Positions 1 to 64,000 of a DNA stretch of 64,000 bases are shown one piece after another. The DNA comes from an uncultured Thermodesulfobacteriota bacterium (lineage in GTDB: Bacteria; Desulfobacterota; WTBG01; CAIYCZ01; CAIRTM01). Both the position numbers and the translations under genes were made by a program. The notes under the pieces were generated by a model. That model was not told the DNA's origin. It did not search any database and saw only the letters and a program-made list of their open reading frames with translations. Each line of letters starts with the position of its first letter. The stretch's first letter is position 1. Location: positions 64,013 to 128,012 of the forward strand of contig CAZMHH010000002.1 in assembly GCA_964566035.1 (NCBI GenBank), in the 5' to 3' direction.

Positions 1-648
1 CATTTTGCCTGAGGATGGGTTTGAGATGAAACGTACAGGGTCCGAATGTTCCCTTGTAGGCCCTGCTGTTACAATAACATTTTTATTAAGAAAATCTTTG
101 GGTGAAAAAATTGTCTCAATCCCATCAATAATATTGTCAAGGTTTGCAAGCCTGCCTTTTGCCTGTACTCCGCATGCAAGATCACCTGTTTCCGGCTCTA
201 TAAAAAAACAGCCGGTTTTCTTAAGTGTTAGAATATTGTTTTGAAGAACAGGGTTCTCCCACATATTGACATTCATTGCAGGACAGATTAACACAGGCGC
301 CTTTGTTGCCATAACAACTGTTGTAAGAAGGTCATCTGCAATCCCGCAGGCGATTTTGCCTATACAATTTGCTGTGGCAGGAGCAATAACCAGAATATCT
401 GCCCTTTCGGCAAGGGATATATGGCTTATTTCCTGTTCTCTGTGAAGATTAAAGAGTTCAGCGTAAACAGGTCTGTTTGTAAGGGTTTGAATAGTCAACG
501 GGGAGATGAATTCCTGTGCATTTTTTGTCATAACCGCATGTACTTGAGCGCCTGAACATACAAGGCTCCTTACAAGCTCTGCAGCCTTATATGCAGCAAT
601 ACACCCGGTTATCCCTAATACTATCTCTTTGCCTTTTAAAATTGACAT
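1..648 (-). CDS. coaBC: Phosphopantothenoylcysteine decarboxylase / phosphopantothenate-cysteine ligase (CoaBC), N-terminal part; gene continues beyond window start
   Basis: Minus-strand translation from ATG at 646-648 reads [29 protein letters not shown]... with the CoaC flavoprotein motif (GITG.IAAYK). It runs open to position 1, so the 3' end lies outside the window. It is absent from the ORF track because it is truncated. Confidence 0.75.
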
Positions 649-652
649 AAAC

Positions 653-1198
653 CTAAAGTTCCTCCACTTTATTATGGTTCAAAATTGAGAGACCGGAGAA
701 AATGTAATGAATACCTGATGCAATGGTTAATAATGCCGTAGTCCAGTATAAAAGATGGAGAATAAAATCAGGTCTTTCAATAATATAAAAAATAAAGACA
801 GCACATATTGTACTGAACTGAAACACTGTATTGCATTTGCTGATTAAACTGGGCTTAATATCAACATTCACCGTATTGATTCTTAAGGTAAGAAAACCAA
901 GGGAGATTATTACATCTCTGCTCACAACAAGGATTGTAAGCCATGCGGGTATAAGGGCAAGAACTGCAAAGACAATATATGCGCTGACAAGAAGCAGTTT
1001 GTCAGCCAGGGGATCAAGAAATGCACCAAGTGTTGTTTTCTGTTTAAGAACCCTTGCAAACAGACCGTCAAGAGCATCCGTTATGGCTGCCAGGGCAAAA
1101 ACGGCAAAGGCGGCTCTCAGTTGGTTGTAGCTCAAGAAAATTATAAAAACAGGTATCATCAGAATACGGGAAACAGAAAGAAGGTTTGGTATGTTCAT
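653..1198 (-). CDS. pgsA: CDP-diacylglycerol--glycerol-3-phosphate 3-phosphatidyltransferase (CDP-alcohol phosphatidyltransferase family)
   Basis: 181 aa. Shows the D-G-x2-A-R...G-x3-D-x3-D signature (DALDGLFAR...[10 protein letters not shown]) and several transmembrane helices. Typical PgsA N-terminus [13 protein letters not shown]. Confidence 0.85.
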
Positions 1199-1214
1199 AT
1201 TTAGGTAACTTAAT

Positions 1215-2405
1215 TTATTTATCTAAAAAATCAAACTCAAGCACATCATCTTTTGCTGAAACAAAGACGAAATAAAATCCGTCAATATGTGTCCTCAGAA
1301 GTCCTTCGCTTATCTCAGCCCCCGGCATTTTGCTTTTTGTACTTACTGATAATATGTCTTCAATTCTTTGAAAATTGTCAACTTTTAAATCAGGAAATAT
1401 GCTATTAAGGGTTTCGATAATCAATACTGCTGCTTTTTCTCTGTCTTTTGTCTTTAAATTAATATTTAAGATGTATTGATTAAAGTCTTTTGCATGGGAA
1501 TAGATCCTGTCAAAAACTTTTTCAGAAAAACCGTCACATGCTCTTGCTATTGCATCATTTATTGCAGAGTTTTCGTCAATATGTGTTCCAGGCATAAATG
1601 TTGAAATATGGGCTATTGGGTGTTCTGAGCTTGTATCAAAAACCTTTGCCTTGATATTGCATTGGATGTTCACGAGAGGACCGGAAGGCTGTTTCTCTGT
1701 TTTAACAAGCACTGCCTGGCCGGTGATCAGGTATTTTGCACCGTGATCAAGGGCTATCCTTCGGTACCGGGCGGCATCAGGCTCAATTTCTGAAATATTT
1801 ATCTCCTGTAATTTGTTCATTTCAATGTTAAAAGGATCTATTACTCTAAATCCTCTTTCCTTGAAAACAGAAGAAAGACGTGCTGTAATCTCACCGGGCA
1901 TATCAATTTCAATAATATCACCATGCCACCAGTAGTTGTAATCTTCATCAGCAACTCCTTTTTCGGCTAGCATGAAAAGTACAGAAGCAGGTTTCTGCTT
2001 TGAAGTCATTACCCCGACAGAGGAAAGCTCATCTGTCAATGCTTCTTCGTTGACAGATGCCTGAATGACTAATGTATATATGCCGAAATGTTGATAATCA
2101 TTGAGGATCCTGAAATTATTGAGATAAAAGCTGTAACTGTTGTAATAAATATCTTTCAATGTGTGGCTGTATTTTATAATATCATCTATTGAGATTCTGG
2201 CATAAACGGCACTCATAACAGCTTTTCTCTGTGCATCAAGGAGAGCTTCCTGTCTTGCTTTTGCAAGGTCTCCGTCATCAATTTTTGAAACACCATATGC
2301 GGTAAATTCCTTTGGCAGAATGTCCTGGGATAATAAAACAAAAGGGGTGAATAAAGTAAAAAAGAAAATAAAAATAGCTGCTTGTTTCATTAGTCTTTCT
2401 GTCAT
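1215..2405 (-). CDS. Hypothetical exported protein (N-terminal signal peptide), function unknown
   Basis: 396 aa. Hydrophobic N-terminus (AAIFIFFFTLFTPFVLLS). No recognisable catalytic motif. Lies in an operon-like minus-strand array between miaA and pgsA. Confidence 0.5.
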   Translation of the reverse strand: MTERLMKQAAIFIFFFTLFTPFVLLSQDILPKEFTAYGVSKIDDGDLAKARQEALLDAQRKAVMSAVYARISIDDIIKYSHTLKDIYYNSYSFYLNNFRILNDYQHFGIYTLVIQASVNEEALTDELSSVGVMTSKQKPASVLFMLAEKGVADEDYNYWWHGDIIEIDMPGEITARLSSVFKERGFRVIDPFNIEMNKLQEINISEIEPDAARYRRIALDHGAKYLITGQAVLVKTEKQPSGPLVNIQCNIKAKVFDTSSEHPIAHISTFMPGTHIDENSAINDAIARACDGFSEKVFDRIYSHAKDFNQYILNINLKTKDREKAAVLIIETLNSIFPDLKVDNFQRIEDILSVSTKSKMPGAEISEGLLRTHIDGFYFVFVSAKDDVLEFDFLDK

Positions 2406-2465
2406 ATCAATTATCTTAATGAAATTAGATTATAGTTAAAAGCCTAAGATATACTAACCTAAATG

Positions 2466-3398
2466 TTAACTATTATTCAAGAAGTTTTTAACTTGGGTTT
2501 CAAGCAAATTAAAGCTTTCATCTGCTCTGAACCAGATAATTTCAGGGTCATTCCGAAACCATGTAATCTGGCGTTTTGCATATCGTCTGGTCTGCTGTTT
2601 TGCGCAATAGATAGCCCTGTCCAGAGAGAGACTGCCTTTTATATATTGAATAAGCTGAAGATAGCCTATGCTCTGCATGGGTTTGAGTTCCGGGGAATAT
2701 CCCATGTTAAGAAGTTTTTTCACCTCTTCAATAAATCCCTGTGCTATCATTTCGTCTACCCGCAGGTCAATTTTTCGGTATAGAACATCCCTGTCAAGAT
2801 AGAGGCCAATTTTTAAACAGTCATAAGGCGTATCGGAAAAATCGTGTTCAGAGTGTAGGCTGGAAATGGTTCTGCCTGTAAGGTGGAATACCTCAAGGGC
2901 GCGTATTATTCTGTGCCGGTCGCTATGGTTTATCCTTTGAGCCTGTATAGGGTCGATTTTTTTGAGTTTTTCAAAAAGATGTTCAAGACTTTCTTCTGCC
3001 ATGCTTTTTCTGAAATCTTTATCAGAGCCCGGAGAATAGAAAAGCCCTTTTGTGAGGGATTTTATATAGAGACCTGTTCCCCCTGCAACAATCGGAATTT
3101 TGTTTCTTTCTGAAATATCTTCAATGGTTTTTCTGCCGAGCTTCATATAGTCTGCTGCGCTGAAAGGCTCGTCAGGGTTGATTATCGAGAGAAGGTGATG
3201 GGGAACTTTTTCGGTTTGGGAAGCAGTGGGCTTTGAAGTGCCTATATCCATATATCTGTAAACCTGCATGGAATCGGCATTTATTATTTCAGAAGGAAAT
3301 TTTTCAGCTAAACGCAAAGCTGAAGCGGTTTTACCTGATGCAGTAGGACCGACCAGAATCACCACCTTTTGTGCTGTTAATTTGTTGATATTGGGCAT
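2466..3398 (-). CDS. miaA: tRNA dimethylallyltransferase
   Basis: 310 aa. P-loop GPTASGKT near the N-terminus, and the overall MiaA pattern (INADSMQVYR, DIGT.KP). Confidence 0.9.
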   Translation of the reverse strand: MPNINKLTAQKVVILVGPTASGKTASALRLAEKFPSEIINADSMQVYRYMDIGTSKPTASQTEKVPHHLLSIINPDEPFSAADYMKLGRKTIEDISERNKIPIVAGGTGLYIKSLTKGLFYSPGSDKDFRKSMAEESLEHLFEKLKKIDPIQAQRINHSDRHRIIRALEVFHLTGRTISSLHSEHDFSDTPYDCLKIGLYLDRDVLYRKIDLRVDEMIAQGFIEEVKKLLNMGYSPELKPMQSIGYLQLIQYIKGSLSLDRAIYCAKQQTRRYAKRQITWFRNDPEIIWFRADESFNLLETQVKNFLNNS

Positions 3399-3460
3399 GC
3401 ATATTCCTTACCGCAAACCTGTAATTATAGTTTTTTCTAAACCCTGTAACCGGAGTGTTC

Positions 3461-4297
3461 TCAAAGGGCTTTTTTAAGTTTTTCGAGTACCTCATAAGGA
3501 ACATTCAGGCTTCCTTTCCCTGAGCCAAGTTCAATGCCGTTTAAGTTCTCTCCATGGAAATCGCTGCCACCGGTAACAAGGAGTTTATATTTTTCAGCAA
3601 TCCCCTTGCAGATTTTTGACATACCCCTGTCGTGGTCAGAGTAGTATGCCTCAATTCCTCTTAACCCGAGCTCAGTGAGTTCTCTGACCACACTCTCAAG
3701 TTCAAGGATGGTTTCACAGTTGAGTGTTATAGGGTGACTCAAAACAGGTATTCCGCCGGCCTTAAGGATAAGCTTTATAGCTTCTTCAGGATTAAAACGA
3801 TATTTTTCAACATAAGCTTTTGCACCTTTTGTAAGATATTTTTCAAAAGCCTCTCTCGGGGTTTTAACATATCCTTTGTTGAGAAGAACCTGGGCAAAAT
3901 GAGGCCTGCCAACCTGACCGGTTCCAGATACAGCAACAACCTCTTCAATCTCAATATCTATTCCAAGTTGCTGGAGTTTTTTTATTATACACGGGTTTCT
4001 CTGTGCTCTTGAATCCTGGAGCAATCCTATTTTTTTCATAAATATTGAATCATTATAATCCATGTAGTATCCAAGTATATGCATGGTCCCTGTCTTCCAT
4101 TCTGCGCTTATCTCAATACCCGGAACAACTTCCATGTCGGTTTGTCTGCCTGCCCCTATTGCTTCATCCAGTCCTTCCACTGTGTCATGGTCTGTTACTG
4201 CAAGAGCCCGGAGCTTTTTTTTGACGGCATATCTTACAAGTTCTGTCGGTGAAAGTTTTCCGTCAGATGCTGTTGTGTGGGTGTGTAGGTCTATCAT
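3461..4297 (-). CDS. PHP-domain metal-dependent phosphoesterase (TrpH/YciV-like)
   Basis: 278 aa. Begins MIDLHTHTTASDG, the PHP His-x-His-x-T motif, with further conserved His/Asp residues. Confidence 0.8.
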   Translation of the reverse strand: MIDLHTHTTASDGKLSPTELVRYAVKKKLRALAVTDHDTVEGLDEAIGAGRQTDMEVVPGIEISAEWKTGTMHILGYYMDYNDSIFMKKIGLLQDSRAQRNPCIIKKLQQLGIDIEIEEVVAVSGTGQVGRPHFAQVLLNKGYVKTPREAFEKYLTKGAKAYVEKYRFNPEEAIKLILKAGGIPVLSHPITLNCETILELESVVRELTELGLRGIEAYYSDHDRGMSKICKGIAEKYKLLVTGGSDFHGENLNGIELGSGKGSLNVPYEVLEKLKKAL

Positions 4298-4300
4298 TTT

Positions 4301-5227
4301 TTACTCAAACTTATTTAAGGATTTTTTTGCAAAATTTATGTCTTTTTTAATCTGTTCAACGAGGCTGTCAACATTGCCGAATTTTTTTTCGCCCCGTATT
4401 CTCTTGACAAATAATATTGTTATTTCCTTTCCATATATATCTTCATTGAAATCAAAGATATGTGTTTCAACACAGAGTTTTTTCATTTTGAAGGTAGGGT
4501 TAAATCCTATGTTTACAACCCCTTTTTGCATTCCGGAGGGCGTTTTGATTCTTACCGCATAAACACCCTCGGCCGGGATCAGATCCTTGATATGGCTTAA
4601 GTTTGCCGTTGGAAATCCAATAGCTCTTTTTTCGCCGTGAATAACCGTTCCTGAAATACAGTAATCTCTTCCAAGAAGTTTTCCTGCCAGGGAAACCCTG
4701 CCCTGCTTTATGAGGTTTCTTATAGTAGTGCTTCGCACAGGGATGTTCTTAATAGAAATGTCCTGGGTAACATGAACCCGGAACCCGTATTTTGAACCGA
4801 GTTTCTGCAACAGCTCGACATTGCCTTCCCTTGCTTTTCCGAATGCATAGTCATTTCCTATAACAACATCTACTGGTTCAATGTTGCTGTGAATAATTTT
4901 TGCTACAAAATCCTCTGCCGTCATTTCAGCAAATATTTTTGTAAACTTTTCACAGACAAGATACTTTATTCCAAGCTCTCCAATTATAGAGGCTTTTTCG
5001 TCTAAGGTTGTAATTTTGGGAGGATCCTTGTCAGGACGAAGAATGTTTAAAGGATGAGGATCAAAAGTGTAGACAATCGAAGCACCGCCTGATTCTTCCG
5101 CTATCTGCATTACCTTTCTTAAAATAATCTGATGTCCTTTATGAACACCATCAAAATTGCCAAATGTTACAACCGGGTTATTTAAATTAATCCTGCGAAG
5201 ATTTTGGCTTCCTTTTATTATCTGCAT
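4301..5227 (-). CDS. ribF: Bifunctional riboflavin kinase / FMN adenylyltransferase
   Basis: 308 aa. N-terminal FAD-synthetase nucleotidyltransferase motifs (GNFDGVHKGH). C-terminal riboflavin-kinase motifs (GFPTANL, ETHIFDF). Confidence 0.9.
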   Translation of the reverse strand: MQIIKGSQNLRRINLNNPVVTFGNFDGVHKGHQIILRKVMQIAEESGGASIVYTFDPHPLNILRPDKDPPKITTLDEKASIIGELGIKYLVCEKFTKIFAEMTAEDFVAKIIHSNIEPVDVVIGNDYAFGKAREGNVELLQKLGSKYGFRVHVTQDISIKNIPVRSTTIRNLIKQGRVSLAGKLLGRDYCISGTVIHGEKRAIGFPTANLSHIKDLIPAEGVYAVRIKTPSGMQKGVVNIGFNPTFKMKKLCVETHIFDFNEDIYGKEITILFVKRIRGEKKFGNVDSLVEQIKKDINFAKKSLNKFE

Positions 5228-5423
5228 TATTTTTTCCAGACAGCAACAATTAACAAATCAACTACAAACACAATTGAAGTAGCTGTTCCAAAAGTTTTTT
5301 ATCATGCTCAAAAGCAGAGAGGTGTAAATGAAAAACCTTTTTTAAAAGTTAATAAAGCTTGACAAATACAAAGGTTTATTGTAAATGGAAAAGGATTTAA
5401 TTGCAACAAATCAAATTTAAAAT

Positions 5424-5507
5424 GCCGAAGTGGTGGAACTGGTAGACACGCAAGATTCAGGTTCTTGTGGTGGCAACACCGTAGGAGTTCGAGTCTCCTC
5501 TTCGGCA
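5424..5507 (+). tRNA. tRNA-Leu (anticodon CAG)
   Basis: Manual fold. 7-bp acceptor stem GCCGAAG/CTTCGGC. D-arm GTGG..CAC. Anticodon stem CAAGA/TCTTG with loop TTCAGGT (anticodon CAG). Long variable arm GGTGgcaaCACC, characteristic of Leu. T-arm AGGAG-TTCGAGT-CTCCT. Discriminator A. CCA is not encoded. Confidence 0.85.
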
Positions 5508-5586
5508 TATTTTTTCTTCTTTGTTTTGTCAGCCTGAAAAACTCAAAACCCCTAGCGGCTAAATTTTAAACTTTTATGGATATGTT

Positions 5587-5826
5587 ATGAAAATTAAAGT
5601 AAAGCTTTTTGCAACCCTTCGCCACCATCTCCCTCCAAATGCTGAAAACAGCGCCTGTGAGGTTGAACTCCCTGACGGGTCATGTGTAAACGCTGTGATG
5701 GAGTTGTTTAAACTGCCTCCTGAAATTCCCAAAATAATACTCATCCATGGCATACAGAAGGATGCAGAAACCGAACTAAAAGACGGAGATATTTTGAGTA
5801 TTTTCCCACCTATTGCCGGTGGATAA
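5587..5826 (+). CDS. MoaD/ThiS-family ubiquitin-like sulfur-carrier protein (C-terminal Gly-Gly)
   Basis: 79 aa. Ends ...FPPIAGG, the di-glycine tail typical of the MoaD/ThiS beta-grasp family. Its stop lies 3 nt before the next ORF. Confidence 0.7.
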   Translation: MKIKVKLFATLRHHLPPNAENSACEVELPDGSCVNAVMELFKLPPEIPKIILIHGIQKDAETELKDGDILSIFPPIAGG

Positions 5827-5829
5827 AAG

Positions 5830-6228
5830 ATGCAATCCTCCAAAGATGAAATAAGTGTTTCCTCCGGAGAAAACAGTTTTTTGCTCACTGCAAGGGCTCA
5901 GCTTATAGGCAGGGATATACTTGTTTCAATTTCTGGGGGCACAAGTCCTCATATAGGTTCTGTAGTTGTATCCACTCCACGCAAAAGCCTTAAAAATCGA
6001 GAAAAAACAAGTAGTACCTCATCTGTTGTAAATATTGAGGGACATAAAGATGAGGCAATAGCCCGTATGTTTTCTGAAAAAATTGCTTCTGTTTTTTTCC
6101 GTACAACAGTTGCTGCAGCCGGTTTTCATATAGACAATTTGAATGCTGAGGATATTGAAAATGTTATGTCAAATGCAGAAAAACTCTGTTCAAAAATAAT
6201 TAAAATTCTGAAGAGGAAAAGTTATTGA
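5830..6228 (+). CDS. Conserved hypothetical protein, translationally coupled between the MoaD-like gene and ubiX (possibly a UbiX-associated/prFMN-related accessory protein)
   Basis: 132 aa. No diagnostic motif recognised; contains SISGGTSPHIGSVVV. Its stop overlaps the ubiX TTG start by 4 nt. An LpdD-like chaperone role is inference only. Confidence 0.45.
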   Translation: MQSSKDEISVSSGENSFLLTARAQLIGRDILVSISGGTSPHIGSVVVSTPRKSLKNREKTSSTSSVVNIEGHKDEAIARMFSEKIASVFFRTTVAAAGFHIDNLNAEDIENVMSNAEKLCSKIIKILKRKSY

Positions 6229-6797
6229 AAAAAAATGAAATAATAGTTGCTATAACCGGCGCAAGTGGAGCGGTATACGGACTCAGACTGCTGGAATTTT
6301 TTAAAAATTCAGGATATGCCGCAACACATCTTATTATGAGCAGAACTGCCAAGTTTATTATGGAGACAGAAATTGACAGCTTTGCCGTTGAAAGGTCTAT
6401 CTCACTTGCTGACAGGGTTTATGACAATGAAGACCTTACAGCCTGTATTGCAAGCGGTTCTTATAAAACAGCTGGTATGATTATAGCTCCGTGCAGTGCA
6501 AAGACTCTCTCCTCAATTGCTCATGGATTTTCAGACTGCCTTATTTCAAGAGCTGCCGATGTTGTATTAAAGGAGAGAAGACGGCTTGTTATGCTTTTCA
6601 GGGAAACACCTTTAAACCTTATACATATTGAAAACATGGCTTCTGTTACAAGGATGGGCGGTATTGTGCTTCCACCAGTTCCTGCCTTCTATCAGAACCC
6701 CGAATCAATTGATGAAATAGTGAATCATTCAGTCGGAAAAGCAGTGGAACTTTTTTTTGAGAAAGATCATGGCCTTTTCAAAAAATGGAGAGAATAG
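6225..6797 (+). CDS. ubiX: Flavin prenyltransferase UbiX (prenyl-FMN synthase)
   Basis: 190 aa. N-terminus IIVAITGASGAVYGLRLLE and the overall flavoprotein fold of the UbiX/Pad1 family. TTG start at 6225. Confidence 0.85.
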   Translation: MKKNEIIVAITGASGAVYGLRLLEFFKNSGYAATHLIMSRTAKFIMETEIDSFAVERSISLADRVYDNEDLTACIASGSYKTAGMIIAPCSAKTLSSIAHGFSDCLISRAADVVLKERRRLVMLFRETPLNLIHIENMASVTRMGGIVLPPVPAFYQNPESIDEIVNHSVGKAVELFFEKDHGLFKKWRE

Positions 6798-6963
6798 CTG
6801 AAAGCCGTTGAGTAAAGACAATAAGCAATGAGCAGTGGATAATGCATTGTAACCTGCAGTATATTTTAACTGTTTTTCAAAAATCCTTGATTATTATTGA
6901 AAAATTTTGTATTTATTATAAGAATACCTTTAAGAAAAGATTTTTCCGGAGGCTTCAAACCCT

Positions 6964-7278
6964 ATGATAGAGCAAATAAAAAAAATAAAAGAAGCGGAGA
7001 ATAAAACCCTTGCACAAATTGAAGCTGCAAAAAAAGAGGCTGCCGCAATTATTTCCAAGGCTGAACAGGAAGGAAGAGACATTGTCAAAAAAGCGCTTGA
7101 GGATGCCGACAGAAAAGCTGCTGAAATAATTAAAACCTCAGCCTCTGAGGCGGATTCTCAGGCAGAAAAGATAATTTCCGATGGAATTGAAAAGGCAAAG
7201 CAGATCAGAGATAAGGTTGAAGGAAGAATTGAGCATGCATCTGCGATAATAATTAAACATGTTGCTGGAGATGCATAA
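6964..7278 (+). CDS. atpH: A/V-type ATP synthase subunit H (peripheral stalk, V-type 'G'-like)
   Basis: 104 aa. Highly charged Ala/Lys/Glu-rich coiled-coil protein. First gene of an operon with the archaeal order H-I-K-E-C-F-A-B-D. Confidence 0.7.
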   Translation: MIEQIKKIKEAENKTLAQIEAAKKEAAAIISKAEQEGRDIVKKALEDADRKAAEIIKTSASEADSQAEKIISDGIEKAKQIRDKVEGRIEHASAIIIKHVAGDA

Positions 7279-9234
7279 ATGTTCTACCCTGAACCGGTTC
7301 AGCGAGTTATTGTTTTATCACACAATTCAGTAAAACAGAAGGTTGTGAAAAAGCTTCACGAAATAGGGGCTGTTCAGATAAATGATTTTAGAAACAGGCT
7401 TTCAGATAAAAACTGGAGCGAACTATTATCCTCACATCCTGTTCCCCATGATATACGCACGATTACAACGCAATTGATGGCTGTAAACAGGCTTCTTGAC
7501 ATATTCAATATGGTTTCCCCAGAAGAAGAGGAAGGCTTCTTTAAAAAACTCTTTGCCCCCGATCCGCCTGAAAAAATAAAGGTGCAGGATATGCATGGAG
7601 AAAGTCTTCTGGAAAAAGTTTTAAAAACAGTTTCTCAAATAGATGAACAGATTGCAGAACCTCTTGAAAAAATGGAGAAAGCAGCTGCTGAAACAGCAGA
7701 GCTCAAGTCTCATACGCTTTTTTTTGAAAAAATCAGTTCAATTAACCTTCCTCTGGAACTTACAGGCGAAGGCTCTTTTGTAAGCACAGTTATTGGAATT
7801 ACACACTCAAAAGATTTTATTCCGTTGCAGAAAGAACTTGAAGAAGCAACAAACGGAATGTTTTTTTTCAGTCATCAAAGTGTTTCCGAAGAAGAGTCTT
7901 TCATAGCTATTGTCTGCTTGTCAAAGCATTTAGAGGATATAGGGGGGATTATCAGAAAATGGGATATTGAAAAAATGCCATCATCGGAATATTCCGGGAC
8001 TCCGGCAGATGTTGTGGCTGAAATTAGAAGGAAAGTTAATATAATAGGTGCTGTTCAGAGTGAATGCAGGGAAAAAATAAGGGCACAGGCTCTTAACTGG
8101 AGAAAACAGCTTAAAACCTTCAGGGAACTTCTTGCAATTGACAGGGAGCGTGCAGAGGTTTTTACAAACTTTACCCAAACAGAATCAGTAACAGCAATTC
8201 AGGGCTGGGTAGTAAAAGAAAATGCAGACAGTGTTATAAAAGAAATAGAAAAAACAGGAGAGGGGCTTGCCTTTGCGATTGCTGAAGAACCAGATGAACC
8301 ACCGGACAAACTTCCTGTTTCCCTTAAAAACCCCGGAATAATTAAACATTTTGAACTCCTGGTAAAGCTTTATGCACCGCCAAAGTATGACGAGGTTGAC
8401 CCTACGGTTTTAATATTTCCATCTTTTCTTTTTTTCTTCGGAATAATGATAACAGATGCCATGTATGGTCTTGCCGCACTTATCCTCGGTATTCTGATTC
8501 TTAGGGGTGGAGGTAAATACTACCCCCTTTTTAAAAGCGCAGGTGTGCTTTTAAGCCTTGGAGGGCTTTCAACGGTAATACTTGGTTCAATGACAGGAGG
8601 GTGGTTCGGCAACCTTATGGTTGAATATTTGGGGTTTACTTTTCTTGATAAACTTGTTGTCATCAATCCCATGGTTGATGTTGCCCCGTTTCTTCTTTTT
8701 GCGCTTGGTGTAGGACTTCTTCATTTAAATATTGGTATAGTAATAGGAATTATTAAAGATGTAAGGAGAAAGAATATACCGGAGTCTCTGAAAAATGTCT
8801 GGATATTCTTTCTGGAAATTTCCCTTGCCTTTTACTATTTTGAGCAGATAACACCTGCTGCTGTATTTGCTGTTCCTGCTCTGATACTTCTTTTGTACAG
8901 CGCAAAAGGGATGGCTCTTTTTGGTGTTACCGGTCTTCTAGGCGATACTCTCTCTTATGCTAGGCTTATGGCTCTTGGTCTTGTAAGCTTCGGGCTTGCT
9001 GTTGCCATAAATGCCCTTGCAGATATGACATTTGGAATAAGCTACATTGGATGGCTGATTGCAATAATTATTTTAATCGGCGGACATTCATTCAGTCTGC
9101 TTTTGAATCTAATGGGGGCTTTTGCACATGGCATCAGACTTCATTTTGTAGAATTCTTTGGAAAATTTTACAGTGGAGGCGGGGATGAGTTTAAACCATT
9201 CAAAATAAAGAGGAATATAACAGAGGTATATTAA
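7279..9234 (+). CDS. atpI: A/V-type ATP synthase subunit I (membrane a-subunit)
   Basis: 651 aa. Hydrophilic N-terminal half, then about 7 transmembrane helices in the C-terminal half containing the conserved arginine region. Position in the operon. Confidence 0.85.
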   Translation: MFYPEPVQRVIVLSHNSVKQKVVKKLHEIGAVQINDFRNRLSDKNWSELLSSHPVPHDIRTITTQLMAVNRLLDIFNMVSPEEEEGFFKKLFAPDPPEKIKVQDMHGESLLEKVLKTVSQIDEQIAEPLEKMEKAAAETAELKSHTLFFEKISSINLPLELTGEGSFVSTVIGITHSKDFIPLQKELEEATNGMFFFSHQSVSEEESFIAIVCLSKHLEDIGGIIRKWDIEKMPSSEYSGTPADVVAEIRRKVNIIGAVQSECREKIRAQALNWRKQLKTFRELLAIDRERAEVFTNFTQTESVTAIQGWVVKENADSVIKEIEKTGEGLAFAIAEEPDEPPDKLPVSLKNPGIIKHFELLVKLYAPPKYDEVDPTVLIFPSFLFFFGIMITDAMYGLAALILGILILRGGGKYYPLFKSAGVLLSLGGLSTVILGSMTGGWFGNLMVEYLGFTFLDKLVVINPMVDVAPFLLFALGVGLLHLNIGIVIGIIKDVRRKNIPESLKNVWIFFLEISLAFYYFEQITPAAVFAVPALILLLYSAKGMALFGVTGLLGDTLSYARLMALGLVSFGLAVAINALADMTFGISYIGWLIAIIILIGGHSFSLLLNLMGAFAHGIRLHFVEFFGKFYSGGGDEFKPFKIKRNITEVY

Positions 9235-9483
9235 TAAAGATGGACCGGTAAAAAGTATAGAAACAACCATATTGTTATTTCGACCGCAGGAATAAATCTC
9301 CTTATTTCAATATGTTACGAGATCTCTCACTTCGTTCGAGATGACAGCGGGGGACTTTTTACGGAACCATCAATAAAGGCTATAGATCTATTGGCTTAAG
9401 CTGTCAGGAAAACCGTATTGTTGTAGAAATCGAAAAAGTTATAAAGATATTAAAAAATAATCTATAAAAAAGGAGGTACAAAA

Positions 9484-9969
9484 ATGGTTGGTGAATTTAC
9501 CTTGGGACTCGGTCTTGCAGCATTGGGAGCCGGTCTTGCAATGGGAGTCTCTGCGATAGGCTCTGGACTTGGTGTTGGTATTGCCGGAGCAGCAGGAGCG
9601 GGTGTTATTGCAGAAGACCCAAAAAAATTCGGTCCTGTGCTTATTCTGCAGGCATTTCCTCAAACTCAGGGCATCTATGGTTTTGTTACCGCTGTGCTTA
9701 TTCTCATGGGAGTTGGACTTCTTGGCGGAGAAATAAGACCAATATCCATGGAACTTGGTCTCATCTGTCTTGGGGCAGGTCTCTCCTCAGCACTTGGAGG
9801 ACTAACATCAATTGGTCAGGGTATGACAGCCGGAGCAGCAATGGGATCTGTTGCAAAAAAACCTGAGACTCTTGGGCAGAATATGGTTCTGTCGGTTATG
9901 TCGGAAACATTTGCAGTGTTTGCGCTTCTTATCGCGATACTTATTCTTGTCGGCGCTAAGGTAATGTAG
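9484..9969 (+). CDS. atpK: A/V-type ATP synthase proteolipid subunit K (duplicated 2-hairpin c-subunit)
   Basis: 161 aa. Four Gly/Ala-rich helices (GxGxGxG packing). The carboxylate (ETFAVFALL) sits only in helix 4; helix 2 has Q at the equivalent site (PQTQGIYG). Strong RBS AAAGGAGG upstream. Confidence 0.85.
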   Translation: MVGEFTLGLGLAALGAGLAMGVSAIGSGLGVGIAGAAGAGVIAEDPKKFGPVLILQAFPQTQGIYGFVTAVLILMGVGLLGGEIRPISMELGLICLGAGLSSALGGLTSIGQGMTAGAAMGSVAKKPETLGQNMVLSVMSETFAVFALLIAILILVGAKVM

Positions 9970-10166
9970 GTCAGCAATTTAGATTGTAGTTTTTAGCTGG
10001 TAGCATGGCCTGTGCAGGCAGCAGTCGGGAATCAGCCTTCAGGGTCCAGAAAAACGAGCTGTTGAACTAAACTCGGGTATCAGCAAAACCTTTTTATGGT
10101 CGAAACCATAAATCTTCAATTTAAATTTATTTTATCAATTCATACTGTTTATGAAAGGACGGGCTA

Positions 10167-10826
10167 ATGTCAACAGATGGCGTCCAAAACATTATTAAGG
10201 AAATAGAGAAAACATCCGATTCAAGGGTATCTGAGCTGCTTTCAGATGCAAAAGCAAAGGCTGATGAAATAATACGCCTTGCAGGGCAGGATGCAACGGA
10301 GAAATCCGGGCAGGTTTTAATGAAAGCAGAACAGGAAGCAAAACGCAATACCCAGAGAATACTTGCAGAGGCAAGAATAAAAGCCAGACGGGACGAAATA
10401 GCTGTCCGTGAAGAACTTGTAAACAAAACCTTTGAAAAAGCCGCTGAATCTCTGCAGACAATAACAGCAGGGGAAAACCAGGGAAAAATATCCTATAAAG
10501 ATGTTCTTATAAGCCTTATTAAAGAGGCTGCCATATCTTCAGGTGCTGACAGGCTGGAAGTTTTTGCAAGAAAAGCAGACAACAATATACTGACCCCCGA
10601 GCTTTTTGACAATATTGCCAAAGATGTTCATAGAGAAACTAAAGTAAAACCTTCTCTTCAATTATCTGAAGAATCAATTACAGTAAACGGGGGAGCAGTT
10701 GTGCGCAGTGTTGACGGCAAGGTGCGGGTGGACAACACATTTGAAGCACGACTTGAAAGATTCAAGGAGACAATTAGAACCGAAGTGGCAATGGAACTGT
10801 TTGGCGGGGATATAAAAGATGAATGA
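10167..10826 (+). CDS. atpE: A/V-type ATP synthase subunit E
   Basis: 219 aa. Charged coiled-coil N-terminus with a globular C-terminus, in the pattern expected of subunit E, supported by operon position. Confidence 0.75.
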   Translation: MSTDGVQNIIKEIEKTSDSRVSELLSDAKAKADEIIRLAGQDATEKSGQVLMKAEQEAKRNTQRILAEARIKARRDEIAVREELVNKTFEKAAESLQTITAGENQGKISYKDVLISLIKEAAISSGADRLEVFARKADNNILTPELFDNIAKDVHRETKVKPSLQLSEESITVNGGAVVRSVDGKVRVDNTFEARLERFKETIRTEVAMELFGGDIKDE

Positions 10827-11940
10827 TGGCTTTCTGCTGCTTGTTCTGCTGCTTGCAATAGGGTTTCTGCTTCCGCTGCTTATATTTCTTGTGCGAAATT
10901 TGAGAAACATATTGCCCTATCTCTATATGACCGCACGTATCAGGGCAAAAGAAGCACGTCTTATAAAACAGGAAACCATGGATGATATGATAAACTCAGG
11001 ATCGATTGCAGAAATAGCATCTATACTTGAAAACTCAGAATATGCTTTTGCCATGCAGGGACTTGTTCTTGACAGTTCAGAATCAATTGAAGAGCTTCTT
11101 ACCCGTCAGACAGCGGATATTTACTCAGAGGTTGTAAGAATGATGCCTAACAAGGCAAAAAATGTTTTTATGTTTCTGCATCTCCAGTGGGATGTAAAAA
11201 ACCTGAAAACCATTCTAAGAGGAGTAAGAAAATCTCTTCCTTCAGACAGAATTATTTCAAAAATTATCCCTTTTGGCGAACTGGACACTGAACTTTTAAG
11301 GAAAATGGCCGAGGCGACTTCTGTGGAAGATATGCTTCCTCTGTTTGAAAATACAAGGTATGAAGCTTTAAGTCTTATGTTGGGAGCCTATGAGCAGGAC
11401 AGAAACCTTGTTGTTCTTGAGGCCTTGCTTGACAAGATTCATCTTGAAGAGATGTGGAAGACGGTCATATCTGACAGGGAACTCTTAGACCTTAAACCAA
11501 CATTTTCAGCCCGCATTGATGCTCTTAACCTGAAGCTTATTTTCAGGGCGAAAAGAGATCATCTGCTTTTCAGCGATATTGAAAAATATCTTATTTCAGG
11601 AGGTGATCTGCCTGATGGAGTTAAAACCGGTTTTGGGGAGCTGGATGAAATATCTGAGCTGGTTTCAGAGCTTGAAGAAACGGTTTTCTATAAACCTCTT
11701 ATGGATAGTCTGCAGGAATATCAGCAGACGGGCAGGCTTATTGTTCTTGAAAAAGCAATTGACGAGACAGCTCTTCTAATTGGAAAGGAAACAGCTGTAA
11801 AGATTCCTTACGGAATTGCCCCCCTTCTTGGTTTTCTCTCCATGAAGGAGACAGAGGTAAGAAATATAAGGGCAATTTCCCGCTCAAAAGAGTCGGGTCT
11901 GCTGCCGGAAAACATAAAGCAGCTTGTTTTAAGGGTATAA
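10819..11940 (+). CDS. atpC: A/V-type ATP synthase subunit C (V-type 'd')
   Basis: 373 aa. The conserved N-terminal region (YLYMTARIRAKEARL) begins at the internal Met at 10927. The ORF from 10819 overlaps the atpE stop and adds a 36-aa hydrophobic extension, so the true start may be 10927. Confidence 0.75.
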   Translation: MNDGFLLLVLLLAIGFLLPLLIFLVRNLRNILPYLYMTARIRAKEARLIKQETMDDMINSGSIAEIASILENSEYAFAMQGLVLDSSESIEELLTRQTADIYSEVVRMMPNKAKNVFMFLHLQWDVKNLKTILRGVRKSLPSDRIISKIIPFGELDTELLRKMAEATSVEDMLPLFENTRYEALSLMLGAYEQDRNLVVLEALLDKIHLEEMWKTVISDRELLDLKPTFSARIDALNLKLIFRAKRDHLLFSDIEKYLISGGDLPDGVKTGFGELDEISELVSELEETVFYKPLMDSLQEYQQTGRLIVLEKAIDETALLIGKETAVKIPYGIAPLLGFLSMKETEVRNIRAISRSKESGLLPENIKQLVLRV

Positions 11941-11942
11941 AA

Positions 11943-12254
11943 ATGAATATAGTTTTTATAGGTGATAAGGATACGGGCACAGGCTTCAGGCTTGCTGGCT
12001 TGAAAAATGTGTTTACAGCTCAATACGGTCAGGAGAATCTGAAGGCTCTTCTTTCTGATGATTCAACAGGAATTATAATTGTAACAGAGAGGTTTGCAGA
12101 AAGTAACAGGGCTGTTATAAATGATCATAAAGCATCTAAAAGGCAGATCCCTCTGATTGTGGAAATACCCGATATAAAAGGTCAAATGGAGAACCGTAGA
12201 GACTTTATAAGCGAACTTATAAAGAGAGCTGTTGGAACTGATATATCAACTTAA
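11943..12254 (+). CDS. atpF: A/V-type ATP synthase subunit F
   Basis: 103 aa. MNIVFIGDKDTGTGFRLAGL... is the classic subunit F start (I.V.GD.D...GFRLAG). Confidence 0.85.
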   Translation: MNIVFIGDKDTGTGFRLAGLKNVFTAQYGQENLKALLSDDSTGIIIVTERFAESNRAVINDHKASKRQIPLIVEIPDIKGQMENRRDFISELIKRAVGTDIST

Positions 12255-12480
12255 GAGATGTTGAACTGATAAGCTGTTATGCAAAACCTTAAGACCAGGA
12301 TAGAAATTTTTTGCTTGTAACAAAATTCTTTTCGTGGTTGTTTTCATAATCGACAATTTGAGCCTGAAAAAGCAGCAAACAGAACTCAGGAAAAGAAAAC
12401 AGCTGTTAACTTGGAAGAATTGAGCGGGTTTAAGCAATAAACCAATGATAATCAAATTTAATCTTTTTAAGGAGGGATAA

Positions 12481-14253
12481 GTGTTGCCCGAATACAAAGA
12501 AGGTAGGATAAAAAGTATAGCAGGTCCTCTTGTCATAGCAAAAGAGATGAAGGGCTGTCAGATGTATGAGGTTGTCAGGGTCGGTGAGGAAGGTCTGATG
12601 GGTGAAACCATAAGACTTGACGGTGATGAGGCATATATACAGGTATATGAGGACACTTCAGGTCTAAAACCCGGAGAAAAGGTTGCACGAACAGGCGAAC
12701 CTTTGTCGGTTGAGCTGGGTCCTGGCATTATAAAAAATTTCTATGACGGTATTCAAAGACCCCTTCTTCTGATCAAAGAGAAGGCAGGAGACTATATAAA
12801 AAGAGGTATTTATGTACCCGGTCTTGATCCGGATACCCAATGGGAGTTTACCCCTTCTGTTGAAAAAGGCGTTGAGCTTGAAGAAGGAGATATAATCGGT
12901 TCTGTGCCTGAGTCAAAGGTAATATCCCATAAGATAATGATCCCACCCGGAAAATCAGGAAAACTGGTTGAAATAAAATCAGGCTCTTTTACTGTAAATG
13001 ATGAAATTGCAGTTATAGAAAAAGACGGTGAAAGATTTTCCATTATAATGAAACAGAATTGGCCTGTCCGTAAAGACAGACCATTCAAGAAAAAGGTTGA
13101 CCCTAATGTACCGCTTCTTACAGGACAGAGGATTTATGACACATTTTTTCCTATAGCAAAAGGAGGTACTGCTGCAATACCAGGAGGGTTTGGCACAGGT
13201 AAAACCGTAAGTCAGCACCAGGTTGCAAGATGGGCTGACTCCCAGGTAGTTGTATACGTAGGATGCGGAGAACGCGGAAATGAGATGACAGAGGTTCTGG
13301 ATACTTTTCCTGAAATTGACGACCCTAAGACAGGGTATAAACTTATGGAAAGGTCAACCCTTATTGCCAACACTTCAAATATGCCAGTTGCAGCGCGTGA
13401 AGCATCCATCTACACAGGTGTTACAATTGCTGAATATTACAGGGATATGGGCTATGATGTTGCCATAATGGCAGATTCAACTTCACGCTGGGCTGAAGCT
13501 CTGAGAGAAATCTCCGGAAGACTTGAAGAGATGCCCGGAGAAGAGGGTTATCCTGCATATCTTGCAACAAGAGTGGCAAGTTTTTATGAGAGAGCAGGAA
13601 GGGTTATAACCATGGGTGCAGAAGAAAGATTTGGTTCGGTCTCAATTATTGGTGCTGTTTCCCCCCCCGGTGGAGATCTTTCAGAGCCTGTCTCGCAGAA
13701 CACACTCAGGGTTGTCAGTTCCTTTTGGGCTCTTGACTCTACCCTTGCAGACAGACGCCATTTTCCTGCAATAAACTGGTTAAGGAGTTACTCTCTCTAT
13801 CTGGACTTTACAAAGAGCTGGTATGATGATCATATATCCTCCAGGTTCAGGCAGCTTAGAAACAGGGCAATGGTTGTGCTTCAGGAAGAGTCTGAGCTTT
13901 CCGAAATTGTTCAGCTCATAGGACCCGATGCACTTCCTGAGCGAGAAAGACTCACTCTTGAAATAGCGCGAATGATAAGGGAAGACTTTCTGCAGCAGCA
14001 TGCTTTTCACAATGTTGATACGTTCTGTCCACTTGAAAAACAGAACCTTATGCTTGATACAATAATGCTTTTCTACGATCTGGCAGTTAATGCCCTTGAA
14101 AAGGGAACAGGAATTGAGGCGATAACCAAAGTTCCTGTTGTTGATGAAATAGCCAGAATGAAATATATAGAAAACCAGGATTTTGCAACACAGCAGGAGA
14201 AGCTTGTGGAAAGGCTCAGAGAACAATTCAATTCATTAGGAGAGTCAAAATGA
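12481..14253 (+). CDS. atpA: A/V-type ATP synthase catalytic subunit A
   Basis: 590 aa. Walker A GGFGTGKT. Carries the non-homologous insertion typical of A-subunits. GTG start preceded by AAGGAGGG. Confidence 0.95.
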
Positions 14254-15647
14254 AAGCTGATATAAAAACCAGAGAATACAGAACAGTAAAAGAGGTAGCC
14301 GGTCCACTGATGGTTGTTGAAGGTGTTGATGGGGTTGCTTATGGAGAGGTTGTTCGGATACGAACCGGCACAGGAGAGGAACGCACAGGACAGGTTCTTG
14401 AGTCAAGGGAAGGGCTTTCCATTGTTCAGGTATTTGAAGGAACCTCAGGTATAGACACACTTGATACAACTGTCCGGTTTACCGGCGATACCATGAAACT
14501 TGCAGTTTCAAAAGAGATGGTTGGCAGGTTTTTTGACGGACTTGGAAGACCTATTGACGAAGGACCAGAAATAATATCAGATATTCGCCTCGATATTAAC
14601 GGAGCTCCGATAAACCCTACTGCACGTGAATTTCCAAACGAATTTATCCAGACAGGCATTTCAACAATCGATGGCATGAACACCCTTGTCCGTGGTCAGA
14701 AACTGCCTATATTTTCAGGTTCAGGTATGACACACAATGAACTGGCAGCCCAGATTGCGAGACAGGCGCGAGTATTGAGCTCTGATGAACCTTTCTCTGT
14801 AGTGTTTGCTGCAATGGGAATAACAAGTGAGGAAGCAAACTTTTTTATGCGTGATTTTGAAAGAACAGGGGCAATGGAACAGATTGTAGCTTTCATAAAT
14901 CTCGCAGATGACCCTGCAATAGAGCGCATCATAACCCCCAGAATGGCTCTTACAACTGCCGAGTTTCTTGCTTTTGAATGTGATATGCACGTTTTAGTTA
15001 TGCTCACTGACATGACCAACTACTGTGAAGCATTAAGAGAAATAGCGGCTGCAAGGGAAGAGGTTCCAGGAAGAAGAGGATATCCGGGTTATATGTACAC
15101 AGACCTTGCAACAGCTTATGAAAGAGCAGGCAGAATCAGAGGCAGAAAAGGATCCATTACACAGATGCCTATACTTTCAATGCCTGATGATGATATAACT
15201 CACCCTATACCAGACCTTACTGGTTATATTACAGAAGGTCAGTTTGTTCTCACGCGAGATCTTCACAGAAGAGGGGTATATCCGCCGGTTGATGTTCTTC
15301 CGAGTCTTTCCCGTCTTATGAATCAGGGAATAGGCGAGGGCAAGACAAGGGAGGATCACCTGGGTGTTTCAGATCAGTGCTACGCGGCTTACGCTGAAGG
15401 AAGGGATGTCAGGAATCTGGTGGCAGTTGTAGGTGAAGAGGCTCTTACCGAGCGAGATCGAAAGTACCTGGAATTTGCCGATGCTTTTGAGAGAGAGTTT
15501 GTTACACAGCAAAGAGATGACAACAGAACCATACAGGAAACACTGGAACTTGGCTGGGATCTTCTCAGTGTTCTTCCGGAATCAGAGCTTAAGAGAATTG
15601 ACCAGAAACAGATAGAAAAATATCATCCAAAACACAGAAAACAATAA
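14250..15647 (+). CDS. atpB: A/V-type ATP synthase regulatory subunit B
   Basis: 465 aa. B-subunit fold without a canonical P-loop ([18 protein letters not shown]). Overlaps the atpA stop (ATGA). Confidence 0.95.
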
Positions 15648-15668
15648 AGATTCGGAGAATTAATTTAA

Positions 15669-16328
15669 ATGGCTGATACCATAGAAGGAATAAAGCCTAC
15701 CAGAATGGAGCTTCTGAACCTGCGCAAAAGGGTCTTTCTTGCTCAGCGCGGGCATAAACTTTTAAAGGAGAAACGGGATGCTTTAATATCCGAATTTCTT
15801 GCAATTGCGGGGACAGTTCGCAGCATGAGAAAAGAATCAGAAGAGCAGCTTGCAAAAGCATACAAGGATGTACTTACAGCCGAAGCTGTTATGGGAGCAA
15901 ACCTTGTAAAAGAGATTTCCTGGAATACGGAGCAGGATATAAATGTAAAAATGAGCTCTCGCAATATTATGGGGGTCTCTGTTCCGATCATTGACATGGG
16001 AAACATTGAAAGAAATGTTGTTAGAAGGGGATATGGATTTGCAGATACATCCTGTGCACTTGATGATGCATGCAAAAGCATGGAGAGGGTTCTCTCCTCT
16101 ATTATAAAACTGGCAGAAATTGAGGAAACGGTCAGAAAACTCGGTCTAGAGGTTGAAAAGACTAAACGCAGAGTTAATGCCCTTGAATATATTGTATTGC
16201 CAAAACTGAAAGCCACGCTAAAATATATAAGAATGAGGCTTGACGAGATAGAAAGAGAGAGCTTTATAAGGCTTAAAAAAATTAAAGCGGTTCTTGATTC
16301 AAAGGCAAAACAGGTTGAAGTGCAATGA
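15669..16328 (+). CDS. atpD: A/V-type ATP synthase subunit D (central stalk)
   Basis: 219 aa. Begins ...IKPTRMELLNLRKRVFLAQRGHKLLKEKRDAL, the hallmark N-terminus of subunit D. Confidence 0.9.
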   Translation: MADTIEGIKPTRMELLNLRKRVFLAQRGHKLLKEKRDALISEFLAIAGTVRSMRKESEEQLAKAYKDVLTAEAVMGANLVKEISWNTEQDINVKMSSRNIMGVSVPIIDMGNIERNVVRRGYGFADTSCALDDACKSMERVLSSIIKLAEIEETVRKLGLEVEKTKRRVNALEYIVLPKLKATLKYIRMRLDEIERESFIRLKKIKAVLDSKAKQVEVQ

Positions 16329-16498
16329 CAATAAAAAAAACTCTGCTTCAGCAGTATTATGCTGAAAAAGAGCAGGATAAAGACAAAAACAATTTCAGGC
16401 TCTTTCTGTTGAGCCAGGTTGTTCAGTTGGCAGGGCTCCTTATTCTTCTTCTGGGAGGGATCTTCCTTATATTTTTTGGGTTAAAACTTGTTTTTTGA
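16325..16498 (+). CDS. Small hydrophobic protein (57 aa) translationally coupled to atpD; function unknown
   Basis: Its ATG overlaps the atpD TGA (ATGA). Sequence MTIKKTLLQQYYAEKEQDKDKNNFRLFLLSQVVQLAGLLILLLGGIFLIFFGLKLVF has a single C-terminal transmembrane helix. It is below the ORF-track size cutoff and was found by reading the sequence. Confidence 0.4.
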   Translation: MTIKKTLLQQYYAEKEQDKDKNNFRLFLLSQVVQLAGLLILLLGGIFLIFFGLKLVF

Positions 16499-16581
16499 CA
16501 CAAGCAGCTAAGGTGTATTATTTCAGATACTATAATTGGGCAAGTACAAAAACTTTATTAAAAAAAGGAGGGGGGGGTAAC

Positions 16582-17028
16582 ATGTCACTTCCAATATCCC
16601 ATATAATGAAGACACATATTGTAATATGTGAAGAGAAATCAACATTGAGAAAAGTTGCAGAAACCATGCTCAAAGAAAATACAGGTTCTGTTCTGGTACA
16701 GCATGGAGAAGAGACAGTTGGAATGATAACAGTAAATGATATCTTAAGAGCAGTACTTGCCGGAAAGGATTTTGATATTGTATCAGCAGAAGAAATTATG
16801 TCCCGTCCCCTTGATACAATAGACATAGACAGGGATATTGAACAGGCTATGAAAAAATTTGAAGAAACAGGCAGAACAAGGCTTGTTGTTATGGAAGGCT
16901 CCAGGGTTGCTGGCATTGTAAAGAGAAAAATCGCCGAACGGTTTAAGGGGGTTTCATCACTTCTGCATTTTTCCGATAAAACGCGCTCACTTCATTTCAG
17001 AAGAGGTTCAGGCAGTACTCTCAGCTAA
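16582..17028 (+). CDS. CBS-domain pair protein
   Basis: Start chosen at the ATG at 16582, directly after a strong RBS (AAAAAAGGAGGGGGGGG), rather than the track start at 16495. Tandem CBS motifs (GSVLV..GEETVGMITVNDIL; GRTRLVVMEGSRVAGIV). Confidence 0.7.
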   Translation: MSLPISHIMKTHIVICEEKSTLRKVAETMLKENTGSVLVQHGEETVGMITVNDILRAVLAGKDFDIVSAEEIMSRPLDTIDIDRDIEQAMKKFEETGRTRLVVMEGSRVAGIVKRKIAERFKGVSSLLHFSDKTRSLHFRRGSGSTLS

Positions 17029-17057
17029 ATGGCTGTAATATTGTTAGAAGATCGGCA

Positions 17058-17828
17058 ATGATTATTTTAAAAAACAGAAATGAACTTGATGCTATCTACA
17101 GAGCAAATCAAATCGTAGCGGAAACCCTTCAAATACTTTCAGAAAAAATAACCTCTGATATACCAACCGAAGATATTGACAGAATTGCAGAAGAGTTTAT
17201 CCGCAAAAAAGGAGGGTTTCCAGCCTTTAAAGGATACAGAGGTTTTCCCTCTAGCATCTGTATATCCATAAACGAAGAGATTGTTCACGGCATTCCGGGC
17301 AAGCGGAGAATAAAAACAGGGGATATAGTCAGCATTGATATAGGATGTTTTATAAACGGTTTTTATGGTGATTCTGCAATAACTGTGGGAGTTGGCAGAA
17401 TAAGCGAAAAAGCAGAAAAATTAATTGCAACAACAAGACACTCTCTTGATCTTGGAATAGAGAAAGCGCAGACAGGCAACAGGCTGTCAGACATTTCAAA
17501 AGCAATTCAGAACTGTGTAGAGTCAAACGGGTTCAGTGTTGTCAGAGATTTTGTCGGACACGGTATAGGTAAAAGTCTTCACGAGGATCCTCAGATACCA
17601 AATTTTTATTCGCCTGGCAACTTTAATCCCAGGCTTAAACAGGGCATGGTGTTTGCCCTTGAACCAATGGTAAATGAGGGAACCTATGATACCGCAGTTT
17701 TAAAAGATGGCTGGACAGCGGTGACAAGGGACCGAAAACTGTCTGCCCACTTCGAGCATTCAATAGCTGTAACAACCAATGGTCCTTGGATTCTAAGCAG
17801 TTTAAACTCAAAAAAGAGAAATATTTAA
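17058..17828 (+). CDS. map: Methionine aminopeptidase, type I
   Basis: 256 aa. The pita-bread metal ligands are in the expected pattern (D..D...H...E..E), with ...GHGIG...FALEPM. Confidence 0.9.
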   Translation: MIILKNRNELDAIYRANQIVAETLQILSEKITSDIPTEDIDRIAEEFIRKKGGFPAFKGYRGFPSSICISINEEIVHGIPGKRRIKTGDIVSIDIGCFINGFYGDSAITVGVGRISEKAEKLIATTRHSLDLGIEKAQTGNRLSDISKAIQNCVESNGFSVVRDFVGHGIGKSLHEDPQIPNFYSPGNFNPRLKQGMVFALEPMVNEGTYDTAVLKDGWTAVTRDRKLSAHFEHSIAVTTNGPWILSSLNSKKRNI

Positions 17829-18304
17829 TGGAACTTCTGACCTATCCTAATTCCCTGCTTCGAGGCAAGTCTGAGAAAATAGAAAATATTACAGACGATA
17901 TTATCACCACAGCTCAGATTATGGCTGAGATTATGTATGATAAAAAGGGGGTGGGTCTTGCAGCGCCTCAAATAGGGTTTTTGAAACAGCTAATCGTTTT
18001 TGATCAGGGAGAAGGGATTGTTACTCTTGCAAACCCAGAAATAACAGAGAGTTATGGTAGCGATTGCATGGAAGAGGGCTGCCTCTGTCTGCCGGGAATA
18101 ACTGCTGATATTGAAAGATATGAAAAAGTAAATGTCGAAGCAGTAGATCTGAATGGAAAACCGGTCTCTTTTGAGGCTGAAGGATATTTAGCCAGAATAT
18201 TTCAGCACGAGATAGATCATTTAAACGGTATTATTATAATCGACCATCTTTCAAAGGTCAAAAGAGATCTTGTGCTGAAAAAATACGGTAAACAGCAGAA
18301 GTAA
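17828..18304 (+). CDS. def: Peptide deformylase
   Basis: Start set at the ATG at 17828, which overlaps the map stop (TAATG) and gives the typical N-terminus MELLTYPNSLL. Motifs GVGLAAPQIG, EGCLCLPG and QHEIDHLNG are the three PDF signature motifs. Confidence 0.9.
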   Translation: MELLTYPNSLLRGKSEKIENITDDIITTAQIMAEIMYDKKGVGLAAPQIGFLKQLIVFDQGEGIVTLANPEITESYGSDCMEEGCLCLPGITADIERYEKVNVEAVDLNGKPVSFEAEGYLARIFQHEIDHLNGIIIIDHLSKVKRDLVLKKYGKQQK

Positions 18305-18379
18305 GGGGTCGGCTGCAAGTAACAAGGAAATCTAAACAAAATATTTTGATTACATCTGTTTTTATTGTGTTTTTAACTT

Positions 18380-19186
18380 CTATCTTCCTTCCCAAAGCTC
18401 AAGCCTGCTTCGGATAAAGTCTATTACCCTTTCGTGCTCCTGTTTTCCTGAACCGGTTACGGAAAACGGTTCTCCAAATTCAAAAAAGATAGTCTTTGTC
18501 GGATCAAGATGTCCGAAATCCCTTAAAATCAACCCAGAACCCCAGAAATCCGTCTTAAGAGCAACAGGTATGACAGGCACCTGTGCTTTTTTTGCGAGCT
18601 TTATTCCGAGAGAATTGAAGGACTTTTCATCAACTGTTTTGTAGCGTGTCGCCTGAGGAAAAACAATGACAGAAAAACCTTTGTTTAAAACCTCACTCCC
18701 TTTTGTTATAACGGTTTTAAAGTCATCTGATGGACTCTTTCTTGTCACAGCAATACAATCCTTTAAAAACTCCTTAAAAAAAGGAATTTTTGTAAGGCTT
18801 TGTTTCAAAATAAAAACTGTTTTTTTACGGGGATATGTCAATGCCGGAAATATAAAGGTTTCCATTGTGCTCATATGGTTTGCAATAAATACAACCGGGC
18901 CTTTTACTTTGGAAATATTTGCAAGCCCTTTTATGTCAAACCTGCCTCCGCATTTTTCAAGAACCTTAATAATCTCCCATGCTGCATTATGCCATGTTTC
19001 CTGGCTAAATCCTCTCTTTTTTGCAACTGCCCAGTTGGAGAACATTATTTGCAGAAACCGGGAAACATAATAAAATCTGCTTCGGAGTAAAAAAGCGTAA
19101 ATTCCATTCGGGCTTTTGCCCTCGGTTTTGTAAGAAGCGCTGTTGTTTTCAAGATAAGGCATTTTTTGCTCCGGGCTGCTTTCCAA
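18380..19186 (-). CDS. Lysophospholipid / 1-acyl-sn-glycerol-3-phosphate acyltransferase family protein (PlsC-like)
   Basis: The acyltransferase H-x4-D-like block (FIANHMSTMETF) and a downstream FPQATR block. The true start is probably an internal Met (for example near 19045), because the track ORF overlaps the upstream gene by 38 nt. Confidence 0.55.
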   Translation of the reverse strand: MESSPEQKMPYLENNSASYKTEGKSPNGIYAFLLRSRFYYVSRFLQIMFSNWAVAKKRGFSQETWHNAAWEIIKVLEKCGGRFDIKGLANISKVKGPVVFIANHMSTMETFIFPALTYPRKKTVFILKQSLTKIPFFKEFLKDCIAVTRKSPSDDFKTVITKGSEVLNKGFSVIVFPQATRYKTVDEKSFNSLGIKLAKKAQVPVIPVALKTDFWGSGLILRDFGHLDPTKTIFFEFGEPFSVTGSGKQEHERVIDFIRSRLELWEGR

Positions 19187-19634
19187 TCATTGAGTGCATT
19201 GTTCTGCCAGCTGTTTCATGGGCTTTTATCTTAAATATTTTCAGGGCATCCGGGTTTTTGACAGCTTTTCTGTAATACTGCATTCTTTTTTCAAGATACT
19301 GTCCCGCATCTATACCTGTTTTAACAAGATTTGCCCTTACAACAGACTCAATGACTTTAATATCATTTATTATCTCAAGTTCTCCATCTATTAAGACAGA
19401 AGACCATTGACTGTGATCATCATTCCATAGAAACACGTTGAAACAGACTTTTTTATTTTTCTGATAATAATGCCACTTTCTGCCTCTTGGAAACATGGAC
19501 AGATAGACAATGCCGTCAATATAGACAAACCCGAAAGGGATGCAGTATGGAACACCACCATCTGCAAAAGCAAGAACACCGTCCTTTGCATTTTTAAGTA
19601 CTCTGTCTATCTCTTCTTTTCCTGTCTTTTTCAT
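19149..19634 (-). CDS. Pyridoxamine-5'-phosphate-oxidase-like FMN-binding split-barrel protein
   Basis: 161 aa. Pattern GVLAFADGGVPYCIPFGFVYIDGIVYL is typical of PNPOx-like/general-stress-26 family proteins. Weak assignment. Confidence 0.4.
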   Translation of the reverse strand: MKKTGKEEIDRVLKNAKDGVLAFADGGVPYCIPFGFVYIDGIVYLSMFPRGRKWHYYQKNKKVCFNVFLWNDDHSQWSSVLIDGELEIINDIKVIESVVRANLVKTGIDAGQYLEKRMQYYRKAVKNPDALKIFKIKAHETAGRTMHSMIGKQPGAKNALS

Positions 19635-19832
19635 GGTTACCCCTTTATGATAAATGAGTTATTTTTATAGAACCAGAATAGAGAATTATTATCAATAGTT
19701 CAAGAAGATTATCAACTTAAAAGTAGAACATCAGGTATTGATTTTTAAATTGACATAACTTTTACAATGTATAATTATATTAGATATAAAAAAATATTAT
19801 GGTTTTCAAATTGAAAACATGGTGGAATAGAT

Positions 19833-22142
19833 TTGGGCAGAGATAATAAAACTGAAAAACACCTCAAAGAAAACAGTTTCCGGTTGTCCCTGTTTGAGGC
19901 CATTCTGGAGAATGCAGGAGAAGAATGTTATCTTGTCAAACCCGGAGGTCAGCTCGTTTATGTGAACAGAGCTGCTGCGCAGAGCCTTGGATACACGGTT
20001 GAGGAGATGCTTTCTATTGGAGTTCCTGGTTTTGACCTGAAATTCGGGCCTGTTTTTGAGAGCCTTTTTATGGAGTTAAAAGTTAAAAATGTTCCTCCTT
20101 TTGAAACTATCCACACAGCAAAAGACGGACGTAAAATTCCAAAAGAGATAAAAGCCGTTTACATGAGTTTTGGGGATGAGGAGTATGTATGCGGTTTTGG
20201 TCGCGATACAACAGAGCGCAAAGCCGCTGAGGAAGAACTGCACAGAAGGGAACGGCAGTTTTCGCTTATTGCCAATAATTTTCCGGGAATTGTATCCCGT
20301 CTTGACAGAAATCTGGTGTTTACATTTTCCATAAGAGGTTATGAGCCTGTATCAGAAATTGTTCCAAAAAATGTAATAGGCCAGTCATTAAGGGATGTAA
20401 TCGGCAGGAAAACATGGAACATTGCACAGCCGTATATCAAGCAGGCTCTGACCGGGGAACAGGTCTCTTTTGAAAACACCCATACTCTGCCTTCGGGAAA
20501 GACCTTTTCTGTTTTAAACACACTTGTTCCGGATCTTGATTCTGAAGACAATGTAGAAGGGATTTTTACTTTTGCAATAGATATAACGAAAAGAAAAGAG
20601 GCTGAACAGGCACTTCTTGAAAGCGAGGAGAGGTACAGGCGGTTGTATGAGGGCAGCAGGGACGGGATTGTAAGGGTTGATATGCACGGCAATATATTGG
20701 AATTTAATCAAAGCTACCAGGCAATGCTTGGATATACAAAGGAGGAAATAGAGGGAAAAAACTACAGACAGTTTACCCTGTCAAGGTGGTTGGAAGCAGA
20801 AGAACAGATTCTTTCAGAACAGACCAAGAAAAAGGGCTACTCTGAAGTTTATGAAAAAGAGTATGTAAGAAAGGACGGATCGATATTTCCCGTAGAACTG
20901 AGGACATTTCTTATAAATAAAAAAGGTAAAAATATCGGAATGTGGGCAATTGTACGTGATATTGAAGAACGTAAAAAGGTTGAGCAGAATTTAATGCAGG
21001 CTCATAAGATGCAGGCAATAGGCACACTTGCCGGAGGGATTGCTCATGATTTTAATAATATCCTGGCGGGGATTCTTGGATATGCCCAGATTATAAAGAA
21101 AAAACTGCCAGAGAACAGCCCACTGAACAGTTATATTCAACAGATATTCAGAATGGGTGACAGAGCGGTAAATCTTATCGATCAGATTCTTGCTTTCAGT
21201 CGAAAAACAGATATTCAACCCAAGCCATTGTTGCTTAGTCTTATTATAAAGGAAAGTCTTAAAATGCTTCATTCAACTATTCCTGCACATATAAGCATTG
21301 ATCAGAAAATATTTGACACAGAAAGCACTGTGCTTGCCGACCCTGCACAGATCCACCAGGTGCTTATGAATCTTTTCTCGAATGCAGCATACGAGTTGCA
21401 GGAGACAGGCGGTGTTATAGAGGTGGTACTTAAAAAGCTGAACCTGAAAGAAGAAAACATAAAAAAATATCCCGGACTGAAACCCGGGCATTTTTTATCC
21501 CTTACTGTAAGGGATACAGGGTCAGGGATTGACGGCTCAATTAAAGACCGTATTTTTGACCCCTTTTTTACAACTAAACCTGTTGGAAGCGGAACAGGCA
21601 TGGGGCTTGCCGTGGTACACGGGATTGTGGAAAGCCTTAATGGTGTAATAAGGGTTGAATCAGCAATTGAAAAGGGAACAACTTTTCAGATTATTTTGCC
21701 AGTATCAAAATTAATAGAAAATGTCCATACTGATGCTGAGGATACAAAGAAAATTGCGGGTGGAAGTGAGAGTATTATGATAATAGATGATGAAGAATCT
21801 CTTACCTTTACTTTTGGAAAAATTCTGGCAGAAATGGGTTACCGGATAAAAACAGAGAATAAAAGCATGGAAGCACTAAATGATTTTGAACAGAATCCAG
21901 CTTGCTATGATTTGATAATAACAGATATGTCAATGCCTCAGATGACGGGGTTTGAACTTGCCAAAAGGATAATGGATATACGTCCTGAAATGCCATTGAT
22001 AATATGTACGGGGCACAGTGATGTTCTTACAGAAGAAAAGATCCAAAAAGCAGGTATCAAAGCATTGTTAAAAAAGCCTGTAACTGCTGAAAAACTTCTG
22101 AAAACCGTCCGTTATGTTCTTGATGAAAACAAGATAAAATAA
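19833..22142 (+). CDS. PAS/PAC sensor hybrid histidine kinase with C-terminal receiver domain
   Basis: 769 aa. Several PAS-like segments. H-box HDFNNILAGILGYAQ, G-boxes DTGSGID and GSGTGMGLAVV, and a C-terminal REC domain (IIDDEE...DLIITDMSMP...K). TTG start. Confidence 0.85.
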   Translation: MGRDNKTEKHLKENSFRLSLFEAILENAGEECYLVKPGGQLVYVNRAAAQSLGYTVEEMLSIGVPGFDLKFGPVFESLFMELKVKNVPPFETIHTAKDGRKIPKEIKAVYMSFGDEEYVCGFGRDTTERKAAEEELHRRERQFSLIANNFPGIVSRLDRNLVFTFSIRGYEPVSEIVPKNVIGQSLRDVIGRKTWNIAQPYIKQALTGEQVSFENTHTLPSGKTFSVLNTLVPDLDSEDNVEGIFTFAIDITKRKEAEQALLESEERYRRLYEGSRDGIVRVDMHGNILEFNQSYQAMLGYTKEEIEGKNYRQFTLSRWLEAEEQILSEQTKKKGYSEVYEKEYVRKDGSIFPVELRTFLINKKGKNIGMWAIVRDIEERKKVEQNLMQAHKMQAIGTLAGGIAHDFNNILAGILGYAQIIKKKLPENSPLNSYIQQIFRMGDRAVNLIDQILAFSRKTDIQPKPLLLSLIIKESLKMLHSTIPAHISIDQKIFDTESTVLADPAQIHQVLMNLFSNAAYELQETGGVIEVVLKKLNLKEENIKKYPGLKPGHFLSLTVRDTGSGIDGSIKDRIFDPFFTTKPVGSGTGMGLAVVHGIVESLNGVIRVESAIEKGTTFQIILPVSKLIENVHTDAEDTKKIAGGSESIMIIDDEESLTFTFGKILAEMGYRIKTENKSMEALNDFEQNPACYDLIITDMSMPQMTGFELAKRIMDIRPEMPLIICTGHSDVLTEEKIQKAGIKALLKKPVTAEKLLKTVRYVLDENKIK

Positions 22143-22252
22143 ATCCAAAAACATTCTCTTCCTTCTTTATCTCTTTATAAATATAAAAAGATAATATATA
22201 ATATTAGCTTGCCCAAAAAAGTTACAATTTAATTTTTCAGGATTCTTCTTTT

Positions 22253-23944
22253 ATGAAAAAGAAAAAAATATTAATTGTATTGGTTCTTTCTGTTCTTTTG
22301 CTGTTCCTTATTTTTTTTGCAGTCGCTGCTTATTTATTTTCTCCAAAAGGCAATGAGTTTCTAAAAAATTATGCAGAGAAAGAACTGAACCAAAAAACAG
22401 ATATCCCTGTTGAAATCAAAACTCTTGAAATAAATTCGGGAAAAATTGTTCTGGAGATTTATTTTAAAGACAGCTCAAAAATAGTGTTTAATGGAAAATA
22501 TTCTCTTACCGGCTTATGGGCAAAAGGCGTCTATGATGCCGACATAAAAGACCTTTCAGTTCTGAAGGAATTTACCGGCAGAAAACTGCATGGTTCTCTG
22601 AAGATAAAAGGCAACCTGAAATGGGAAAAGGGTGAACTGAAATTTGAGGGCTTATCTGATATATTTGGGGGCAAATCATCTTTTTCAGGAAGCCTTAATG
22701 CACCTGTGATAAAGGATTTTTCCCTTGATATCCAGAAACTTAATGTAAAAAAGATGTTTGAGACCCTTGGTTTTCCCTTTTACACAACAGGAGATATAAA
22801 CGCGAGAGCGGATATTGCAAGCTTTAATCTCCATAGTAAAAAAATAGAAGGCAGGCTTGATATCTCCTCAAAAAATATAAGAACAGTTGATTCAGAGCTA
22901 AAAAGAACACTACAGCTTGACTATGTTGAACCAGTAAAGGCGGAGATTTATATTATCTCAAACTTTCAAGATACATTTGCAGTAATAACTGCCAATGTTA
23001 CAAGTAATATTGCCTCATTAAAAACCTCCCAAACAGCATTCGATCTTAGTACAAAAACGCTTGAGTCTGAGTATGAAATTTATCTGCCCGACCTTAAAAA
23101 ACTTAAATTTATTGCAGAACGCAATATGATAGGTGATTTGAGAGTCAAAGGCGATATAAAAAAAGAAGGTGAAATGATTTATTTCTCTGCATCAACCGGG
23201 TCTCTTGGGGGAAGCATTGCAATTGACTATAATAAAAATAAATTGACTGCAGAAATGAGAGATGTTTCAGCAGCAAAGGTAAGCTCTATGTTTGCTATGG
23301 ATGACATGTTTGGAAAAGGAGAGTTCAGTCTTGATGCAGATGCAGTTTTGTATGGAGAAAACAGGGAGGAAGTATTGAAAAACCTGTATGGAAAATTCCA
23401 TCTAAAGGGAAGAAACATTGTTTTAAATTTAATAGATATTGACGGTGTAATTGAGGGTTTGAGCCGAACAAAACAGATAAACCTTTTTGATATTGGCGCA
23501 ATAGCACTGGCAGGCCCGCTTGGTTTTGCCCTTACAAAAGCAGAGGATGTAAGCCGCACTGCTTACAGTTCATATGCAAGGGGCAGTAGCGTGATAAAAG
23601 AAATTAATGCCCAGTGGATTATAAACAGAGGAATAGCAGAAACAGAGGATGTTGCGTTTTCAACAAAAAAAAACCGCCTTGCTTCCAGGGGAAGGATAGA
23701 CCTTAAAAGCCAGAGGTTTTTGAACTTCAATATTGCTCTGATAGATGAACAGGGATGCTCAACATTTATGCAGCGGGTAGAGGGGAGGCTTACTAATCCC
23801 AAAGTATCGGCTTCAAAAACATTTGCTGAAACAGCAAGGAATATTTTTGATTCAATAGTATCAAAAGTGCCTGTACGGGAAGATAAGCAACAAAACAAAT
23901 GCGAATTCCTCTATAAAGGTGTTGTACAGCATCCTGTCAACTAA
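22253..23944 (+). CDS. AsmA-like / DUF748-type membrane-anchored periplasmic protein
   Basis: 563 aa. One N-terminal transmembrane helix (ILIVLVLSVLLLFLIFFAVAAYLF), followed by a long beta-rich Lys/Ser/Gly repetitive region, the architecture expected of AsmA-family proteins. Family assignment is tentative. Confidence 0.45.
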   Translation: MKKKKILIVLVLSVLLLFLIFFAVAAYLFSPKGNEFLKNYAEKELNQKTDIPVEIKTLEINSGKIVLEIYFKDSSKIVFNGKYSLTGLWAKGVYDADIKDLSVLKEFTGRKLHGSLKIKGNLKWEKGELKFEGLSDIFGGKSSFSGSLNAPVIKDFSLDIQKLNVKKMFETLGFPFYTTGDINARADIASFNLHSKKIEGRLDISSKNIRTVDSELKRTLQLDYVEPVKAEIYIISNFQDTFAVITANVTSNIASLKTSQTAFDLSTKTLESEYEIYLPDLKKLKFIAERNMIGDLRVKGDIKKEGEMIYFSASTGSLGGSIAIDYNKNKLTAEMRDVSAAKVSSMFAMDDMFGKGEFSLDADAVLYGENREEVLKNLYGKFHLKGRNIVLNLIDIDGVIEGLSRTKQINLFDIGAIALAGPLGFALTKAEDVSRTAYSSYARGSSVIKEINAQWIINRGIAETEDVAFSTKKNRLASRGRIDLKSQRFLNFNIALIDEQGCSTFMQRVEGRLTNPKVSASKTFAETARNIFDSIVSKVPVREDKQQNKCEFLYKGVVQHPVN

Positions 23945-25509
23945 CATTTTCCACTCTCCAGCGCCTCTCTAATCTTTCTTGAAATATCGTTTATACCGAA
24001 TGGTTTTTGTATAAAGGAACAAAAGCCGTTTTTAACAATATCCTCAACTTCCAGCTCATCTCCCAGCCCTGTTGCAAGAATAAACCTAGTATTTGAATTC
24101 TCCTGCCTGAGAACGTTAAACAGTTCTCCTCCGTTCATTTCAGGCATTAAATAATCAAGAACTACCACATCTATGTGTTCTCTGTTTTTTTTAAAAACAT
24201 CTACCGCATGATGAGGGCTGTTAGCCGTGATGGTTTTATACCCGAGTGTCTGGAGCATCTCTGCAGCAACATTAAGCATTGAAGGTTCATCATCAACAAG
24301 CATAACGGTTTCAGAGCCTTTAAAAACTTTTTCCCGGGGTGGTTCTATCTTCTGTGGTTTTTTATCAGAGGCAGGAAGGTAGATTGTAAATTCACTGCCG
24401 ATCTGCTTTTGACTTGTTGCGGTTATAATTCCGCCATGATTTTTAATTATTTCGTAACAGGAAGAAAGCCCAAGCCCCGACCCCAACTCATTTCCTTTTG
24501 TTGTAAAAAATGGTTCAAAAACTCTTTGCAGTATTTCTTCATCCATTCCTGTTCCTGTATCTTTAACTTTTATCATAACATATCTGCCCGGTGATATTAA
24601 GGTGGTCTGGGGATTTTGAGGCTTTATTTTAATGTTGCCTGTTTCAACAATTATTTTACCGCCATGTGGCATGGCATGACATGCATTGACATAAAGATTC
24701 ATCATTACCTGTTCAACCTGTCCTTCATCTGCTTCTATGCAGTGCATGTTTTTATCAAAAACATGTTCTATTGATATGTTTTTTCCTGTTTTTTGATAAA
24801 TGTCTGATATGCTTTTTATTAAATCTCTTATATCCAGAACAACTGTATCGCGTTTTCTGCCCTTTGCAAGGTTTAAAAGCTGTTTTGTTATTTTGGTGCC
24901 ACTTCTGACCTGTTTCTCAATACTCAGCAGTTTTTCATGTTCAGGGGATCCGGGAACTGAGGTTGCAATCAGCAGGGATGTATAACCCAGGACATTCATA
25001 AGTATATTGTTAAAGTCATGAGCCATACCTCCTGCAAGTGTTGCAACAGCTTTCATTGTTGCGGTATGCTGAACAAGGCGCTGAAACTTTTCTTCTGAAA
25101 GCTGAAGATTTTTTTTCATTGCAATGCTCTCAGCGCTCAGTCGTTTCTGCTCGAGAGCGTTTTCAACACGTTTTAGCAGCTCTTCAAACTCGAAAGGTTT
25201 TTTCAGATAATCATAAGCACCTTTTTTAAGAGCTTCAACAGCAGATTCTATTGTTGCATTTCCTGTTATTACAATGGTTTTAAAATCAACATTTTTCTCT
25301 TCAAAATGTTTTATTATATCAATTCCGTTCACATCCGGCAGGACCATATCAAGAATTACAATGTCAGGTTTGTGAGAACTTAAAATATCTATTGCCTCCC
25401 TGCCACACCCTGCAGTGGTAACTTCAAATCCCTGTCCTTTAAGGAGGATAGCCAGGCTCTGGCATATATGTTTTTCATCATCAACAACCAGTATTCTTTC
25501 CTTCTTCAT
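23941..25509 (-). CDS. Hybrid histidine kinase with N- and C-terminal receiver domains (REC-HisKA-HATPase-REC)
   Basis: 522 aa. N-terminal REC (ILVVDDEK...DIVILDMVLPDVNG...K). H-box HDFNNILMNVLGY. G-boxes DTGTGMD and GSGLGL. C-terminal REC (VMLVDDEP...DVVVLDYLMPEMNG). Confidence 0.85.
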   Translation of the reverse strand: MKKERILVVDDEKHICQSLAILLKGQGFEVTTAGCGREAIDILSSHKPDIVILDMVLPDVNGIDIIKHFEEKNVDFKTIVITGNATIESAVEALKKGAYDYLKKPFEFEELLKRVENALEQKRLSAESIAMKKNLQLSEEKFQRLVQHTATMKAVATLAGGMAHDFNNILMNVLGYTSLLIATSVPGSPEHEKLLSIEKQVRSGTKITKQLLNLAKGRKRDTVVLDIRDLIKSISDIYQKTGKNISIEHVFDKNMHCIEADEGQVEQVMMNLYVNACHAMPHGGKIIVETGNIKIKPQNPQTTLISPGRYVMIKVKDTGTGMDEEILQRVFEPFFTTKGNELGSGLGLSSCYEIIKNHGGIITATSQKQIGSEFTIYLPASDKKPQKIEPPREKVFKGSETVMLVDDEPSMLNVAAEMLQTLGYKTITANSPHHAVDVFKKNREHIDVVVLDYLMPEMNGGELFNVLRQENSNTRFILATGLGDELEVEDIVKNGFCSFIQKPFGINDISRKIREALESGKC

Positions 25510-25518
25510 AATTATTTA

Positions 25519-28518
25519 TTAATCTCCATTTACAGGCAGTCTAATTTTAAATTCTGTGCCCCTGTCCTTCTGTGGTAAACACTGAATTGTTCCTTTCATG
25601 GAATGTACAATACCATATACAACAGATAGCCCAAGTCCTGTATGCCCCTGCCCTTTTGTGGTAATATAAGGTTCAAAAATCCTCTGTCTTACCTCTTCGG
25701 GAAGCCCTGGCCCGTTATCGCTGATTATTATTTGAACAAAAGGCGGTTCAGAGGGAAGCAGATCAGTTTTTACAGTAATATCACCGCCTTCGGTAAGAGC
25801 TTCACCCGCATTTTTAATTAGATTGGTAAAGACCTGTTTAAGCCCTTCTTTGTTTGCTTTTAAATTTATTTCAGGCTGTTTAAATTGCGTATGAACCCTT
25901 ATTGCTTTTGTTGACAGGTATCCTTTAGTTATATTTAGTACCTCGGATATAACTTTATTTATATCAAGCAGTTCTTTAACAGCATGGTCAGGCAGAGAAA
26001 AATTAGACAAACCATCAACTATCCGTGAAGCTGAGTTTATCTCTTCCTGGATTATTTTAATTTCATTAAGATCAACATTCTGTTCAGCAAGGCGCATCTG
26101 TAGTATTTTTAAATAATTTTTGATTATACTAAGAGGGTTGTTTACTTCATGAGCAATTTTTCTGGCCACAGCCTTTGCTGCATCCATCCGCTCAGTTATT
26201 CTAACTACTTCCTGCTGATTTCTAAGTTTATCAGCATAGAGGGCAACACAGGTATGGTTCATAAAATTTTTAAGTAAGGCACTGTCATGTTTTAGAAATT
26301 CAATATAGTGTCTATCGCCCCCTACAGCAAAGACACCTAAACAGTCCCCCCTGCATGATAGCGGAAAACATATTATGCCCTCTTTTCCTGTGAGTTGTAT
26401 TATCTGTTCATCAATTATGGAGAGCCTGCTTTTTTGGAGGAACTCAAAAGAATCTGTAATAGTGTTATGTTTAAAACAATGGGACAATATGGTGCGGTCG
26501 TGTCTCAAAGGCACTGTAATTGGACCTATTGTTGAATTGAGACGGAGATCAGATGATGTGGAGCACACAAGAACGTCCATATTTTTTTTATACAGAAAAA
26601 CAAGTAGCTGTTCAGCTCCAAACAGTATCTTGAAACCACTTTCAGCAGCATTTATAATTTCCGCGGTATTTACCGCCTTTGAAATGTTTTCTACGGTTCC
26701 AAAAAGCACTGAAATCTCTTTTACATAACCTGAAAGCTCTTCCTGCTTCTGTTTGTCAGAAACATCTTCTTCTTCTGTTATTTCAATTCCAAGAGAAAGG
26801 GCTGTCTGGTTAGCCTTTTCTTTCATCTCATCTAATATCTTTTCCACCTCCTCGGATGAAAATCCGAGAAGTTCCCAGGCTTTTCTATAGCCTGTATTCC
26901 TCAGTTTTTCATTGTCAGAACAAAGGGCGTTTGATGTGTTGATTATTTTTACAAAATCAAATGCATTAAGCGCCCTTTCTAAGGGCTCATGATGATAAAG
27001 AACTGCATGACTGATAAAAGATTGAAGATTCCATTTCTGAATAAGTTCTGCGCCTGCCATGCAGTGATTTATACCGAGCTTGTTTTTTTCAAGATTTAAC
27101 AGCTCTTCCGGATCTGCTGCTTTTTTAAGTATAGCGGGGTATTTTTCGGGAAAGTTTGCAAGCAGAATTAGTTTTCCCATATCATGGAGAAGCCCTGATA
27201 GAAAGGCATCTTCAGGGGATGAAACAGAGCCTTTTTTTGCCATTAAACTTGAGCATATCCCTACATAAAGAGAGTGTCTCCAGAAATGTTTTAAGTTGAT
27301 AGAGCTGGAATATTGAGAGGTACTGAAAACCTGACAGACAGAAGCACTTACAGCCAGGTTTCTGATTGTTGAGCATCCGAGCAGGGATACAGCCTGTTCA
27401 ATATCTGTCGGTTTGGTGTTAAGATGGTAAAAGGCAGAATTAACCATCTTAAGGGTTTTTGAGCAGAGCACAGGATCTTTTTCAATAATACCGGCAATCT
27501 CTTTTAAACTTGTCTCCTCCCCTGAACATGCCTGAATCAGTCTCAGAAGAATATGCGGAAGAGACGGAAAGTTTAATGTATATAAGAGTCCCCTTTTTTC
27601 TTCCTTCAATTGTTGACCGGATATTTTAGATGGCAGGATGCCCTGTTTTTTTGAAGTAATTTTATCATCAGTTTGGTTCTTATTAACCTGCAAATGCTTT
27701 TCATTAAATTCAAAATTAGAGCCTGTAAAACTGAAAAATCTGGACCAGAAAGATGCTGAAGATGAAAGGTTAAGATTTTCGGTTCTGTTTTCAAGCAGCC
27801 GAACTGCAGCAGACTTAAACCCCTTTGAAGCTTTAGAACCTGGATAGAGGGTTATTAAAGGGACCTGTTTTTTTACTGCTTCCTGAAGAGCCTCATCATA
27901 GAGAATAACCCCAAGCGGTTCAATATCCACTGCAAGATATTTGTTTACAACCTCTTTTAATTTCTTATACACCTGTGTTGCTTTATCCATGTTGCTGCAC
28001 TGATTGATTACAAGCTTTATTGTACCGGTGAATTTTTGAGCGTTTAAAACCTTCAGCAGTGAATAGGAATCTGTTAAAGATGTAGGTTCCGGAGTTACCA
28101 CACAGACAATTTCTTTTGAAGCCATACAAAAACTTATTACATTTCTTGAAATCCCGGCTGCTGTATCAAATATTAAAAAGTCATAGCAATCAAGAGGATT
28201 AAAGGTTTTTATCAATTCATCAATTGACTCTTTTTCAAGATTTGCAAGTTTTTCAACCCCGGAACTTCCTGGAATAATATCGATACCGTGATAATTTTTA
28301 ATAATCACATCCTCAAGCCTTTTTTCCTTTGACACAACATCTTCAATACCAAACTCAGGATAAATACCAAGCAGTACATTTATATTTGAAAGCCCCAGGT
28401 CTGCATCAAAGAGACAGACCCTCGAGTCCTTTTCTGCAAGACAGAGCGCAAGGTTTAAAGCAGTGTTTGTTTTGCCCACACCTCCCTTACCACCTGTAAC
28501 TGCAATTGTTCTTATCAT
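25519..28518 (-). CDS. Multidomain sensor: MinD/ParA-family P-loop ATPase fused to an HDOD domain, a GAF-like domain and a histidine kinase
   Basis: 999 aa. N-terminal deviant Walker A GGKGGVGKT with a MinD/FlhG-like domain of about 250 aa. HDOD block (...LLHDMGKLILLANFPEKY...LYHHEP). C-terminal H-box HEVNNPLSII and G-boxes DNGPGLP and GLGLSVV. Confidence 0.8.
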   Translation of the reverse strand: MIRTIAVTGGKGGVGKTNTALNLALCLAEKDSRVCLFDADLGLSNINVLLGIYPEFGIEDVVSKEKRLEDVIIKNYHGIDIIPGSSGVEKLANLEKESIDELIKTFNPLDCYDFLIFDTAAGISRNVISFCMASKEIVCVVTPEPTSLTDSYSLLKVLNAQKFTGTIKLVINQCSNMDKATQVYKKLKEVVNKYLAVDIEPLGVILYDEALQEAVKKQVPLITLYPGSKASKGFKSAAVRLLENRTENLNLSSSASFWSRFFSFTGSNFEFNEKHLQVNKNQTDDKITSKKQGILPSKISGQQLKEEKRGLLYTLNFPSLPHILLRLIQACSGEETSLKEIAGIIEKDPVLCSKTLKMVNSAFYHLNTKPTDIEQAVSLLGCSTIRNLAVSASVCQVFSTSQYSSSINLKHFWRHSLYVGICSSLMAKKGSVSSPEDAFLSGLLHDMGKLILLANFPEKYPAILKKAADPEELLNLEKNKLGINHCMAGAELIQKWNLQSFISHAVLYHHEPLERALNAFDFVKIINTSNALCSDNEKLRNTGYRKAWELLGFSSEEVEKILDEMKEKANQTALSLGIEITEEEDVSDKQKQEELSGYVKEISVLFGTVENISKAVNTAEIINAAESGFKILFGAEQLLVFLYKKNMDVLVCSTSSDLRLNSTIGPITVPLRHDRTILSHCFKHNTITDSFEFLQKSRLSIIDEQIIQLTGKEGIICFPLSCRGDCLGVFAVGGDRHYIEFLKHDSALLKNFMNHTCVALYADKLRNQQEVVRITERMDAAKAVARKIAHEVNNPLSIIKNYLKILQMRLAEQNVDLNEIKIIQEEINSASRIVDGLSNFSLPDHAVKELLDINKVISEVLNITKGYLSTKAIRVHTQFKQPEINLKANKEGLKQVFTNLIKNAGEALTEGGDITVKTDLLPSEPPFVQIIISDNGPGLPEEVRQRIFEPYITTKGQGHTGLGLSVVYGIVHSMKGTIQCLPQKDRGTEFKIRLPVNGD

Positions 28519-28605
28519 AATATTTTTACTGTTTGTGTTGTTATTATATATTTTTATGGTAATCGGATTTTTTACAGATATGTTTAGATTTTTATGGCAG
28601 GGGCA

Positions 28606-28641
28606 GGAAAAAAGCCCCGGACTTTTTGGTCAGGGGCTTTT
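28606..28641 (-). terminator. Rho-independent terminator downstream of the lipoprotein gene 28673..30499
   Basis: On the minus strand: AGCCCC, a 14-nt loop, GGGGCT, then a T6 run. GC stem 28614-28618 pairs with 28633-28637. An A-run on the plus side makes it formally bidirectional. Confidence 0.6.
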
Positions 28642-28672
28642 GGGTTAGTCAGCAATTATAAAAAACTGTAAT

Positions 28673-30499
28673 TTATTCTTTTGCAAGCCGGTAAATCTTT
28701 GCTCCCAGATAACCCTCTTCCCTTTCATCCTCAGGCCAGTAGTTTGAGGGAAGAAGATTTGAAGCAGCAACATAGAGCTTGTCTTCAAATTCTGTAAAAG
28801 CCTCTATCTGGAGGATTGTTTTATCTCCAAAACCGTTTTGAAACACAGGGCTCCATGTATAAACTCCATCTTTTCCTGTCATCTTCCATAGATGCGCTCC
28901 TTCTATCTCATCAACTTTTTTCCCGAATTCAACATTGTTCTGATACGTGCCGGCATACATGGAATTTCCGAATGTATATAGATTCATACAAATAATTGAG
29001 GCATATCCCTTATTCATTCCAAACCCCCCCGGTACATCAGAATCGCCACCAACATTATACTGCCATGTAGGTGTTATTCCGTCATCCTGAAAGTCATTCT
29101 CTGAGCCTGTTTCTGTAAACATGATTCTTCCCCCGTCAAGAATTCTGGCAATAGATGTGAAAAGTTTCCCGTCGTATTCTGCCCAGTCCCAGGCTTGAAA
29201 ATTTGATTCAAAAAAATTTGTAGACCCATCTCCAAACCCGTTTTCATTAGTTCCCGTAGTATTTTCATCCACAAAATAATCTATAATAGGTGACCAGTCA
29301 CCGCTGTCGAGTTTGAACACCCTTGCCCCGATCCCGTTGCATCCTGTTGAACCTGTTCCGCCCACAAAGAGGGTCTCTTCTCCTGTTATAGTGCTTTTGC
29401 CGAATTTGTTTGAGCTTGAACAGACAGGACTCCCGTTTCTGTACTCCTGACTAGAAATTAAACATCCGTGCAAATTCAGGTTCCAGTCATATCCATGAAA
29501 AAGCCCGAAACTTCTCTTGGAGGATTTTTCCCAGTTAATTCCATCAGAGGTTTTCATGATGTGGGTTCCGCTTTCATAATTCAGTCCAATTGATGCATAA
29601 AGCTCATTGTCCAAGATTTCAAAATCAACAATGGTTTTATTCCAGAAATCTCCAAAACCGTTGATTCTGTCTCCGGTCATAATAAAATATTCCAAACCTG
29701 CTAAAAGCGCAGGAACTGTATATCCGGGACGGCCGGGTTCCCCCGGAACAAAAAATTCATCGCACCGGGTATATTCATTAAAATAGTCGGGGGTTCTATC
29801 AAGTTTTGCAGCAGCACATTCAGACTGTTGTACTGTAAGGGTATTTTCTGTATTACTGATTATTCTGAACACCCGTCCCTTGCTGTCAGATTTTTCATCT
29901 GTTATCCATAGGGTTCCTCCTGCCCATTCATTTTCATCCCAATCCTTGGCATAATCCGTGAAATCGGCTGTCTCATGGTCATCATCAAGGGAACAGCCAA
30001 AAATTTCATCTATTATGCCTTCTTCACTTTTATCAGCAAGCAAGTGTGAAATAACCGGTTCCCAGTCTTCTCCATCAAATCTCCATATTTCACAACCAAC
30101 TGATTTATATCTATTAGCTCCCTGAAACCCTGAAGATACGGCAACATAAAGATGTTCTTTAAATTCTATCATATCACCCCATATATTGTGCATAAATTCA
30201 TGGAAAATACCGTTGGTAAAGCCTGGTGCACTTACTTTCTCCCAACTCTCTCCTTTTGTATGCCACAACTCAAAACCTGATACATCATTGCGTGTAATGG
30301 CATAAAGACTTCCCTGAAAAGGAGTCATTGCCACAACAGAAACATTGTATTTATCTCCAAATCCGGCTACACTTACCCTTTCCCATACAGATCCGTCTTC
30401 ACCTTCAAGCTGTTCAAGGCTCTTTGGAACATTGTTTTCAGGAAAGCACCCCGTAAAAACAAATAATAAAAACAATATTGATAAAAATATCTTTTTCAT
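28673..30499 (-). CDS. Lipoprotein with ELWxxDG-like beta-propeller repeats; function unknown
   Basis: 608 aa. Lipobox FLLFVFTGC. Recurring blades (GFELWHTKGESW, EIWRFDGEDW, RVFKLDSGDW, HLWKMTGKDGVYTW) and many GFGD motifs. Confidence 0.6.
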   Translation of the reverse strand: MKKIFLSILFLLFVFTGCFPENNVPKSLEQLEGEDGSVWERVSVAGFGDKYNVSVVAMTPFQGSLYAITRNDVSGFELWHTKGESWEKVSAPGFTNGIFHEFMHNIWGDMIEFKEHLYVAVSSGFQGANRYKSVGCEIWRFDGEDWEPVISHLLADKSEEGIIDEIFGCSLDDDHETADFTDYAKDWDENEWAGGTLWITDEKSDSKGRVFRIISNTENTLTVQQSECAAAKLDRTPDYFNEYTRCDEFFVPGEPGRPGYTVPALLAGLEYFIMTGDRINGFGDFWNKTIVDFEILDNELYASIGLNYESGTHIMKTSDGINWEKSSKRSFGLFHGYDWNLNLHGCLISSQEYRNGSPVCSSSNKFGKSTITGEETLFVGGTGSTGCNGIGARVFKLDSGDWSPIIDYFVDENTTGTNENGFGDGSTNFFESNFQAWDWAEYDGKLFTSIARILDGGRIMFTETGSENDFQDDGITPTWQYNVGGDSDVPGGFGMNKGYASIICMNLYTFGNSMYAGTYQNNVEFGKKVDEIEGAHLWKMTGKDGVYTWSPVFQNGFGDKTILQIEAFTEFEDKLYVAASNLLPSNYWPEDEREEGYLGAKIYRLAKE

Positions 30500-30723
30500 G
30501 CAGTTACCTCCGTTAGAATTGGTTAAAGGGTTAATTCTTCCTATTAATATATATTATTAAGGTATATTTTTCAATAACAAAACGCCCCGTGAATAAATTA
30601 TAAACGGAGCAGTTGGTAAAAGGCTATATGTGATTATGGTATATACTGGGTAAACGATAGTTTGAAAATGATAACAAACAGAATAAGAGGGCAAAAGTAG
30701 ATAGTAAAAAATTCAAAAGAAGT

Positions 30724-31548
30724 TTATACCTTTTCAGTAGGTTGTTTTTTGCTAAAAAAGGCTGATTTAATGAAGACAAATGCCAAAACAGCGGCAAATA
30801 TCCAGCATAAAACAATTATTATGGAGAGAAGAGGGTTTTTGAGAAAGCCTGCTTTGTGAACTGTGCCAAAAACAGCAGCTGTCTTTTCTTCTGCATGACA
30901 ACTCATGCAGAGAGCTGTTTTTTCCTGCATTTTGCCGTGATTGACAGAATCAAAATGACAATCCATACAGTTGGCAGTTGTATTTGTACAGCCCAGGTTT
31001 TCCTTTCCGTGCCCTTTGATGCGGGTGGAAATAAAGGATAGATAAGGGGGGTCTGCCTCTTCAGGATGGCATGCGCCGCAGGTTTGGGCAATGTTATCGG
31101 GATGAACTGAAGAGGCCGGCTCATCAACAAGCATTACCTCATGGGTGGTGTGGCAGTCATAGCATTTTGGCGTGTCCGCTGCAAAACGGGGGTCAAGCAT
31201 GCTGTGGGTGCTTTTGTCAAAAGCCGCCTGAATATCCTCATGACATTCTGCACAGTTCACCTCGGGATATCCATCAGCAGGGTGCTCTTCAGGTGTTGCC
31301 TCTGTATGACAGTCAATACAGTTATAACCCATACTTCCGTGGATTGAGCTTAAGAAGGCGTCTTTATCAACAAACTGACTGACTTCTTTGCCTGTTTTTT
31401 CATCAACCCTTGTCAGGTTTCTGTCCTGATGACATTCAAGACATGCATCTATCTCGTAAGCGTAAGTACTTTCTGCACTCACCGAAAAGAAAATGGCTAT
31501 CAGCATAATAAAAATAAGAAGCACTATATTTTTTGATTTGACTGTCAT
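30724..31548 (-). CDS. Membrane-anchored heptaheme cytochrome c (periplasmic, C-terminal TM anchor)
   Basis: 274 aa. Signal peptide. Seven CxxCH motifs (CLECH, CIDCH, CAECH, CYDCH, CGACH, CMDCH, CMSCH). C-terminal hydrophobic helix LLSIIIVLCWIFAAVLAFVFI. Confidence 0.85.
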   Translation of the reverse strand: MTVKSKNIVLLIFIMLIAIFFSVSAESTYAYEIDACLECHQDRNLTRVDEKTGKEVSQFVDKDAFLSSIHGSMGYNCIDCHTEATPEEHPADGYPEVNCAECHEDIQAAFDKSTHSMLDPRFAADTPKCYDCHTTHEVMLVDEPASSVHPDNIAQTCGACHPEEADPPYLSFISTRIKGHGKENLGCTNTTANCMDCHFDSVNHGKMQEKTALCMSCHAEEKTAAVFGTVHKAGFLKNPLLSIIIVLCWIFAAVLAFVFIKSAFFSKKQPTEKV

Positions 31549-31559
31549 ATCTTTTTAAT

Positions 31560-33488
31560 TTACTCCATTGCCTTTAAAACAATTTCTGCGATATCAAGAC
31601 AAGAGACATCATCTGCTTTTTCCCTGACCTTTATCCCATCCTCAAACATGGTCAGACAGAAAGGACAGGCTGTTGCAACAGTATCAGGTAATTTTTCCAG
31701 AGCCTGATCTGTTCGCATCTCATTAATCCGTTGACCCATGTGCTCCTCCATCCACATCCTGCCCCCACCTGCTCCGCAGCAGAAACTCCTGTTTCTGTTT
31801 CTGTCCATCTCAACAAGGCTTAAGCCGTCGATGCCTTTCAAAAGCTCTCTTGGCTGGTCATAGATATTGTTGTATCTGCCAAGAAAACATGAGTCATGAT
31901 AAGCGATTTTTTTCTGCTCGGTCTTTTTTAATCTTATCTTCCCTGTCTTTACTAAATCAAGAATATATTCACTGTGATGATAAACCTCAAAATTTCCCCC
32001 ATGCTGAGGATACTCGTTTTTGAGCATATTATATCCATGAGGACATATTGCAACTATTTTTTTAATATTGTAATTGTTCATTACCGCTATGTTTTGCTGA
32101 ACAAGGGTATCGTAGAGGTATTCATTTCCAATCCTTCTCGCCGAATCCCCGCAGCAGCCCTCTTCTGAGCCAAGTATTACAAACTTAATTCCAGCCTTTT
32201 GCAAAATCTTTACTAAAGCTATAGATACCTTTTTATATCTGTCATCAAAAGCCCCTGCACAACCGACATAAAAGAGTATATCAAAATCTTCACTTTCTGC
32301 AGCTGTCTTTACCCCAAGGTCTTTTGCCCATTCTCCTCTTGAATGCGAACCCACTCCCCAAGGGTTGCTGTTATTTTCCATGTTTCTAAACACTGCCTGA
32401 ACCTCTTGAGGAAAGTTTGCCTCCATAAGTACAAGATACCTGCGCATTTCAATTGTCTTGTCAACGGTTGTTTCAAAAACAGGGCAGTGTTCATGACAGT
32501 TGAGACACATGGTGCATGACCATATTGTCTCATTTTCAATAATATCGCCTATCAATGCTCTGTTTGCAGCATCTTCTGATTTTGAAAACCCTTTATCCTC
32601 CATGTGTTTTTTTAAATCCTGAAGCAGTTTTTTTGGAGAGAGAGGTTTCTGGCTTAAATGTGCAGGGCAGTTATCCTGACATCTTCCGCACCGGGTACAG
32701 GCGTCAAGCTGAAAGAGCTGTTTTCTGGTAAACTCTTCAATGGTTGAAACCCCGAATGTTTCAGCGGTCTCAAAATCACTTATTGGCTCAATTACCCCCG
32801 GAGCGTCATATTTTCTTAGGAAAATCTGAACTGAAGAAGTAACGATATGAAAAAATTTGGTATAGGGAATAAATGCAATCAGAGCAAGAACAAGGATCAG
32901 GTGAATGCGCCATATAAGTGCATGTAACAGGGTTTGTGCCTCGTTTCCAAACGGAATAAAGAGGTATGAAAAAAGAAATCCTACAGGAGCATATTCCGCC
33001 CCCTGCCCGGTAATTGCAAGGCGAAGCCCCTCAATGCAGAAACCAAAGAATATGATGGCAAAAAGCCAGATGAGCGCTACAGCGTCTTCTGTTTTTGTAT
33101 CGCTTAATCGGTCGGGTTTTTGAATATATCTGCGGTAGGCAGCAAAGGCAATTGCCATAATCCCCAAGGCGCCGATTATGTCAAGAAACAAAGAGAATCC
33201 ATTTGCAATGTTTTGAGGGAGTTGAAAACGCAGGTTGACAGCAAATATTACAAGCAAAGGAATAATGCATGCTAAAAAAATAAGAAGATGCATTATTCCC
33301 GGATATTTCTCTTTTAATATCCTGCCATGACCTATGGCATACACAAAAAAATCTTTTATGCGCAATGCTGTGTTGCCTTGCGCATCGGAGCTTTTGCCCA
33401 TGTTCCAGAGTCTGAATCTTCTTGCGATTCCTGCTGAACATATTATCAGGGCAAGTATAACCAAAAGGGGGTCGATTAAAGAGAGCAT
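31560..33488 (-). CDS. Membrane-bound FeS oxidoreductase: N-terminal multi-TM cytochrome-b-like domain fused to an HdrD-like 2x[4Fe-4S] + 2xCCG domain (ETF:menaquinone-oxidoreductase 'EMO'/DUF224 type)
   Basis: 642 aa. About 5-6 transmembrane helices with conserved His residues. Ferredoxin motifs CTRCGRCQDNCP and CTMCLNCHEHCP. Two cysteine-rich CCG domains (..CCGDSARRIGNE.., ..FCCGAGGGRMWMEEH..). Sits immediately downstream of etfBA. Confidence 0.8.
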   Translation of the reverse strand: MLSLIDPLLVILALIICSAGIARRFRLWNMGKSSDAQGNTALRIKDFFVYAIGHGRILKEKYPGIMHLLIFLACIIPLLVIFAVNLRFQLPQNIANGFSLFLDIIGALGIMAIAFAAYRRYIQKPDRLSDTKTEDAVALIWLFAIIFFGFCIEGLRLAITGQGAEYAPVGFLFSYLFIPFGNEAQTLLHALIWRIHLILVLALIAFIPYTKFFHIVTSSVQIFLRKYDAPGVIEPISDFETAETFGVSTIEEFTRKQLFQLDACTRCGRCQDNCPAHLSQKPLSPKKLLQDLKKHMEDKGFSKSEDAANRALIGDIIENETIWSCTMCLNCHEHCPVFETTVDKTIEMRRYLVLMEANFPQEVQAVFRNMENNSNPWGVGSHSRGEWAKDLGVKTAAESEDFDILFYVGCAGAFDDRYKKVSIALVKILQKAGIKFVILGSEEGCCGDSARRIGNEYLYDTLVQQNIAVMNNYNIKKIVAICPHGYNMLKNEYPQHGGNFEVYHHSEYILDLVKTGKIRLKKTEQKKIAYHDSCFLGRYNNIYDQPRELLKGIDGLSLVEMDRNRNRSFCCGAGGGRMWMEEHMGQRINEMRTDQALEKLPDTVATACPFCLTMFEDGIKVREKADDVSCLDIAEIVLKAME

Positions 33489-33585
33489 AATCTGATTTCT
33501 TTGAAGAGGTTAATTATCAAATATAATTGAAACAACTCCAGGTACGGTCGAAAATATGTATCTGGAGTTGTTTTTTGTTTTCAAA

Positions 33586-34578
33586 TCAGTCTGCAAGCAT
33601 CTTTTTGAGTTCTTCTGTCAAAGGCGGAACAATTTTAAACAGATCATCAACCACGCCGTAATCGCATTTTGAGAATATCGGAGCCTCTTCGTCTTTATTG
33701 ATTGAAACTATGATTTTTGATGTACCCATTCCTGCATAGTGCTGAATAGCGCCTGAAATACCGCATGCAATGTAGAGGTTGGGGGAAACAACCTTTCCTG
33801 TCTGTCCAACCTGGTCTGATACAGGTCTCCATCCGGCATCAACTGCTGCTCGGGAAGCGCCGACTGTAGCTCCAATAACTTCAGCAAGCTCTTCAAGCAT
33901 CTTGTAGTTTTCAGCGCCCTTCATTCCTCTTCCTCCTGAAACAATTATTTCAGCCTCAGTAAGGTCAACCTTCCCTGCCGCGGTTTTTAAAACTTCAACA
34001 ACCTTTACCCTGATATCACTTTCGGAGATCTCTGGAGCAACATTAACAACCTCTGCGCTTTTGGATGTGTCAGGCTCTGCCGCGATTAATACATTCGGTC
34101 TTATTGACGCAATGCTTATATCAGTGTTTTGAAAGCTGACTTCGCAATATGCTTTTCCTGCATACATTGGTCTTTTTACAGATATATTGTCGTCATCGCC
34201 AAGCTTTAAATCAACGCAGTCTGATGCAAGACCTGCTCCTACACGGGCCGCTACTTTCGGAGACAGATCCCTTCCCAGCACGGTTGCGCCAAACAACACA
34301 GTAGAAGGCTGTTCCTTTGTTATAAGGTCACATAATGCCTTTGCATAGGCATCTGTTGTATACTGTTTGAGAAGATCATGTTCAACAATATATACTTTTT
34401 CAGCTCCATAGGGAGCAAACTTTTCTGCCAGAGCTCCTATGTCTTTTCCAAGGCATACAGCGCAAAGGGGCTCACCTTTTTTATCTGCTATCTTTCTGGC
34501 TTCACTTAAAATTTCAAAAGCAACTTTTCTAAGCTTGCCTTCTTCCTGCTCTGCAAATACCCAAATTCCTTTTCCCAT
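33586..34578 (-). CDS. etfA: Electron transfer flavoprotein alpha subunit
   Basis: 330 aa. The FAD-binding C-terminal domain ([39 protein letters not shown]) is characteristic of EtfA. Confidence 0.9.
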
Positions 34579-34612
34579 TTTTGTATCTCCTATATTTTTT
34601 TGTGGTCAACAG

Positions 34613-35425
34613 TTAAATTATTTTTGCTTCTTCTCTTAATGCCTTTGCAAGGTTTGCCGCTTTTTCTTCAGGACTTTCTCCCTGAATAATTTTTGCGGCT
34701 GTTCTTGCCGGAGGTGAAGAGAAATTGCCTGCTTTTGTTTTTGAGCCTGCAGCTCCAACGGTTGCAGTGTCAATTCCAAGGTCGGCTGCTTTTACAGGAT
34801 TAAGGGGTTTTTTCTTTGCTTTCATTATGCCGGGAAGGGAAGCATATCTTGGCTCATTGAGGCCTTTCTGAGTTGTTATAACACAAGGTACGGGCATTTC
34901 AAGAACCTCTTCTCCGCCGACAATCTGTCTGTGTACTTTAACACTCTTTTTGTCTTCGCCAACCTCTACTTTTATTACAAGTGAGGCATGTGGAATATTA
35001 AGATGTTCAGCAAGAGCTACTCCGACCTGTCCCTGGTCGTCATCGATAGCCTGCTTGCCGCAGAATATAAGGTCATACTCCATTTTTTTAATCTGCTCAG
35101 CAAGTATCTTTGCTGTAGTCATAGCGTCGCTTCCGTCAAAAGCAGGATCGTCAAGGTGATATGCATTATCAGCGCCCATTGCAAGACCTGTTCTTATCGC
35201 CTCAACACTGCGTGCCGGCCCAAGACATACAAGAGATACAGCACCTGCACCTGCTTTTTCTTTCTGCTGTAAAGCTTCCTCAATTCCAAACTCATCATAA
35301 GGGCTGATAATAAATTTAACCCCGTCGAGCACAACATCTGATCCGTCAGATTTTACACGGATCTGGGCTTCTGTGTCAGGAACCTGTTTTAAACATACAA
35401 TACTGTTCACATCATCCTCCATCAA
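34613..35425 (-). CDS. etfB: Electron transfer flavoprotein beta subunit
   Basis: 270 aa. N-terminal IVCLKQVPDTE and the ...DLIFCGKQAIDDD... motif are typical of EtfB. Confidence 0.9.
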   Translation of the reverse strand: MMEDDVNSIVCLKQVPDTEAQIRVKSDGSDVVLDGVKFIISPYDEFGIEEALQQKEKAGAGAVSLVCLGPARSVEAIRTGLAMGADNAYHLDDPAFDGSDAMTTAKILAEQIKKMEYDLIFCGKQAIDDDQGQVGVALAEHLNIPHASLVIKVEVGEDKKSVKVHRQIVGGEEVLEMPVPCVITTQKGLNEPRYASLPGIMKAKKKPLNPVKAADLGIDTATVGAAGSKTKAGNFSSPPARTAAKIIQGESPEEKAANLAKALREEAKII

Positions 35426-35832
35426 TTAAGTTTATTCTTTGGTTAAGTGGTTTTTAATTTAAAATTTTATCATATAAATGTGAATAATTTCAATAGTAAT
35501 TTAAAAGACAGCAATTGAGCTAAAGCCTGGTAACACAAAGAAGATCTTCTGATAAGTAAAAACAAAATTATAACAAGGCTTAAACCAGAAATGCCGGGTG
35601 CGGGGTTTATCTTTTAGCCTGGTTGTTGTGTTTACTTTATCTATATATATTATTTTTCTTTGTTTTTCTTATCTTATCAGAGGATAATTAAGGCAAACAT
35701 TATGCCAGTTAGCCCTTCAAAAAAAAGGGGATAATTATCTAAAAAAACAACAGTTTTGTATATGCGGGGTGATTCGGCAAGTGACAGTTTGTCAAAACAG
35801 TAAAAATATGGAATACGTTTGCCAAAAAAGGG

Positions 35833-37221
35833 TCAGTCGTCTTCGTCCATTCTTCTGTAAAGTGTTCTGGCAGAAACCCCGAGAATCTTTGAAGCGATAT
35901 TTTTATTGCCCTTTGAGTGTTTGAGTGTTTCGTTTATAACCATGTTTTCGATATCCTTAAGCGAAAGCTTGCCGATCGGGATATTCAGAACTTTTCCTTT
36001 CACCACCATGCTGTCCTGTTTTGAGCAGGAACTGACTATATCTTCGGGCAGATCTGATGTGGTTATTATGTCGTTTCTGGTCAGCACAACAGAGCGTTCA
36101 ATGGTGTTTTCCAGTTCCCTTACATTGCCGGGCCATGAATAAGCTGAAAGAATTGTCATAACATCATGGGAGATTGATTTTACGTTCTTTTCATTTTTTT
36201 TATTATAAATTTTCAGGAAATGATCTGCTAAAAGAGGAACATCCTCCTTTCTGTTTCTTAGGGGCGGTATATCAATGTTTATAACATTGAGCCTGTAGTA
36301 GAGATCTTCCCTGAACATCTTGTTTTCAACAAGTTCTTTAAGGGAGGCATTTGTTGCAGCTATGAGCCTTACATCAGCCTTCATTGTCCTGCCGCCTCCA
36401 AGTCTTTCAAATTCACCGCTTTGGAGCACCCTGAGAAGCTTTACCTGAACCGAAGGATTAATATCTCCAACCTCATCAAGAAAAAGAGTTCCGCCGTGAG
36501 AGAGCTCAAACCGGCCCTCCTTTTTTGAAAGAGCTCCTGTAAAAGCCCCTCTTTCATATCCAAAAAGCTCAGCCTCAAGCAGTGTCTCGGGAAGTGCTGC
36601 ACAGCTTACCTTCACAAATCTTTTGTCCCGTCTCGGGCTCATATTATGAATTGCTTTTGCAACAACCTCTTTTCCCACCCCGCTTTCACCTGTTATAAGA
36701 ATGGTCGCGGTGCTTGGAGCAACCTGAGAGAGCATTTCCATAAGATTTCTAAACGGCAGGCTTTTGCCTATTACCTGATTGTGAATTTCTATATCTTTGA
36801 GTCTTTCATGCAGATATCTGTTCTCCATGACAAGATTTTGTTTTTCGATAGCTTTTTTAAGAACCCTTAAAACAGTATTTTTATTAAAAGGTTTTTGAAT
36901 AAACTCAAAAGCACCTTCCTTCATAACCTCAACAGCCACTTCAACAGTGGCATGACCTGTTATGAGTATAACTTCAATATCCGGGGATATTGTCTTCGCG
37001 ATTCTTAACAGTTCTGCTCCATCTACCCCGGGCATTTTCAAATCAGTCAGAAGGACTGCAATATCATTTTTTTGAAGAATCTTTACAGCCTCATTTCCGT
37101 CCTGGGCGGTTATTACAATAAAATCCTCTTTTTGCAGAATTTTGGTTGCGGCTTCCCTTATACCAGGGTTGTCATCTGCTACAAGTATAACAGGCTTATT
37201 GGAGTTTTTTACATGCAACAT
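35833..37221 (-). CDS. Sigma-54-dependent response regulator (NtrC family: REC-AAA+-HTH)
   Basis: 462 aa. REC domain (ILVADDNP...AVLLTDLKMPGVDG). AAA+ Walker A GESGVGKE, the GAFTGA sigma-54 contact loop, and a C-terminal Fis-type HTH. Confidence 0.9.
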   Translation of the reverse strand: MLHVKNSNKPVILVADDNPGIREAATKILQKEDFIVITAQDGNEAVKILQKNDIAVLLTDLKMPGVDGAELLRIAKTISPDIEVILITGHATVEVAVEVMKEGAFEFIQKPFNKNTVLRVLKKAIEKQNLVMENRYLHERLKDIEIHNQVIGKSLPFRNLMEMLSQVAPSTATILITGESGVGKEVVAKAIHNMSPRRDKRFVKVSCAALPETLLEAELFGYERGAFTGALSKKEGRFELSHGGTLFLDEVGDINPSVQVKLLRVLQSGEFERLGGGRTMKADVRLIAATNASLKELVENKMFREDLYYRLNVINIDIPPLRNRKEDVPLLADHFLKIYNKKNEKNVKSISHDVMTILSAYSWPGNVRELENTIERSVVLTRNDIITTSDLPEDIVSSCSKQDSMVVKGKVLNIPIGKLSLKDIENMVINETLKHSKGNKNIASKILGVSARTLYRRMDEDD

Positions 37222-39368
37222 TACTCTTCTGATCCCTCTCTGTCTTTACTCCAGCATGGAACCCTGATTGTAAAGTAAGTTCCCTGTCCCTCAATGCTGT
37301 GGCATGAAATATATCCCTTATGTTCATAAATTATATGTTGTGTTATTGAGAGTCCAAGTCCTGTTCCGCCTTTTCTTAATGAGAAAAAAGGGGTAAAAAT
37401 CCTGTCAGTGTATTGGCTTGGTATCCCGCAGCCTGAATCTTTGAACACTATTTCTATATCCTGTTCCGCTGTTTTTGTAGAGACCTCTATAACACCGCCG
37501 GTATTCATTGAATCAACAGCGTTTCTGATAATATTGAGAAATGCCCTTCTGATCTGGGCCTTGTCAACAAAGGCAAAAGGCAGATCGTATTCAAAGTTTG
37601 TTTTAAAGATGATTTTTTTTCTCCTAAGCTCTTCTTCAAGCAACTCAAAAAGCTCTTCAATTATTGAGTGAATATCGTTCTTATCCGGACTTATTTTTGG
37701 AAAACGCGTACATTCAAGATATTCGTTAAGCACCTTATGAAGACTTTCTATTTCTGTTTTAATTGAGTCAAGAAGATTTTGAGCTTCCGAAATATCAGTC
37801 TCAACATAGGATTTTATTTCATCCTCAAGAAGATCAATATTGAGGGTAAGCGAGCCAAGCGGGTTTCTTATTTCATGGGCAACCTGAGCGGACATTTTTA
37901 CTATCATAGCTTTTCGTTCATGCTGTATAAGTTCTGATCTTAAAGCCATTTCCTTTGTAACATCTTTTACACATTCAGCAACGCGAATTGTTTTGCCGTC
38001 TTTGTCTTTCAACGGAAATGCATTCAGATGAAAATAAAATTTTCTGCCGCCAAGAACAATGCTAACCCTTTCCCTGAAAGCAGGTTTTCCTGTCTCAAAT
38101 GTTTCTCTTGCAGGGCAGCCTTCACAGAGAGAGTCCTGCTGGGTAAATACCTTGTAACATGCGAGGCCCTTGAAATCTTCAGGTTGTTTCCCGTGCCATT
38201 TGGCAACTGCCTGGTTGACCATAAGAACACGGTAGTTTCTGTCAACAATAGAAATACCGTCTGTTATTCCGTCAAAAACTTCCTGAGACCAGGTCAGTTC
38301 CTGCATAAAAAGATGTTTTCTTTTCTCCTGAACGCTTAAAAGAAGAGCTCCAGATAATATAACAATAATAAAAATTCCGGAAAAAACAATGGGCCATAAA
38401 AGACTTTCCATAAGAGCAGACATTGCTTCCCTGTAAGGAGCTGCAACCCCTATTGACCATGAAAGGTTATGAAAGGTTATGGGGCTGTAGGCTATAAGTT
38501 TTTTTGTGAGTTTTTTTTCTCCAAAATGCCAGCCTGTATATTCACCGCTTCCTTCTTCCCCCTTTGTCATTTCAAGATTTATAATAGTCTCGAGATTAAA
38601 TGAGGAATATTCGGGCCATAAACCCTGGAGAATTTCTATTGCATCTCTGCCCTCCATCTCCTTGCTGGGGTGAGAAATAAGCATGCCTTTGTCATCAATA
38701 ATCCAGGCATACCCTGTTTTGCCAGATTTAACAGGATAAACAAATTTATCCTTTATTGCATTAAAATCAGGGATTGTGCAGAGCCATCCGGAAAAATCCC
38801 CTGTCCTGACTCCAAGAATAAAGGAAAGCTTTCTTTCTTGTCCGGTTTCAAAAAAAGCAACTTTGGAAATTATTAAATCATCTGTTTGTTTAGAATCCGA
38901 AATAAATTTTTTCAGATCAAATTTATACAGTTGATCTACATCAACTGTTTCAGGGTAGGCAGCTGATATATTCCCTTGATTGTTCAGAATAAAAAAAGCT
39001 TCAATTACGTCCATCTGATTATTAAAAAGAGATTCAAGAACTTTTTTTTCAGGGGAATAGGGTATTATGTCAGAGGCTGTTCTAAGGGTTATCTCAATGC
39101 TCCGAAGGGCTCCTAAAACACTTTTAGCGGATTCTTTAACAAGATAAAGTTGCTGGTCGTTGAACGATGCAGCTGTTTTTTCGACAACGATTCTTTGACT
39201 GTTAAAAGCAATAAGCAGAATACCGCCAATGATTATAAAAGCGGCAATCCATATACTTTTTATCTCTGTTTTTATTCGGGGCAAGCTGCTATCTCCGGCA
39301 AAAGGTTTTCTTGAAAAAAAAGCACCTCTTTCAATACAAATAGTAATAGAAAGAAGAAGAAAAATCAA
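37221..39368 (-). CDS. Sensor histidine kinase with periplasmic Cache-like sensor domain and cytoplasmic PAS domain
   Basis: 715 aa. Two transmembrane helices flank a periplasmic domain of about 270 aa. PAS region with Cys-rich CYKVFTQQDSLCEGC. H-box HEIRNPLGSL and G-boxes DSGCGIP and GGTGLGL. Its stop overlaps the regulator start by 1 nt. Confidence 0.85.
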   Translation of the reverse strand: MIFLLLSITICIERGAFFSRKPFAGDSSLPRIKTEIKSIWIAAFIIIGGILLIAFNSQRIVVEKTAASFNDQQLYLVKESAKSVLGALRSIEITLRTASDIIPYSPEKKVLESLFNNQMDVIEAFFILNNQGNISAAYPETVDVDQLYKFDLKKFISDSKQTDDLIISKVAFFETGQERKLSFILGVRTGDFSGWLCTIPDFNAIKDKFVYPVKSGKTGYAWIIDDKGMLISHPSKEMEGRDAIEILQGLWPEYSSFNLETIINLEMTKGEEGSGEYTGWHFGEKKLTKKLIAYSPITFHNLSWSIGVAAPYREAMSALMESLLWPIVFSGIFIIVILSGALLLSVQEKRKHLFMQELTWSQEVFDGITDGISIVDRNYRVLMVNQAVAKWHGKQPEDFKGLACYKVFTQQDSLCEGCPARETFETGKPAFRERVSIVLGGRKFYFHLNAFPLKDKDGKTIRVAECVKDVTKEMALRSELIQHERKAMIVKMSAQVAHEIRNPLGSLTLNIDLLEDEIKSYVETDISEAQNLLDSIKTEIESLHKVLNEYLECTRFPKISPDKNDIHSIIEELFELLEEELRRKKIIFKTNFEYDLPFAFVDKAQIRRAFLNIIRNAVDSMNTGGVIEVSTKTAEQDIEIVFKDSGCGIPSQYTDRIFTPFFSLRKGGTGLGLSITQHIIYEHKGYISCHSIEGQGTYFTIRVPCWSKDREGSEE

Positions 39369-39630
39369 CTATTAGATTGATAAGACAAGTCTTACAGGAA
39401 AAGTAATAAGGTTAAGCCAGGTTGAAGCAGCACAAGGGATCAGGTATAGGCAAAAACAGAAAAGCTTATCTTAGGGAATTGAAGCTTTGTCTAAAAAGAA
39501 TATTGAGGTGAAATAGTTTTTGTGATTGTGTTTTGAAAAGAGTAAACAGATTAAAGCTGGATTCATTCATCCATCGAATATTTTTGAAGCTACGATGGCC
39601 ATAGTCTATTTATTGTTTTAACCAAAATAT

Positions 39631-39675
39631 AAAAAAGCGTGTAAAGGGATAAATATCCCGTTCACACGCTTTTTT
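39631..39675 (-). terminator. Rho-independent terminator downstream of acs
   Basis: Plus strand reads AAAAAAGCGTGTAAAGGGATA-aa-TATCCCGTTCACACGCTTTTTT. This is a 15-bp imperfect GC-containing stem flanked by an A-run and a T-run, giving poly-U on the minus strand immediately after the acs stop at 39711. Confidence 0.7.
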
Positions 39676-39710
39676 ATTAGACTAAACCGCCTTGTAAGGT
39701 TTTATTACAA

Positions 39711-41687
39711 TTATTGTCTGTTCTTTACAAGGTCATCAACTACCGCCGGTTCTGCAAGTGTAGTAGTATCTCCAAGATCATCTATCTGGCCTGCAGCCAC
39801 CTTCTTAAGAATTCGTCTCATTATCTTACCGCTTCTTGTCTTGGGAAGACCGTCAGCCCACTGAATCTTGTCCGGTGTTGCAATAGGACCGATTTCCTTG
39901 CGAACATGGGTGACGAGCTCTTTCTTAAGTTCGTCAGATTTTTCAACTCCAACATTAAGGGTTACAAAAGCATAGATTCCTTCTCCCTTAATATCATGAG
40001 GAAATCCAACCACTGCTGATTCAGCAACTTTTGGATGCGCTACAAGAGCACTTTCAACTTCCGCTGTTCCCATACGGTGACCGGAAACATTTATAACATC
40101 ATCAAGACGCCCCATTAGGAAGTAATCACCGTCAGCATCTTTTCTTGCACCATCACCTGTGTAGTATCTGCCTTTAAACTGCGTGAAATATGTATCTACA
40201 AATCTCTGATGATCTCCAAACACGGTTCTCATCATGCCCGGCCATGGTTTTGTAATTGTAAGATAGCCTCCTTCATTTACATCTGCAGGTTCGCCGTTTT
40301 CACGAACTATCTCAGGGGCTATGCCAAAGAAAGGCCTGTTTGCTGAACCCGGTTTAATCTTCATGGCTCCGGGTATTGGGGTAATAAGAAATCCTCCCGT
40401 CTCAGTCTGCCAGTAGGTGTCTACAATCGGGCATCTTCCACCGCCAACCTTGTTGTAGTACCACATCCATGCTTCGGGGTTTATAGGTTCGCCCACTGTT
40501 CCAAGGATTCTTAAGCTGCTCAGATCAATTCCTTCTAACCACTTGTCGCCCTGAGCTGCAACAGCGCGGATAGCAGTAGGTGCTGTATAGAACTGGTTTA
40601 CCTTGTATTTCTCTACAATTTGCCAGAATCTTGAATAGTCAGGATAACTTGGAACACCTTCAAACATGACACTTGCAGCTCCGTTTGAAAGCGGACCATA
40701 TACAATATAGCTGTGTCCTGTAACCCATCCGATATCAGCTGTACACCAGAATGTATCTTCTTCTTTCAGGTCAAAGACATACTTCAATGTTGTTGTAACA
40801 TAAAGAAGATATCCAGCTGTTGTATGAAGGGCTCCTTTGGGTTTACCGGTACTTCCTGATGTGTAAAGAATGAAGAGCGGGTCCTCTGCATCCATCTGTT
40901 CTGGTTCACAGTAAGCCTTCAACCCTTTTGCGTTCATCTCATCGTGCCACCATACATCTCTTCCTTCCTTCATTGAAACATCTGCACCTGTTCTTTTTAC
41001 AATTATGTTTGTCTCAATGCTCGGGCATGTCTCAAGGGCTGCATCGGCATTTTTCTTCAAGGGAACAACTTTTCCGCTTCTGTAAGAAGCATCACTGGTG
41101 ATTAACGCCTTTGCTTCGCAGTCCTGGATTCTGTCTCTGAGGGCATCTGAACTGAATCCGCCGAAAACTATACTGTGAACAGCTCCAATTCTTGTGCACG
41201 CAAGCATTGCAATGGGAAGCTCAGGGATCATTGGAAGATAGATCGCCACACGGTCGCCTTTCTTAACGCCTTTATTTTTAAGCACGTTTGCAAACTTGTT
41301 TACTTCGTGGTAGAGCTCAATATAGGTGTATGTCCGGGCATCATCAACCGGTTCACCCTGCCACATAAGGGCAGCCTTGTTTTTCCTTTCTGTCTTAATA
41401 TGTCTGTCAAGGCAGTTGTATGAAACATTAAGCTTTGCTCCCTTAAACCATGCTATATTTGCTTCAACCATGTCGGCTTCCAGAATCTTGTCTGCTTTTT
41501 TAAAGAACTCAATATGTTCATCCGCCATATCACTCCAGAATCCTTCAGGATCTTCGATTGAGCGTTTATACATCTTCTCATACTGGTCCATGCTGTTGAT
41601 GTGGGCTTTTTCTGCCAGTTCTTTGGGAATATCAAAGACTTTTCCCATACTCGCAAGCGATGTCATTGATTTTTTCTCTTCTGCCAT
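39711..41687 (-). CDS. acs: Acetyl-CoA synthetase (AMP-forming)
   Basis: 658 aa. AMP-binding signature [11 protein letters not shown], motifs [11 protein letters not shown] and the C-terminal ..[11 protein letters not shown], and the overall Acs length and N-terminus. Confidence 0.95.
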
Positions 41688-42352
41688 TCTTTCCTCCTTA
41701 AACTCTATTTAGTTGTAGAATTATTGTTTTGCCTTTTTTAAAAAGGCTTTATAAAATGTATATGTAAAATATTTTTGACACAGCAGTTTTTATGCCAAAG
41801 GTTATTTACGGGGCTTAATGTGGTGTTAATGAGAATCTATAATATTAAATTAAGTCAATATGGTTGTCAATAAAAAAATAAAAACAATTGGTTTTGACAT
41901 TATGTCATAGTGGTTTAGGTTTATATAATTAATTCAAATAACATTTAAATAGCTATACTTTAGCAAACAGTTGTTTTTATATAATTCCGTTAGTAAGTAT
42001 ATTGTATGTCAACATGACAATAGAGAGCAGAAGGAAAAAGCATTCAAAAGCAAAGATTAATAGACAAAAGGTCGAATATCTGTTAGTTTTGCAATTACAA
42101 AAATCAATATATTAACAGATTAAAAACTCTTGAGGTTTATGGCTCTGTTTTTGCAAATATTATATTATGCTGCAGTTAGCAGTGAAGCAGAAAGTGAGTG
42201 GATGAGTTAAAACACAGGGGGTAAGTTACAGGATAAAACTGAAACCATAAATAATTAATCTTTAATAATTTTTTGCTTTTGCTTAACAGTTCTTACCTGT
42301 TATCATGCTTTTGCTGCCAACTACGAACAAAATTCTAGTACAAAGGATTTTC

Positions 42353-43801
42353 ATGGAACAAAAAGATACCACAAGCTCTTTTCTCCACCCTCTTGAGGAG
42401 TCTGTTCTCTCTCTTGCCACAGGAAAAGTTGACCAGCCACAAGAGTTGTCGGAGACATTTTTCAAAGAAACTGCTGAAGAAGAGCCTGACAGACCATATA
42501 CACTGCAAACTGACAAAATTCACACAATTTCAGAAAACATTAATGAATGTATGAGATTTGTCGGAAGCAAAGTGCTTGGCAGGAACGAAACCATCAAACA
42601 GACCTTTATTGCCCTGATAACAGGTGAGCACCAGCTTTTTATAAGCAGAACCGGAATGGCAAAATCGCTGCTTGCCAGGCAGATATTTTCCTGCTTTGAT
42701 GGTGCTCAGGTTTTTGAAAAACAGCTTACAAAAGATACTATGCCAGAGAACCTTTTCGGCGCCTATGATATCGAAGCAATGAAAAAGGGAAAGATGATTC
42801 ACAATGTGGAAGGTTCGCTTGTTCTTTCACACTTTGCTTTTCTTGATGAAATATTTGATGCAAATGATATGCTTCTCAGGTCTCTTCTTTCACTTCTAAA
42901 CGAAAAACAGCTTGTAAACGGTGAACAGATTGTTTACTCAACCCTTCACAGCTCTATTGCAGCGGCAAACTATATAAGGGTTACAGAGATACTCGAGGCT
43001 GTTATTGACAGGTTTCTCTATAAAAGTTATATACCTGAAAACAAGGAGCTGTTTTTTCAGTATTCGATTGACCAGATTTATCAGGAACAGTTCGGAAAGG
43101 TTTATGTTCCTGATAAGCGTTTAACATTGGGAGAGCTTGCTCTGATTAAAAAAGTTATTCAGAGCAAGCAGATAGAAATACCTGGATATGTTCTTTTTCT
43201 CAAGAATTATGCTGTAAAAAGGTATATAGAAGAGACAAGAAGCACTGTATCAGATAAAAAGGCATTTACCATAAGTGACAGGACGAGCGTAAAAAGTCAG
43301 GACACACTAAGAGCTTCAGCAATACTTGACGGAAGACTCAATGTTGATGAGAAAGACCTTGACAGTCTTATATATATTCTCTGTACAATTGGAAGAGAGG
43401 ATGAAAAGACAAGGCTAAACAAGATAATAGGTGCTGCCAAAAACTATTTCAGACAGGATAAAGCCCTTCTTGAAAGTTGTTTTGATGCAATAGCTGTTTT
43501 AAATATTATCAAAGCTTCCAGGACAAACAGGTCTTTAAAGTCAGATACGGGTTTCAAGCAGGTTATCAAAAGACTTGAATGTTTTCATAAAAAAGAAGGT
43601 TCTGTTTTAAAAGAATATTTCAGCAGACTTAAAAACACCCTTATGGGTTTTTCAAAAGACACATTCCTTCCTGAAACATTTTCATTGCTTGAAAATATAA
43701 GCGAAGTTGCCTTAAAAAATGCCAAGTCAAAGGAGACAAGGGAACTTATCTCTGGTTTCAGGGAAGAAGTTTTTTACGAAAAAAAGCTTATGAAAATTTA
43801 A
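42353..43801 (+). CDS. RavA-like MoxR-family AAA+ ATPase
   Basis: Start set at the ATG at 42353 (an AAGGA Shine-Dalgarno 8 nt upstream) rather than the track start at 42305. Walker A ITGEHQLFISRTGMAKSLLARQI and Walker B AFLDEIFDANDMLLRSLLSLLNEKQLVNG follow the RavA pattern G..FLLGPPGIAKSL.AR / FLDEIWKA...LL..INER.F.NG. Confidence 0.75.
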   Translation: MEQKDTTSSFLHPLEESVLSLATGKVDQPQELSETFFKETAEEEPDRPYTLQTDKIHTISENINECMRFVGSKVLGRNETIKQTFIALITGEHQLFISRTGMAKSLLARQIFSCFDGAQVFEKQLTKDTMPENLFGAYDIEAMKKGKMIHNVEGSLVLSHFAFLDEIFDANDMLLRSLLSLLNEKQLVNGEQIVYSTLHSSIAAANYIRVTEILEAVIDRFLYKSYIPENKELFFQYSIDQIYQEQFGKVYVPDKRLTLGELALIKKVIQSKQIEIPGYVLFLKNYAVKRYIEETRSTVSDKKAFTISDRTSVKSQDTLRASAILDGRLNVDEKDLDSLIYILCTIGREDEKTRLNKIIGAAKNYFRQDKALLESCFDAIAVLNIIKASRTNRSLKSDTGFKQVIKRLECFHKKEGSVLKEYFSRLKNTLMGFSKDTFLPETFSLLENISEVALKNAKSKETRELISGFREEVFYEKKLMKI

Positions 43802-43807
43802 GCAAAA

Positions 43808-45382
43808 ATGCATACCTCGTCAATTCAGTCACACCTTGATTTTTATTCCCCTCGCTGCACAGCGGATAGCCCCGGATCTCTGCTTTTTACACCTGAGCTT
43901 ATGAAAATATTCTACATAGCCAGGGTAATAATGAGTGAAACAAGCAGTCACAGAGTAAAAACCCAGGTAGCCCCGCTTTTTAACAGAGAAAAGATATTTG
44001 AAGCAAGGGATGATAAGCCTGAAAAAAAACCCCCTTTTTTAAAAAAAAACAGTTTTGACAATTTCATAAACATAGAACGGATAAACTCTTTTGGGGATAT
44101 AGCAAGGCTTCTTCCAAGAGAACATTTAATCTATTCTGAAACAGTCTTTTATAAAAAACTTGCCAACCGTGAACTCATAAAAATCAGTTATGAAGGTTTT
44201 GCCGGAGATGTAACCTCTGTTGACAGTTTTGTTAACACAATGGAAACAGAGCTTGAAAGAAGCCAGAAGGTATATCTTCTTTATGACAACTCCACTTCGA
44301 TGAACGGAGAAGATTTTAAGAAGCTTTTCATCTCAAAATCAATAGCAATAGAATATTTAAGACGTGTTTCAGGAGAAAACCCGCAAATATACTTCCGCAC
44401 ATTCCACAGTGAAGTGGGCAATCTTGTAAAAGCAAGCACAAAGGAGGAGGTCTACAGTCTTACAGATACCATAGTAAGGATTACAACCGGGGGGGGCAGG
44501 ATAACCAGAATCGGAGACGCGGTCATGCAGGCTATTGAAGACATAAAAAGCGACCCTGATCTTGAAGATGCTGAAATACTGGTGATAACCGATGGTTTTG
44601 GTCCTATACCAAAAGATCTCAAGGAAAGACTTGGCAGGATTAAATTGCATATAATACTAATCCCCGACCTTGATATTGAAAAAATACTAAAACTTTATCC
44701 TGACAGGACAGCATGGGAAAGAGGAGGAAATGATGGAAACAGGCCCATGCCCCAGTTCTGGAAATACTACAGTTCAAATCCGCCGCCTGCTGTTATTGAC
44801 GGTGATGATCTTTTTCAGGATAATAAACGTTCTTACAGGACAGCATCAAAAAGCGTTAAGGAGCTTAAAGCACTTGAAATACTTCAGGGTTTAAATCAGA
44901 TATATCTTCTTCAGGAAGTTTGTGAAAATTTTATCTTTGTTGTTATAACATCCCTGATGGATGAACATTTTGAAATATCCGTTAATGATGTTGGGGGTTT
45001 TGAGAGTTTTGTTGAAGAACTGAAAATAAGGCTAAATGATCCAATGACAAACGAGGAAAAACTGAAATTTCTTCAGACCGTCAACTTTCTGCTCAATTTT
45101 TTTCAGATAGCCATGGTTAATTCACAGGAGAAGGAAACAAAGAAAAGAATAAAAAAACTTATCTCCGCTCTTGAACTCCTGCAGTCATCCATACTTGAGG
45201 ATCCCTGGCTTCAGTCAGTCTTAAAGGCTGACAACATAAAAATGGAGATAAAACTGAGCAGTGCGCTGAAACAGACCAAAAAAGAAGATATGCCGCTTTT
45301 TGAAGCGCTTTTCTATCTGATGAAGATTTTATGGCAGAATCTATGTTTTTATTTCAAGCGGATAGGTAAACATAAGATATAG
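43808..45382 (+). CDS. von Willebrand factor A (vWA) domain protein, ViaA-like partner of the RavA-like ATPase
   Basis: 524 aa. MIDAS motif YLLYDNSTSMNG (DxSxS) with downstream T and D residues (ITRIGDA...VITDG). Separated from the ATPase gene by only 6 nt. Confidence 0.7.
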   Translation: MHTSSIQSHLDFYSPRCTADSPGSLLFTPELMKIFYIARVIMSETSSHRVKTQVAPLFNREKIFEARDDKPEKKPPFLKKNSFDNFINIERINSFGDIARLLPREHLIYSETVFYKKLANRELIKISYEGFAGDVTSVDSFVNTMETELERSQKVYLLYDNSTSMNGEDFKKLFISKSIAIEYLRRVSGENPQIYFRTFHSEVGNLVKASTKEEVYSLTDTIVRITTGGGRITRIGDAVMQAIEDIKSDPDLEDAEILVITDGFGPIPKDLKERLGRIKLHIILIPDLDIEKILKLYPDRTAWERGGNDGNRPMPQFWKYYSSNPPPAVIDGDDLFQDNKRSYRTASKSVKELKALEILQGLNQIYLLQEVCENFIFVVITSLMDEHFEISVNDVGGFESFVEELKIRLNDPMTNEEKLKFLQTVNFLLNFFQIAMVNSQEKETKKRIKKLISALELLQSSILEDPWLQSVLKADNIKMEIKLSSALKQTKKEDMPLFEALFYLMKILWQNLCFYFKRIGKHKI

Positions 45383-45414
45383 TTAGCGATATGAATCTAA
45401 AAAAACCATATTAG

Positions 45415-46737
45415 TTATTCAACTTCAGGAAGTTCTAAAATCTGGCCTGATTCACCACTGCTTAATGTGCCGACATTCTTCAATTTTCTGTTGATTAAGT
45501 TTGTTCTTGTTGTCCTCAAAGTACTCAACGAATTTGATGCAGTATTTAACTGCTTGTCAACCAGCTCAAGCTGGGAAGCAAAGTTGCTGAACTCAGTCTT
45601 AACAGCTTCCAGAATTTTCCACACCTCACTGCTTCTTTTTTGTACTGTCAAAGTTCTGAAACCCATTTGAAGACTGTTCAAAAGAGCTGATAATGTGGTT
45701 GGCCCAGTGACGGTAATGCGATAGTTGCGTTGTAGTGTTTCAAAAAGACCAGGGTGTCTTAATACCTCTGCATATAAACCTTCCACCGGCAAAAACATGA
45801 TTGCAAAATCAGTCGTATGAGGCGGGTCAATATATTTGGAGTTTATAGCTTTTGCAAAACCTTCCACAGATTTAAGTAACATTTTCTGTTCGGTTTCAAT
45901 TTTTAACCTGTCGCCATCCTCATAAGCTGCAAGCAGTTTCTGATACCCTTCTATTGGAAATTTTGAGTCGATAGGCATCCAGACTTCATTGTCTGAATCC
46001 CTGCCCGGCAGTTTTACTGCAAACTCTACGTTTGCCTGACTGCCCTTTTTTGTTGCGACATTTTTTGCATATTGATCTGGAGTCATTATCTGTTCCAAAA
46101 TGTTTTCCAGTTGATACTCGCCCAGCACCCCGCGTGTTTTAACATTTGAAAGCACTTTTTTTAAGTCTCCTACGCCTGTGGCAATATTCTGCATTTCCCC
46201 CAAGCCTTTGTGAACCTGTTCCAGCCGTTCGCTGACGAGTTTGAAAGACCGGCTGATCCTGTTTTCGAGGGTTTCCTGAAGTTTTTCGTCAACAGTTTTT
46301 CTCATTTCAGACAATTGAAGAGAGTTGTCATCCCTGATTGTTTTGAGCTGTTTTTCAACAGTCTCTTTGACCTCTTTTATACTGTCAGTTGCCTGCCGGT
46401 TCAGCTCAGACTGTTCTTTGCTGAAGTCTCCGAATTTAAGCCTTATCAAATCATTTAACTCCTTGATATTAGCAGTAAAGCTTTCCTCAAATGATTTAAG
46501 AGACTTTGCAAGTTCATCCCTGCTAGATTTGGCGCTCTCATTTGTCTCAATTCTGATGCTATGGAATTCTTCCTTAACAGCTTTCTCGGTCCTTTCAAGG
46601 TTTGTGTCAAACCTTAAAATGGATGTCTTAACATCTCCCAAATGAGGCTCTATATCAATCTTTGTTTTTTTTACAAACACAATTACAAAATTGATAATCC
46701 CGATAATAATTAAGACTATGAGCAGTATTTCAATCAC
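45415..46737 (-). CDS. rmuC: DNA recombination protein RmuC-family (N-terminal TM, coiled coil, C-terminal RmuC nuclease-like domain)
   Basis: 440 aa. TM helix MIEILLIVLIIIGIINFVIVFV. Long heptad-like region. C-terminal ...VEFAVKLPGRDSDNEVWMPIDSKFP...AIMFLPVEGLY... matches the conserved RmuC core. Confidence 0.7.
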   Translation of the reverse strand: MIEILLIVLIIIGIINFVIVFVKKTKIDIEPHLGDVKTSILRFDTNLERTEKAVKEEFHSIRIETNESAKSSRDELAKSLKSFEESFTANIKELNDLIRLKFGDFSKEQSELNRQATDSIKEVKETVEKQLKTIRDDNSLQLSEMRKTVDEKLQETLENRISRSFKLVSERLEQVHKGLGEMQNIATGVGDLKKVLSNVKTRGVLGEYQLENILEQIMTPDQYAKNVATKKGSQANVEFAVKLPGRDSDNEVWMPIDSKFPIEGYQKLLAAYEDGDRLKIETEQKMLLKSVEGFAKAINSKYIDPPHTTDFAIMFLPVEGLYAEVLRHPGLFETLQRNYRITVTGPTTLSALLNSLQMGFRTLTVQKRSSEVWKILEAVKTEFSNFASQLELVDKQLNTASNSLSTLRTTRTNLINRKLKNVGTLSSGESGQILELPEVE

Positions 46738-47307
46738 CTGCTTTTCCCCTTCCTGTATTAATTAAAAATAGCTCTTGTTATTTAAGCAGTTGCTTGCTAC
46801 CTTTTTGTCACTTGTCCTAACTTTTGAACAAGACTAATTACTTTATAGAATATCAAATATGAACAAAAATACAATCTTGTTAAAAAAATACGGGGGAGCA
46901 TTTCTTTTGAAATTAACAGAAAGTTATGTGCAGGATACACTTTATGTAACGACAACCTTTCAAACTATGCAATTACCATAATAGATTCCGAAATCCTGTT
47001 CATAATACGCTTACCCTTTGAACTTAACCGCCCCCGAATATACCGACGTATACCATGGAGGAAGAAATGAGTGGTTTTTATAATAAAAAAGGGGGGAACT
47101 CAGAGTTATCTCTTTTCGCTTGACAAAAACCATCTTTCCATATTTAATTAATACTAATTATTCTTTAATAAATAATGGGCTAAATACCATTAGCTTTTAT
47201 GTTTAGTAAAAAAACAGTTCTTTTAGTCACAACCGATATTTCCCGTTAAAAACAGTATGTTTTAGATTAAGTAGAAATGCTTATCATTATAGAGGTTTAT
47301 ACCTGTT

Positions 47308-47418
47308 ATGAAAAAGTCTTATAGCATTAAATTTAAGATATGGTTTAGCATAGGAATTGTTGTAGCCGGTTATGTTCTATCGGTTTTTGTAGGTGCTGTT
47401 ATGTCAGCCGGCATGTAA
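47308..47418 (+). CDS. Small ORF (36 aa: MKKSYSIKFKIWFSIGIVVAGYVLSVFVGAVMSAGM) 160 nt upstream of the radical-SAM/SPASM gene; candidate precursor/leader peptide or small membrane protein
   Basis: Found by reading the sequence; it is below the ORF-track cutoff. Has a Lys/Trp/Tyr-rich N-terminus and a hydrophobic C-terminus. No cysteines. Purely positional evidence. Confidence 0.25.
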   Translation: MKKSYSIKFKIWFSIGIVVAGYVLSVFVGAVMSAGM

Positions 47419-47576
47419 GTTCAACTCAACAAGTCCACAGAAATCCTATATCCTATTGCCATAGCTGCCAGAGAAACTCTTAACATCTTATTGAAATCTG
47501 TCGGTTACAAAAGCGTATAGAAAAAGAAATAAGTTAAAATTATCAAAATTAGACTGGAAAAGACAGGATTAATGAT

Positions 47577-48740
47577 ATGTCCTTAAATTTTGAAAAAGAA
47601 CCGCCCGTTTCTGAAAATCAATCCAAGAATAAGTCGGATGTCCTAAAAAAAATATATATTGAGCCCACAAATGCCTGCAACCTTTCATGCAAAACCTGCA
47701 TACGCAATGTATGGGAAGATGAGACAGAAGGCATGATGGACAGAGATATATTTGAGGCTTTAATTTATGGACTTAAAGAATTTCCTGATGTACAGACACT
47801 GGCTTTTGCAGGCTTTGGCGAACCTCTTATGCATCCGGATTTTTCAGAAATGGTCAGAAAAGCAAAATCAAATGGTCTTTGTACAGAGGTAACAACCAAT
47901 GCCATGCTTCTTACCCGGCATCTGGCGCAAAACATTGTTGAGGCTGGCATTGATCAGTTGGTTGTCTCAATTGATGGAACATCGGCAGAAAGTTTCGGCG
48001 ATGTGAGAGAAGGCGCTTCTTTTGAAAAAGTTATTGAAAACGTACGTGAGTTTTCAAGGCTCAGTGAATACGGATCCGGACAACATGCAGTTATAGGAAT
48101 TGAGTTTGTGGCAATGCGCAGCAATATTAATGAACTTCCCGGCCTTCAAAATGTTGCTAAGCAGATAGGCGCAAACTTTATAATTGTAAGCAATGTTCTT
48201 ATCTACTCCCCAGAGCTTCAAAATGAGGCTCTCTACCATATCAAAGCTACTGCCAATAAAGGAAAGGAGACCACCCTCACTCCGCGCTGGATACTCCCAA
48301 AGATTGATTTCAACAATAAAACCCAGGAGCCTCTATCCAAAATCATGCGCACTCAGAAAAATATAAGCTTTCTTGACCATGACCTTGAAGACAGGAACAA
48401 TTACTGTCCATTCATAAATGCCGGGGCTATGGCTGTATCCTGGAAGGGAGATATAAGTCCGTGTCCTGCCCTTCTGCACTCCTACACCTGCTTTGTACCG
48501 GAGAGACAAAAAAAAATACATTCATACCTCTGCGGGAATCTTGCTGAAAAATCCCTGAATGAAATATGGAATGAAAGCAGATATGCTGCTTTTCGTAAAA
48601 GAGTAAGAGAGTTTGACTTTCCTCCATGCACAGACTGCAGCTGTGAGCTTTCAAAAACAAATAAGGAGGACTGTTATGGAAATCCCTTTCCGGTCTGCGG
48701 AGACTGCCTGTGGGCGAGAGGGATAATAAGGTGTGCATGA
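47577..48740 (+). CDS. Radical SAM enzyme with C-terminal SPASM (auxiliary [4Fe-4S]) domain
   Basis: 387 aa. Radical-SAM cluster motif NACNLSCKTC (Cx3Cx2C) and a GFGEPL glycine-rich SAM motif. C-terminal Cys-rich SPASM region (CPFINAG...CPALLHSYTC...CGNL; CTDCSCELS...CYGNPFPVCGDCLWARGIIRC). Confidence 0.85.
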   Translation: MSLNFEKEPPVSENQSKNKSDVLKKIYIEPTNACNLSCKTCIRNVWEDETEGMMDRDIFEALIYGLKEFPDVQTLAFAGFGEPLMHPDFSEMVRKAKSNGLCTEVTTNAMLLTRHLAQNIVEAGIDQLVVSIDGTSAESFGDVREGASFEKVIENVREFSRLSEYGSGQHAVIGIEFVAMRSNINELPGLQNVAKQIGANFIIVSNVLIYSPELQNEALYHIKATANKGKETTLTPRWILPKIDFNNKTQEPLSKIMRTQKNISFLDHDLEDRNNYCPFINAGAMAVSWKGDISPCPALLHSYTCFVPERQKKIHSYLCGNLAEKSLNEIWNESRYAAFRKRVREFDFPPCTDCSCELSKTNKEDCYGNPFPVCGDCLWARGIIRCA

Positions 48741-49453
48741 GTTAGCAAATTAGCTGGTACTAAAAGATGTTTGTGCTGTAGTGTTATCCGCTAAATATGA
48801 CTTGAGTCATTATTAATTATTGATATAACAAAAAGATATTTTCATGACCTTTTATTAAAACCGTGGACAGACAAATTGAGCAGGAAGAAAAGAAAAAATA
48901 TCTATTATAAATATTTGCAATAATTCAAAATAACTTAATTAATAACGGCATAAAAATTATTGCCGCAGTTTTTAGGAATTTGTTTCAGAGAAACAGATAA
49001 TCTTAAATTTAACACCCTCGCCTAAATATTATGACTGTGTTCAAAAAAAAACTTGACATTGGAAATATATTATAATATTTGTGAATATAAGCAGGACAAA
49101 AAGCTTTAGATGTTACGTTCCTGAGTCGGGAGAATATTTAAAACATTAAAGCCGACATTCAGTAGTTTGTAAATCAGTTTCTTCCGTGGTCATATTTTTA
49201 TAATATTATATTTGCAGAGCACTTTATAATAAGAAGGCAAATATAACAGTGACCGGTCTTTATGTTTGTTCTTGAAAATCGAAAAATTGCTTTTGTCTAT
49301 TGCGTCACAGCTTTTTTAAGGCTTTTATCAAAAAAAAATTGTATTTTGTTTTGAGTTATGATAAAAATTAATTTCGCCAGGCAAACATCTTGATTCTTAT
49401 GCTAAAATTGATGGATTATTTTAATTACTTAACTGCGGTTTGCTCTAATTCAA

Positions 49454-50587
49454 ATGACAACAGACACATCAGATAGACTTGCAAGTATTTACAGAGAACA
49501 TTTTTACTCCTGCATCCAGTGCGGAAAATGCACAGGCGGATGCCCTATTTCTGTTGTTTCCCCTCTTTTTAATATCAGACGCCTTCTCTACGAAGCACTG
49601 AACACCAAAGGAGAAGAGATTGCCTACCACAAGGAGATGTTATGGGACTGTAGCACATGCACAACATGTGTTAAACGCTGCCCCAAAGATATAGACCCTG
49701 TTGAGCTGATAGTAAGCATGCGGAGCGTGCTTGTTGAAGATGGTCAACTCCCCCCTAAAATCAGAGACGTTTTAAAAAGCATATCTATCCGCGCAAACCC
49801 CTGGAACATAGGGCAGGAAAAAAGGTCTGAGTGGACAGAAGGTTTGAATATCAAAAACATAGCAGATGCTGAAGTTCTCTACTATGTAGGCTGTACCACC
49901 GCTTTTGATTCAAGACTCCATAAGGTTGCAAAATCTCTTGCAACAGCTCTGCAAAAGGCAGGTGTTAATTTTGGAACCTTTGGCAACGATGAGGTCTGCT
50001 GCGGAAACGAGATAAGACGAATGGGAGATGTATGGTCTTTTGATGCTCTCAAAGAGATGAACATGGAAATGTTCAAAATGTATCCGATTAAACAGATTAT
50101 TACTACCTCGCCTCACTGCTACAATACTTTCAAAAATGAGTATACTGAGCTGGAAATAGATGTCAAACACTACACCCAGGTTGTTGCTGATCTAATCAAG
50201 AATAAACAGCTTAAATTTACAAAAAAATTCGAAAAAACTGTAACCTATCACGATCCCTGTTTTCTTGGACGACAGAATCAGATATTTAAGAAACCGAGGG
50301 CAATACTAAAAAGAGTCCCAGGCATAAAGTTTGTTGAGATGGACAGGTCAAGGGAAAGAGCGCTCTGCTGTGAGGGCGGTGGCGGAAGAATGTGGGTTGA
50401 AGCACATGAAACACAGCAGAGAACTGTAACTATCAGAATACAGGAGGCTATAGATGCAGGTGCGGAGATAATTGCCGTTGCCTGTCCGTTCTGTCTCTTA
50501 ACCCTTGAGGATGAAGTAAAAAAGCAGGGGCTTGAAGACAAAATTCAGGTTCTTGACATAATGGAAATTGTAAATAAGGTTATATAG
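49454..50587 (+). CDS. HdrD-like heterodisulfide-reductase subunit (HdrC-type 2x[4Fe-4S] N-domain fused to HdrB-type 2xCCG domain)
   Basis: 377 aa. Ferredoxin motifs CIQCGKCTGGCP and CSTCTTCVKRCP. CCG domains (VCCGNEIRRMGD, LCCEGGGGRMWVEAHE). Confidence 0.8.
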   Translation: MTTDTSDRLASIYREHFYSCIQCGKCTGGCPISVVSPLFNIRRLLYEALNTKGEEIAYHKEMLWDCSTCTTCVKRCPKDIDPVELIVSMRSVLVEDGQLPPKIRDVLKSISIRANPWNIGQEKRSEWTEGLNIKNIADAEVLYYVGCTTAFDSRLHKVAKSLATALQKAGVNFGTFGNDEVCCGNEIRRMGDVWSFDALKEMNMEMFKMYPIKQIITTSPHCYNTFKNEYTELEIDVKHYTQVVADLIKNKQLKFTKKFEKTVTYHDPCFLGRQNQIFKKPRAILKRVPGIKFVEMDRSRERALCCEGGGGRMWVEAHETQQRTVTIRIQEAIDAGAEIIAVACPFCLLTLEDEVKKQGLEDKIQVLDIMEIVNKVI

Positions 50588-50602
50588 CAGGAATTTTATT
50601 CG

Positions 50603-52576
50603 ATGAGTAAGATAAAAACAGGTGTATATATATGTCACTGCGGTGTAAATATTACATCTACCATTGATATAGACAGGTTGACTCAGTTTGCAGAGGAACT
50701 GCCAAGTGTATCCGTCGCCAAGCAGTATATCTACCTCTGTTCTGATCCCGGTCAGGAACTCTTAAGAAAAGATATTAAAGAGCTTGGACTGAACCGTATT
50801 GTTGTCGCCTCCTGCTCACCTCGTATGCATGAACCCACGTTCAGGAAGGTAATGAGAAGTGCAGGGTTAAACCCTTATTGTCTTGAGATTGCAAATATCA
50901 GGGAACAGTGCAGTTGGGTTCATGAGGATAAAGATAAAGCGACCCGGAAAGCTGAATCAATACTTGCAGCATCAGTTGCAAAAGCCCGTCTGCTTGAGCC
51001 TCTCACAGAAAAGCAGGTGGATGTTACCCCTTCAGCACTTGTAATAGGTGCCGGAATTGCCGGTATTCAGGCAGCCCTTGATATTGCTGATAATGGATTT
51101 AAGGTCTATCTTGTTGAAAAAGAGCCGAGCATCGGGGGACATATGGTACAGCTTGACAAAACCTTTCCAACACTTGACTGTTCAGCCTGCATACTGACCC
51201 CAAAAATGTCTGATGTTGGAAACCATCCAAATATTGAACTCCACTCATACTCCGAAGTAGAGGAAGTAAAAGGTTTCATCGGGAACTTTAAGGTAAAAAT
51301 AAAGAAGAAACCAAGATATATTATTGAAGAAAAATGCAACGCATGCGGGCAATGTGTATCATACTGCCCCGTAGAAATACCCGATCCGTTCAACATGAAT
51401 CTGTCCACAATGAAGTGTCTCTATATTCCTTTTCCTCAGGCAGTGCCTGCAAGCTATGTGATTGATCCTGAACACTGCAGATATACCCTGCGAAGAGAGT
51501 GCAAACAGTGCGAACCGGTCTGCAAGGAACTGAATGCAATTGACCTGAAACAGAAAGAAAAATTTATTGATATAGAGGTTGGTACAATAGTTGTGGCAAC
51601 AGGGTTTGATACCTTTGACCCCAAACTTAAACCAGAGTTTGGATACGGTTATTATCCAAATGTTATAACAGGGCTTGAGTTTGAACGTCTCTCATCAGCC
51701 TCAGGTCCCAATCTTGGAGAGTTGAAAATTCACGGTAAAAAACCAAAAGATGTTGTTTTTATCCAGTGTGTTGGATCAAGGGATAAGACGGTTGGAAATG
51801 AATACTGTTCAAGGGTCTGCTGCATGTATACAGCAAAGCAGGCACACCTTGTCAGGGAAAAAATTCCCGATGCCAATGTGACGGTTTTTTATATGGATGT
51901 CCGGGCATTTGGAAAAGGGTTTGAAGAGTTTTATGACAGAGTAAAACATGAAGGTATTGTATATCGAAGAGGAAATGTTGCTGATGTTTTCAGGAGAAAA
52001 GACCGCCTTGTAGTCCGTGCTGAAGATACGCTTATGAGTCAGCCCGTAGAGGTTGAGGCGGATCTTGTAGTACTTGCGGTTGGAATGGTTCCGGGCAAGG
52101 ACAGTGCCGCTCTTGCAAAAACCCTTAAACTCTCCAATTCTGCAGACAGGTTCTTCCTTGAAGCCCACCCCAAGCTAAGGCCTGTTGATACTGCTACAGA
52201 CGGTGTGTTTGTTGCCGGATGCTGCCAGGGACCCAAGGATATCCCTGACACTGTTGCTCAGGCAAGCGGAGCTGCTGCCAGGGCTTGTATACCGCTTTCA
52301 CAGGGAAAGGTTACAACTGAGGCTATTGTTTCCTTTGTAGATGAGCGGGTATGCCGGGGATGTGCGCTCTGTGTTGATGCATGTCCTTATGAGGCTATTG
52401 AACTTAAAATAATTGACCGTGCGGGAAAACAGGTTCAGGTTGCATGGGTAAACGAGGTTCTCTGCAAAGGATGCGGCACCTGTGTGGCTGCATGTAATTG
52501 CGGAGTTATGCAGCAGAGATCCTTTAATGATCATCAGATACTGTCAATGATAGAAACGCTGAGTGAACAAATATGA
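50603..52576 (+). CDS. hdrA: Heterodisulfide reductase subunit A (FAD-containing, electron-bifurcating HdrA-type)
   Basis: 657 aa. N-terminal Cys cluster (YICHCG...C..C). FAD/Rossmann motif VIGAGIAGIQAALDIADNG. Inserted ferredoxin motif CNACGQCVSYCP. Thioredoxin-reductase-like CSRVCCMY. C-terminal 2x[4Fe-4S] CRGCALCVDACP and CKGCGTCVAAC. Confidence 0.9.
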   Translation: MSKIKTGVYICHCGVNITSTIDIDRLTQFAEELPSVSVAKQYIYLCSDPGQELLRKDIKELGLNRIVVASCSPRMHEPTFRKVMRSAGLNPYCLEIANIREQCSWVHEDKDKATRKAESILAASVAKARLLEPLTEKQVDVTPSALVIGAGIAGIQAALDIADNGFKVYLVEKEPSIGGHMVQLDKTFPTLDCSACILTPKMSDVGNHPNIELHSYSEVEEVKGFIGNFKVKIKKKPRYIIEEKCNACGQCVSYCPVEIPDPFNMNLSTMKCLYIPFPQAVPASYVIDPEHCRYTLRRECKQCEPVCKELNAIDLKQKEKFIDIEVGTIVVATGFDTFDPKLKPEFGYGYYPNVITGLEFERLSSASGPNLGELKIHGKKPKDVVFIQCVGSRDKTVGNEYCSRVCCMYTAKQAHLVREKIPDANVTVFYMDVRAFGKGFEEFYDRVKHEGIVYRRGNVADVFRRKDRLVVRAEDTLMSQPVEVEADLVVLAVGMVPGKDSAALAKTLKLSNSADRFFLEAHPKLRPVDTATDGVFVAGCCQGPKDIPDTVAQASGAAARACIPLSQGKVTTEAIVSFVDERVCRGCALCVDACPYEAIELKIIDRAGKQVQVAWVNEVLCKGCGTCVAACNCGVMQQRSFNDHQILSMIETLSEQI

Positions 52577-52995
52577 GCACATTTGAACCAAACATTATAG
52601 CCTTTCTTTGTAACTGGTGTTCTTATGCCGGGGCGGATTTAACAGGCACAAGCCGCATACATTATCCCTCTAACCTTAAAGTAATTAGGGTGATGTGCAC
52701 TGGAAGACTAAATCCTCTTTTTGTGGTACAGTCTCTCAGGCAGGGAGCAGACGGTGTTCTTATTTCAGGGTGTCACCCCGGAGAATGTCATTACATGAAA
52801 GGCAATTATCTTGCAAGGAGAAGGTTTATACTTATGCGAAAACTCCTTGAGTTTGTAGGGATAGACCCGTTAAGACTTCGGATGAGCTGGGTGTCCGCCT
52901 CTGAAGGCAAGAAGTTTGCCGACGTTGTAACAACTGTTACTGAAGACATAAGAAAAATTGGACCAATGCCTTCTTTTATTAGAGATGTAAAATGA
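52573..52995 (+). CDS. MvhD-like [2Fe-2S] protein (methyl-viologen-reducing hydrogenase delta subunit homologue; FlxD-type)
   Basis: 140 aa. Begins ..IIAFLCNWCSYAGADLTG, the MvhD signature, with further Cys (CTGR...GCHPGECHY). Overlaps the hdrA stop (ATGA). Confidence 0.85.
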   Translation: MSTFEPNIIAFLCNWCSYAGADLTGTSRIHYPSNLKVIRVMCTGRLNPLFVVQSLRQGADGVLISGCHPGECHYMKGNYLARRRFILMRKLLEFVGIDPLRLRMSWVSASEGKKFADVVTTVTEDIRKIGPMPSFIRDVK

Positions 52996-53963
52996 ATATT
53001 CAAAAAATAAGGGAAGAAGCCCTCAAAGCAATAAGTGATAAGGATGTAAAATACCTTATAGGCTATAAACAGGGGAGTTACGGATTCAGGATATCCCCGG
53101 TATTTATCAGAAACAAGGATGAAGTGGAAAGCCTTGTTTTCAATCCGCTCTGCCAGTTGGGACTTGTAACATATCTTACAAAGGATGAGGTAATCCCGAT
53201 TGTTGATGAGGCAAAAAAGCATGCTTCAAAAATTGCCATACTTGTAAGAGGATGTGACTCAAGGGCGATAAATCAACTGGTTGCAGAAAAGGGGATACCA
53301 AGAGAAAGTCTCTATATTATCGGAATTCCATGCACAGGCGTGATAGAACTTAAGAAAATTGAGAACAAATTCCCGGGTGTATCATCAAATGCGGATGTTA
53401 AAGAAGAGGGTGATAATTACATTATTACGGTTGACGATCAAACCCATACTGTGCCGAAACAGGAACTGCTGGCGGAACTTTGCAAGACCTGTCCCCATCC
53501 CAGTCCTCTTAGTTATGACAAGCTTGCTGGAGATGAAATAAAATCCAAAACAGATACTTTTGAAGACATAAAGCTCTGGGAAGAAAAACCTGCTGAAGAG
53601 AGATTTGACTTCTGGCTGAATCAGTTTGACCGATGCATAAGATGTTATGCATGCAGGAATGCCTGTCCTCTCTGTTACTCTATTGTCTGTACACTGGAAG
53701 ACACTCAGTGGGTAAAACGCTCAAGCACAACTTCTGAGAATTTTATGTTTCATATGACCGCCGCCTTTCATCTTGCAGGAAGGTGTATAAACTGCGGGGA
53801 GTGTGAGCGGGTATGCCCTATGGAACTTCCCATTATGAAACTCAACCGCAAACTTGAAAAAGATGCGCGAGAGCTGTTCGGACATGAATCAGGCAAGACT
53901 GCTGATACAAAAACCCCCCTTACAAGCTTTGAATTAGAAGACAAAGAAGATTTTATATTGTAA
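52992..53963 (+). CDS. Iron-sulfur protein with two [4Fe-4S] ferredoxin motifs (FlxC-like)
   Basis: 323 aa. Motifs CIRCYACRNACPLCYS and CINCGECERVCP in the C-terminal half. Overlaps the preceding stop (ATGA). Assignment is by context. Confidence 0.55.
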   Translation: MNIQKIREEALKAISDKDVKYLIGYKQGSYGFRISPVFIRNKDEVESLVFNPLCQLGLVTYLTKDEVIPIVDEAKKHASKIAILVRGCDSRAINQLVAEKGIPRESLYIIGIPCTGVIELKKIENKFPGVSSNADVKEEGDNYIITVDDQTHTVPKQELLAELCKTCPHPSPLSYDKLAGDEIKSKTDTFEDIKLWEEKPAEERFDFWLNQFDRCIRCYACRNACPLCYSIVCTLEDTQWVKRSSTTSENFMFHMTAAFHLAGRCINCGECERVCPMELPIMKLNRKLEKDARELFGHESGKTADTKTPLTSFELEDKEDFIL

Positions 53964-54097
53964 AATAAGTCTATGGATGATTGGCTATAGCAGAAAAACC
54001 GGGGGTATGGACCAGCAGTCAGGGGGAGAAGAAAAACAGGCTAAAGCAATAAGCTGATAGCTTTTCGTATTTTATCTATTTTAGGTATTCAATATTT

Positions 54098-55120
54098 ATG
54101 AAATCGTATTTACTCCACCAGGATAAGTTAGGCGACTTCTTAAAAACGCTTGATGAATACAGGGTTTTTGCACCTGTTAAAAGAGACACTGTCACCGTGC
54201 TCCAGGTTTACCAAAACCCTCAGGATACACCTCTTGACCTCGCATCTCAGCCTCAGATTACAAAGAAAAGCATTTTCCCCCATACAGAGGAACTTTTCAA
54301 GTTTGACAAAGGAGCAGCTATAGCAGATTCATCCAAGAGCCTTTTATCAAATAAGACAGTTGTATTTGGAATAAGACCCTGTGATGCTGTAAGTTTTCTT
54401 ACAATTGATCCTGTGTTTGACAATGATTTTCCTGACCCCTACTATATAAACCGCAGAAAGAGCACAATATTAATTGCCCTTGCCTGCAACAAGTCTTTTG
54501 CAAACTGTTTCTGTACATCATTGGGCAAGAGCCCTTTTTCAACTGAAGGTGTCGATGTTTTATTTGTGGACTTGGGCAGCAAATTTCTGGTGGAACCGGT
54601 TTCAGAAAAAGCTGAAGATATAATAAAAAAAACATCGTCGATTCTTGAACCTGCAACAGATGAAGATATTGAAGAGAAACAGAGAATAGCTGAGTCTGCA
54701 TCAAAATCTGTCAAACGGAGCATTGATCTTAAAGGTATGCCAGAGAAACTCTCAGAACTTTTTGAGCATCCTGTCTGGAAGGAGCTTTCCTCAAAATGTA
54801 CTGGATGCGGAATCTGTACATATACCTGCCCGACCTGCTACTGTTTTGACATACAGGATGAAGCTGCAATGCACAACAGGGGGAGAAGGGTAAGGATATG
54901 GGATTCATGCATGTATGATGAATATACCCGCCATGCTTCAGGACACAATCCAAGGCCAACAAGAACAGAAAGACTTAAAAACAGAATATACCACAAGTTT
55001 AAATACCATGTGGATAACGTGGGCATGTTCGGGTGTGTCGGGTGTGGCAGATGCATCTCATTGTGCCCGTTTAATGTAGATCTTATTGAAACACTCACAG
55101 CGGTAAAGAGTATTGCATGA
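54098..55120 (+). CDS. Iron-sulfur subunit, sulfhydrogenase-beta / AsrA-like (FlxB-like)
   Basis: 340 aa. C-terminal motifs CTGCGICTYTCPTCYC and CVGCGRCISLCP. Overlaps the next gene by 4 nt. Confidence 0.6.
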   Translation: MKSYLLHQDKLGDFLKTLDEYRVFAPVKRDTVTVLQVYQNPQDTPLDLASQPQITKKSIFPHTEELFKFDKGAAIADSSKSLLSNKTVVFGIRPCDAVSFLTIDPVFDNDFPDPYYINRRKSTILIALACNKSFANCFCTSLGKSPFSTEGVDVLFVDLGSKFLVEPVSEKAEDIIKKTSSILEPATDEDIEEKQRIAESASKSVKRSIDLKGMPEKLSELFEHPVWKELSSKCTGCGICTYTCPTCYCFDIQDEAAMHNRGRRVRIWDSCMYDEYTRHASGHNPRPTRTERLKNRIYHKFKYHVDNVGMFGCVGCGRCISLCPFNVDLIETLTAVKSIA

Positions 55121-55941
55121 AAAACTTCTACATCCCGGAAATAGCAACCGTTACTGATGTCCGCGAGGAAGCCTCCGGGCAGAGACCAATTAAGACCTTC
55201 AGGGTTGAGCTTGCTGATGGTAAGGATTTTAATCAAAAACCTGGGCAGTGTGCCATGATAGGGGTTCTTGGCATTGGCGAAAGTATGATATCAATTGCAT
55301 CATCTCCTACAAAAAAAGGTTATCTTGAGTTCAGTATCATGAAGCTCGGCAAGGTGACTTCTGCTTTTCATGCTCTTGAACCGGGTGATGCCATAACAAT
55401 AAGGGGTCCTTATGGCAACGGATTTCCGTTAGAAGAGTGGAAGGGTAAAAACATAGTTACAGTGGGGGGTGGAATAGGTCAAGCACCGCTCCGTCCCATT
55501 ATACAGTATATCCTTGATAACAGAGCCGACTTTGGGACTCTTGATGTAATCTATGGAGCCAGAAGTTCAAATGATTTATGTTTTAAGCATGAGCTTTTTG
55601 ATCTTGAAAAAAGCCCTGGCTTGAATGTTCATCTTTCAATAGATGCTGCCGAGCCTGAATGGACACGGTTTGTAGGATTCGTGCCTTCAAATCTTCTCAA
55701 TGTTAAACCGAAGCCTGAAAACACTTTAGCTGTTACCTGCGGACCAGGGGTCATGATAAAATATGTAATAAAAAACTTTATTGAACTTGGTTTTGCAGAT
55801 GATCAGATTTTCACTACACTTGAAAACAGGATGAAATGCGGGGTGGGCATCTGCGGCAGATGTAATGTTACAAACCTTTATGTCTGCAAAGACGGCCCTG
55901 TTTTTAATTACAGCGTGCTGAAAAATCTGTCGGAATACTGA
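55117..55941 (+). CDS. FAD/NAD(P)H-binding oxidoreductase subunit with C-terminal [2Fe-2S] (sulfhydrogenase-gamma / AsrB / PyrK-like; FlxA-like)
   Basis: 274 aa. FAD-binding RxYS-like segment, NAD-binding GGGIGQAPL, and C-terminal CGVGICGRC. Confidence 0.75.
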   Translation: MKNFYIPEIATVTDVREEASGQRPIKTFRVELADGKDFNQKPGQCAMIGVLGIGESMISIASSPTKKGYLEFSIMKLGKVTSAFHALEPGDAITIRGPYGNGFPLEEWKGKNIVTVGGGIGQAPLRPIIQYILDNRADFGTLDVIYGARSSNDLCFKHELFDLEKSPGLNVHLSIDAAEPEWTRFVGFVPSNLLNVKPKPENTLAVTCGPGVMIKYVIKNFIELGFADDQIFTTLENRMKCGVGICGRCNVTNLYVCKDGPVFNYSVLKNLSEY

Positions 55942-56158
55942 AATAGCAATTTAGCTTGTAGCTGATAGTTTGCAGTAAATCCTTTTTTCCCGGTCGTGAT
56001 TGTAGTTATAGTCAAGGCTGTGCTCAGCAGTCAGATATCAGAATAGAAAAAGCATTTGTAAGTGTTAGTGTAAAAAGGCTTTTAATATTTTACTACGGGC
56101 TTAATTGCTATTTTTTTTATTCACCTTTTAATTTTGTATTAAGAAAGGAGGAACTCTT

Positions 56159-57988
56159 ATGAACGGATGGGCGGGAAAAATCTTAAGAGTTGATCTAACA
56201 AACGGGACTTTTAAAGATGAAGATTTAGATTTAGAACTTGCAAAAAACTATGTGGGGGGAAGAGGGCTTGCAACAAAGATGCTCTTTGATGAGATAGACC
56301 CTAAAATTGATGCTTTGAGTCCGGAAAATAAACTTATTTTTGCATCTGGTCCCTTAACAGGTACAGGCGCTATTGCAGCGTCACGTTATATGGTAATAAC
56401 CAAATCGCCTCTGACCGGCTACATTGCCTGTTCAAACTCCGGTGGTTATTTCGGACCTGAGATGAAATACGCAGGCTATGACATGTTTATATTTGAAGGA
56501 AAATCTCCCGAGCCTGTATATCTCTTCATAGCCGGCGATACCATCGAGCTAAGACCGGCAACAGAGCTCTGGGGCAAGACCACGCATGAAACAGAAGATG
56601 CAATTCGTGAAACTATCGGAATGCCCTGGAAGGGTGAAATGTTTAGAATTGCAAGCATTGGCCCTGCAGGAGAAAAACTTTCCCGTGCAGCCTGTATTAT
56701 TAATGATAAGGCACGGGCTGCGGGCAGATCTGGGGTTGGAGCTGTGATGGGCTCCAAGAATTTAAAAGCAATAGCAATAAAGGGCTCAAAACCTATAAAT
56801 ATTGCCCAACATGAAAGATTCAGGGAAATTGTCCGTGAAAACATTCAGAAAAACCGCTCTGATGCTGCAAAGGTAACAGCTCAGGCGCTTCCTGTATTTG
56901 GCACCTCAATACTTGTAAACATAATAAATGAAAGCGGAATACTGTGTACCAGAAACTTTCAGGCAGGCACGTTTGAAGGAGCAGGTAAAATAAGCGGTGA
57001 GACAATTGTGGATACAATCCTTAGAAGAAGAAGGGGATGTTTTTCATGTCCCATGTCCTGCGGAAGGGTTACAGAATCAATAGACCCCAAATTTCCAGGG
57101 CATGGAGAGGGGCCGGAGTATGAGACTGTTGCACTTTTTGGAGCTTCATGCGGTGTTGATAACCTGTCTGCTGTTGCAAAGGCTAACTTTATATGTAACG
57201 AACTTGGTATTGATACAATTGAGGCTGGAAATATTGTTGCCTGTGCTATGGAACTCTATGAAAAGGGTTATCTGCCTGAGTCAGATATTGGTTTCAAGGC
57301 AAACTTCGGGGATGCAGAAGCACTCGTAAAACTGACTGAGTTGATGGGTAAAAGAGAGGGCATTGGCGATCTGCTTTCTGAAGGCGGCCATGCCCTGGCA
57401 GAAAAATATGGACATCCGGAGCTATTTATGGGTGTAAAAAATCAAGGGCTCCCGGCTTATGATCCAAGAGGTGTTCAGGGCATGGGATTGAGTTATGCAA
57501 CATCAAACAGAGGCGCCTGTCATGTGAGAAGCTATCTTATTGCTATTGAAATACTCGGGGTAAATGTTAAGGTTGATCCTTTTACAACAGAAAACAAAGC
57601 ATCTCTGTTAAGAAATTTCCAGGATTTTACAGCAGTGATTGACTCCGCGGGGCTTTGTCTATTTGTAAGCCTTGCAGAAGGTTATGGTCAGGATGATGTT
57701 GCCGAGCTTCTTACCGCTGTAACCGGAGAGACCTATACAAAAGATGATGTTATGGCAATAGGTGAGAGAATCTGGACTCTTGAACGTCTCTTCAATATAA
57801 AAGCCGGCCTTACCAAGGCGGAAGACACTCTTCCCCCAAGGTTTCTATCAGAGCCCCTGCCTGATGGACCTGCAAAGGGTAAGGTATGTAAGCTTGAAGA
57901 GATGCTTAAAGAATACTATCAGCTCAGGGGATGGGATGACAATGGCATTCCGCCTGCTGATAAATTGTCACAGATAGGTTTGAACTGA
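56159..57988 (+). CDS. aor: Aldehyde:ferredoxin oxidoreductase (tungsten/molybdopterin AOR family)
   Basis: 609 aa. N-terminus MNGWAGKILRVDLTNG is the classic AOR start. [4Fe-4S] motif CFSCPMSCGR. Large C-terminal pterin-binding domains. Strong RBS AAAGGAGG. Confidence 0.9.
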   Translation: MNGWAGKILRVDLTNGTFKDEDLDLELAKNYVGGRGLATKMLFDEIDPKIDALSPENKLIFASGPLTGTGAIAASRYMVITKSPLTGYIACSNSGGYFGPEMKYAGYDMFIFEGKSPEPVYLFIAGDTIELRPATELWGKTTHETEDAIRETIGMPWKGEMFRIASIGPAGEKLSRAACIINDKARAAGRSGVGAVMGSKNLKAIAIKGSKPINIAQHERFREIVRENIQKNRSDAAKVTAQALPVFGTSILVNIINESGILCTRNFQAGTFEGAGKISGETIVDTILRRRRGCFSCPMSCGRVTESIDPKFPGHGEGPEYETVALFGASCGVDNLSAVAKANFICNELGIDTIEAGNIVACAMELYEKGYLPESDIGFKANFGDAEALVKLTELMGKREGIGDLLSEGGHALAEKYGHPELFMGVKNQGLPAYDPRGVQGMGLSYATSNRGACHVRSYLIAIEILGVNVKVDPFTTENKASLLRNFQDFTAVIDSAGLCLFVSLAEGYGQDDVAELLTAVTGETYTKDDVMAIGERIWTLERLFNIKAGLTKAEDTLPPRFLSEPLPDGPAKGKVCKLEEMLKEYYQLRGWDDNGIPPADKLSQIGLN

Positions 57989-58027
57989 AAAAATATTATT
58001 AAACAATAATATGAGGAGGAATCTCTC

Positions 58028-58486
58028 ATGAAAACAATAGTAAAAAAGATACAGATGGATTATGACAAATGCACAGGTTGTCGCCACTGCGAAATTGCAT
58101 GCGCTCTGGCGCACACTGAGACAAGTTCAGTAGACCCCAACCAGTCAAGAATAAAGGTTTTTGTGGATCTGGATTCTGGCTACAGCTTTCCTGTAATTTC
58201 AGGCCCCTATACAGATGCAAAGTGTACATCCAAGAACTACGTCATTATCGGCGGACAGAAATTCAATACATGTATGCTCTGCAGGGTTGCATGTCCTGAA
58301 AAACCCTTCTTCTTTGAGCCAGGATCAGAGGTTCCATTAAAGTGTGATCTCTGCGGTGATCCACCGGATCCTTCATGTGTTAAATGGTGTACAAGCGAAG
58401 CACTCTCTATGATAGAAGTTGAAGAGGACGTTGAAGAGGAAACAGTTGAAGAGACTGATTCCGACTTTGATGATGATGAGGAATAA
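58028..58486 (+). CDS. Polyferredoxin-like [4Fe-4S] electron-transfer protein with acidic C-terminal tail (AOR-associated)
   Basis: 152 aa. Motifs CTGCRHCEIAC, CMLCRVACP and CDLC...C..WC. C-terminal EEDVEEETVEETDSDFDDDEE. RBS GAGGAGG. Confidence 0.75.
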   Translation: MKTIVKKIQMDYDKCTGCRHCEIACALAHTETSSVDPNQSRIKVFVDLDSGYSFPVISGPYTDAKCTSKNYVIIGGQKFNTCMLCRVACPEKPFFFEPGSEVPLKCDLCGDPPDPSCVKWCTSEALSMIEVEEDVEEETVEETDSDFDDDEE

Positions 58487-58510
58487 CTTAAAGCTAATAA
58501 CTATCTATAT

Positions 58511-58545
58511 AAAAAAGGCTATGGAATAATCACCATAGCCTTTTG
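58511..58545. terminator. Bidirectional rho-independent terminator between the aor-ferredoxin operon and the convergent BNR-protein gene
   Basis: AAAAAAGGCTATGG-aataatca-CCATAGCCTTTTG. An 8-bp stem (58517-58524 / 58533-58540) flanked by an A-run and a T-run. Confidence 0.7.
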
Positions 58546-58622
58546 TATTAGGTATGTTTATAGAACCTTTTTTTGCTATAATTTAAAGTAATTTGTCATG
58601 TTTTTATCCCGTTTTACTCAAT

Positions 58623-61175
58623 TCAGAACCCGCCAAGCCGGTAAGCGCCGTCCCCGGAGGTACCTGCATAGAGCACCGTGCCATCGGTGGAAAGTGCAAG
58701 TTGTAATATCTCTTTGGTATCCAGTCCCGTGCTGATATCCTGCCATGTCAATCCGCTGTCTGTTGATACATAGACACCACTTAATCTGCCGGAGGCATAC
58801 ACAACCCCGGGATTCGCCCGATCAACAATTATACTGGTAATATTAGCCTCGGGGTTCAAACCGCTGCTCGTATGCGACCAGCTTTGCCCGCTGTCCGTGC
58901 TTCGGTAAATGCCACTTTTATAAGTGCCGGCATACAGCACTGTGCGGTCGGCAGGATCAATCGCCAGAGATCTAATCGGGACTTCCGGCAGACCTGTTCC
59001 AATCTGCTGCCATGAAGCGCCTGAGTCAATAGACTTATAAAGTTCATACGGCAGCCTTGAGGCATACACGGTTTGTACATCCTCCGGATCAACTGCAAAG
59101 GTGATCAGATTAAAACCCGTCTCTGAATCCATTGCCTGACCCCACGTTTCTCCACGGTCATTTGAAACGTAAAGGCCGATTCCAGGCTGGTCGCAAAATT
59201 CATAATCAAATTCAATTCCAAAATCTTCCACCCAACATCTAAGTTTAGTCACGTTAGCATAGACTGTTGATGGATTTGATGGTGCGAATACGAACTCGAA
59301 GGGCACTATCGTCACTGGAACTGGAAAAACTTCCCAACTTGATCCGCCATCAAAGCTTGATACAATACCGTTTATATCTACCCCTGAGGTCAGTACATGA
59401 TCAGGATCCTTCGGATCAACCGCAATGGCGATTATTTCATTCAGGGGACGCTCCTTTAAGCTTTCAGATGGATTTGCATGGCCAATCCAGGTTTTTCCGC
59501 CGTCAATTGTAGAGAACACACCGGTCCGGCTCCCCGTATAAAGCCGCTTGGGGTTATCGCCAACCAGTGCCAGTACTTTCACTTCTGCACCTGTATAACC
59601 GGAACTCACATTCGACCAGGTCTGACCACCGTCAGAGGACAGAAACACCCCGCCGAGATAGCTGTTGATAAATACCCGATTAGGATCCCTCGGGTCACAC
59701 TGCATATCAATGGGCGTACCGCCGATAACGCCCGGAGGTCCCCATGTTCCGCTCTCTCTGGTATATGTATTCCATATTTCACCGGCGTCATCACTGCGAT
59801 ATACCGCAGATCCGGATGCAGCATAATAGACATTCGGATCGGCTTCACTGATTTCAACGCTGGTAAACATATCATCACCAAGCAACTTCTCCCAGCTTTC
59901 ACCGCCATTCGTTGAAAGAAACACACCCCCTGTATCTTCACCGGTAACCCCTGAAAGCTCTGACCCGCATCCGGCAAGCAGAATATCAGGATTTTCAGGA
60001 TGCATGTACAGGCTGCCGACATACAGATCCGCAAGCCCGTTTTCCTCTCCTATAATTTTCCAGGTTGCACCACCGTCGGTTGACTTTACAATGCCCACCC
60101 CTCCAGGTATTCCGGCCATACCGTCACTGTTGGCAGCTTCACGATCAAAAATCCCTGTTGACACATATAAAATGTTGGTATCGTTAGGGTCAATCCAGCA
60201 ATAGCGGGCGAGGTTGTCTCCGCGCCACAACTCCGTCCAGTTCTCTCCGCCATCTGTCGTCCGGTAAACAATTCCCTGCACACGATCGGTTTCCATACCC
60301 CATACAAGCTGTCCATCATCACTCCAACCCTGGCTTGATATTTCAGCCATGGCATATACTGTATCCGAATCATAGGGGTGTACGGTAAACCCTCTGAAAC
60401 TCAATGCCACTTTGTTGATCAAATCCTGATCAATACCGTTGATTTTTGCCTCCCAGTTGTTGCCCCCATCAATTGATTTATAAATTATTCCTGAATAACG
60501 GGTACCTGTCCAGACAATATCAGGGTTAATGTGGTCTACGGTAACACAAAAAACAGGAACGGAACTGTCAACTGAATCCCGAACCATGCCGTTGATACTT
60601 TTAACCCAGGTATTCCCATTGTCAGTGCTTTTATGGAGCCCTGCATTGGCATCAGTTACATACCAGGTGTTGTAATCATCGTATTTATATCTGATGTCAT
60701 AGCCGATTCCTCCAATGGGACCCCCAAGTCGAATCCAGGAATCCTGCATATAAGCAGGGGTTCCTTCAGCTTCGCTCATATTCATTTCAACGCTTATATA
60801 TTTTTCCTCTCCCGCAAGTATATCAATGTTTTCAGAAACAGAGATATAGTCGGTTGCAGACACAGTTATGGTATAGCTACCGGATGGAATATCTACAATA
60901 ACAAAATTACCTTCCTGGTCTGAAGTAGCAGACAGGTTTAAAGGCTCTGTGGTTACAAAAGCACCATCTAAGGGAAGGCCGTTGCTGCTGTCTGTTATTC
61001 TGCCGCTCAAAACCCCGTTTTCATTTGTGCACGAAACAGTATAAAATATTAAAACCGATAACAATAAGAGCGGTAAAAAAATTACCTTCTTCCTGAAAAC
61101 TCCTGTGGCACCTTTAATCATTTCTACTTCTGTAACCCTTTTACTCTTTTTTACTCTCATAACTGATCCTTTCAT
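58623..61175 (-). CDS. Exported BNR/Asp-box repeat beta-propeller protein with N-terminal carboxypeptidase-regulatory-like (CarbopepD_reg) domain
   Basis: 850 aa. Signal/anchor helix. N-terminal domain GRITDSSNGLPLDGAFVTT...GNFVIVDIPSGSYTITVSATDY. Twelve S-x-D-x-G-x-T-W repeats (e.g. SIDGGNNW, TTDGGENW, STDGGATW, STNGGESW, SSDGGQTW, TIDGGKTW, SFDGGSSW, SNDRGETW, SIDSGASW, STDSGQSW, STDSGLTW). Confidence 0.8.
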   Translation of the reverse strand: MKGSVMRVKKSKRVTEVEMIKGATGVFRKKVIFLPLLLLSVLIFYTVSCTNENGVLSGRITDSSNGLPLDGAFVTTEPLNLSATSDQEGNFVIVDIPSGSYTITVSATDYISVSENIDILAGEEKYISVEMNMSEAEGTPAYMQDSWIRLGGPIGGIGYDIRYKYDDYNTWYVTDANAGLHKSTDNGNTWVKSINGMVRDSVDSSVPVFCVTVDHINPDIVWTGTRYSGIIYKSIDGGNNWEAKINGIDQDLINKVALSFRGFTVHPYDSDTVYAMAEISSQGWSDDGQLVWGMETDRVQGIVYRTTDGGENWTELWRGDNLARYCWIDPNDTNILYVSTGIFDREAANSDGMAGIPGGVGIVKSTDGGATWKIIGEENGLADLYVGSLYMHPENPDILLAGCGSELSGVTGEDTGGVFLSTNGGESWEKLLGDDMFTSVEISEADPNVYYAASGSAVYRSDDAGEIWNTYTRESGTWGPPGVIGGTPIDMQCDPRDPNRVFINSYLGGVFLSSDGGQTWSNVSSGYTGAEVKVLALVGDNPKRLYTGSRTGVFSTIDGGKTWIGHANPSESLKERPLNEIIAIAVDPKDPDHVLTSGVDINGIVSSFDGGSSWEVFPVPVTIVPFEFVFAPSNPSTVYANVTKLRCWVEDFGIEFDYEFCDQPGIGLYVSNDRGETWGQAMDSETGFNLITFAVDPEDVQTVYASRLPYELYKSIDSGASWQQIGTGLPEVPIRSLAIDPADRTVLYAGTYKSGIYRSTDSGQSWSHTSSGLNPEANITSIIVDRANPGVVYASGRLSGVYVSTDSGLTWQDISTGLDTKEILQLALSTDGTVLYAGTSGDGAYRLGGF

Positions 61176-61202
61176 TTGTTTGCAGGTAAAAAATAAAGTC
61201 TA

Positions 61203-62843
61203 TTATTCTATCTTCAGTTTGTCCTGCTCCATCAAAATATCCGGTGTATCCCAGCCCTTCTGATCCATCAGGTCCTTGAATGCCCGGCGGTAGAGCAGGC
61301 GCACTGAAACATCCGCTGTTTTTGTATCTGAAGCATCAAACAGATATCTACTGTTATCTGTTTCAAAAGCAGCAAGCCGGTTGTCGCTTACCTCCCTGAA
61401 ATGACTCCAGTAGTTTGCCGTTGGTGAAACACCTGTCCAAAGTTCTTCCAGTATTCGGGCAAAAGCTTTTCCCGGCAGTCCGGCATAATATCCTTCTTCG
61501 GGATTGCCTGTACCACACCAGTCGGGTATAACATCTCCGCCAATCTGTGCAAGGCTGTCACCGTTTTCATCCAATGCCTCAACAATGAGTATCATGTGTC
61601 TCAGGGGTGAGTCTGTTGGAACATGATGTCCGGTTTTGTCGTTTGTAATGCTGATAGAAACACTGAGCCGGCTGTGTTCAATTTTTCCCGAAACACTCAT
61701 GGTCAAGGAATTCTGGAGCAGTTCCACATCAGCAGCGCCCGGCATTTTGTGGCTGTATATACGGCTCGGATCACGATAATATCCTCCCTTTTCGGGATAG
61801 ACAAAATAGTTGTAATCAACCTGAGGCATGTGGCAATCCTGACATGTCTGTCCGGTTTCAGGATCGCTGTAAGGGCTTTCAAGCCATTCTCCAAAGGAGT
61901 TATACACCGGCGTATCCCAGAACACTCCGAAATGACAGGGACTGCAGTAGGCGCTTTCTTCATATAGCGGGTGCCGGCTGACCCTGCGGGTGACATCATC
62001 AAACTGGGCAAAGAAAAGCTGCTGACCCTCTTCCGGACGGAAAAGCTTCATGGAAAGAACACCGGGATAATTGGGATAGGGGAGCCCTGTTTCATCATCC
62101 AGCAGTACATCCCCGATTTTATGACAGAAATCACAGAATATACCCTCAAGATGAATGCCCTCAACATGGTTTGGATCAACAGCATACGCCATACCGGGCA
62201 TGGATGCCGGACCAGGTACATGGCAGGTGGCACAGTTGCCTGATGTTGAAGGAAAGTCCAGTTTATACCCGGGTCCATAGTAGGGTTTTGACGGGTCGGG
62301 GGGAAGCGGTATAATCCCGTAATCTTTGACCGTTATATAACGGGTAAGCGGACTCTGATTACCCTCTACATCCGTGCCGTTGTACATGGTAAGAAACCGC
62401 TCATTTATGGCAGACTGGCTGTGGGCATCGTCAAGCCATTCAGGATAGGCTGGCATACAGTGCCCGCAGCTCTTAGAACCGTCAAGCCCTTCCATGGAAA
62501 ACCAGTCATAATCCGGATTGTCTGTGGTGTAGTAGGGTTTCAGGGTGATGGTCACATCGGAGGCATTATCCCGGGTCACGGTTTCCCAGCCTACAAAATA
62601 TCCTTTCGCCCAGGCAGTCACGGTAACAGGGGTGCTAAGTGCTATACTGCTCAAAAAGAAAGCGCCCAGATGCCCTGTTGTGGTTTTGTTCTCCGTTGCC
62701 TGAACCCTGACCGTTGCACCTTCTACAGGTCCCCTTTCATCTACTACCCTGCCCGTAACTGTTTCCTGAATATTGCAGCCGAAGAAGAAGGTAAACGCCG
62801 ATAAGGCGATCATACTGAAAACAGATTCTATCAATATCTTCAT
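61203..62843 (-). CDS. Tetraheme cytochrome c lipoprotein with N-terminal CarbopepD_reg-like domain
   Basis: 546 aa. Lipobox FFFGC. N-terminal GRVVDERGPVEGATVRVQA...GYFVGW beta-sandwich. Four CxxCH motifs (CATCH, CDFCH, CSPCH, CQDCH). CGHCM is CxxCM and was not counted as a heme site. Confidence 0.75.
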   Translation of the reverse strand: MKILIESVFSMIALSAFTFFFGCNIQETVTGRVVDERGPVEGATVRVQATENKTTTGHLGAFFLSSIALSTPVTVTAWAKGYFVGWETVTRDNASDVTITLKPYYTTDNPDYDWFSMEGLDGSKSCGHCMPAYPEWLDDAHSQSAINERFLTMYNGTDVEGNQSPLTRYITVKDYGIIPLPPDPSKPYYGPGYKLDFPSTSGNCATCHVPGPASMPGMAYAVDPNHVEGIHLEGIFCDFCHKIGDVLLDDETGLPYPNYPGVLSMKLFRPEEGQQLFFAQFDDVTRRVSRHPLYEESAYCSPCHFGVFWDTPVYNSFGEWLESPYSDPETGQTCQDCHMPQVDYNYFVYPEKGGYYRDPSRIYSHKMPGAADVELLQNSLTMSVSGKIEHSRLSVSISITNDKTGHHVPTDSPLRHMILIVEALDENGDSLAQIGGDVIPDWCGTGNPEEGYYAGLPGKAFARILEELWTGVSPTANYWSHFREVSDNRLAAFETDNSRYLFDASDTKTADVSVRLLYRRAFKDLMDQKGWDTPDILMEQDKLKIE

Positions 62844-63903
62844 TTCTTGAAATACCTTTATTTATCTTTATCCAACCTGGTATGTGCCGAATGTATTCTG
62901 TAAAAACATATAATTTTACATATACCTGTATATAGACAAATGTCAAGAATTTTCTTATGGTTAATTATTTTATGGAATAAGTTGAATAATTAAGAAGAAA
63001 CGGAGACCGGTTTTGTAGCTCACCTCTCTGAAATGCCTTCCAGTATTTAATTAAGATCATCTTCCACAAGGCTTATTTCGGCAAAACCTCCGCAAATGTC
63101 GCTGCCGACATACCAGTCATCTCCTATACCCAATGTTTCCCCGGTTATGGATGAGAGATATTCCCCTGTCACGGATCAATACCTGGCATTTCGTCCGTAT
63201 CCTGCTCCCGCAGTAGTATCCTGCAAACCCGTTGTAATACCATCCCTGCCTGTCTGCAGGATCAATCTGCTTTGCAATTAAAACCTCCCACTGGTTCCCC
63301 TCTTCTCCTAAAAATTCGCCGCTCATACATACGTTCCGGATCAGTTCTGCATACAATATCCATCTTCTGCCTTTTTTATCATCCAGAAAATCGGAATCAT
63401 CTACAAATTGCAAAGACCATCCCCGCCTGCGATAAATTCCATCCTGCAGGCAGGATACAATAAACCGATGCTCTCCGCATTAAAGAAGAACCTTTTGTCC
63501 CTCAATGCATTCACCCCAGAGCTCTTCAGTTATAAAAAGCTGTCTTACCATGATATCACACACAAGTCCCCTGTCCCGGACAACAGTTCTGGAACGGATA
63601 TAGTTATTGCTAATTACTTGCTCTCTGATGCTTTTGGTTTCCCTTTTCAGACTTTATTTACAGTCTTTTTAATGAAAAATATTTTTGTTCTAAGAGTAAT
63701 CAGAATCGTATATAATAAAAAATTCAATTTCAAGATAAACTAATTATGCGGTTACAATATAAGATAAAGTTCTATAATAAATTACAGTTCTTGAGTTCAA
63801 AATGTTTCAGTCAACTCTTTTTTCTTGACAGAATTCATGTGCATTGTAATAATTTAATTTACTTTGCTGAATACCATCAAACTTTAAAAAAGGGGATTTA
63901 TAA

Positions 63904-64000
63904 ATGAGAAAAAATTATGCCGGTTTAGGTTTCAAAGAGAGTGCAATAATTATTATATCTTTTTTTGTTGCGATTGTATTTATTTGTGATCCTGTCTCAA
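63904..64000 (+). CDS. 5' end of a gene encoding a protein with an N-terminal hydrophobic segment (continues beyond window)
   Basis: ATG at 63904 preceded by AAAAAAGGGGA. Translation MRKNYAGLGFKESAIIIISFFVAIVFICDPVS... has no stop before the window end. Confidence 0.4.
   Translation, partial: MRKNYAGLGFKESAIIIISFFVAIVFICDPVS

Follow-up and report, generated by a model that had tools for sequence, protein, structure and literature searches.

The radical-SAM (rSAM)/SPASM enzyme encoded on the plus strand at 47577..48740 of the window (the whole 64-kb stretch of DNA analysed here) is a functional, free-standing protein that is not a RiPP maturase and that falls in an uncharacterised sister clade, without a curated model, of the TIGR04317 family. 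We put at about even the chance that it is an accessory or maturation factor acting in trans on the aldehyde:ferredoxin oxidoreductase (AOR) encoded 7.4 kb downstream. These results remove a speculative RiPP system from the window and replace the label 'orphan', given to the gene when it was read from its sequence, with a family placement and a candidate client, the AOR.

The 387-aa protein matches PF04055 (Radical_SAM) at 57.4 bits (cut-off 29.5) and PF13186 (SPASM, residues 277-354) at 53.1 bits (cut-off 21.5), and Radical_SAM, SPASM and Fer4_12 are its only Pfam matches. The three cysteines of the rSAM [4Fe-4S] cluster motif, C34-x3-C38-x2-C41 (codons at 47676..47699, + strand), are unchanged across an alignment of 28 family members. 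In an AF2 model of the protein (pLDDT 76.6, pTM 0.81) residues 21-210 are predicted at pLDDT > 85 and form an alternating beta/alpha core, with residues 1-16 below 50; both the CX3CX2C motif and the partial TIM-barrel core that mark the radical SAM superfamily are present. The best structural matches of the model are radical-SAM enzymes, the closest solved folds found by Foldseek being BlsE, SuiB, DesII, anSME and SkfB at TM ~0.55. Residues 277-387 (48405..48737, + strand) combine the SPASM domain with a family-specific Cys-rich tail. SPASM domains are recognised by the pattern CX9-15GX4C, a gap, CX2CX5CX3C, a further gap and C, and by two auxiliary [4Fe-4S] clusters; here C277-x13-G291-x4-C296 fits the first block, C305 follows, the second block takes a variant form, C351-x2-C354-x-C356-x9-C366, and C374-x2-C377 and C386 complete the tail. 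Each of these ten C-terminal cysteines is invariant in the 28-sequence alignment. The tail also carries the signature NPFPVCGDCLWARGxxRCA, and in our searches we used two patterns specific to the family, PVCGDCLW and PCP[PA]L[LM]H[STA]Y, as queries. An AGGA Shine-Dalgarno-like motif (47565..47568, + strand) stands 8 nt 5' of the ATG, and dN/dS is 0.13 against a 75%-identical orthologue in the locus we call L003; the gene is intact and under purifying selection.

Among the families proposed for this enzyme by the sequence-only reading were the AOR-associated maturases of the TIGR04317 type. TIGR04317 (W_rSAM_matur, 'tungsten cofactor oxidoreductase radical SAM maturase') is the best NCBIfam match, its alignment running the length of the model (positions 3-348 of 349, E = 4.5e-89), but its 299 bits lie below the curated equivalog cut-off of 380 and the protein sits in a separate sister clade, so that the proposal holds for the nearest family and not for membership of it. 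Nine relatives of the window protein likewise score 259-298 bits, including P0100, whose gene is adjacent to an AOR gene; true TIGR04317 members reach 401-443 bits, share only 33-39% identity with the window protein and form an outgroup to it and 87 relatives in 200 of 200 bootstrap replicates. A neighbour-joining (NJ) tree places the window clade beside loci of the type ArsR-rSAM-ArsC-like, with 36% bootstrap support for that sister relation. The second NCBIfam match, TIGR04311 (rSAM_Geo_metal, 'radical SAM/SPASM family putative metalloenzyme maturase'), reaches 251 bits against a cut-off of 400; it has its domain plan in common with the window protein, but the match falls into two stretches of a model that has 423 positions. 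We note that the name 'maturase' in TIGR04317 is a context-based label only, one that we take to derive from the neighbourhood of AOR-family tungsten enzymes, often with MoaD- and MoeB/ThiF-like genes, and our literature search turned up no experiments on enzymes of the TIGR04317 type. That family shares the rSAM and SPASM architecture with the window protein, and part of the window's clade also lies beside AOR genes with MoaD/MoeB-like genes. The window gene differs in that it is not adjacent to the AOR gene and no MoaD/MoeB gene was found with it, and most of its clade is instead ars-linked. Public annotations seen for clade members read 'radical SAM protein' or carry other generic rSAM labels.

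A quite different role had been raised on account of a 36-aa ORF (47308..47418, + strand) that lies 158 nt upstream of the rSAM gene on the same strand and encodes MKKSYSIKFKIWFSIGIVVAGYVLSVFVGAVMSAGM, a peptide with a Lys/Trp/Tyr-rich N-terminus and, as had been described, no Cys and a hydrophobic, TM-like tail. The two genes would form a RiPP system in which the SPASM enzyme crosslinks the 36-aa precursor, the link being, for instance, Lys-Trp or of another C-C type, and SuiB, SkfB and PqqE do appear among the structural neighbours of the enzyme, although these matches are generic (TM ~0.55, identity 14-19%). The ORF, however, is of a length expected by chance: four ORFs of at least 36 aa are observed in such a spacer against 2.3 +/- 1.5 expected (P = 0.20), this one is the shortest of the four, and the SD-like GAGG stands 13 nt from its ATG. 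Nor is it conserved: in locus L104 the rSAM orthologue, 75% identical, is preceded by 265 nt that have no similarity to the window and contain no matching ORF. Searched by tblastn over 1.69 Mb of sequence from loci with relatives, the peptide gave a best E of only 0.14, no homologue was found among 5.8 billion proteins, and Pfam gave no match. No conserved small upstream ORF was found among about 90 relatives, the genes upstream of whose rSAM genes encode ArsR, ACR3, a MoaD-like protein or DsbD. RiPP maturases are recognised by a conserved precursor-peptide gene and by an RRE/PqqD-like domain, fused or nearby; besides the lack of the former, Pfam found no such domain in the rSAM protein and none occurs among the scanned neighbour genes, and the rSAM motif starts at residue 34, which leaves no space for one at the N-terminus. 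We judge that the 36-aa ORF arose by chance in the promoter region between the divergent rmuC and rSAM genes, and consider a RiPP system here highly improbable; the sequence-only reading had itself named a small ORF not conserved upstream of orthologues as grounds for abandoning the idea, and by that measure it is refuted. A further candidate, that the ORF is what remains of the N-terminus of a membrane or sensor protein, was rejected when a 70-aa read-through query returned no homologue.

The rSAM gene and the 36-aa ORF are, as first described, isolated between two AT-rich non-coding spacers. The first spacer (46738..47576; 839 nt, 31.8% GC, 15-29 stops per frame) separates the rSAM gene from the divergent gene at 45415-46737 (- strand), identified as rmuC, and presumably holds the promoters of both; the second (48741..49453; 713 nt, 28.1% GC, stop-rich) separates it from an hdrD-like gene. 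Coding DNA has 41% GC by comparison, both spacers have 14-29 stops in each frame, and they are the longest intergenic gaps of the window. The sigma-70 promoter proposed for the first spacer is there as a motif, TTGACA-17-TTTAAT (47120..47148, + strand), but its -10 element lacks an A at position 2 and is unreported by a consensus scan, and the 12 promoter-like matches found in 46600-49600 are in line with the 10.6 +/- 3.3 found in shuffled sequence. We also considered and rejected an RNA element in the leader, whether a riboswitch or a structured RNA of, for example, the Moco/Tuco kind: apart from a 16.8-bit chance hit inside the coding region, Rfam gave no match at either gathering or permissive thresholds, and the leader at 47419-47580 folds no better than its shuffles (z = 0.53). 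We likewise rejected a mobile element or repeat as the source of the spacers, no second copy and no meaningful repeat of either being found within the window. A tblastn search with 2,989 neighbour ORFs of related loci detected no relics of neighbour genes in the two flanks (the best E, ~0.002, is noise for that many queries), and a scan of 48741..49453 detected no terminator-like site.

Downstream of the second spacer, and co-oriented with the rSAM gene, is a cluster (49454..58486, + strand) whose NCBIfam matches are to HdrD/TfrB-like, HdrA2-like and MvhD-like proteins, an Fe-S protein, sulfhydrogenase beta/AsrA-like and gamma/AsrB-like (FAD/NAD) proteins, an AOR and a polyferredoxin. The AOR gene (56159..57988, + strand) starts 7.4 kb after the rSAM stop, as had been pointed out, and is separated from the rSAM gene by six genes. 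A PDB sequence search identifies its product, the candidate client of the rSAM enzyme, as a canonical tungsten-type AOR, with 709 bits to 9mqx_D and 676 bits to the Pyrococcus furiosus AOR 1aor; the possibility that it is instead BamB, of class II benzoyl-CoA reductase, was rejected on the 228 bits scored by 4z3w against the 676-709 of canonical AORs. No MoaD- or MoeB/ThiF-like gene was matched in the window.

The window's rSAM protein has one close relative, the 75%-identical orthologue of loci L003 and L104, and a scan of metagenomes for more such relatives returned none above 49% identity. The order rSAM-hdrD-hdrA is kept in L003 although synonymous sites are saturated (dS at least 1.2), with HdrD 90% and HdrA 94% identical to the window's and encoded directly after the rSAM orthologue; the L003 and L104 contigs end in hdrD or hdrA. 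The alignment further shows that ~48755-49315 of the window is absent from both loci, where the rSAM-hdrD gap is 168 nt, the window spacer having about 545 nt extra. What remains, at 49316..49453 (+ strand), is an upstream region of the hdrD-like gene that is conserved in the three-way alignment with L003 and L104 and contains AAAAAAATTGT(A/T)TTTT ... GTT(A/G)TGATAAAAAT, likely a separate hdrD promoter with a TG-extended -10 element. The possession by hdrD of its own conserved upstream region, together with the extra 545 nt or so of spacer, argues against co-transcription of rSAM and hdrD.

We examined the neighbourhoods of 80 species-level relatives, counting partner genes within 5 kb. In 43 of them the rSAM gene is accompanied by a gene for ACR3, a PF03773 permease or a low-molecular-weight (LMW) ArsC-like protein; ACR3, whose identity is confirmed by TIGR00832 (446 bits, cut-off 283), is found in 34 and in 13 of these is co-directional and no more than 400 nt away, and a further 6-7 relatives adjoin an ArsR-family gene only. 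These metalloid-resistance islands, made up of ACR3, ArsR, LMW ArsC-like and thioredoxin/CcdA genes, occur in Thermoleophilia, Syntrophales, Anaerolineae and Acidobacteriota, among other taxa. The nearest relatives outside the window's own clade, which are 58-60% identical, lie in the order ArsR-rSAM-ArsC-like-ACR3/permease, and five of six metagenome-derived homologue neighbourhoods outside the window's clade are of the ars type, with gaps of -4 to 234 nt that suggest operons; the sixth is AOR-linked. An AOR gene is found within 5 kb in 19 of the 80 loci (within 400 nt and on the same strand in 10), arranged as rSAM-AOR-...-ThiF/MoeB in Halanaerobiales and as MoeB-AOR-MoaD-like-rSAM in Acidobacteriota. 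The co-occurrence with AOR genes that had been anticipated for homologues thus applies to about a quarter of the clade, with over half of it in ACR3/ArsR islands. About 10 relatives have neither ars nor AOR neighbours, and genes of the hdr type stand next to rSAM only in the window's own clade, an Hdr-like cluster lying 4-8 kb from the rSAM gene in one other locus (L008). We found no convincing sequence positions that separate AOR-linked from ars-linked members. The window itself contains no ars gene (tblastn, E < 1e-5, for ArsR, ACR3, PF03773 permease, LMW ArsC-like, Trx, DsbD and CDF), so that its rSAM gene lies outside any such island though its sequence places it in the clade (200/200 bootstrap). 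The observation that the gene lacks a sulfatase, PQQ or mycofactocin gene nearby stands for the neighbours examined, among which there is also no MoaD/MoeB or ars gene, and in this sense the name 'orphan' is fair.

If the enzyme follows the chemistry of its superfamily, the C34x3C38x2C41 cluster would reductively cleave SAM to give a 5'-deoxyadenosyl radical, which would then take a hydrogen atom from the substrate, and the ten invariant C-terminal cysteines would hold auxiliary Fe-S clusters, two of them or possibly three, that bind substrate or carry an electron away. The rSAM gene would be transcribed from its own promoter, outside the hdr/AOR operon, and its product would act in trans on the tungsten-pterin AOR at the end of the co-oriented hdr-like/flavoprotein cluster. 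Such a role is supported by TIGR04317 being the best family match, by the AOR-adjacent relatives, by the co-oriented AOR downstream, by the retention of rSAM-hdrD-hdrA and by the absence of ars genes from the window. With a handful of AOR genes assumed for a several-Mb genome, we estimate roughly that only 1-2% of genes without any link to AOR would have an AOR gene within 10 kb. The AOR role is weakened by the TIGR04317 score below cut-off, by an AOR six genes away where AOR-linked relatives have it adjacent, by the missing MoaD/MoeB/ThiF match in the window, by L003 and L104 contigs that end in hdrD or hdrA, by the location of 43 of 80 relatives, and of the nearest ones outside the window's clade, in metalloid-resistance islands, and by the lack of positions that tell AOR-linked from ars-linked members.

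The main rival starts from those islands. On this account the protein is an arsenic- or metalloid-stress enzyme with the function of the clade majority, here separated from ars islands, and its nearness to an AOR is coincidental; the frequency of ACR3, permease and ArsC-like partners, the ars type of five of the six metagenome-derived neighbourhoods and the position of the window clade in the NJ tree all favour it. The grouping with the ars-linked trio has, however, only 36% bootstrap support, the 64-kb window has no ars gene and its flanks no relic of one, what the close relative has kept is the hdr-like adjacency and not ars genes, and an AOR does lie close to the window gene. We regard this account as unlikely, though as one to be taken seriously. 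It could also be that the enzyme serves the hdr-like/flavoprotein module rather than the AOR, or is a housekeeping rSAM enzyme unrelated to its neighbours. The feature that is conserved is, after all, immediate adjacency to the hdrD-like gene, and the cluster near the rSAM gene in L008 and the roughly 10 relatives without ars or AOR partners point the same way; yet no relative outside the window's own clade adjoins hdr genes, and the recurrent partners of the family are AOR/MoaD/MoeB and ars genes. Hdr-like clusters are common in anaerobes. We think a role of this third kind distinctly improbable, and the AOR remains our preferred client.

One rSAM/SPASM clade is thus found in two settings, AOR loci with MoaD/MoeB genes and ArsR-controlled arsenite-efflux islands with thioredoxin/CcdA genes. 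A unifying reading, which we offer tentatively and think rather unlikely, is that a single reaction is common to all clade members and that its target, of a sulfur or dithiol(ene) type, is common to them as well; they may, for example, make, protect or repair the dithiolene by which the pterin binds its metal, or some other vicinal dithiol that is attacked by arsenite. As a variant, the ars-linked members may be an anaerobic counterpart of the O2-dependent enzymes that detoxify organoarsenicals. Were the unifying reading true, anaerobes would possess in this clade an unrecognised, oxygen-independent part of their arsenic resistance, and an hdr/AOR cluster would have recruited the copy found in the window. 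The clade is in any case recurrent and apparently operonic in ACR3/ArsR islands though annotated generically, and we found no paper on an ars-linked SPASM enzyme or on the association of this clade with ACR3/ArsR. If it contributes to metalloid tolerance, a radical, oxygen-independent step would be added to arsenic biology, and the clade might reveal the actual role of the putative 'tungsten enzyme maturases'.

Comparison with characterised enzymes helps to delimit the family. The SuiB/StrB Lys-Trp crosslinkers, SkfB, PqqE, MftC and anSME have the fold and an auxiliary-cluster domain in common with the window protein; SuiB, anSME, SkfB and PqqE are Foldseek matches at 14-19% identity and TM ~0.55, and PqqE and MftC are weak NCBIfam matches. 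The peptide-modifying SPASM enzymes differ from it in their setting, since no RRE, conserved precursor, or pqq or mft gene occurs among the neighbours examined. Membership of the anSME group would entail family-level similarity together with a sulfatase client gene; anSME is not among the NCBIfam matches listed, it is a generic structural match at 14-16% identity, and there is no sulfatase among the neighbours scanned. MoaA, the GTP 3',8-cyclase of Mo/W cofactor synthesis, resembles the window protein in being an rSAM enzyme with a C-terminal auxiliary cluster, and one that acts in pterin-cofactor biosynthesis, but its sequence and fold matches are weak (about 59 bits against cut-offs of 231-325). 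MoaA has a single auxiliary cluster, no SPASM motif and a different C-terminal domain. ArsS (arsenosugar) and ArsL (arsinothricin) are, like most relatives of the window protein, radical-SAM enzymes found in ars operons (for ArsL, PMC8552651). ArsS (TIGR04167) scores 44 bits against a cut-off of 300 on the window protein, a similarity of the rSAM core only, and ArsL was compared by gene context alone; both accompany ArsM, whereas the islands of the relatives carry ACR3, LMW ArsC-like proteins, thioredoxins and CcdA. The methyltransferase in the Syntrophales islands that was considered as a possible ArsM is a cyclopropane-fatty-acid (CFA) synthase.

The radical-SAM/SPASM gene (47577-48740, + strand; 387 aa, with Pfam Radical_SAM and SPASM domains) has an AGGA motif readable in the sequence 8 nt 5' of its ATG, and the sequence-only reading of 47119-48740 holds, in that gene, small upstream ORF and flanking spacers are all present as described. 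The upstream (46738-47576; 839 nt, 31.8% GC) and downstream (48741-49453; 713 nt, 28.1% GC) spacers are the two longest intergenic gaps in the window, where coding GC is 41%; both carry stops throughout all six frames, and neither has a further copy within the window. The gene is real and under selection. C34, C38, C41 and ten C-terminal cysteines are invariant in a 28-member family alignment, as is the distinctive C-terminus NPFPVCGDCLWARGxxRCA, and dN/dS against the orthologue on contig L003 is 0.13 (dS ~1.2), with values of ~0.02 for the adjoining hdrD- and hdrA-like genes. An AlphaFold2 model (pLDDT 76.6, pTM 0.81) is confident in the radical-SAM core and less so in the Cys-rich tail. Its closest solved structures (BlsE, SuiB, DesII, anSME, SkfB and BtrN; TM ~0.55, 14-19% identity) are generic SPASM/twitch relatives that are uninformative on substrate, and a PDB sequence search agrees. 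By analogy with the superfamily, the enzyme would cleave SAM and abstract a hydrogen atom, with the participation of auxiliary clusters.

The suggestion that the 36-aa ORF (47308-47418, + strand; MKKSYSIKFKIWFSIGIVVAGYVLSVFVGAVMSAGM) encodes a RiPP precursor is refuted on several grounds, and we consider it very improbable. In first-order Markov simulations of the 839-nt spacer, 2.3 +/- 1.5 ORFs of at least 36 aa are found against the four present (P = 0.20), of which this one is the shortest. The enzyme has one close relative, 75% identical (contigs L003 and L104), and the 265 nt available upstream of it do not align to the window above random level and contain no equivalent reading frame. 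A tblastn search of 1.69 Mb of relative-carrying loci gave a best E of 0.14, the best matches being hydrophobic stretches inside membrane-protein genes, and the ORF together with its read-through matched nothing in a collection of 5.8 billion proteins. The CX3CX2C motif of the enzyme starts at residue 34, so that there is no N-terminal peptide-recognition domain, and Pfam detects none. As for the proposed sigma-70 promoter, TTGACA-17-TTTAAT is indeed present (47120-47148), but its -10 element lacks the conserved A2 and the region shows no excess of promoter-like matches over shuffles. Neither a riboswitch nor an unusually stable leader structure was found ahead of the gene.

The proposal that the enzyme belongs to the family associated with tungsten aldehyde:ferredoxin oxidoreductases (AORs), TIGR04317, finds partial support. 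TIGR04317 is the best NCBIfam model and aligns end to end, but its score of 299 bits falls short of the curated cut-off, 380. The runner-up, TIGR04311, reaches 251 bits where 400 are required, and nine relatives, among them an AOR-adjacent one, score 259-298 bits on TIGR04317. Searched exhaustively with HMMER, 1.84 billion cluster representatives gave 342 clusters at E <= 1e-30, among which proteins passing the TIGR04317 cut-off (401-443 bits) share just 33-39% identity with the window enzyme. In a neighbour-joining tree (200 bootstraps) with three such proteins as outgroup, the enzyme and 87 relatives form one clade in 200/200 bootstraps, and the enzyme and its L003 orthologue another, also in 200/200. 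The sub-cut-off score, the low identity to true members and this clade together place the enzyme, as judged by sequence, in a distinct, unnamed clade that is sister to TIGR04317 and for which no curated model exists; those members whose public names were noted are called 'radical SAM protein' or carry generic rSAM labels. AOR-linked members do exist within it, but its commonest home is an arsenic-resistance island.

We examined 80 species-representative loci and several metagenome contigs, labelling neighbours from Pfam hits supplied with the contigs, NCBIfam and tblastn with reference neighbours. ACR3, a PF03773 permease or an LMW ArsC-like gene lies within 5 kb in 43 of the 80 loci; ACR3 itself is present in 34, on the same strand and within 400 nt in 13, and an ArsR-family regulator is the sole ars-type neighbour in a further 6-7. 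An AOR lies within 5 kb in 19 loci (within 400 nt in 10 of these), two further loci end at a contig edge right after a MoaD-like gene, and ~10 have neither kind of neighbour. The clade is recurrent and tightly packed in islands of ArsR, ACR3, LMW ArsC-like, PF03773-permease, thioredoxin, CcdA and CDF genes (L001, L002, L004-L006, L008-L087, L105-L107; for example L004 2857-11273 and L105 5526-10245) in Thermoleophilia, Syntrophales, Anaerolineae, Acidobacteriota, NC10 and others. Layouts include ArsR - rSAM - ArsC-like - ACR3 - permease (L001, L105) and ArsR - permease - ArsC-like - Trx - CFA synthase - ACR3 - rSAM - Trx - CcdA/DsbD - CDF (L004), with gaps of -4 to 234 nt in typical islands. 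TIGR00832 confirms ACR3 (446 bits); for the ArsC-like proteins the top model is thioredoxin-type arsenate reductase, with a score under its cut-off. A candidate ArsM in the Syntrophales metalloid-resistance islands, lying between thioredoxin and ACR3 (L004 5343-6500; L106 1278-2435), was rejected: the gene encodes a cyclopropane-fatty-acyl-phospholipid synthase (NF008686, 566 bits), which is easily confused with ArsM when judged by Pfam methyltransferase hits alone.

The AOR-linked members fall into two separate groups, one in Halanaerobiales (rSAM - AOR - ... - MoeB/ThiF; 200/200 support) and one in Acidobacteriota (MoeB - AOR - MoaD-like - rSAM), nested among ars-linked deltaproteobacterial sequences. 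AOR-linked and ACR3/ArsR-side copies occur together on one Acidobacteriota chromosome, OY761556.1 (loci L007/L029 and L038; ~4.80 and 4.97-4.99 Mb), which has at least four clade paralogues, one in a MoeB-AOR-MoaD-like-rSAM operon and three around an ArsR/ACR3 locus ~170 kb away.

In the window, the gene is preceded by the divergently transcribed rmuC and followed on the same strand by eight genes (49454-58486, +): HdrD/TfrB-like, HdrA2-like, MvhD-like, Fe-S protein, sulfhydrogenase-beta/AsrA-like, gamma/AsrB-like, AOR and polyferredoxin. The beta/gamma pair is of the FAD/NAD-binding type, and the AOR (56159-57988, +) is canonical by PDB sequence search (709 bits against 9mqx_D, 676 against P. 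furiosus AOR and 228 against BamB); the cluster may encode an aldehyde oxidoreductase complex that is coupled to NAD(P) or works by flavin-based electron bifurcation. The close relative keeps the adjacency to hdr-like genes, with hdrD-like starting 168 nt past the rSAM stop. Because ~140 nt 5' of hdrD, including a TG-extended -10-like TGATAAAAAT, are conserved between the two, and an additional ~545 AT-rich nt separate this block from the rSAM stop in the window, we infer two adjacent transcription units rather than one operon. The extra sequence (within 48755-49315), absent from the L003/L104 spacer, neither shows coding potential nor recurs elsewhere in the window, and within it TTGACA (49053-49058) precedes a TATAAT by 12 nt. 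Locus L008, from an Anaerolineae MAG, has an ArsR-rSAM-permease unit with an HdrD/HdrA/MvhD/Fe-S cluster 4-8 kb away (~1500-6000 minus; 9200-12400), a loose echo of the window that may be coincidence.

The best single explanation, to which we give about an even chance, is that the window enzyme serves the downstream tungsten AOR in trans, whether in an accessory role or in its maturation, since an AOR-unrelated gene would be expected within 10 kb of an AOR in just 1-2% of cases (our own rough estimate, on the assumption that a several-Mb genome holds a handful of AOR genes) and since ~two thirds of relatives without ars neighbours are AOR-linked. The main rival, an arsenic-related role common to most of the clade, seems to us rather unlikely though well short of negligible: neighbour-joining trees group the window's clade with the ArsR-rSAM-ArsC-like trio of L008, L001 and L002 at 36% support only, tblastn detects no ars genes in the window, and the two flanking spacers hold no ars-gene relics. 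The AOR role and the arsenic role need not exclude each other. No alignment columns were found that cleanly split AOR-linked from ars-linked members, which, with the repeated switches of context, is compatible with one chemistry in both settings, speculatively on a sulfur or dithiolene target.

The literature searched yielded no experiments on TIGR04317-type enzymes. Papers on the Aromatoleum AOR name no putative maturation factors beyond the MoaD-like aorD and aorE (PMC6365974), and another AOR paper states that little is known of tungstopterin maturation (PMC10816221). Nor, within incomplete literature coverage that leaves room for an earlier description, did any paper turn up in which a SPASM radical-SAM gene is an ars-island component; ArsS and ArsL, the radical-SAM enzymes already known from arsenic biology, belong to other families (NCBIfam scores; PMC8552651). 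The window gene alone is a modest find, and the interest lies in the pattern of contexts across the clade.

Elsewhere in the window, ORF 22253-23944 (563 aa) has no Pfam match. Another electron-transfer module (28673-35425, -) follows a sigma-54 two-component pair (35833-39368) and comprises a 608-aa ORF without Pfam match beside a multihaem cytochrome c3/c7-like protein, together with a membrane NarI-like + Fe-S + CCG (HdrD/DsrK-like) protein and EtfAB. At 42305-45382 (+), a MoxR-type AAA ATPase (bpMoxR domain) and a following 524-aa protein without Pfam or NCBIfam match may form part of a MoxR-vWA-type system.

Follow-up and report, generated by a model that had tools for sequence, protein, structure and literature searches.

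The eight genes at positions 49454–58486 of the stretch of DNA analysed here (64,000 nucleotides, called the window below) appear to encode an aldehyde counterpart of the giant benzoyl-CoA reductase complex. We lean towards the view that their products form one multi-subunit tungsten enzyme whose layout follows class II benzoyl-CoA reductase and whose catalytic and input modules differ, the physical assembly being predicted by homology to that complex. The combination of an aldehyde:ferredoxin oxidoreductase (AOR) with Hdr-Flx genes was not found in the literature searched, and none of the five classes in the June 2026 WOR scheme is a Hdr/Flx-linked AOR class (PMC13328260). By the gene-context rules of that scheme (WorL and WorS, no WorN or WorABC; PMC13328260), the AOR of this cluster would be expected to fall into Class II.

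All eight open reading frames were confirmed on the forward strand by a check of reading frames and of Pfam and NCBIfam domains, and the inventory of Hdr-Flx, AOR and ferredoxin genes given by the initial annotation was correct. The first gene encodes a fusion of HdrC and HdrB (HdrCB; 49454–50587, 377 aa), and the Fer4 dicluster and two CCG domains (Pfam CCG, 2.7e-31) that it carries in one reading frame bear out the fusion that had been proposed. It is followed by HdrA (50603–52576, 657 aa), with FAD and multiple [4Fe-4S] sites, an MvhD/FlxD-like [2Fe-2S] adaptor (52573–52995, 140 aa; Pfam FlpD, 1.1e-53), a FlxC-like Fe-S subunit with Fer4 families and a C-terminal 2x[4Fe-4S] region (52992–53963, 323 aa), a FlxB-like Fe-S subunit of the HydB/ShyB/AsrA type (54098–55120, 340 aa; Fer4_22, 8e-34) and a FlxA-like NAD(P)H/FAD/[2Fe-2S] subunit (55117–55941, 274 aa; FAD_binding_6, NAD_binding_1 and DHODB_Fe-S_bind). 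An AOR sensu stricto, the tungstopterin catalytic subunit (56159–57988, 609 aa; AFOR_N 2.2e-83, AFOR_C 2.6e-151), and a small Fe-S subunit of the BamC type (Fd; 58028–58486, 152 aa) complete the set.

Neighbouring genes overlap by 4 nt at three junctions (hdrA/mvhD, mvhD/flxC and flxB/flxA), and the remaining gaps are 15, 134, 217 and 39 nt. An intrinsic terminator closes the cluster on the same strand (58513–58549); it consists of a 12-bp GC-containing hairpin followed by UUUUGUAUU (the U-run), and its folding energy of -25.8 kcal/mol (z = -4.5) was equalled by 0 of 200 shuffles. The tight translational coupling of hdrA-flxD-flxC and of flxB-flxA, with the sole strong terminator placed after fd, was counted in favour of a single complex. 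A sequence scan of the 217-nt spacer between flxA and aor (55942–56158) found no compact terminator; there is a 21-nt inverted repeat (55941–55961/56093–56113) with T8 after its second arm, and the equivalent spacers of A-type orthologues measure 104–524 nt. Because aor is preceded by this spacer and by a strong AGGAGG ribosome-binding site of its own, it could be transcribed separately, and the spacer may hold an internal promoter. The spacer and ribosome-binding site, like the one related locus that has no AOR (L015, see below), are points against a single complex.

The catalytic subunit scores 709 bits to 9MQX_D, 676 bits to P. furiosus AOR (1AOR) and 628 bits to AorB (8C0Z), but only 228 bits to BamB (about 29% identity), and it keeps the [4Fe-4S] cysteines and the equivalents of Glu313 and His448. 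One could imagine a tungsten subunit that has no aldehyde/acid chemistry and reduces, for example, an aromatic or unactivated compound below the potential of ferredoxin, since the architecture parallels class II benzoyl-CoA reductase, in which the AOR-family member BamB carries out chemistry other than that of aldehydes; an orthologous cluster occurs in the benzene fermenter ORM2a (L016), and some Hdr-Flx backbones have very divergent AOR-family partners (40% identity). We consider this improbable given the full-length match, at 676–709 bits, to characterised aldehyde-oxidising AORs, the retained Glu and His equivalents, the distance from BamB and an ethanolamine ammonia-lyase gene that neighbours the cluster in one related locus (L001) and points to acetaldehyde.

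The protein encoded after aor had been taken for a polyferredoxin, but it is a three-cluster connector of the BamC type, matching BamC (4Z3W_E) over its full length with 127 bits versus 50 bits to AorA (8C0Z_C). All 12 of its cysteines, which would bind three [4Fe-4S] clusters, align with those of BamC (40–44% identity) and are kept in orthologues, and the protein ends in an acidic C-terminal tail. In the structure of benzoyl-CoA reductase, BamC forms the link from the HdrA-like subunit, at its ferredoxin domain, to the tungsten subunit (preprint 10.64898/2026.04.10.717634), and we propose that the small subunit is a wire between HdrA and AOR. The cluster contains no acceptor subunit other than Hdr/Flx and Fd. 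AorABC of Aromatoleum aromaticum and the bifurcating WOR1 (WorLSABC) have a catalytic subunit of the same AOR sensu stricto group and link the aldehyde/acid couple to NAD(H), as is proposed here, whereas the cluster has a BamC-like small subunit with three clusters instead of four and lacks both the AorC/WorN FAD subunit and the WorABC (HydABC-like) module. A sister AOR (P0073, 61% identity) has AorA/AorC-type partners and no Hdr, so the partner set of the AOR appears to be clade-specific.

HdrCB, with two cubane [4Fe-4S] motifs beside its CCG domains, has EtfD of M. smegmatis (9OJN) as its closest solved relative, with 211 bits to the soluble part of this ETF:menaquinone oxidoreductase (EMO), versus 53 bits to HdrC and 22 bits to HdrB, and it shares 37–41% identity with BamD proteins from genuine bam clusters. 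In the alignment the signature S219-P-H221-C222, W314 and nine cysteines are invariant with BamD; Ser replaces Cys in this SPHC motif, leaving one Cys fewer than in the canonical double CCG motif. The His and Trp of BamD fill the heterodisulfide pocket (preprint 10.64898/2026.04.10.717634), and in EtfD, which has the P-H-C motif in common with HdrCB, the His completes a non-catalytic noncubane cluster. Given the BamD/EtfD signature, the missing CCG Cys, the pocket-blocking His and Trp and the low score to HdrB, reduction of a DsrC disulfide or other heterodisulfide by HdrCB, as assumed by the initial annotation, is doubtful. No dsrC was seen among the annotated genes of the window or in the annotated neighbourhoods of related loci, and no adh in those neighbourhoods. 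Unlike EtfD, HdrCB has no membrane or haem b domain and is predicted to belong to a soluble HdrA complex; its first CCG motif keeps CC (C-T in EtfD) and has Ser219 in place of the first CXXC Cys. We propose that it is the high-potential output or input arm.

HdrA, the proposed bifurcating flavin subunit, matches HdrA of M. thermolithotrophicus (5ODC_A) over its full length (819 bits), and its K412 aligns with Lys409 of that protein, which hydrogen-bonds N5 of the FAD (PMC6405883). The score to the NCBIfam family HdrA2 is 882 bits, under the family cut-off. Identity is about 60% to methanogen HdrA versus 43–48% to BamE, and this closeness to an HdrA that reduces free ferredoxin is a point against a single complex. 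The MvhD/FlxD adaptor is 35–50% identical to the core of BamF, and in six homologous loci a TGA codon (putative Sec) stands in place of its Cys67. In FlxA, proposed as the NAD(H) port, the FAD, NAD and [2Fe-2S] motifs are all intact, including GGGIGQAP for NAD(P)H (NAD_binding_1, E = 1.5e-12) and a C-terminal CX4CX2C...C; the protein scores 209 bits to the gamma subunit of P. furiosus sulfhydrogenase (9NEZ_C). The initial annotation had let its scheme hinge on the NAD(P)H motif of FlxA and the bifurcating FAD site of HdrA, and both are in place. FlxB scores 212 bits to ShyB and 160 bits to AsrA in NCBIfam, both under cut-off, and the N-terminal domain of FlxC is weakly like FrhB_FdhB_C (18.6 bits), with an orthologue (L086) above cut-off at 31.2 bits.

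An AOR-family gene and the same small Fe-S gene lie beside the six Hdr/Flx genes in about 25 loci of uncultured Thermodesulfobacteriota, relatives of sulfate reducers. AOR homologues at 78, 70, 63, 60 and 58% identity each adjoin the same six genes and the small Fd, and the adjacency persists at AOR identities down to 57% (40% for a paralogue). A scan anchored on HdrCB recovered the complete set in Thermodesulfobacteriota loci L005–L025, with an AOR-family gene and Fd adjacent in about 19 of the 20 informative loci; the exception (L015) has the Hdr-Flx genes and no AOR within 10 kb. Two gene orders occur (hdr..flxA-aor-fd or aor-(thiS)-fd-hdr..flxA). Because about 25 independent loci hold the set amid unrelated flanks, the grouping is beyond chance, and AOR is a member of a conserved unit with Hdr-Flx, more than a neighbour. 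A fortuitous adjacency without functional meaning, for which the 217-nt spacer and the AOR-free locus might be cited, is extremely improbable and is effectively refuted by these synteny data. Among related Hdr-Flx backbones, AORs that are 51–54% or 40% identical accompany HdrA proteins that are 71–78% identical. The AOR-Fd pair thus appears to have been swapped as a unit on closely related backbones, as one would expect if a modular catalytic head were mounted on a shared redox driver.

These data also bear on the possibility, which we rate as appreciable though clearly the weaker, of two co-regulated but separate enzymes. One would be an NADH dehydrogenase of the Desulfovibrio Flx-Hdr type, splitting electrons between free ferredoxin and a thiol/disulfide carrier, for example DsrC; the other would be an ordinary two-subunit AOR in exchange with that ferredoxin pool. 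In essence, this is what the initial annotation proposed, and metabolic clusters often group enzymes that are functionally linked and physically separate. The domain inventory fits FlxABCD-HdrABC, an Hdr/Flox variant with an HdrD-like protein in place of HdrBC is known in Syntrophobacter fumaroxidans (PMC5947623), and the methanogen-like HdrA, the spacer and ribosome-binding site of aor and the Hdr-Flx locus without AOR all suit such an arrangement. It accounts poorly, however, for a small subunit of the BamC connector type in place of an AorA or WorS type, for an HdrCB short of one CCG Cys whose BamD/EtfD-type His would render its cluster non-catalytic, for the lack of dsrC and adh in the annotated neighbourhoods and for a co-location that outlasts both rearrangement and exchange of AOR paralogues, which exceeds what a loose regulon would lead one to expect. 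The adjacency of AOR-Fd and Hdr-Flx claimed earlier stands, while the transfer through free ferredoxin read from it does not fare as well, since co-conservation in two gene orders makes direct wiring likelier. FlxABCD-HdrABC of Desulfovibrio vulgaris (Ramos et al. 2015) does have FlxA-, FlxB-, FlxC- and FlxD(MvhD)-like subunits, HdrA and the NADH-linked HdrA-type bifurcating design in common with the cluster. Compared by description, the cluster differs in its fused HdrB and HdrC with a non-canonical CCG region of the BamD/EtfD type and, as already noted by the initial annotation and borne out by the order of the reading frames, in its reversed gene order; it is co-conserved with AOR and a BamC-like subunit, not with alcohol dehydrogenases, and DsrC is unsupported as its acceptor.

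The closer parallel is Bam[(BC)2DEFGHI]2 of Geobacter metallireducens, which has in common with the cluster an AOR-family tungsten subunit, a three-cluster small subunit, a BamD-type fused HdrBC-like subunit with the Cys-to-Ser change in SPHC and the pocket-filling His and Trp, an HdrA-type flavin subunit that retains the N5 lysine, an MvhD-type adaptor and a separate NADH-binding input module, and thus the same three-port logic around one bifurcating FAD. In contrast to Bam, the catalytic subunit here is a true AOR and the cluster has no ETF genes. HdrA is a single unit where BamE is a 1012-aa fused double unit, and MvhD is short, with no winged-helix extension or N-terminal Sec; both are points against a single complex. 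The input consists of FlxABC (HydG/HydB/AsrAB-like) and not of BamGHI (NuoEFG/HydABC-like), so NADH alone, and not NADH with reduced ferredoxin, is the likely mid-potential reactant.

HdrA and the MvhD adaptor also recur in the methanogen HdrABC-MvhAGD and Fdh-Hdr-Fmd systems, and searches with the small subunit and HdrA gave weak matches to chains of 7BKB. In that supercomplex, as reportedly described by Watanabe et al. in 2021, low-potential electrons of HdrA are sent via a polyferredoxin directly to a W/Mo enzyme, which is said to catalyse a reduction at very low potential. The cluster differs from these systems in having no hydrogenase or formate dehydrogenase input and no canonical HdrB, and its tungsten enzyme is AOR, not formylmethanofuran dehydrogenase.

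If a single complex is formed, and with ports assigned by homology, FlxA (FAD, [2Fe-2S] and NAD(P)H site), FlxB and FlxC would make up a mid-potential NAD(H) port, with FlxD/MvhD as the putative relay to the HdrA FAD, at which electron pairs would be split or merged. The low-potential branch may lead from the ferredoxin domains of HdrA via the three-cluster BamC-like subunit to the AOR tungstopterin, the site of a carboxylic acid/aldehyde couple (E0' about -580 mV), and the high-potential branch through the BamD-like HdrCB to an external partner. By analogy this partner would more likely be a protein carrier, for example ETF leading to menaquinone, than a heterodisulfide; it is a guess, as ETF genes adjoin the cluster in no other locus. 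The net reaction could be written reversibly as 2 NADH + acid + acceptor(ox) ↔ 2 NAD+ + aldehyde + acceptor(red). We lean slightly towards aldehyde oxidation, with the low potential conserved via confurcation to NADH, and the architecture, from which by homology the direction is read, would equally allow NADH-driven acid reduction.

The acetyl-CoA synthetase gene that the initial annotation had associated with the cluster is real (39711–41687). Encoded on the opposite strand at a distance of 7.8 kb, it accompanies the cluster in no related locus, so the proposed link is not conserved. EMO is encoded in the same window and is 37–40% identical to HdrCB. Just upstream of the cluster, on the same strand, lies a gene for a radical SAM/SPASM protein identified by Pfam (47577–48740, 387 aa), whose homologues adjoin the AOR gene in three related loci (L003, L016 and L017); it is a candidate accessory for cofactor maturation, and a weak case can be made that it is possibly tied to the cluster in this role.

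Between positions 49454 and 58486 the initial annotation had claimed eight open reading frames, and all eight were recovered on the + strand with exact coordinates and with concordant Pfam and NCBIfam domains. In order, they encode a fused HdrC-HdrB-like protein carrying a Fer4 dicluster domain and two CCG domains (HdrCB, 49454-50587), HdrA (50603-52576), an MvhD/FlpD protein (52573-52995), a FlxC-like Fe-S protein (52992-53963), a FlxB-like Fer4_22 protein of the HydB/AsrA type (54098-55120), a FlxA-like FAD/NAD/[2Fe-2S] protein of the HydG/AsrB type (55117-55941), an aldehyde:ferredoxin oxidoreductase (AOR, 56159-57988) and a small Fe-S protein with 12 cysteines (Fd, 58028-58486). Three of the junctions are 4-nt overlaps, and the other neighbours are separated by 15, 134, 217 and 39 nt. 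Directly 3' of fd, a strong hairpin with a U-run forms a terminator and is the only hairpin that stands out when the cluster region is folded; the 217-nt spacer between flxA and aor contains no compact terminator (folding z = -1.8). An AGGAGG Shine-Dalgarno site precedes both aor and fd, and no obvious Shine-Dalgarno site precedes hdrCB or hdrA. The genes surrounding the cluster include a sigma-54 activator, histidine kinases, etfAB with a membrane CCG oxidoreductase, a c3-type cytochrome and a V-type ATPase, and this gene set, together with a G+C content of about 40%, indicates an anaerobic bacterium.

The AOR is, as judged from its sequence, a genuine AOR sensu stricto, predicted to be a tungsten enzyme that oxidises aldehydes. 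It scores 709 bits to 9MQX_D, 676 to the P. furiosus AOR and 628 to A. aromaticum AorB, and it has the AFOR_N and AFOR_C domains, all four cysteines of the [4Fe-4S] cluster and residues equivalent to the catalytic Glu313 and His448, the roles of these residues being those reported by Chan et al. in 1995. With all of these retained, a non-aldehyde substrate is unlikely for the AOR of the window. Assignment of this protein to BamB, the tungsten subunit of class II benzoyl-CoA reductase (BCRII, BamBCDEFGHI), was rejected, since the BamB match reaches 228 bits over part of the protein as against 676-709 bits to true AORs. For the comparison with Bam proteins we used genuine bamBCDEFGH clusters from metagenomes, found with a BamC sequence as the query, and the AOR is 28-31% identical to the BamB proteins of these loci.

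The small Fe-S partner of the AOR resembles a Bam protein. Fd (152 aa) aligns over its full length with BamC of BCRII at 127 bits, with 12 of 12 cysteines aligned, and it shares with BamC the character of a small subunit with three [4Fe-4S] clusters; its identity to BamC is 40-44%, and the 12 cysteines are kept in its orthologues. An AorA- or WorS-type assignment was considered for Fd and rejected in favour of the BamC type, the score to AorA being 50 bits.

A similar relationship was found for HdrCB, which scores only 22 bits to HdrB as against 211 bits to the mycobacterial EtfD and which is 37-41% identical to BamD. It is one fused protein with 9 CCG cysteines, and not a pair of separate HdrB and HdrC proteins in which two full CCG motifs (10 Cys) provide catalytic noncubane clusters for the reduction of a disulfide such as DsrC. 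In alignment, the HdrCB and BamD families share the nine CCG cysteines, an S-P-H-C sequence replacing C-x-x-C, and the Trp of GGGR(M/I)W. Ser219 of HdrCB stands where the first Cys of the CXXC motif would be, and His221 and Trp314 match both BamD and EtfD. The heterodisulfide pocket of BamD is filled by His230, Trp325 and Tyr356, and the Cys-to-Ser replacement makes its distal cluster a [3Fe-4S] cluster (10.64898/2026.04.10.717634); these three residues correspond to His221, Trp314 and Phe346 of HdrCB, with a constant four-residue (+4) numbering offset that was verified on the genuine bam locus L089. The BamD hallmarks of a fused HdrBC, a Cys-to-Ser change and an occluded pocket thus recur in HdrCB, with Phe346 in place of Tyr356. 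According to the paper describing the EtfD structure, it is the corresponding His that completes the noncubane cluster there, rendering it non-catalytic. From these residues, HdrCB is more likely to be an electron-transfer output than a disulfide reductase, and its BamD/EtfD-type residues weaken the hypothesis, made in the initial annotation, that DsrC is the acceptor. Neither dsrC nor adh was seen among the annotated genes of the window, a set that excludes some 15 ORFs of 130 aa or longer at 1-19700, or of the annotated related neighbourhoods.

The remaining subunits agree with the Flx-Hdr assignment, which had hinged in part on the presence of an NAD(P)H-binding motif in FlxA and of a bifurcating FAD site in HdrA. 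The first is present, as GGGIGQAP within an NAD_binding_1 domain, and FlxA also has FAD_binding_6 and DHODB_Fe-S_bind domains (Pfam), a C-terminal [2Fe-2S] Cys motif and a score of 209 bits to the gamma subunit of the P. furiosus sulfhydrogenase (SHI). The second is kept as well: HdrA aligns over its full length with the M. thermolithotrophicus HdrA (5ODC_A) at 819 bits, and its Lys412 is the equivalent of Lys409, which in that enzyme hydrogen-bonds to N5 of the bifurcating FAD (PMC6405883). The two Fe-S subunits FlxB and FlxC and the MvhD-like FlxD are encoded with HdrA, and they match Flx-Hdr as compared at the level of domains. The N-terminal half of FlxC (52992-53963) resembles the FrhB_FdhB_C flavin/F420-binding domain (18.6 bits, rising to 31.2 bits, over the Pfam cut-off, in the FlxC at 16282-17259 of the related locus L086), and this likeness makes an extra flavin site possible. 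FlxC was also considered as a paralogue of FlxB, an idea that was abandoned because the alignment is confined to the Fe-S motifs. Codon 67 of mvhD (52771-52773) encodes the Cys of SG-C-HPGEC; six orthologous clusters (L003, L007, L013, L014, L018 and L019) have TGA in frame at this position, and in all six the gene callers break mvhD at this codon. This would be consistent with a selenocysteine/cysteine polymorphism, at a position different from that of Sec19 in BamF.

Each of the systems to which the cluster can be compared differs from it in part. The Desulfovibrio FlxABCD-HdrABC complex, compared by domain and motif, shares with it the FlxA sites, the FlxB/FlxC/FlxD set and the HdrA FAD site, but not the separate, complete HdrB and HdrC. 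In BCRII, BamE is a fused double HdrA (1012 aa in L089), whereas the HdrA of the window is a single unit of 657 aa that is 43-48% identical to the N-terminal half of BamE. BamF is long, with Sec19 and a winged-helix domain (HTH-like matches in L089), whereas the window MvhD has 140 aa and a Cys, and is 35-50% identical to the BamF core. The BCRII input BamGHI is NuoEFG/HydABC-like, and the window has FlxABC-like genes instead; the 2Fe-2S_thioredx and Complex1_51K genes of L089 are absent from the window. AorABC and Class III tungsten oxidoreductase (WOR) enzymes combine a four-cluster AorA with an FAD-containing AorC/WorN, unlike the 12-Cys Fd of the window, and their Pyr_redox_2 gene is absent from the window cluster but present at P0073, the locus of a sister AOR. 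The Class IV bifurcating WOR (WorLSABC; PMC13328260) uses HydABC/Bfu-like WorABC subunits, and the window cluster has no NuoE-, NuoF- or NuoG-like genes.

The component systems have been described individually, namely the Flx-Hdr family with its HdrD-containing variant (PMC5947623), BCRII and its wiring (10.64898/2026.04.10.717634), and AorABC and the Bfu-type bifurcating WOR1 (PMC13328260). The literature searched does not describe any complex or cluster in which an AOR sensu stricto is combined with BamC- and BamD-like subunits, one single-unit HdrA, an MvhD of the short form and FlxABC. The words "Hdr" and "heterodisulfide" do not occur in a 2025 review of tungsten enzymes, and the five-class WOR scheme of June 2026 holds no such Hdr/Flx-linked class (PMC13328260); by its criteria the window AOR would be expected to be filed under Class II. 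We rate the cluster, on the basis of these comparisons, as a new combination of known modules that is conserved in an uncultured Thermodesulfobacteriota lineage.

Conservation was assessed from the AOR and from the Hdr side. AOR homologues with 78, 70, 63, 60 and 58% identity each lie beside the same six Hdr/Flx genes and the same small Fe-S gene. The 61% identical, 600-aa sister AOR at P0073 has no Hdr genes beside it; its partners there are of the Aromatoleum type, namely a polyferredoxin of 160 aa, a Pyr_redox_2 flavoprotein and ThiS. A scan anchored on the fused HdrCB, with one genome per species, recovered about 20 Thermodesulfobacteriota loci at 53% identity or more, the nearest public loci all being from uncultured Thermodesulfobacteriota. 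HdrCB-HdrA-MvhD-FlxC-FlxB-FlxA is complete in each of them as far as the contig permits, L022 being without detectable FlxB and FlxA, and an AOR-family gene and a small Fe-S gene adjoin the Hdr-Flx genes in about 19 of 20 informative loci. Two gene orders are seen, hdr..flxA-aor-fd as in the window and aor-(thiS)-fd-hdr..flxA, and the flanks consist of unrelated genes that differ from locus to locus. Adjacency of aor-fd and hdr-flx by chance is excluded. More distant HdrCB homologues (about 50% identity, from Anaerolineae and archaea) belong to other Hdr-type clusters that lack an AOR. The initial annotation had also linked an acetyl-CoA synthetase to the cluster; this gene is on the opposite strand, 8 kb upstream, and it was dropped from the system for want of a homologue near the cluster in any related locus.

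Neighbour-joining trees of HdrA and HdrCB are congruent, and the AOR-Fd pair has been swapped at least two times on closely related Hdr-Flx backbones. In L008, L010 and L011 the AOR is 51-54% identical to that of the window as against 74-78% for the Hdr subunits (HdrCB 74-77% in all three and HdrA 77-78% in L008 and L011, the L010 contig stopping inside hdrCB), and in L018, L019 and L022 the figures are about 40% for the AOR and about 70% for HdrA. The AorABC-type AOR nests among the Hdr-linked AORs (neighbour-joining), and one metagenome-assembled genome carries two clusters, L007 and L019, with different AOR-family heads. This modularity fits a common redox driver that may be equipped with exchangeable tungsten heads. 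A second kind of Hdr-Flx cluster encodes a divergent AOR-family protein with its own small Fe-S subunit (L018 11217-12983; L019 8323-12853; L022 10073-12342); the divergent protein has about 40% identity and scores 421 bits to AORs and 144 bits to BamB, and in L019 a 642-aa WD40 protein lies between it and flxA. For these divergent paralogues a non-aldehyde substrate is plausible.

The initial annotation had read the genes as two enzymes, Flx-Hdr and AOR, joined by free ferredoxin, with DsrC as the acceptor. Such an arrangement is possible, given that HdrA is nearest to the ferredoxin-reducing enzyme of methanogens, that aor may have its own promoter and that in L015, the one clear exception among the related loci, no AOR accompanies the Hdr-Flx genes. 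It leaves unexplained why the small subunit is of the BamC type, why HdrCB is of the BamD type, and an adjacency that has survived both rearrangement and head exchange. The reading that we favour is a single complex, with the two-enzyme picture as its main rival. The roles of the Hdr ports (MvhD, the HdrA ferredoxin domains and HdrC/B) are also said to have been set out by Wagner et al. in 2017. In Mvh-Hdr, Flx-Hdr and BCRII alike, the MvhD-type adaptor brings a mid-potential electron pair to the HdrA flavin, from which the ferredoxin domains of HdrA are the low-potential exit and HdrC/B the high-potential exit (10.64898/2026.04.10.717634). By analogy, FlxABC-FlxD would be the NAD(H) port, Fd-AOR the low-potential arm, working on the acid/aldehyde couple at about -580 mV, and HdrCB the high-potential arm. 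If the acceptor were one at about 0 mV, for example ETF, the two acceptors would average about -290 mV as against -320 mV for NADH; the reduction of the acid by NADH would then be slightly exergonic, and the reaction should therefore be reversible. Run backwards, the enzyme would draw on the very low potential of aldehyde oxidation to lift electrons from a high-potential donor to NAD+. The assembly of the eight proteins, the identity of the high-potential partner and the direction of electron flow are what we infer by analogy. We tentatively suggest, with considerable reserve, that the cluster encodes an ATP-independent, NADH-driven reductase of carboxylic acids or, if it runs the other way, an aldehyde oxidase that conserves energy, in which HdrA would split NADH electrons between a BamC-like wire and AOR, below ferredoxin potential, and a BamD-like subunit, ETF and menaquinone.

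ETF as the partner of HdrCB is indirectly suggested by several observations. ETF is served both by BamD and by EtfD; the window encodes an EtfD-type EMO whose soluble part shares 37-40% identity with the HdrCB family; and EMO-like genes occur downstream of flxA in L006, L011 and L015. Among the related loci, ETF genes are conserved neighbours in none outside the window. In the window, etfB, etfA and the gene for a 642-aa membrane protein of the EMO/EtfD type (NarI-like, Fer4 and 2 CCG domains) lie on the - strand at 31560-35425, with etfAB at 33586-35425, 14 kb upstream of the cluster. Downstream of flxA in L006 (9648-11693), L011 (19693-20916) and L015 (16700-20129) there is a BPL_N-domain protein with an EMO/DsrMK-like pair, a NarI-like membrane protein and an HdrD-like protein that are fused in L006; in L015 this arrangement occurs without an AOR and with an FAD-dependent oxidoreductase upstream.

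If the eight proteins do form one complex, the BCRII design, in which a tungsten head, a BamC wire and an HdrA flavin are combined with a BamD output and a nucleotide input, would be not a one-off but a modular platform of general use, with interchangeable AOR-family heads and input modules. It would be the second natural tungsten enzyme powered by HdrA bifurcation after BCRII, and would add an Hdr/Flx-linked class to the five-class scheme, as a sixth, so far unclassified tungsten oxidoreductase architecture with an exchangeable catalytic head. Such a complex would show how anaerobes near the thermodynamic limit manage the very low-potential acid/aldehyde couple, either by saving the energy of aldehyde oxidation, which would not be wasted on NAD+, or by reducing unactivated acids with NADH without ATP; the latter would interest biotechnology as a route from acids to alcohols. 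It would also call for caution over labelling every Flx-Hdr cluster as a DsrC reductase.

Several features of the non-coding DNA were also recorded. The flxA-aor spacer holds a 21-nt inverted repeat (55941-56113), 86% complementary and placed around 131 nt, followed by T8. Either a long-stem attenuator or what is left of an inserted element could account for this repeat, whose fold does not differ significantly from those of shuffles (z = -1.8). The AT-rich, non-coding stretch before hdrCB (48741-49453, 713 nt) has neither an Rfam match nor a convincing promoter, and a scan of the window against Rfam gave one tRNA-Leu and nothing else. Matches to the sigma-54 promoter 5' of hdrCB or aor are no better than chance, and plausible sigma-54-like sites were found only before etfB (TGGCATAATGTTTGCC, 35692-35707) and acs (41782-41797). 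Consensus scans of the region for sigma-70 promoters and terminators gave counts equal to the shuffled expectation, and AGCTGATAG, considered as a repeated element common to two long spacers, was discarded, as its observed count was reached in 11 of 100 shuffles and is not significant. Three large ORFs had no Pfam match at the thresholds used (22253-23944, 563 aa; 28673-30499, 608 aa; 43808-45382, 524 aa), the last of which comes after a MoxR-type AAA ATPase (42305-43801).

A radical SAM/SPASM gene lies just upstream of the window cluster (47577-48740) and beside the AOR gene in L003 (15105-16199), L016 (5314-6615) and L017 (4021-5361). Its product may be a maturation factor for the tungsten cofactor or for Fe-S clusters, and it is reminiscent of cmo, the gene beside P. 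furiosus aor. In L001 the cluster is followed by genes for an ethanolamine ammonia-lyase in which EutB and EutC are fused and for a set of ABC/periplasmic-binding transporter proteins that may import cobalamin (13615-15879 and 16905-19759), and the lyase suggests that acetaldehyde may be the substrate, or may be supplied, in that organism. An orthologous aor-fd-hdr-flx cluster, with a radical SAM gene before it, is found in the benzene-fermenting Desulfobacterota bacterium ORM2a (L016; CP113000.1, 3,062,869-3,083,999). In the ORM2a genome paper, Hdr is annotated apart from the "HydABGD-like" or "sulfhydrogenase-like" proteins, and neither "aldehyde" nor "AOR" turned up when its text was searched for these terms; proteomes of ORM2a have been published (PMC13101534).

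Follow-up and report, generated by a model that had tools for sequence, protein, structure and literature searches.

The window analysed here, a stretch of 64,000 nucleotides from an uncultured Thermodesulfobacteriota bacterium, carries on its minus strand a c-type cytochrome gene (62843..61203, an ORF of 546 aa) followed by a gene for a β-propeller protein (61175..58623, an ORF of 850 aa from its first ATG). The probable start of the propeller gene is Met6 (61160), which is also the start in the public gene call (845-aa product) and is preceded by a Shine-Dalgarno-like AAAGGA read from the sequence of the intergenic spacer (61161..61202, minus strand). The spacer measures 27 nt, or 42 nt with the propeller start at Met6, and the adjacent, co-oriented arrangement described in an earlier note on this DNA is borne out. 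A sigma-70-like promoter candidate, TTGACA-16 nt-TATATG (62919..62946, minus strand), was read from the sequence some 75 nt before the cytochrome start codon; it is weak evidence only, and a promoter scan leaves it out since its −10 hexamer ends in G. Another envelope multihaem cytochrome is encoded in the same window.

The cytochrome and its haem sites

The cytochrome (61203..62843, minus strand) is a lipoprotein comprising a transthyretin-like stalk, a pentahaem-type haem domain of the c552/ExtKL (PHC) kind and an Ig-like domain. Its signal peptide (aa 1–23; 62775..62843) ends in a PROSITE-type lipobox read from the sequence, ...TFFFGC23. Of 93 full-length homologues, 49 have a lipobox as well, in many cases with a Pro/Thr/Ser-rich linker behind it. 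The CarboxypepD_reg/transthyretin-like β-sandwich (aa 28–102; 62538..62762; Pfam PF13620, E 1.4e-8, 35.4 bits against a cut-off of 32.3) is confident in the predicted structure and its fold matches the NTE domain of SusC (9hfj) and the transthyretin-like domain of carboxypeptidase D; it is read as a putative stalk. More than 3258 homologues exist, with 60–73% identity among the 120 best listed, and mean column identity in the homologue alignment is 66% across phyla.

The earlier note had left a domain of about 450 aa unassigned, which resolves into the haem domain (about aa 105–370) and the Ig-like domain. The best PDB match of the cytochrome is 5ze8, the low-potential pentahaem c552 of Thermochromatium tepidum, both in the sequence-profile search (E 2e-8) and in the fold comparison (E 4.8e-8), and this c552 is grouped with Geobacter ExtKL and Gsu2801 in the PHC family. 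The likeness is distant (E about 1e-8); the two proteins align over the motifs of haems 1 and 2 together with the W..H..S helix after them, and both have an Ig-like C-terminal domain with an H-x-x-P-T loop. In the window cytochrome this β-sandwich (aa ~371–546; 61206..61733) aligns to residues 267–340 of 5ze8, where the loop reads PHAMPTG, and displays a conserved T-G-H406-H-V-P-T loop in which H406 is the conserved residue; C443 is not conserved. The Ig-like region of the model has a pLDDT above 90, and the haem domain is of low confidence (pLDDT <50 for aa 104–371). Unlike c552, the window cytochrome has a lipobox, a transthyretin-like stalk, a CxxCM motif at site 1 and what looks like an obligate propeller partner.

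The four canonical CxxCH haem c motifs counted previously (aa 204–208, 237–241, 300–304 and 334–338; 61830..62234, minus strand) fall within the haem domain, and these sites 2–5 read CxxCH in virtually all of the 150 cluster representatives covering them. The count stands, but the label tetrahaem does not: a fifth motif, C126-G-H-C129-M130 (site 1, CxxCM; 62454..62468, minus strand), is invariant in the alignment of the cytochrome's homologues and is matched by the profile alignment to C-A-N-C-H of 5ze8, where c552 has its haem 1, and the cytochrome is therefore pentahaem-type. Among 83 relatives site 1 is CxxCH in 46, CxxCM in 31 and CxxCK in 6, the last forming a monophyletic group, while both cysteines are retained in all 83. 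The exchange of His, Lys and Met is restricted to site 1, and position 130 is essentially the sole residue that separates M-type from H-type cytochromes. Only H141, H365 and H406 are non-motif histidines conserved to at least 95%. We infer that the CxxCM site carries a haem. The Ccm system of E. coli requires the His of CxxCH. Likewise, HCCS attaches no haem to cytochromes without this His (PMC4158909). On these grounds the CxxCM site might lack haem and form, for example, a disulfide.

MccSep/ExtKL of Geobacter sulfurreducens is a polysulfide reductase whose catalytic Sec, in the loop D-G-U-P, extends from an Ig-like stem (bioRxiv 10.1101/2025.11.18.688581). It shares the five-haem cap and the Ig-like stem with the window cytochrome and demonstrates that the fold is capable of catalysis; the H406 loop lies in the corresponding Ig-like domain and is at most a putative counterpart of the Sec loop. 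In contrast to MccSep, which forms a soluble homotetramer and is linked to a porin cluster, the window cytochrome pairs with a propeller and has neither Sec/Cys at the loop nor a conserved Cys as distal ligand. It is unlikely that the pair is an oxidoreductase for small sulfur or nitrogen molecules, as MccSep is for polysulfide and NrfA for nitrite, in which the propeller would play a structural part as in hydrazine synthase. The NCBIfam ExtKL model does match the cytochrome (E 4.9e-8), yet scores 32 bits against a cut-off of 250, and no conserved non-motif Cys or Sec corresponds to C239 and U325 of MccSep, H406 being found instead. The distal histidines are too few for five haems, a distant relative is fused to the middle domain of the hydrazine synthase alpha subunit (HZS_alpha), and the CxxCK relatives recall the CxxCK catalytic haem of NrfA, which likewise has a non-His proximal residue in its first motif. 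The window cytochrome, however, has Met rather than Lys and shows no similarity to NrfA beyond the motifs, and the neighbourhood survey found no linked N- or S-cycle genes and no dedicated haem lyase gene.

The double propeller

The propeller protein matches Sortilin-Vps10 (E 5.6e-37), BNR and PSII_BNR in Pfam as well as the NCBIfam F510_1955 'glycosylhydrolase' family (183 bits against a cut-off of 175). It has 6808 homologues, which among the 120 best listed are 42–62% identical over about 83% of the query. Its N-terminus is a hydrophobic signal that ends in a non-canonical TVSC49; the signal or lipoprotein N-termini proposed for both proteins are confirmed, with a PROSITE-type lipobox in the cytochrome (FFFGC23). 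A CarboxypepD_reg β-sandwich follows (aa 56–134; 60774..61010, minus strand; Pfam aa 56–131, E 1.3e-13), and both proteins do carry this domain above the curated Pfam cut-off. The two copies had been regarded as clearly related and their presence as the basis for pairing, neither of which is upheld: BLASTP gives 22% identity (E = 0.036), the domain being a common stalk, and just four of the 120 best propeller homologues have it (P0121–P0123 and P0188), making it lineage-specific here and conserved on the cytochrome side only. The other homologues among these 120 bear 3keto-disac_hyd, T9SS Por_Secre_tail, FlgD_ig or esterase domains.

The protein had been described as a single 12-blade propeller with twelve Asp-boxes, but it contains 10 strict or 13 relaxed Asp-boxes, and the top Foldseek matches of its model (pLDDT 86) are all GH74 structures (5fkq, 6mgl, 2cn3 and 1sqj; E 4e-31 at best to 1e-28, TM 0.55–0.66). 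These xyloglucanases/OXG-RCBH consist of tandem seven-bladed BNR propellers, and the model therefore points to two tandem GH74-fold propellers with 14 blades in total. As delimited by Asp-boxes, model and Foldseek, the first (aa ~147–528; 59592..60737, minus strand) has Asp-boxes at aa 183, 234, 306, 365, 421, 461 and 513, and the second (aa ~529–850; 58626..59591, minus strand) at aa 556, 607, 671, 715, 759 and 804, its last blade being without one.

The likeness to GH74 includes the N-terminal GG.GY ... Y.TD motif at the position of the first catalytic Asp. Its counterpart T174-D175 (60651–60656, minus strand), paired by hand with 1sqj 'YARTD35IGGAYRW', is invariant in the propeller homologue alignment. 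Overall identity to GH74 is however only 14–17%, and the position of D465 in blade 8 is Gly/Ser/Arg. Blade 8 of the window protein reads T547-G-S-R550, with no acidic residue at the place of the second catalytic Asp; hhalign sets D465 of 1sqj, a position checked against the D465N mutant 2ebs, on R550, which is at least 90% conserved among homologues. As aligned by hand, the second GH74 catalytic Asp appears to be missing. The accessory domains of the homologues (lectin-like DUF1080, esterases and type IX secretion tails) are of the kind usually seen on secreted carbohydrate-active enzymes, and to our knowledge no GH74 enzyme pairs with a cytochrome.

Recurrence and possible mobility of the pair

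Homologous neighbourhoods, a survey of which the earlier note had suggested, were examined in 80 loci drawn from 522 cytochrome-positive species representatives, which come from Chloroflexota, Planctomycetota, Thermodesulfobacteriota and 'Thermotogae', among other groups. A same-strand propeller homologue adjoins the cytochrome in 45 of the 80, scoring roughly 150–800 bits and mostly above 400. Where both flanks have at least 2.5 kb the proportion is 29/50, adjacency being missing in the remaining 21, and for CxxCH-type cytochromes it is just 9/24. In the reciprocal look-up all three propeller homologues, including ones with a type IX secretion tail, adjoin a CarboxypepD_reg cytochrome. The two proteins also occur as Rosetta-stone fusions among metagenomic gene predictions: P0248 combines a propeller (residues 32–720, 45% identity) with a cytochrome (1201–1734), and P0246 a propeller (281–972), a stalk domain (980–1034) and then a cytochrome, without a signal peptide between the propeller and cytochrome parts. 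In more distant relatives of the cytochrome the fusion partner is a YncE/d1-type or PD40 propeller. As judged from sequence, hundreds of bacterial species, most of them anaerobes, have the pair as neighbours or, in some cases, as a fusion.

The cytochrome and propeller trees agree only weakly (Mantel r = 0.26), indicating that partners have been exchanged. GC content in the window is highest in the pair (cytochrome gene 49.1%, z = 3.5; propeller gene 47.0%, z = 2.6; the other 36 genes 41.0 ± 2.3%), and the related loci surveyed hold no other broadly conserved neighbour, the flanking genes varying in every one. Together these two features suggest a mobile cassette. The link drawn earlier to the Hdr-Flx/AOR locus is unsupported on the same grounds; the AOR/ferredoxin genes are moreover convergent with the pair and not co-transcribed with it.

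The weak tree agreement and the absence of adjacency in about 40% of well-flanked loci would also suit two secreted proteins of independent function, a glycanase of GH74 type and an electron carrier, that simply happen to be passed on side by side, as would the GH74 fold and the above-cut-off 'glycosylhydrolase' match. This is very improbable given the single-chain fusions, the missing second catalytic Asp and an adjacency that is kept across several phyla while all other neighbours change. Adjacency, reciprocal look-up and fusions instead agree with the earlier proposal of a two-component module outside the cytoplasm.

A putative two-part redox enzyme

The best explanation, with a probability of roughly 0.6, is that the pair forms one horizontally mobile cassette encoding a two-subunit haem protein outside the cytoplasm. 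Its recurrence side by side or fused in hundreds of species makes it probably an undescribed two-part redox enzyme, and literature searches found no description of the cytochrome-propeller pair, in keeping with the earlier note. The first subunit would be the lipid-anchored cytochrome, with its transthyretin-like stalk, its haem domain with five sites and the c552/ExtKL-MccSep (PHC) fold, and an Ig-like domain contributing the conserved His loop. The second, secreted and lipoprotein-like in this lineage, would consist of the two seven-bladed BNR propellers of GH74 fold. The two presumably associate physically, the propeller docking on the cytochrome or, in some organisms, being joined to it in one chain via a stalk domain. 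The cleft between the propellers may keep a bulky or polymeric substrate near the haem chain, along which electrons would run between envelope carriers and substrate, and the site-1 haem may be a functionally tuned chain end whose proximal-ligand residue has been swapped in evolution (His, Lys, or Met here). In hydrazine synthase and cytochrome cd1 nitrite reductase a β-propeller shapes the substrate site for a c-type haem domain; the window pair differs in its propeller family (BNR/GH74), its haem domain and the lack of N-cycle context.

We infer catalysis rather than simple electron carriage, as the high conservation and small haem count would be more natural in an enzyme than in a conduit; the enzyme-like traits are the 66% column identity, only three conserved non-motif histidines for five haem sites and ligand variation confined to site 1. 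The conservation and the mere five haem sites also weigh against a rather unlikely alternative, in which the cytochrome is an extracellular electron-transfer terminal that reduces or oxidises minerals, humics or partner cells at the cell surface, with the propeller as no more than a scaffold or adhesin. Relatives do show surface signals (signal peptides, lipobox, an S-layer homology fusion in P0244, and type IX secretion tails, also on partners), electron transfer was the role originally suggested for ExtKL, an archaeal cytochrome nanowire is a relative of the family (PMC11976967) and the window encodes a second envelope multihaem cytochrome. ExtKL nevertheless turned out to be a polysulfide reductase, and the neighbourhood survey found no porin, quinol dehydrogenase or other electron-input component in the cassette. 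Polymerisation of the cytochrome into a filament like the archaeal nanowire AvECN, to which the c552/PHC fold has been linked (PMC11976967), with the propeller as an assembly or anchoring factor, is more improbable than any other reading, as a lipid anchor, a stalk and a covalent propeller fusion of about 700 aa are unlike a stacked subunit.

For the two-part enzyme, the substrate may, at low probability, be organic matter that bears glycans or is otherwise polymeric or particulate; a mineral or humic acceptor in extracellular electron transfer and a small sulfur or nitrogen compound are both slightly less probable candidates, and the rest of the probability falls to none of the three. Overall, the pairing of a GH74-fold double propeller with a cytochrome probably represents an apparently new two-part system.

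The cytochrome and its first haem site

The cytochrome ORF, the upstream gene of the pair (62843..61203, minus strand), encodes a 546-aa protein that begins with a signal peptide carrying the PROSITE-type lipobox FFFGC (aa 1-23). Residues 28-102 match CarboxypepD_reg (PF13620; E 1.4e-8, 35.4 bits against a gathering score of 32.3), and in fold searches this stalk comes out as a transthyretin-like sandwich, close in shape to the N-terminal extension found in SusC transporters. One cytochrome relative (P0244) bears two S-layer homology domains before CarboxypepD_reg, a sign that some hosts anchor the protein to the cell wall or S-layer. The four CxxCH motifs counted in the earlier note are present, at 204, 237, 300 and 334, but a fifth motif, C126-G-H-C129-M130, had been overlooked; this CxxCM is invariant in an alignment of 20 homologues.

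The large domain that the earlier note had left unassigned (about 450 aa) can be placed, by profile and fold match, in the superfamily of the PHC family, which groups c552, ExtKL and Gsu2801 (PMC11976967). The family profile matches the pentahaem c552 of T. tepidum (5ze8) at E 2e-8, with the CxxCM falling exactly on the first CxxCH of c552 and the same W..H..S helix next, so that four CxxCH and one CxxCM at the haem-1 position stand where the relatives have five CxxCH. The single sequence reaches just E 0.008 against 5ze8, i.e. the relationship is remote, and 5ze8 is also the top fold match. The C-terminal 175 residues (aa 371-546) form, as in PHC proteins, a confidently modelled Ig-like β-sandwich, which aligns to 5ze8 residues 267-340 with the loop T-G-H-H-V-P-T against P-H-A-M-P-T-G; the haem domain part of the same AlphaFold model is unusable.

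The match to the NCBIfam ExtKL model (NF040886) is weak, at 32 bits against an equivalog cut-off of 250. ExtKL was recently shown to be MccSep, a polysulfide reductase with a five-haem cap and an Ig-like stem, in which a loop D-G-U-P holds the catalytic selenocysteine (bioRxiv 10.1101/2025.11.18.688581). MccSep is distinguished by a Sec or Cys in the Ig-loop and by a Cys as distal ligand of haem 2, whereas the cytochrome appears to have neither when its family alignment is compared with U325 and C239 of MccSep: no non-motif Cys or Sec is conserved in the family and the Ig-loop reads T-G-H406-H-V-P-T. The domain is therefore a remote member of the PHC superfamily. It is no MccSep orthologue, as neither Sec nor Cys is kept where MccSep needs them. 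With the activity of MccSep on one side and the missing Sec/Cys on the other, a small-molecule sulfur or nitrogen oxidoreductase is, on rough weights, quite unlikely. Only three non-motif histidines (H141, H365 and H406) are conserved in the cytochrome family for five haem sites. Met replaces the conserved His141, in the W..H..S helix after site 1, in P0302, P0326, P0345, P0353 and other distant cluster representatives, which suggests that these sub-families could carry a His/Met-ligated haem.

Site 1 is CxxCH in 46, CxxCM in 31 and CxxCK in 6 of 83 family members from related loci, while both of its cysteines are kept in all 83 and sites 2-5 are CxxCH throughout. All of the best 120 database relatives listed have CxxCM, and among 150 cluster representatives this motif occurs in several diverged sub-lineages, the other four sites being CxxCH wherever they are covered. 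The CxxCM (M-type) and CxxCH (H-type) sequences are told apart by position 130 alone, if the conservative Glu/Asp exchange at 238 is set aside. On a neighbour-joining tree the CxxCK (K-type) sequences are monophyletic and the M-type makes up a single clade of 35, within which four H-type sequences are nested; the tree requires site 1 to have changed four times or more. That both cysteines persist through the exchange of His, Lys and Met argues for a preserved site-1 pocket in which the proximal ligand is swapped and haem would still be bound.

In E. coli, haem attachment by the Ccm system depends on the His of CxxCH, and covalent haem at CxxCK-type motifs usually comes with a dedicated lyase. 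No dedicated haem lyase gene is linked to the cytochrome, and the sole paper found on CxxCM concerns an engineered variant. CX2CM is also absent from the haem c motifs in a 2024 survey (PMC11492766). The survey result, the substrate requirement for maturation and the lack of a linked lyase make a haem-free disulfide at site 1 possible.

The propeller protein

The propeller gene (61175..58623, minus strand, 850 aa) lies downstream of the cytochrome gene across a gap of 27 nt. Its start is more probably Met6 (61160), judging from an AAAGGA Shine-Dalgarno-like sequence before this codon and from the public gene call of 845 aa. The protein has a hydrophobic signal ending in TVSC49, a CarboxypepD_reg domain at aa 56-131 (Pfam, E 1.3e-13, 51.5 bits against a gathering score of 32.3) and then about 700 residues that match Sortilin-Vps10, BNR and Ycf48 models, with 10 Asp-boxes by a strict and 13 by a relaxed pattern. 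The sialidase- or Ycf48-like propeller of twelve blades described in the earlier note gives way to a GH74 double propeller: the AlphaFold model is good (pLDDT 86, pTM 0.79), and GH74 xyloglucanases make up all of its best 25 PDB matches (E 4e-31 to 7e-24, 14-17% identity). The protein is therefore modelled as two tandem seven-bladed propellers, the fourteenth blade being devoid of an Asp-box, and in the model the two form a cleft as in GH74.

The protein also scores 183.2 bits, against a cut-off of 175, with NCBIfam NF045728 (F510_1955 family 'glycosylhydrolase'), in six stretches of the 246-position model. This family is named after an Anoxybacillus lipoprotein, a founder without known function (PMC3948429), so that its name is uninformative on activity. 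GH74 enzymes have two catalytic Asp residues, in the first blade of each propeller, which in the GH74 reference 1sqj are D35 in 'YARTDIGGAYRW' and D465 in 'SGIGDISGM', the latter confirmed via the D465N mutant 2ebs. Blade 1 of the propeller family keeps an invariant T174-D175 in a motif similar to that of the first GH74 Asp, and there is no carboxylate in the blade-8 stretch T547-G-S-R550, where GH74 has the second Asp, in a register set by hand. Owing to the repeats, profile alignments to GH74 (HMMER, hhalign) are displaced by a blade, for hhalign in the N-terminal propeller, and do not settle residue equivalence. If the hand register is right, the absence of the second catalytic Asp would mean that the protein is not a canonical GH74 hydrolase. 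In a Thermodesulfobacteriota MAG (L052) two propeller paralogues occur near a K-type cytochrome: the adjacent one (762 aa) is the best match to the window's propeller, and the second (P0188), 2.4 kb off on the opposite strand, has CarboxypepD_reg like the window protein.

The N-terminal domains of the two window proteins, which had been noted as clearly related, do belong to the same Pfam family, both above the gathering score, but are just 22% identical (E 0.036). CarboxypepD_reg is found in just four of the best 120 propeller homologues, and in the rest lectin-like 3keto-disac_hyd (DUF1080), esterase, CHB_HEX_C or FlgD_ig domains or type IX secretion tails occur; it is constant on the cytochrome side only. 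Lipoproteins with Pro/Thr/Ser linkers prevail among the cytochromes, and plain signal peptides among the propeller proteins. Low identity and rarity among propeller homologues rule out the shared domain as a signature of the pair.

Recurrence of the pair and its genomic setting

A species scan with one genome per species gave 522 loci with a cytochrome relative, the best 80 of which were retrieved; these are mostly from Chloroflexota, and also from Planctomycetota, Thermodesulfobacteriota, Acidobacteriota, Spirochaetales and others. The pairing recurs in other genomes, for 45 of these 80 loci have a co-oriented propeller homologue beside the cytochrome. Compared with the window protein, most of these homologues exceed 400 bits, and shorter or truncated ORFs reach about 150-290. 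When at least 2.5 kb is available on both flanks, the two genes are adjacent in 29 of 50 loci, and in six further well-flanked loci the homologue is either adjacent but on the other strand or no more than 2.5 kb away. Split by site-1 motif, the genes are adjacent in 17/21 loci with an M-type, 9/24 with an H-type and 3/5 with a K-type cytochrome. The order is propeller then cytochrome in 44 of the 45 pairs; the reversed order of the window is rarer and is shared by the loci L087 and L088. Clustering of all flanking ORFs revealed no other broadly shared neighbour and no conserved third gene in 79 loci. Genes for a peptide ABC transporter and an ABC exporter (11-16 loci, mostly Chloroflexota) were read as lineage synteny outside the module.

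In a reciprocal check all three propeller homologues, two of which carry type IX secretion tails, adjoin a CarboxypepD_reg cytochrome, although their surroundings are otherwise unrelated. Among 1.8 billion cluster representatives, 3935 cytochrome relatives reach E ≤0.001, and some of these are single-chain fusions. In P0248 an entire propeller, 45% identical to that of the window, precedes the cytochrome; P0246 runs from a lectin-like domain through propeller and CarboxypepD_reg to the cytochrome and lacks a signal peptide at the point of fusion. The distance matrices of cytochrome and propeller correlate weakly (r = 0.26, reached by none of 2000 permutations), and a correlation of just this strength points to partners swapped between lineages. 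Set between this loose co-variation and the repeated adjacency and fusion, the reading of two independent proteins is very unlikely.

Among more distant relatives, P0269, P0253 and P0330 are fused to YncE/lactonase/d1-type or PD40 propellers and also have CCP_MauG or RoxA-like cytochrome domains, or the middle domain of hydrazine synthase alpha. In this superfamily, joining a haem domain to a propeller seems to be a design that recurs. P0122, the closest propeller relative among the matches listed, starts about 200 nt from the contig end in two independent assemblies (L090 and L091), and the same ENA sample holds P0004, a close cytochrome relative, on another contig (L002) without a propeller neighbour; a repeat or assembly break may split the pair in this sample.

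The AOR and ferredoxin genes of the window are on the plus strand, end at 58486 and are convergent with the pair, which thus lies outside that transcription unit. The connection to the Hdr-Flx/AOR locus drawn in the earlier note is not upheld, given the convergent genes, the non-conserved context and the deviating GC content of the pair. The two genes have the highest GC of the window (cytochrome 49.1%, propeller 47.0%), compared to 41.0 ± 2.3% and a maximum of 44.6% for the other 36 genes, and this together with the non-conserved flanks suggests a two-gene cassette that may have been acquired horizontally and recently. The closest cytochrome relative among the best 80 loci, at 73%, is from a Thermodesulfobacteriota MAG. 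A promoter and terminator scan of the pair was uninformative. A 98-aa ORF (63117-63413, minus strand), which shortly precedes the cytochrome gene and is co-oriented with it, is also a gene in the public contig; neither it nor a 563-aa ORF (22253-23944, plus strand) has a significant Pfam match.

From the relatives of the cytochrome and of a V/A-type ATPase, the host is probably a diderm Desulfobacterota. A V/A-type ATPase cluster occupies 7279-16328 on the plus strand (subunit I 7279-9234, subunit A 12481-14253), and the named relatives of its subunit A, 73-74% identical, are from Deltaproteobacteria and Desulfobacterales MAGs. On the minus strand the locus 28673-35425 encodes EtfB (34613-35425) and EtfA (33586-34578), followed by a fused membrane protein of NarI-like cytochrome b, FeS clusters and CCG domains (31560-33488), a 274-aa cytochrome with seven CxxCH (30724-31548) and a 608-aa ORF without a Pfam match (28673-30499). 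From its gene content the locus resembles an Etf-linked conduit that would take electrons across the membrane to a periplasmic heptahaem cytochrome, and it could feed envelope cytochromes such as the 546-aa one.

Possible function and significance

The best-supported reading is that the pair forms a two-subunit haem protein outside the cytoplasm, whose physical association is predicted. The lipid-anchored PHC-type cytochrome would hold the redox chain and the GH74-fold double propeller would contribute to the active site or offer a cleft for binding. Four features favour an enzyme over a conduit: the very high mean column identity of the cytochrome family across phyla (66%), the few distal histidines, the apparent tuning of the ligand at one haem and the precedent of MccSep. 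Extracellular electron transfer is rather unlikely: no porin and no further multihaem cytochrome gene lies beside the pair in the window, as a porin-cytochrome cluster would have. A filament is extremely unlikely. For the two-subunit enzyme, the accessory domains of the propeller homologues, typical of secreted carbohydrate-active enzymes, hint at a polymeric substrate. A still more specific proposal, improbable as it stands, is a new class of haem enzyme outside the cytoplasm, in which a GH74-type double propeller that has lost one hydrolytic Asp offers a polymer to a pentahaem cytochrome whose first haem is bound via CxxCM, a natural motif not described before, with Met as proximal ligand; the polymer might be a glycan or glycan-bearing organic matter, subject to redox-assisted attack under anoxic conditions.

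Each of the folds is already known, as are enzymes that combine propeller and haem. The pair itself, in agreement with the earlier note, matches no described system in the searchable literature, which yielded nothing relevant on the pairing, on the CxxCM/CxxCK/CxxCH series at site 1 or on 'carboxypeptidase regulatory-like' cytochromes. The cytochrome family is present in 522 of the scanned species-representative genomes and in thousands of database relatives, labelled at source only as 'carboxypeptidase regulatory-like domain-containing protein' or 'hypothetical', so that a haem protein is hidden in annotation. Across the Chloroflexota, Planctomycetota and Desulfobacterota, phyla that dominate anoxic sediments and groundwater, the family ranks with the most conserved multihaem cytochromes. 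The interest of the pair is that it is widespread, compact and directly testable: as a unit of two genes, at times one, it is an easy target for expression and structure determination, and it poses the questions of what a GH74-shaped propeller does for a cytochrome and of whether c-type haem is attached at CxxCM with Met as proximal ligand. If true, a CxxCM haem would add to the known haem c motifs and have consequences for the rules by which maturation systems select their substrates.
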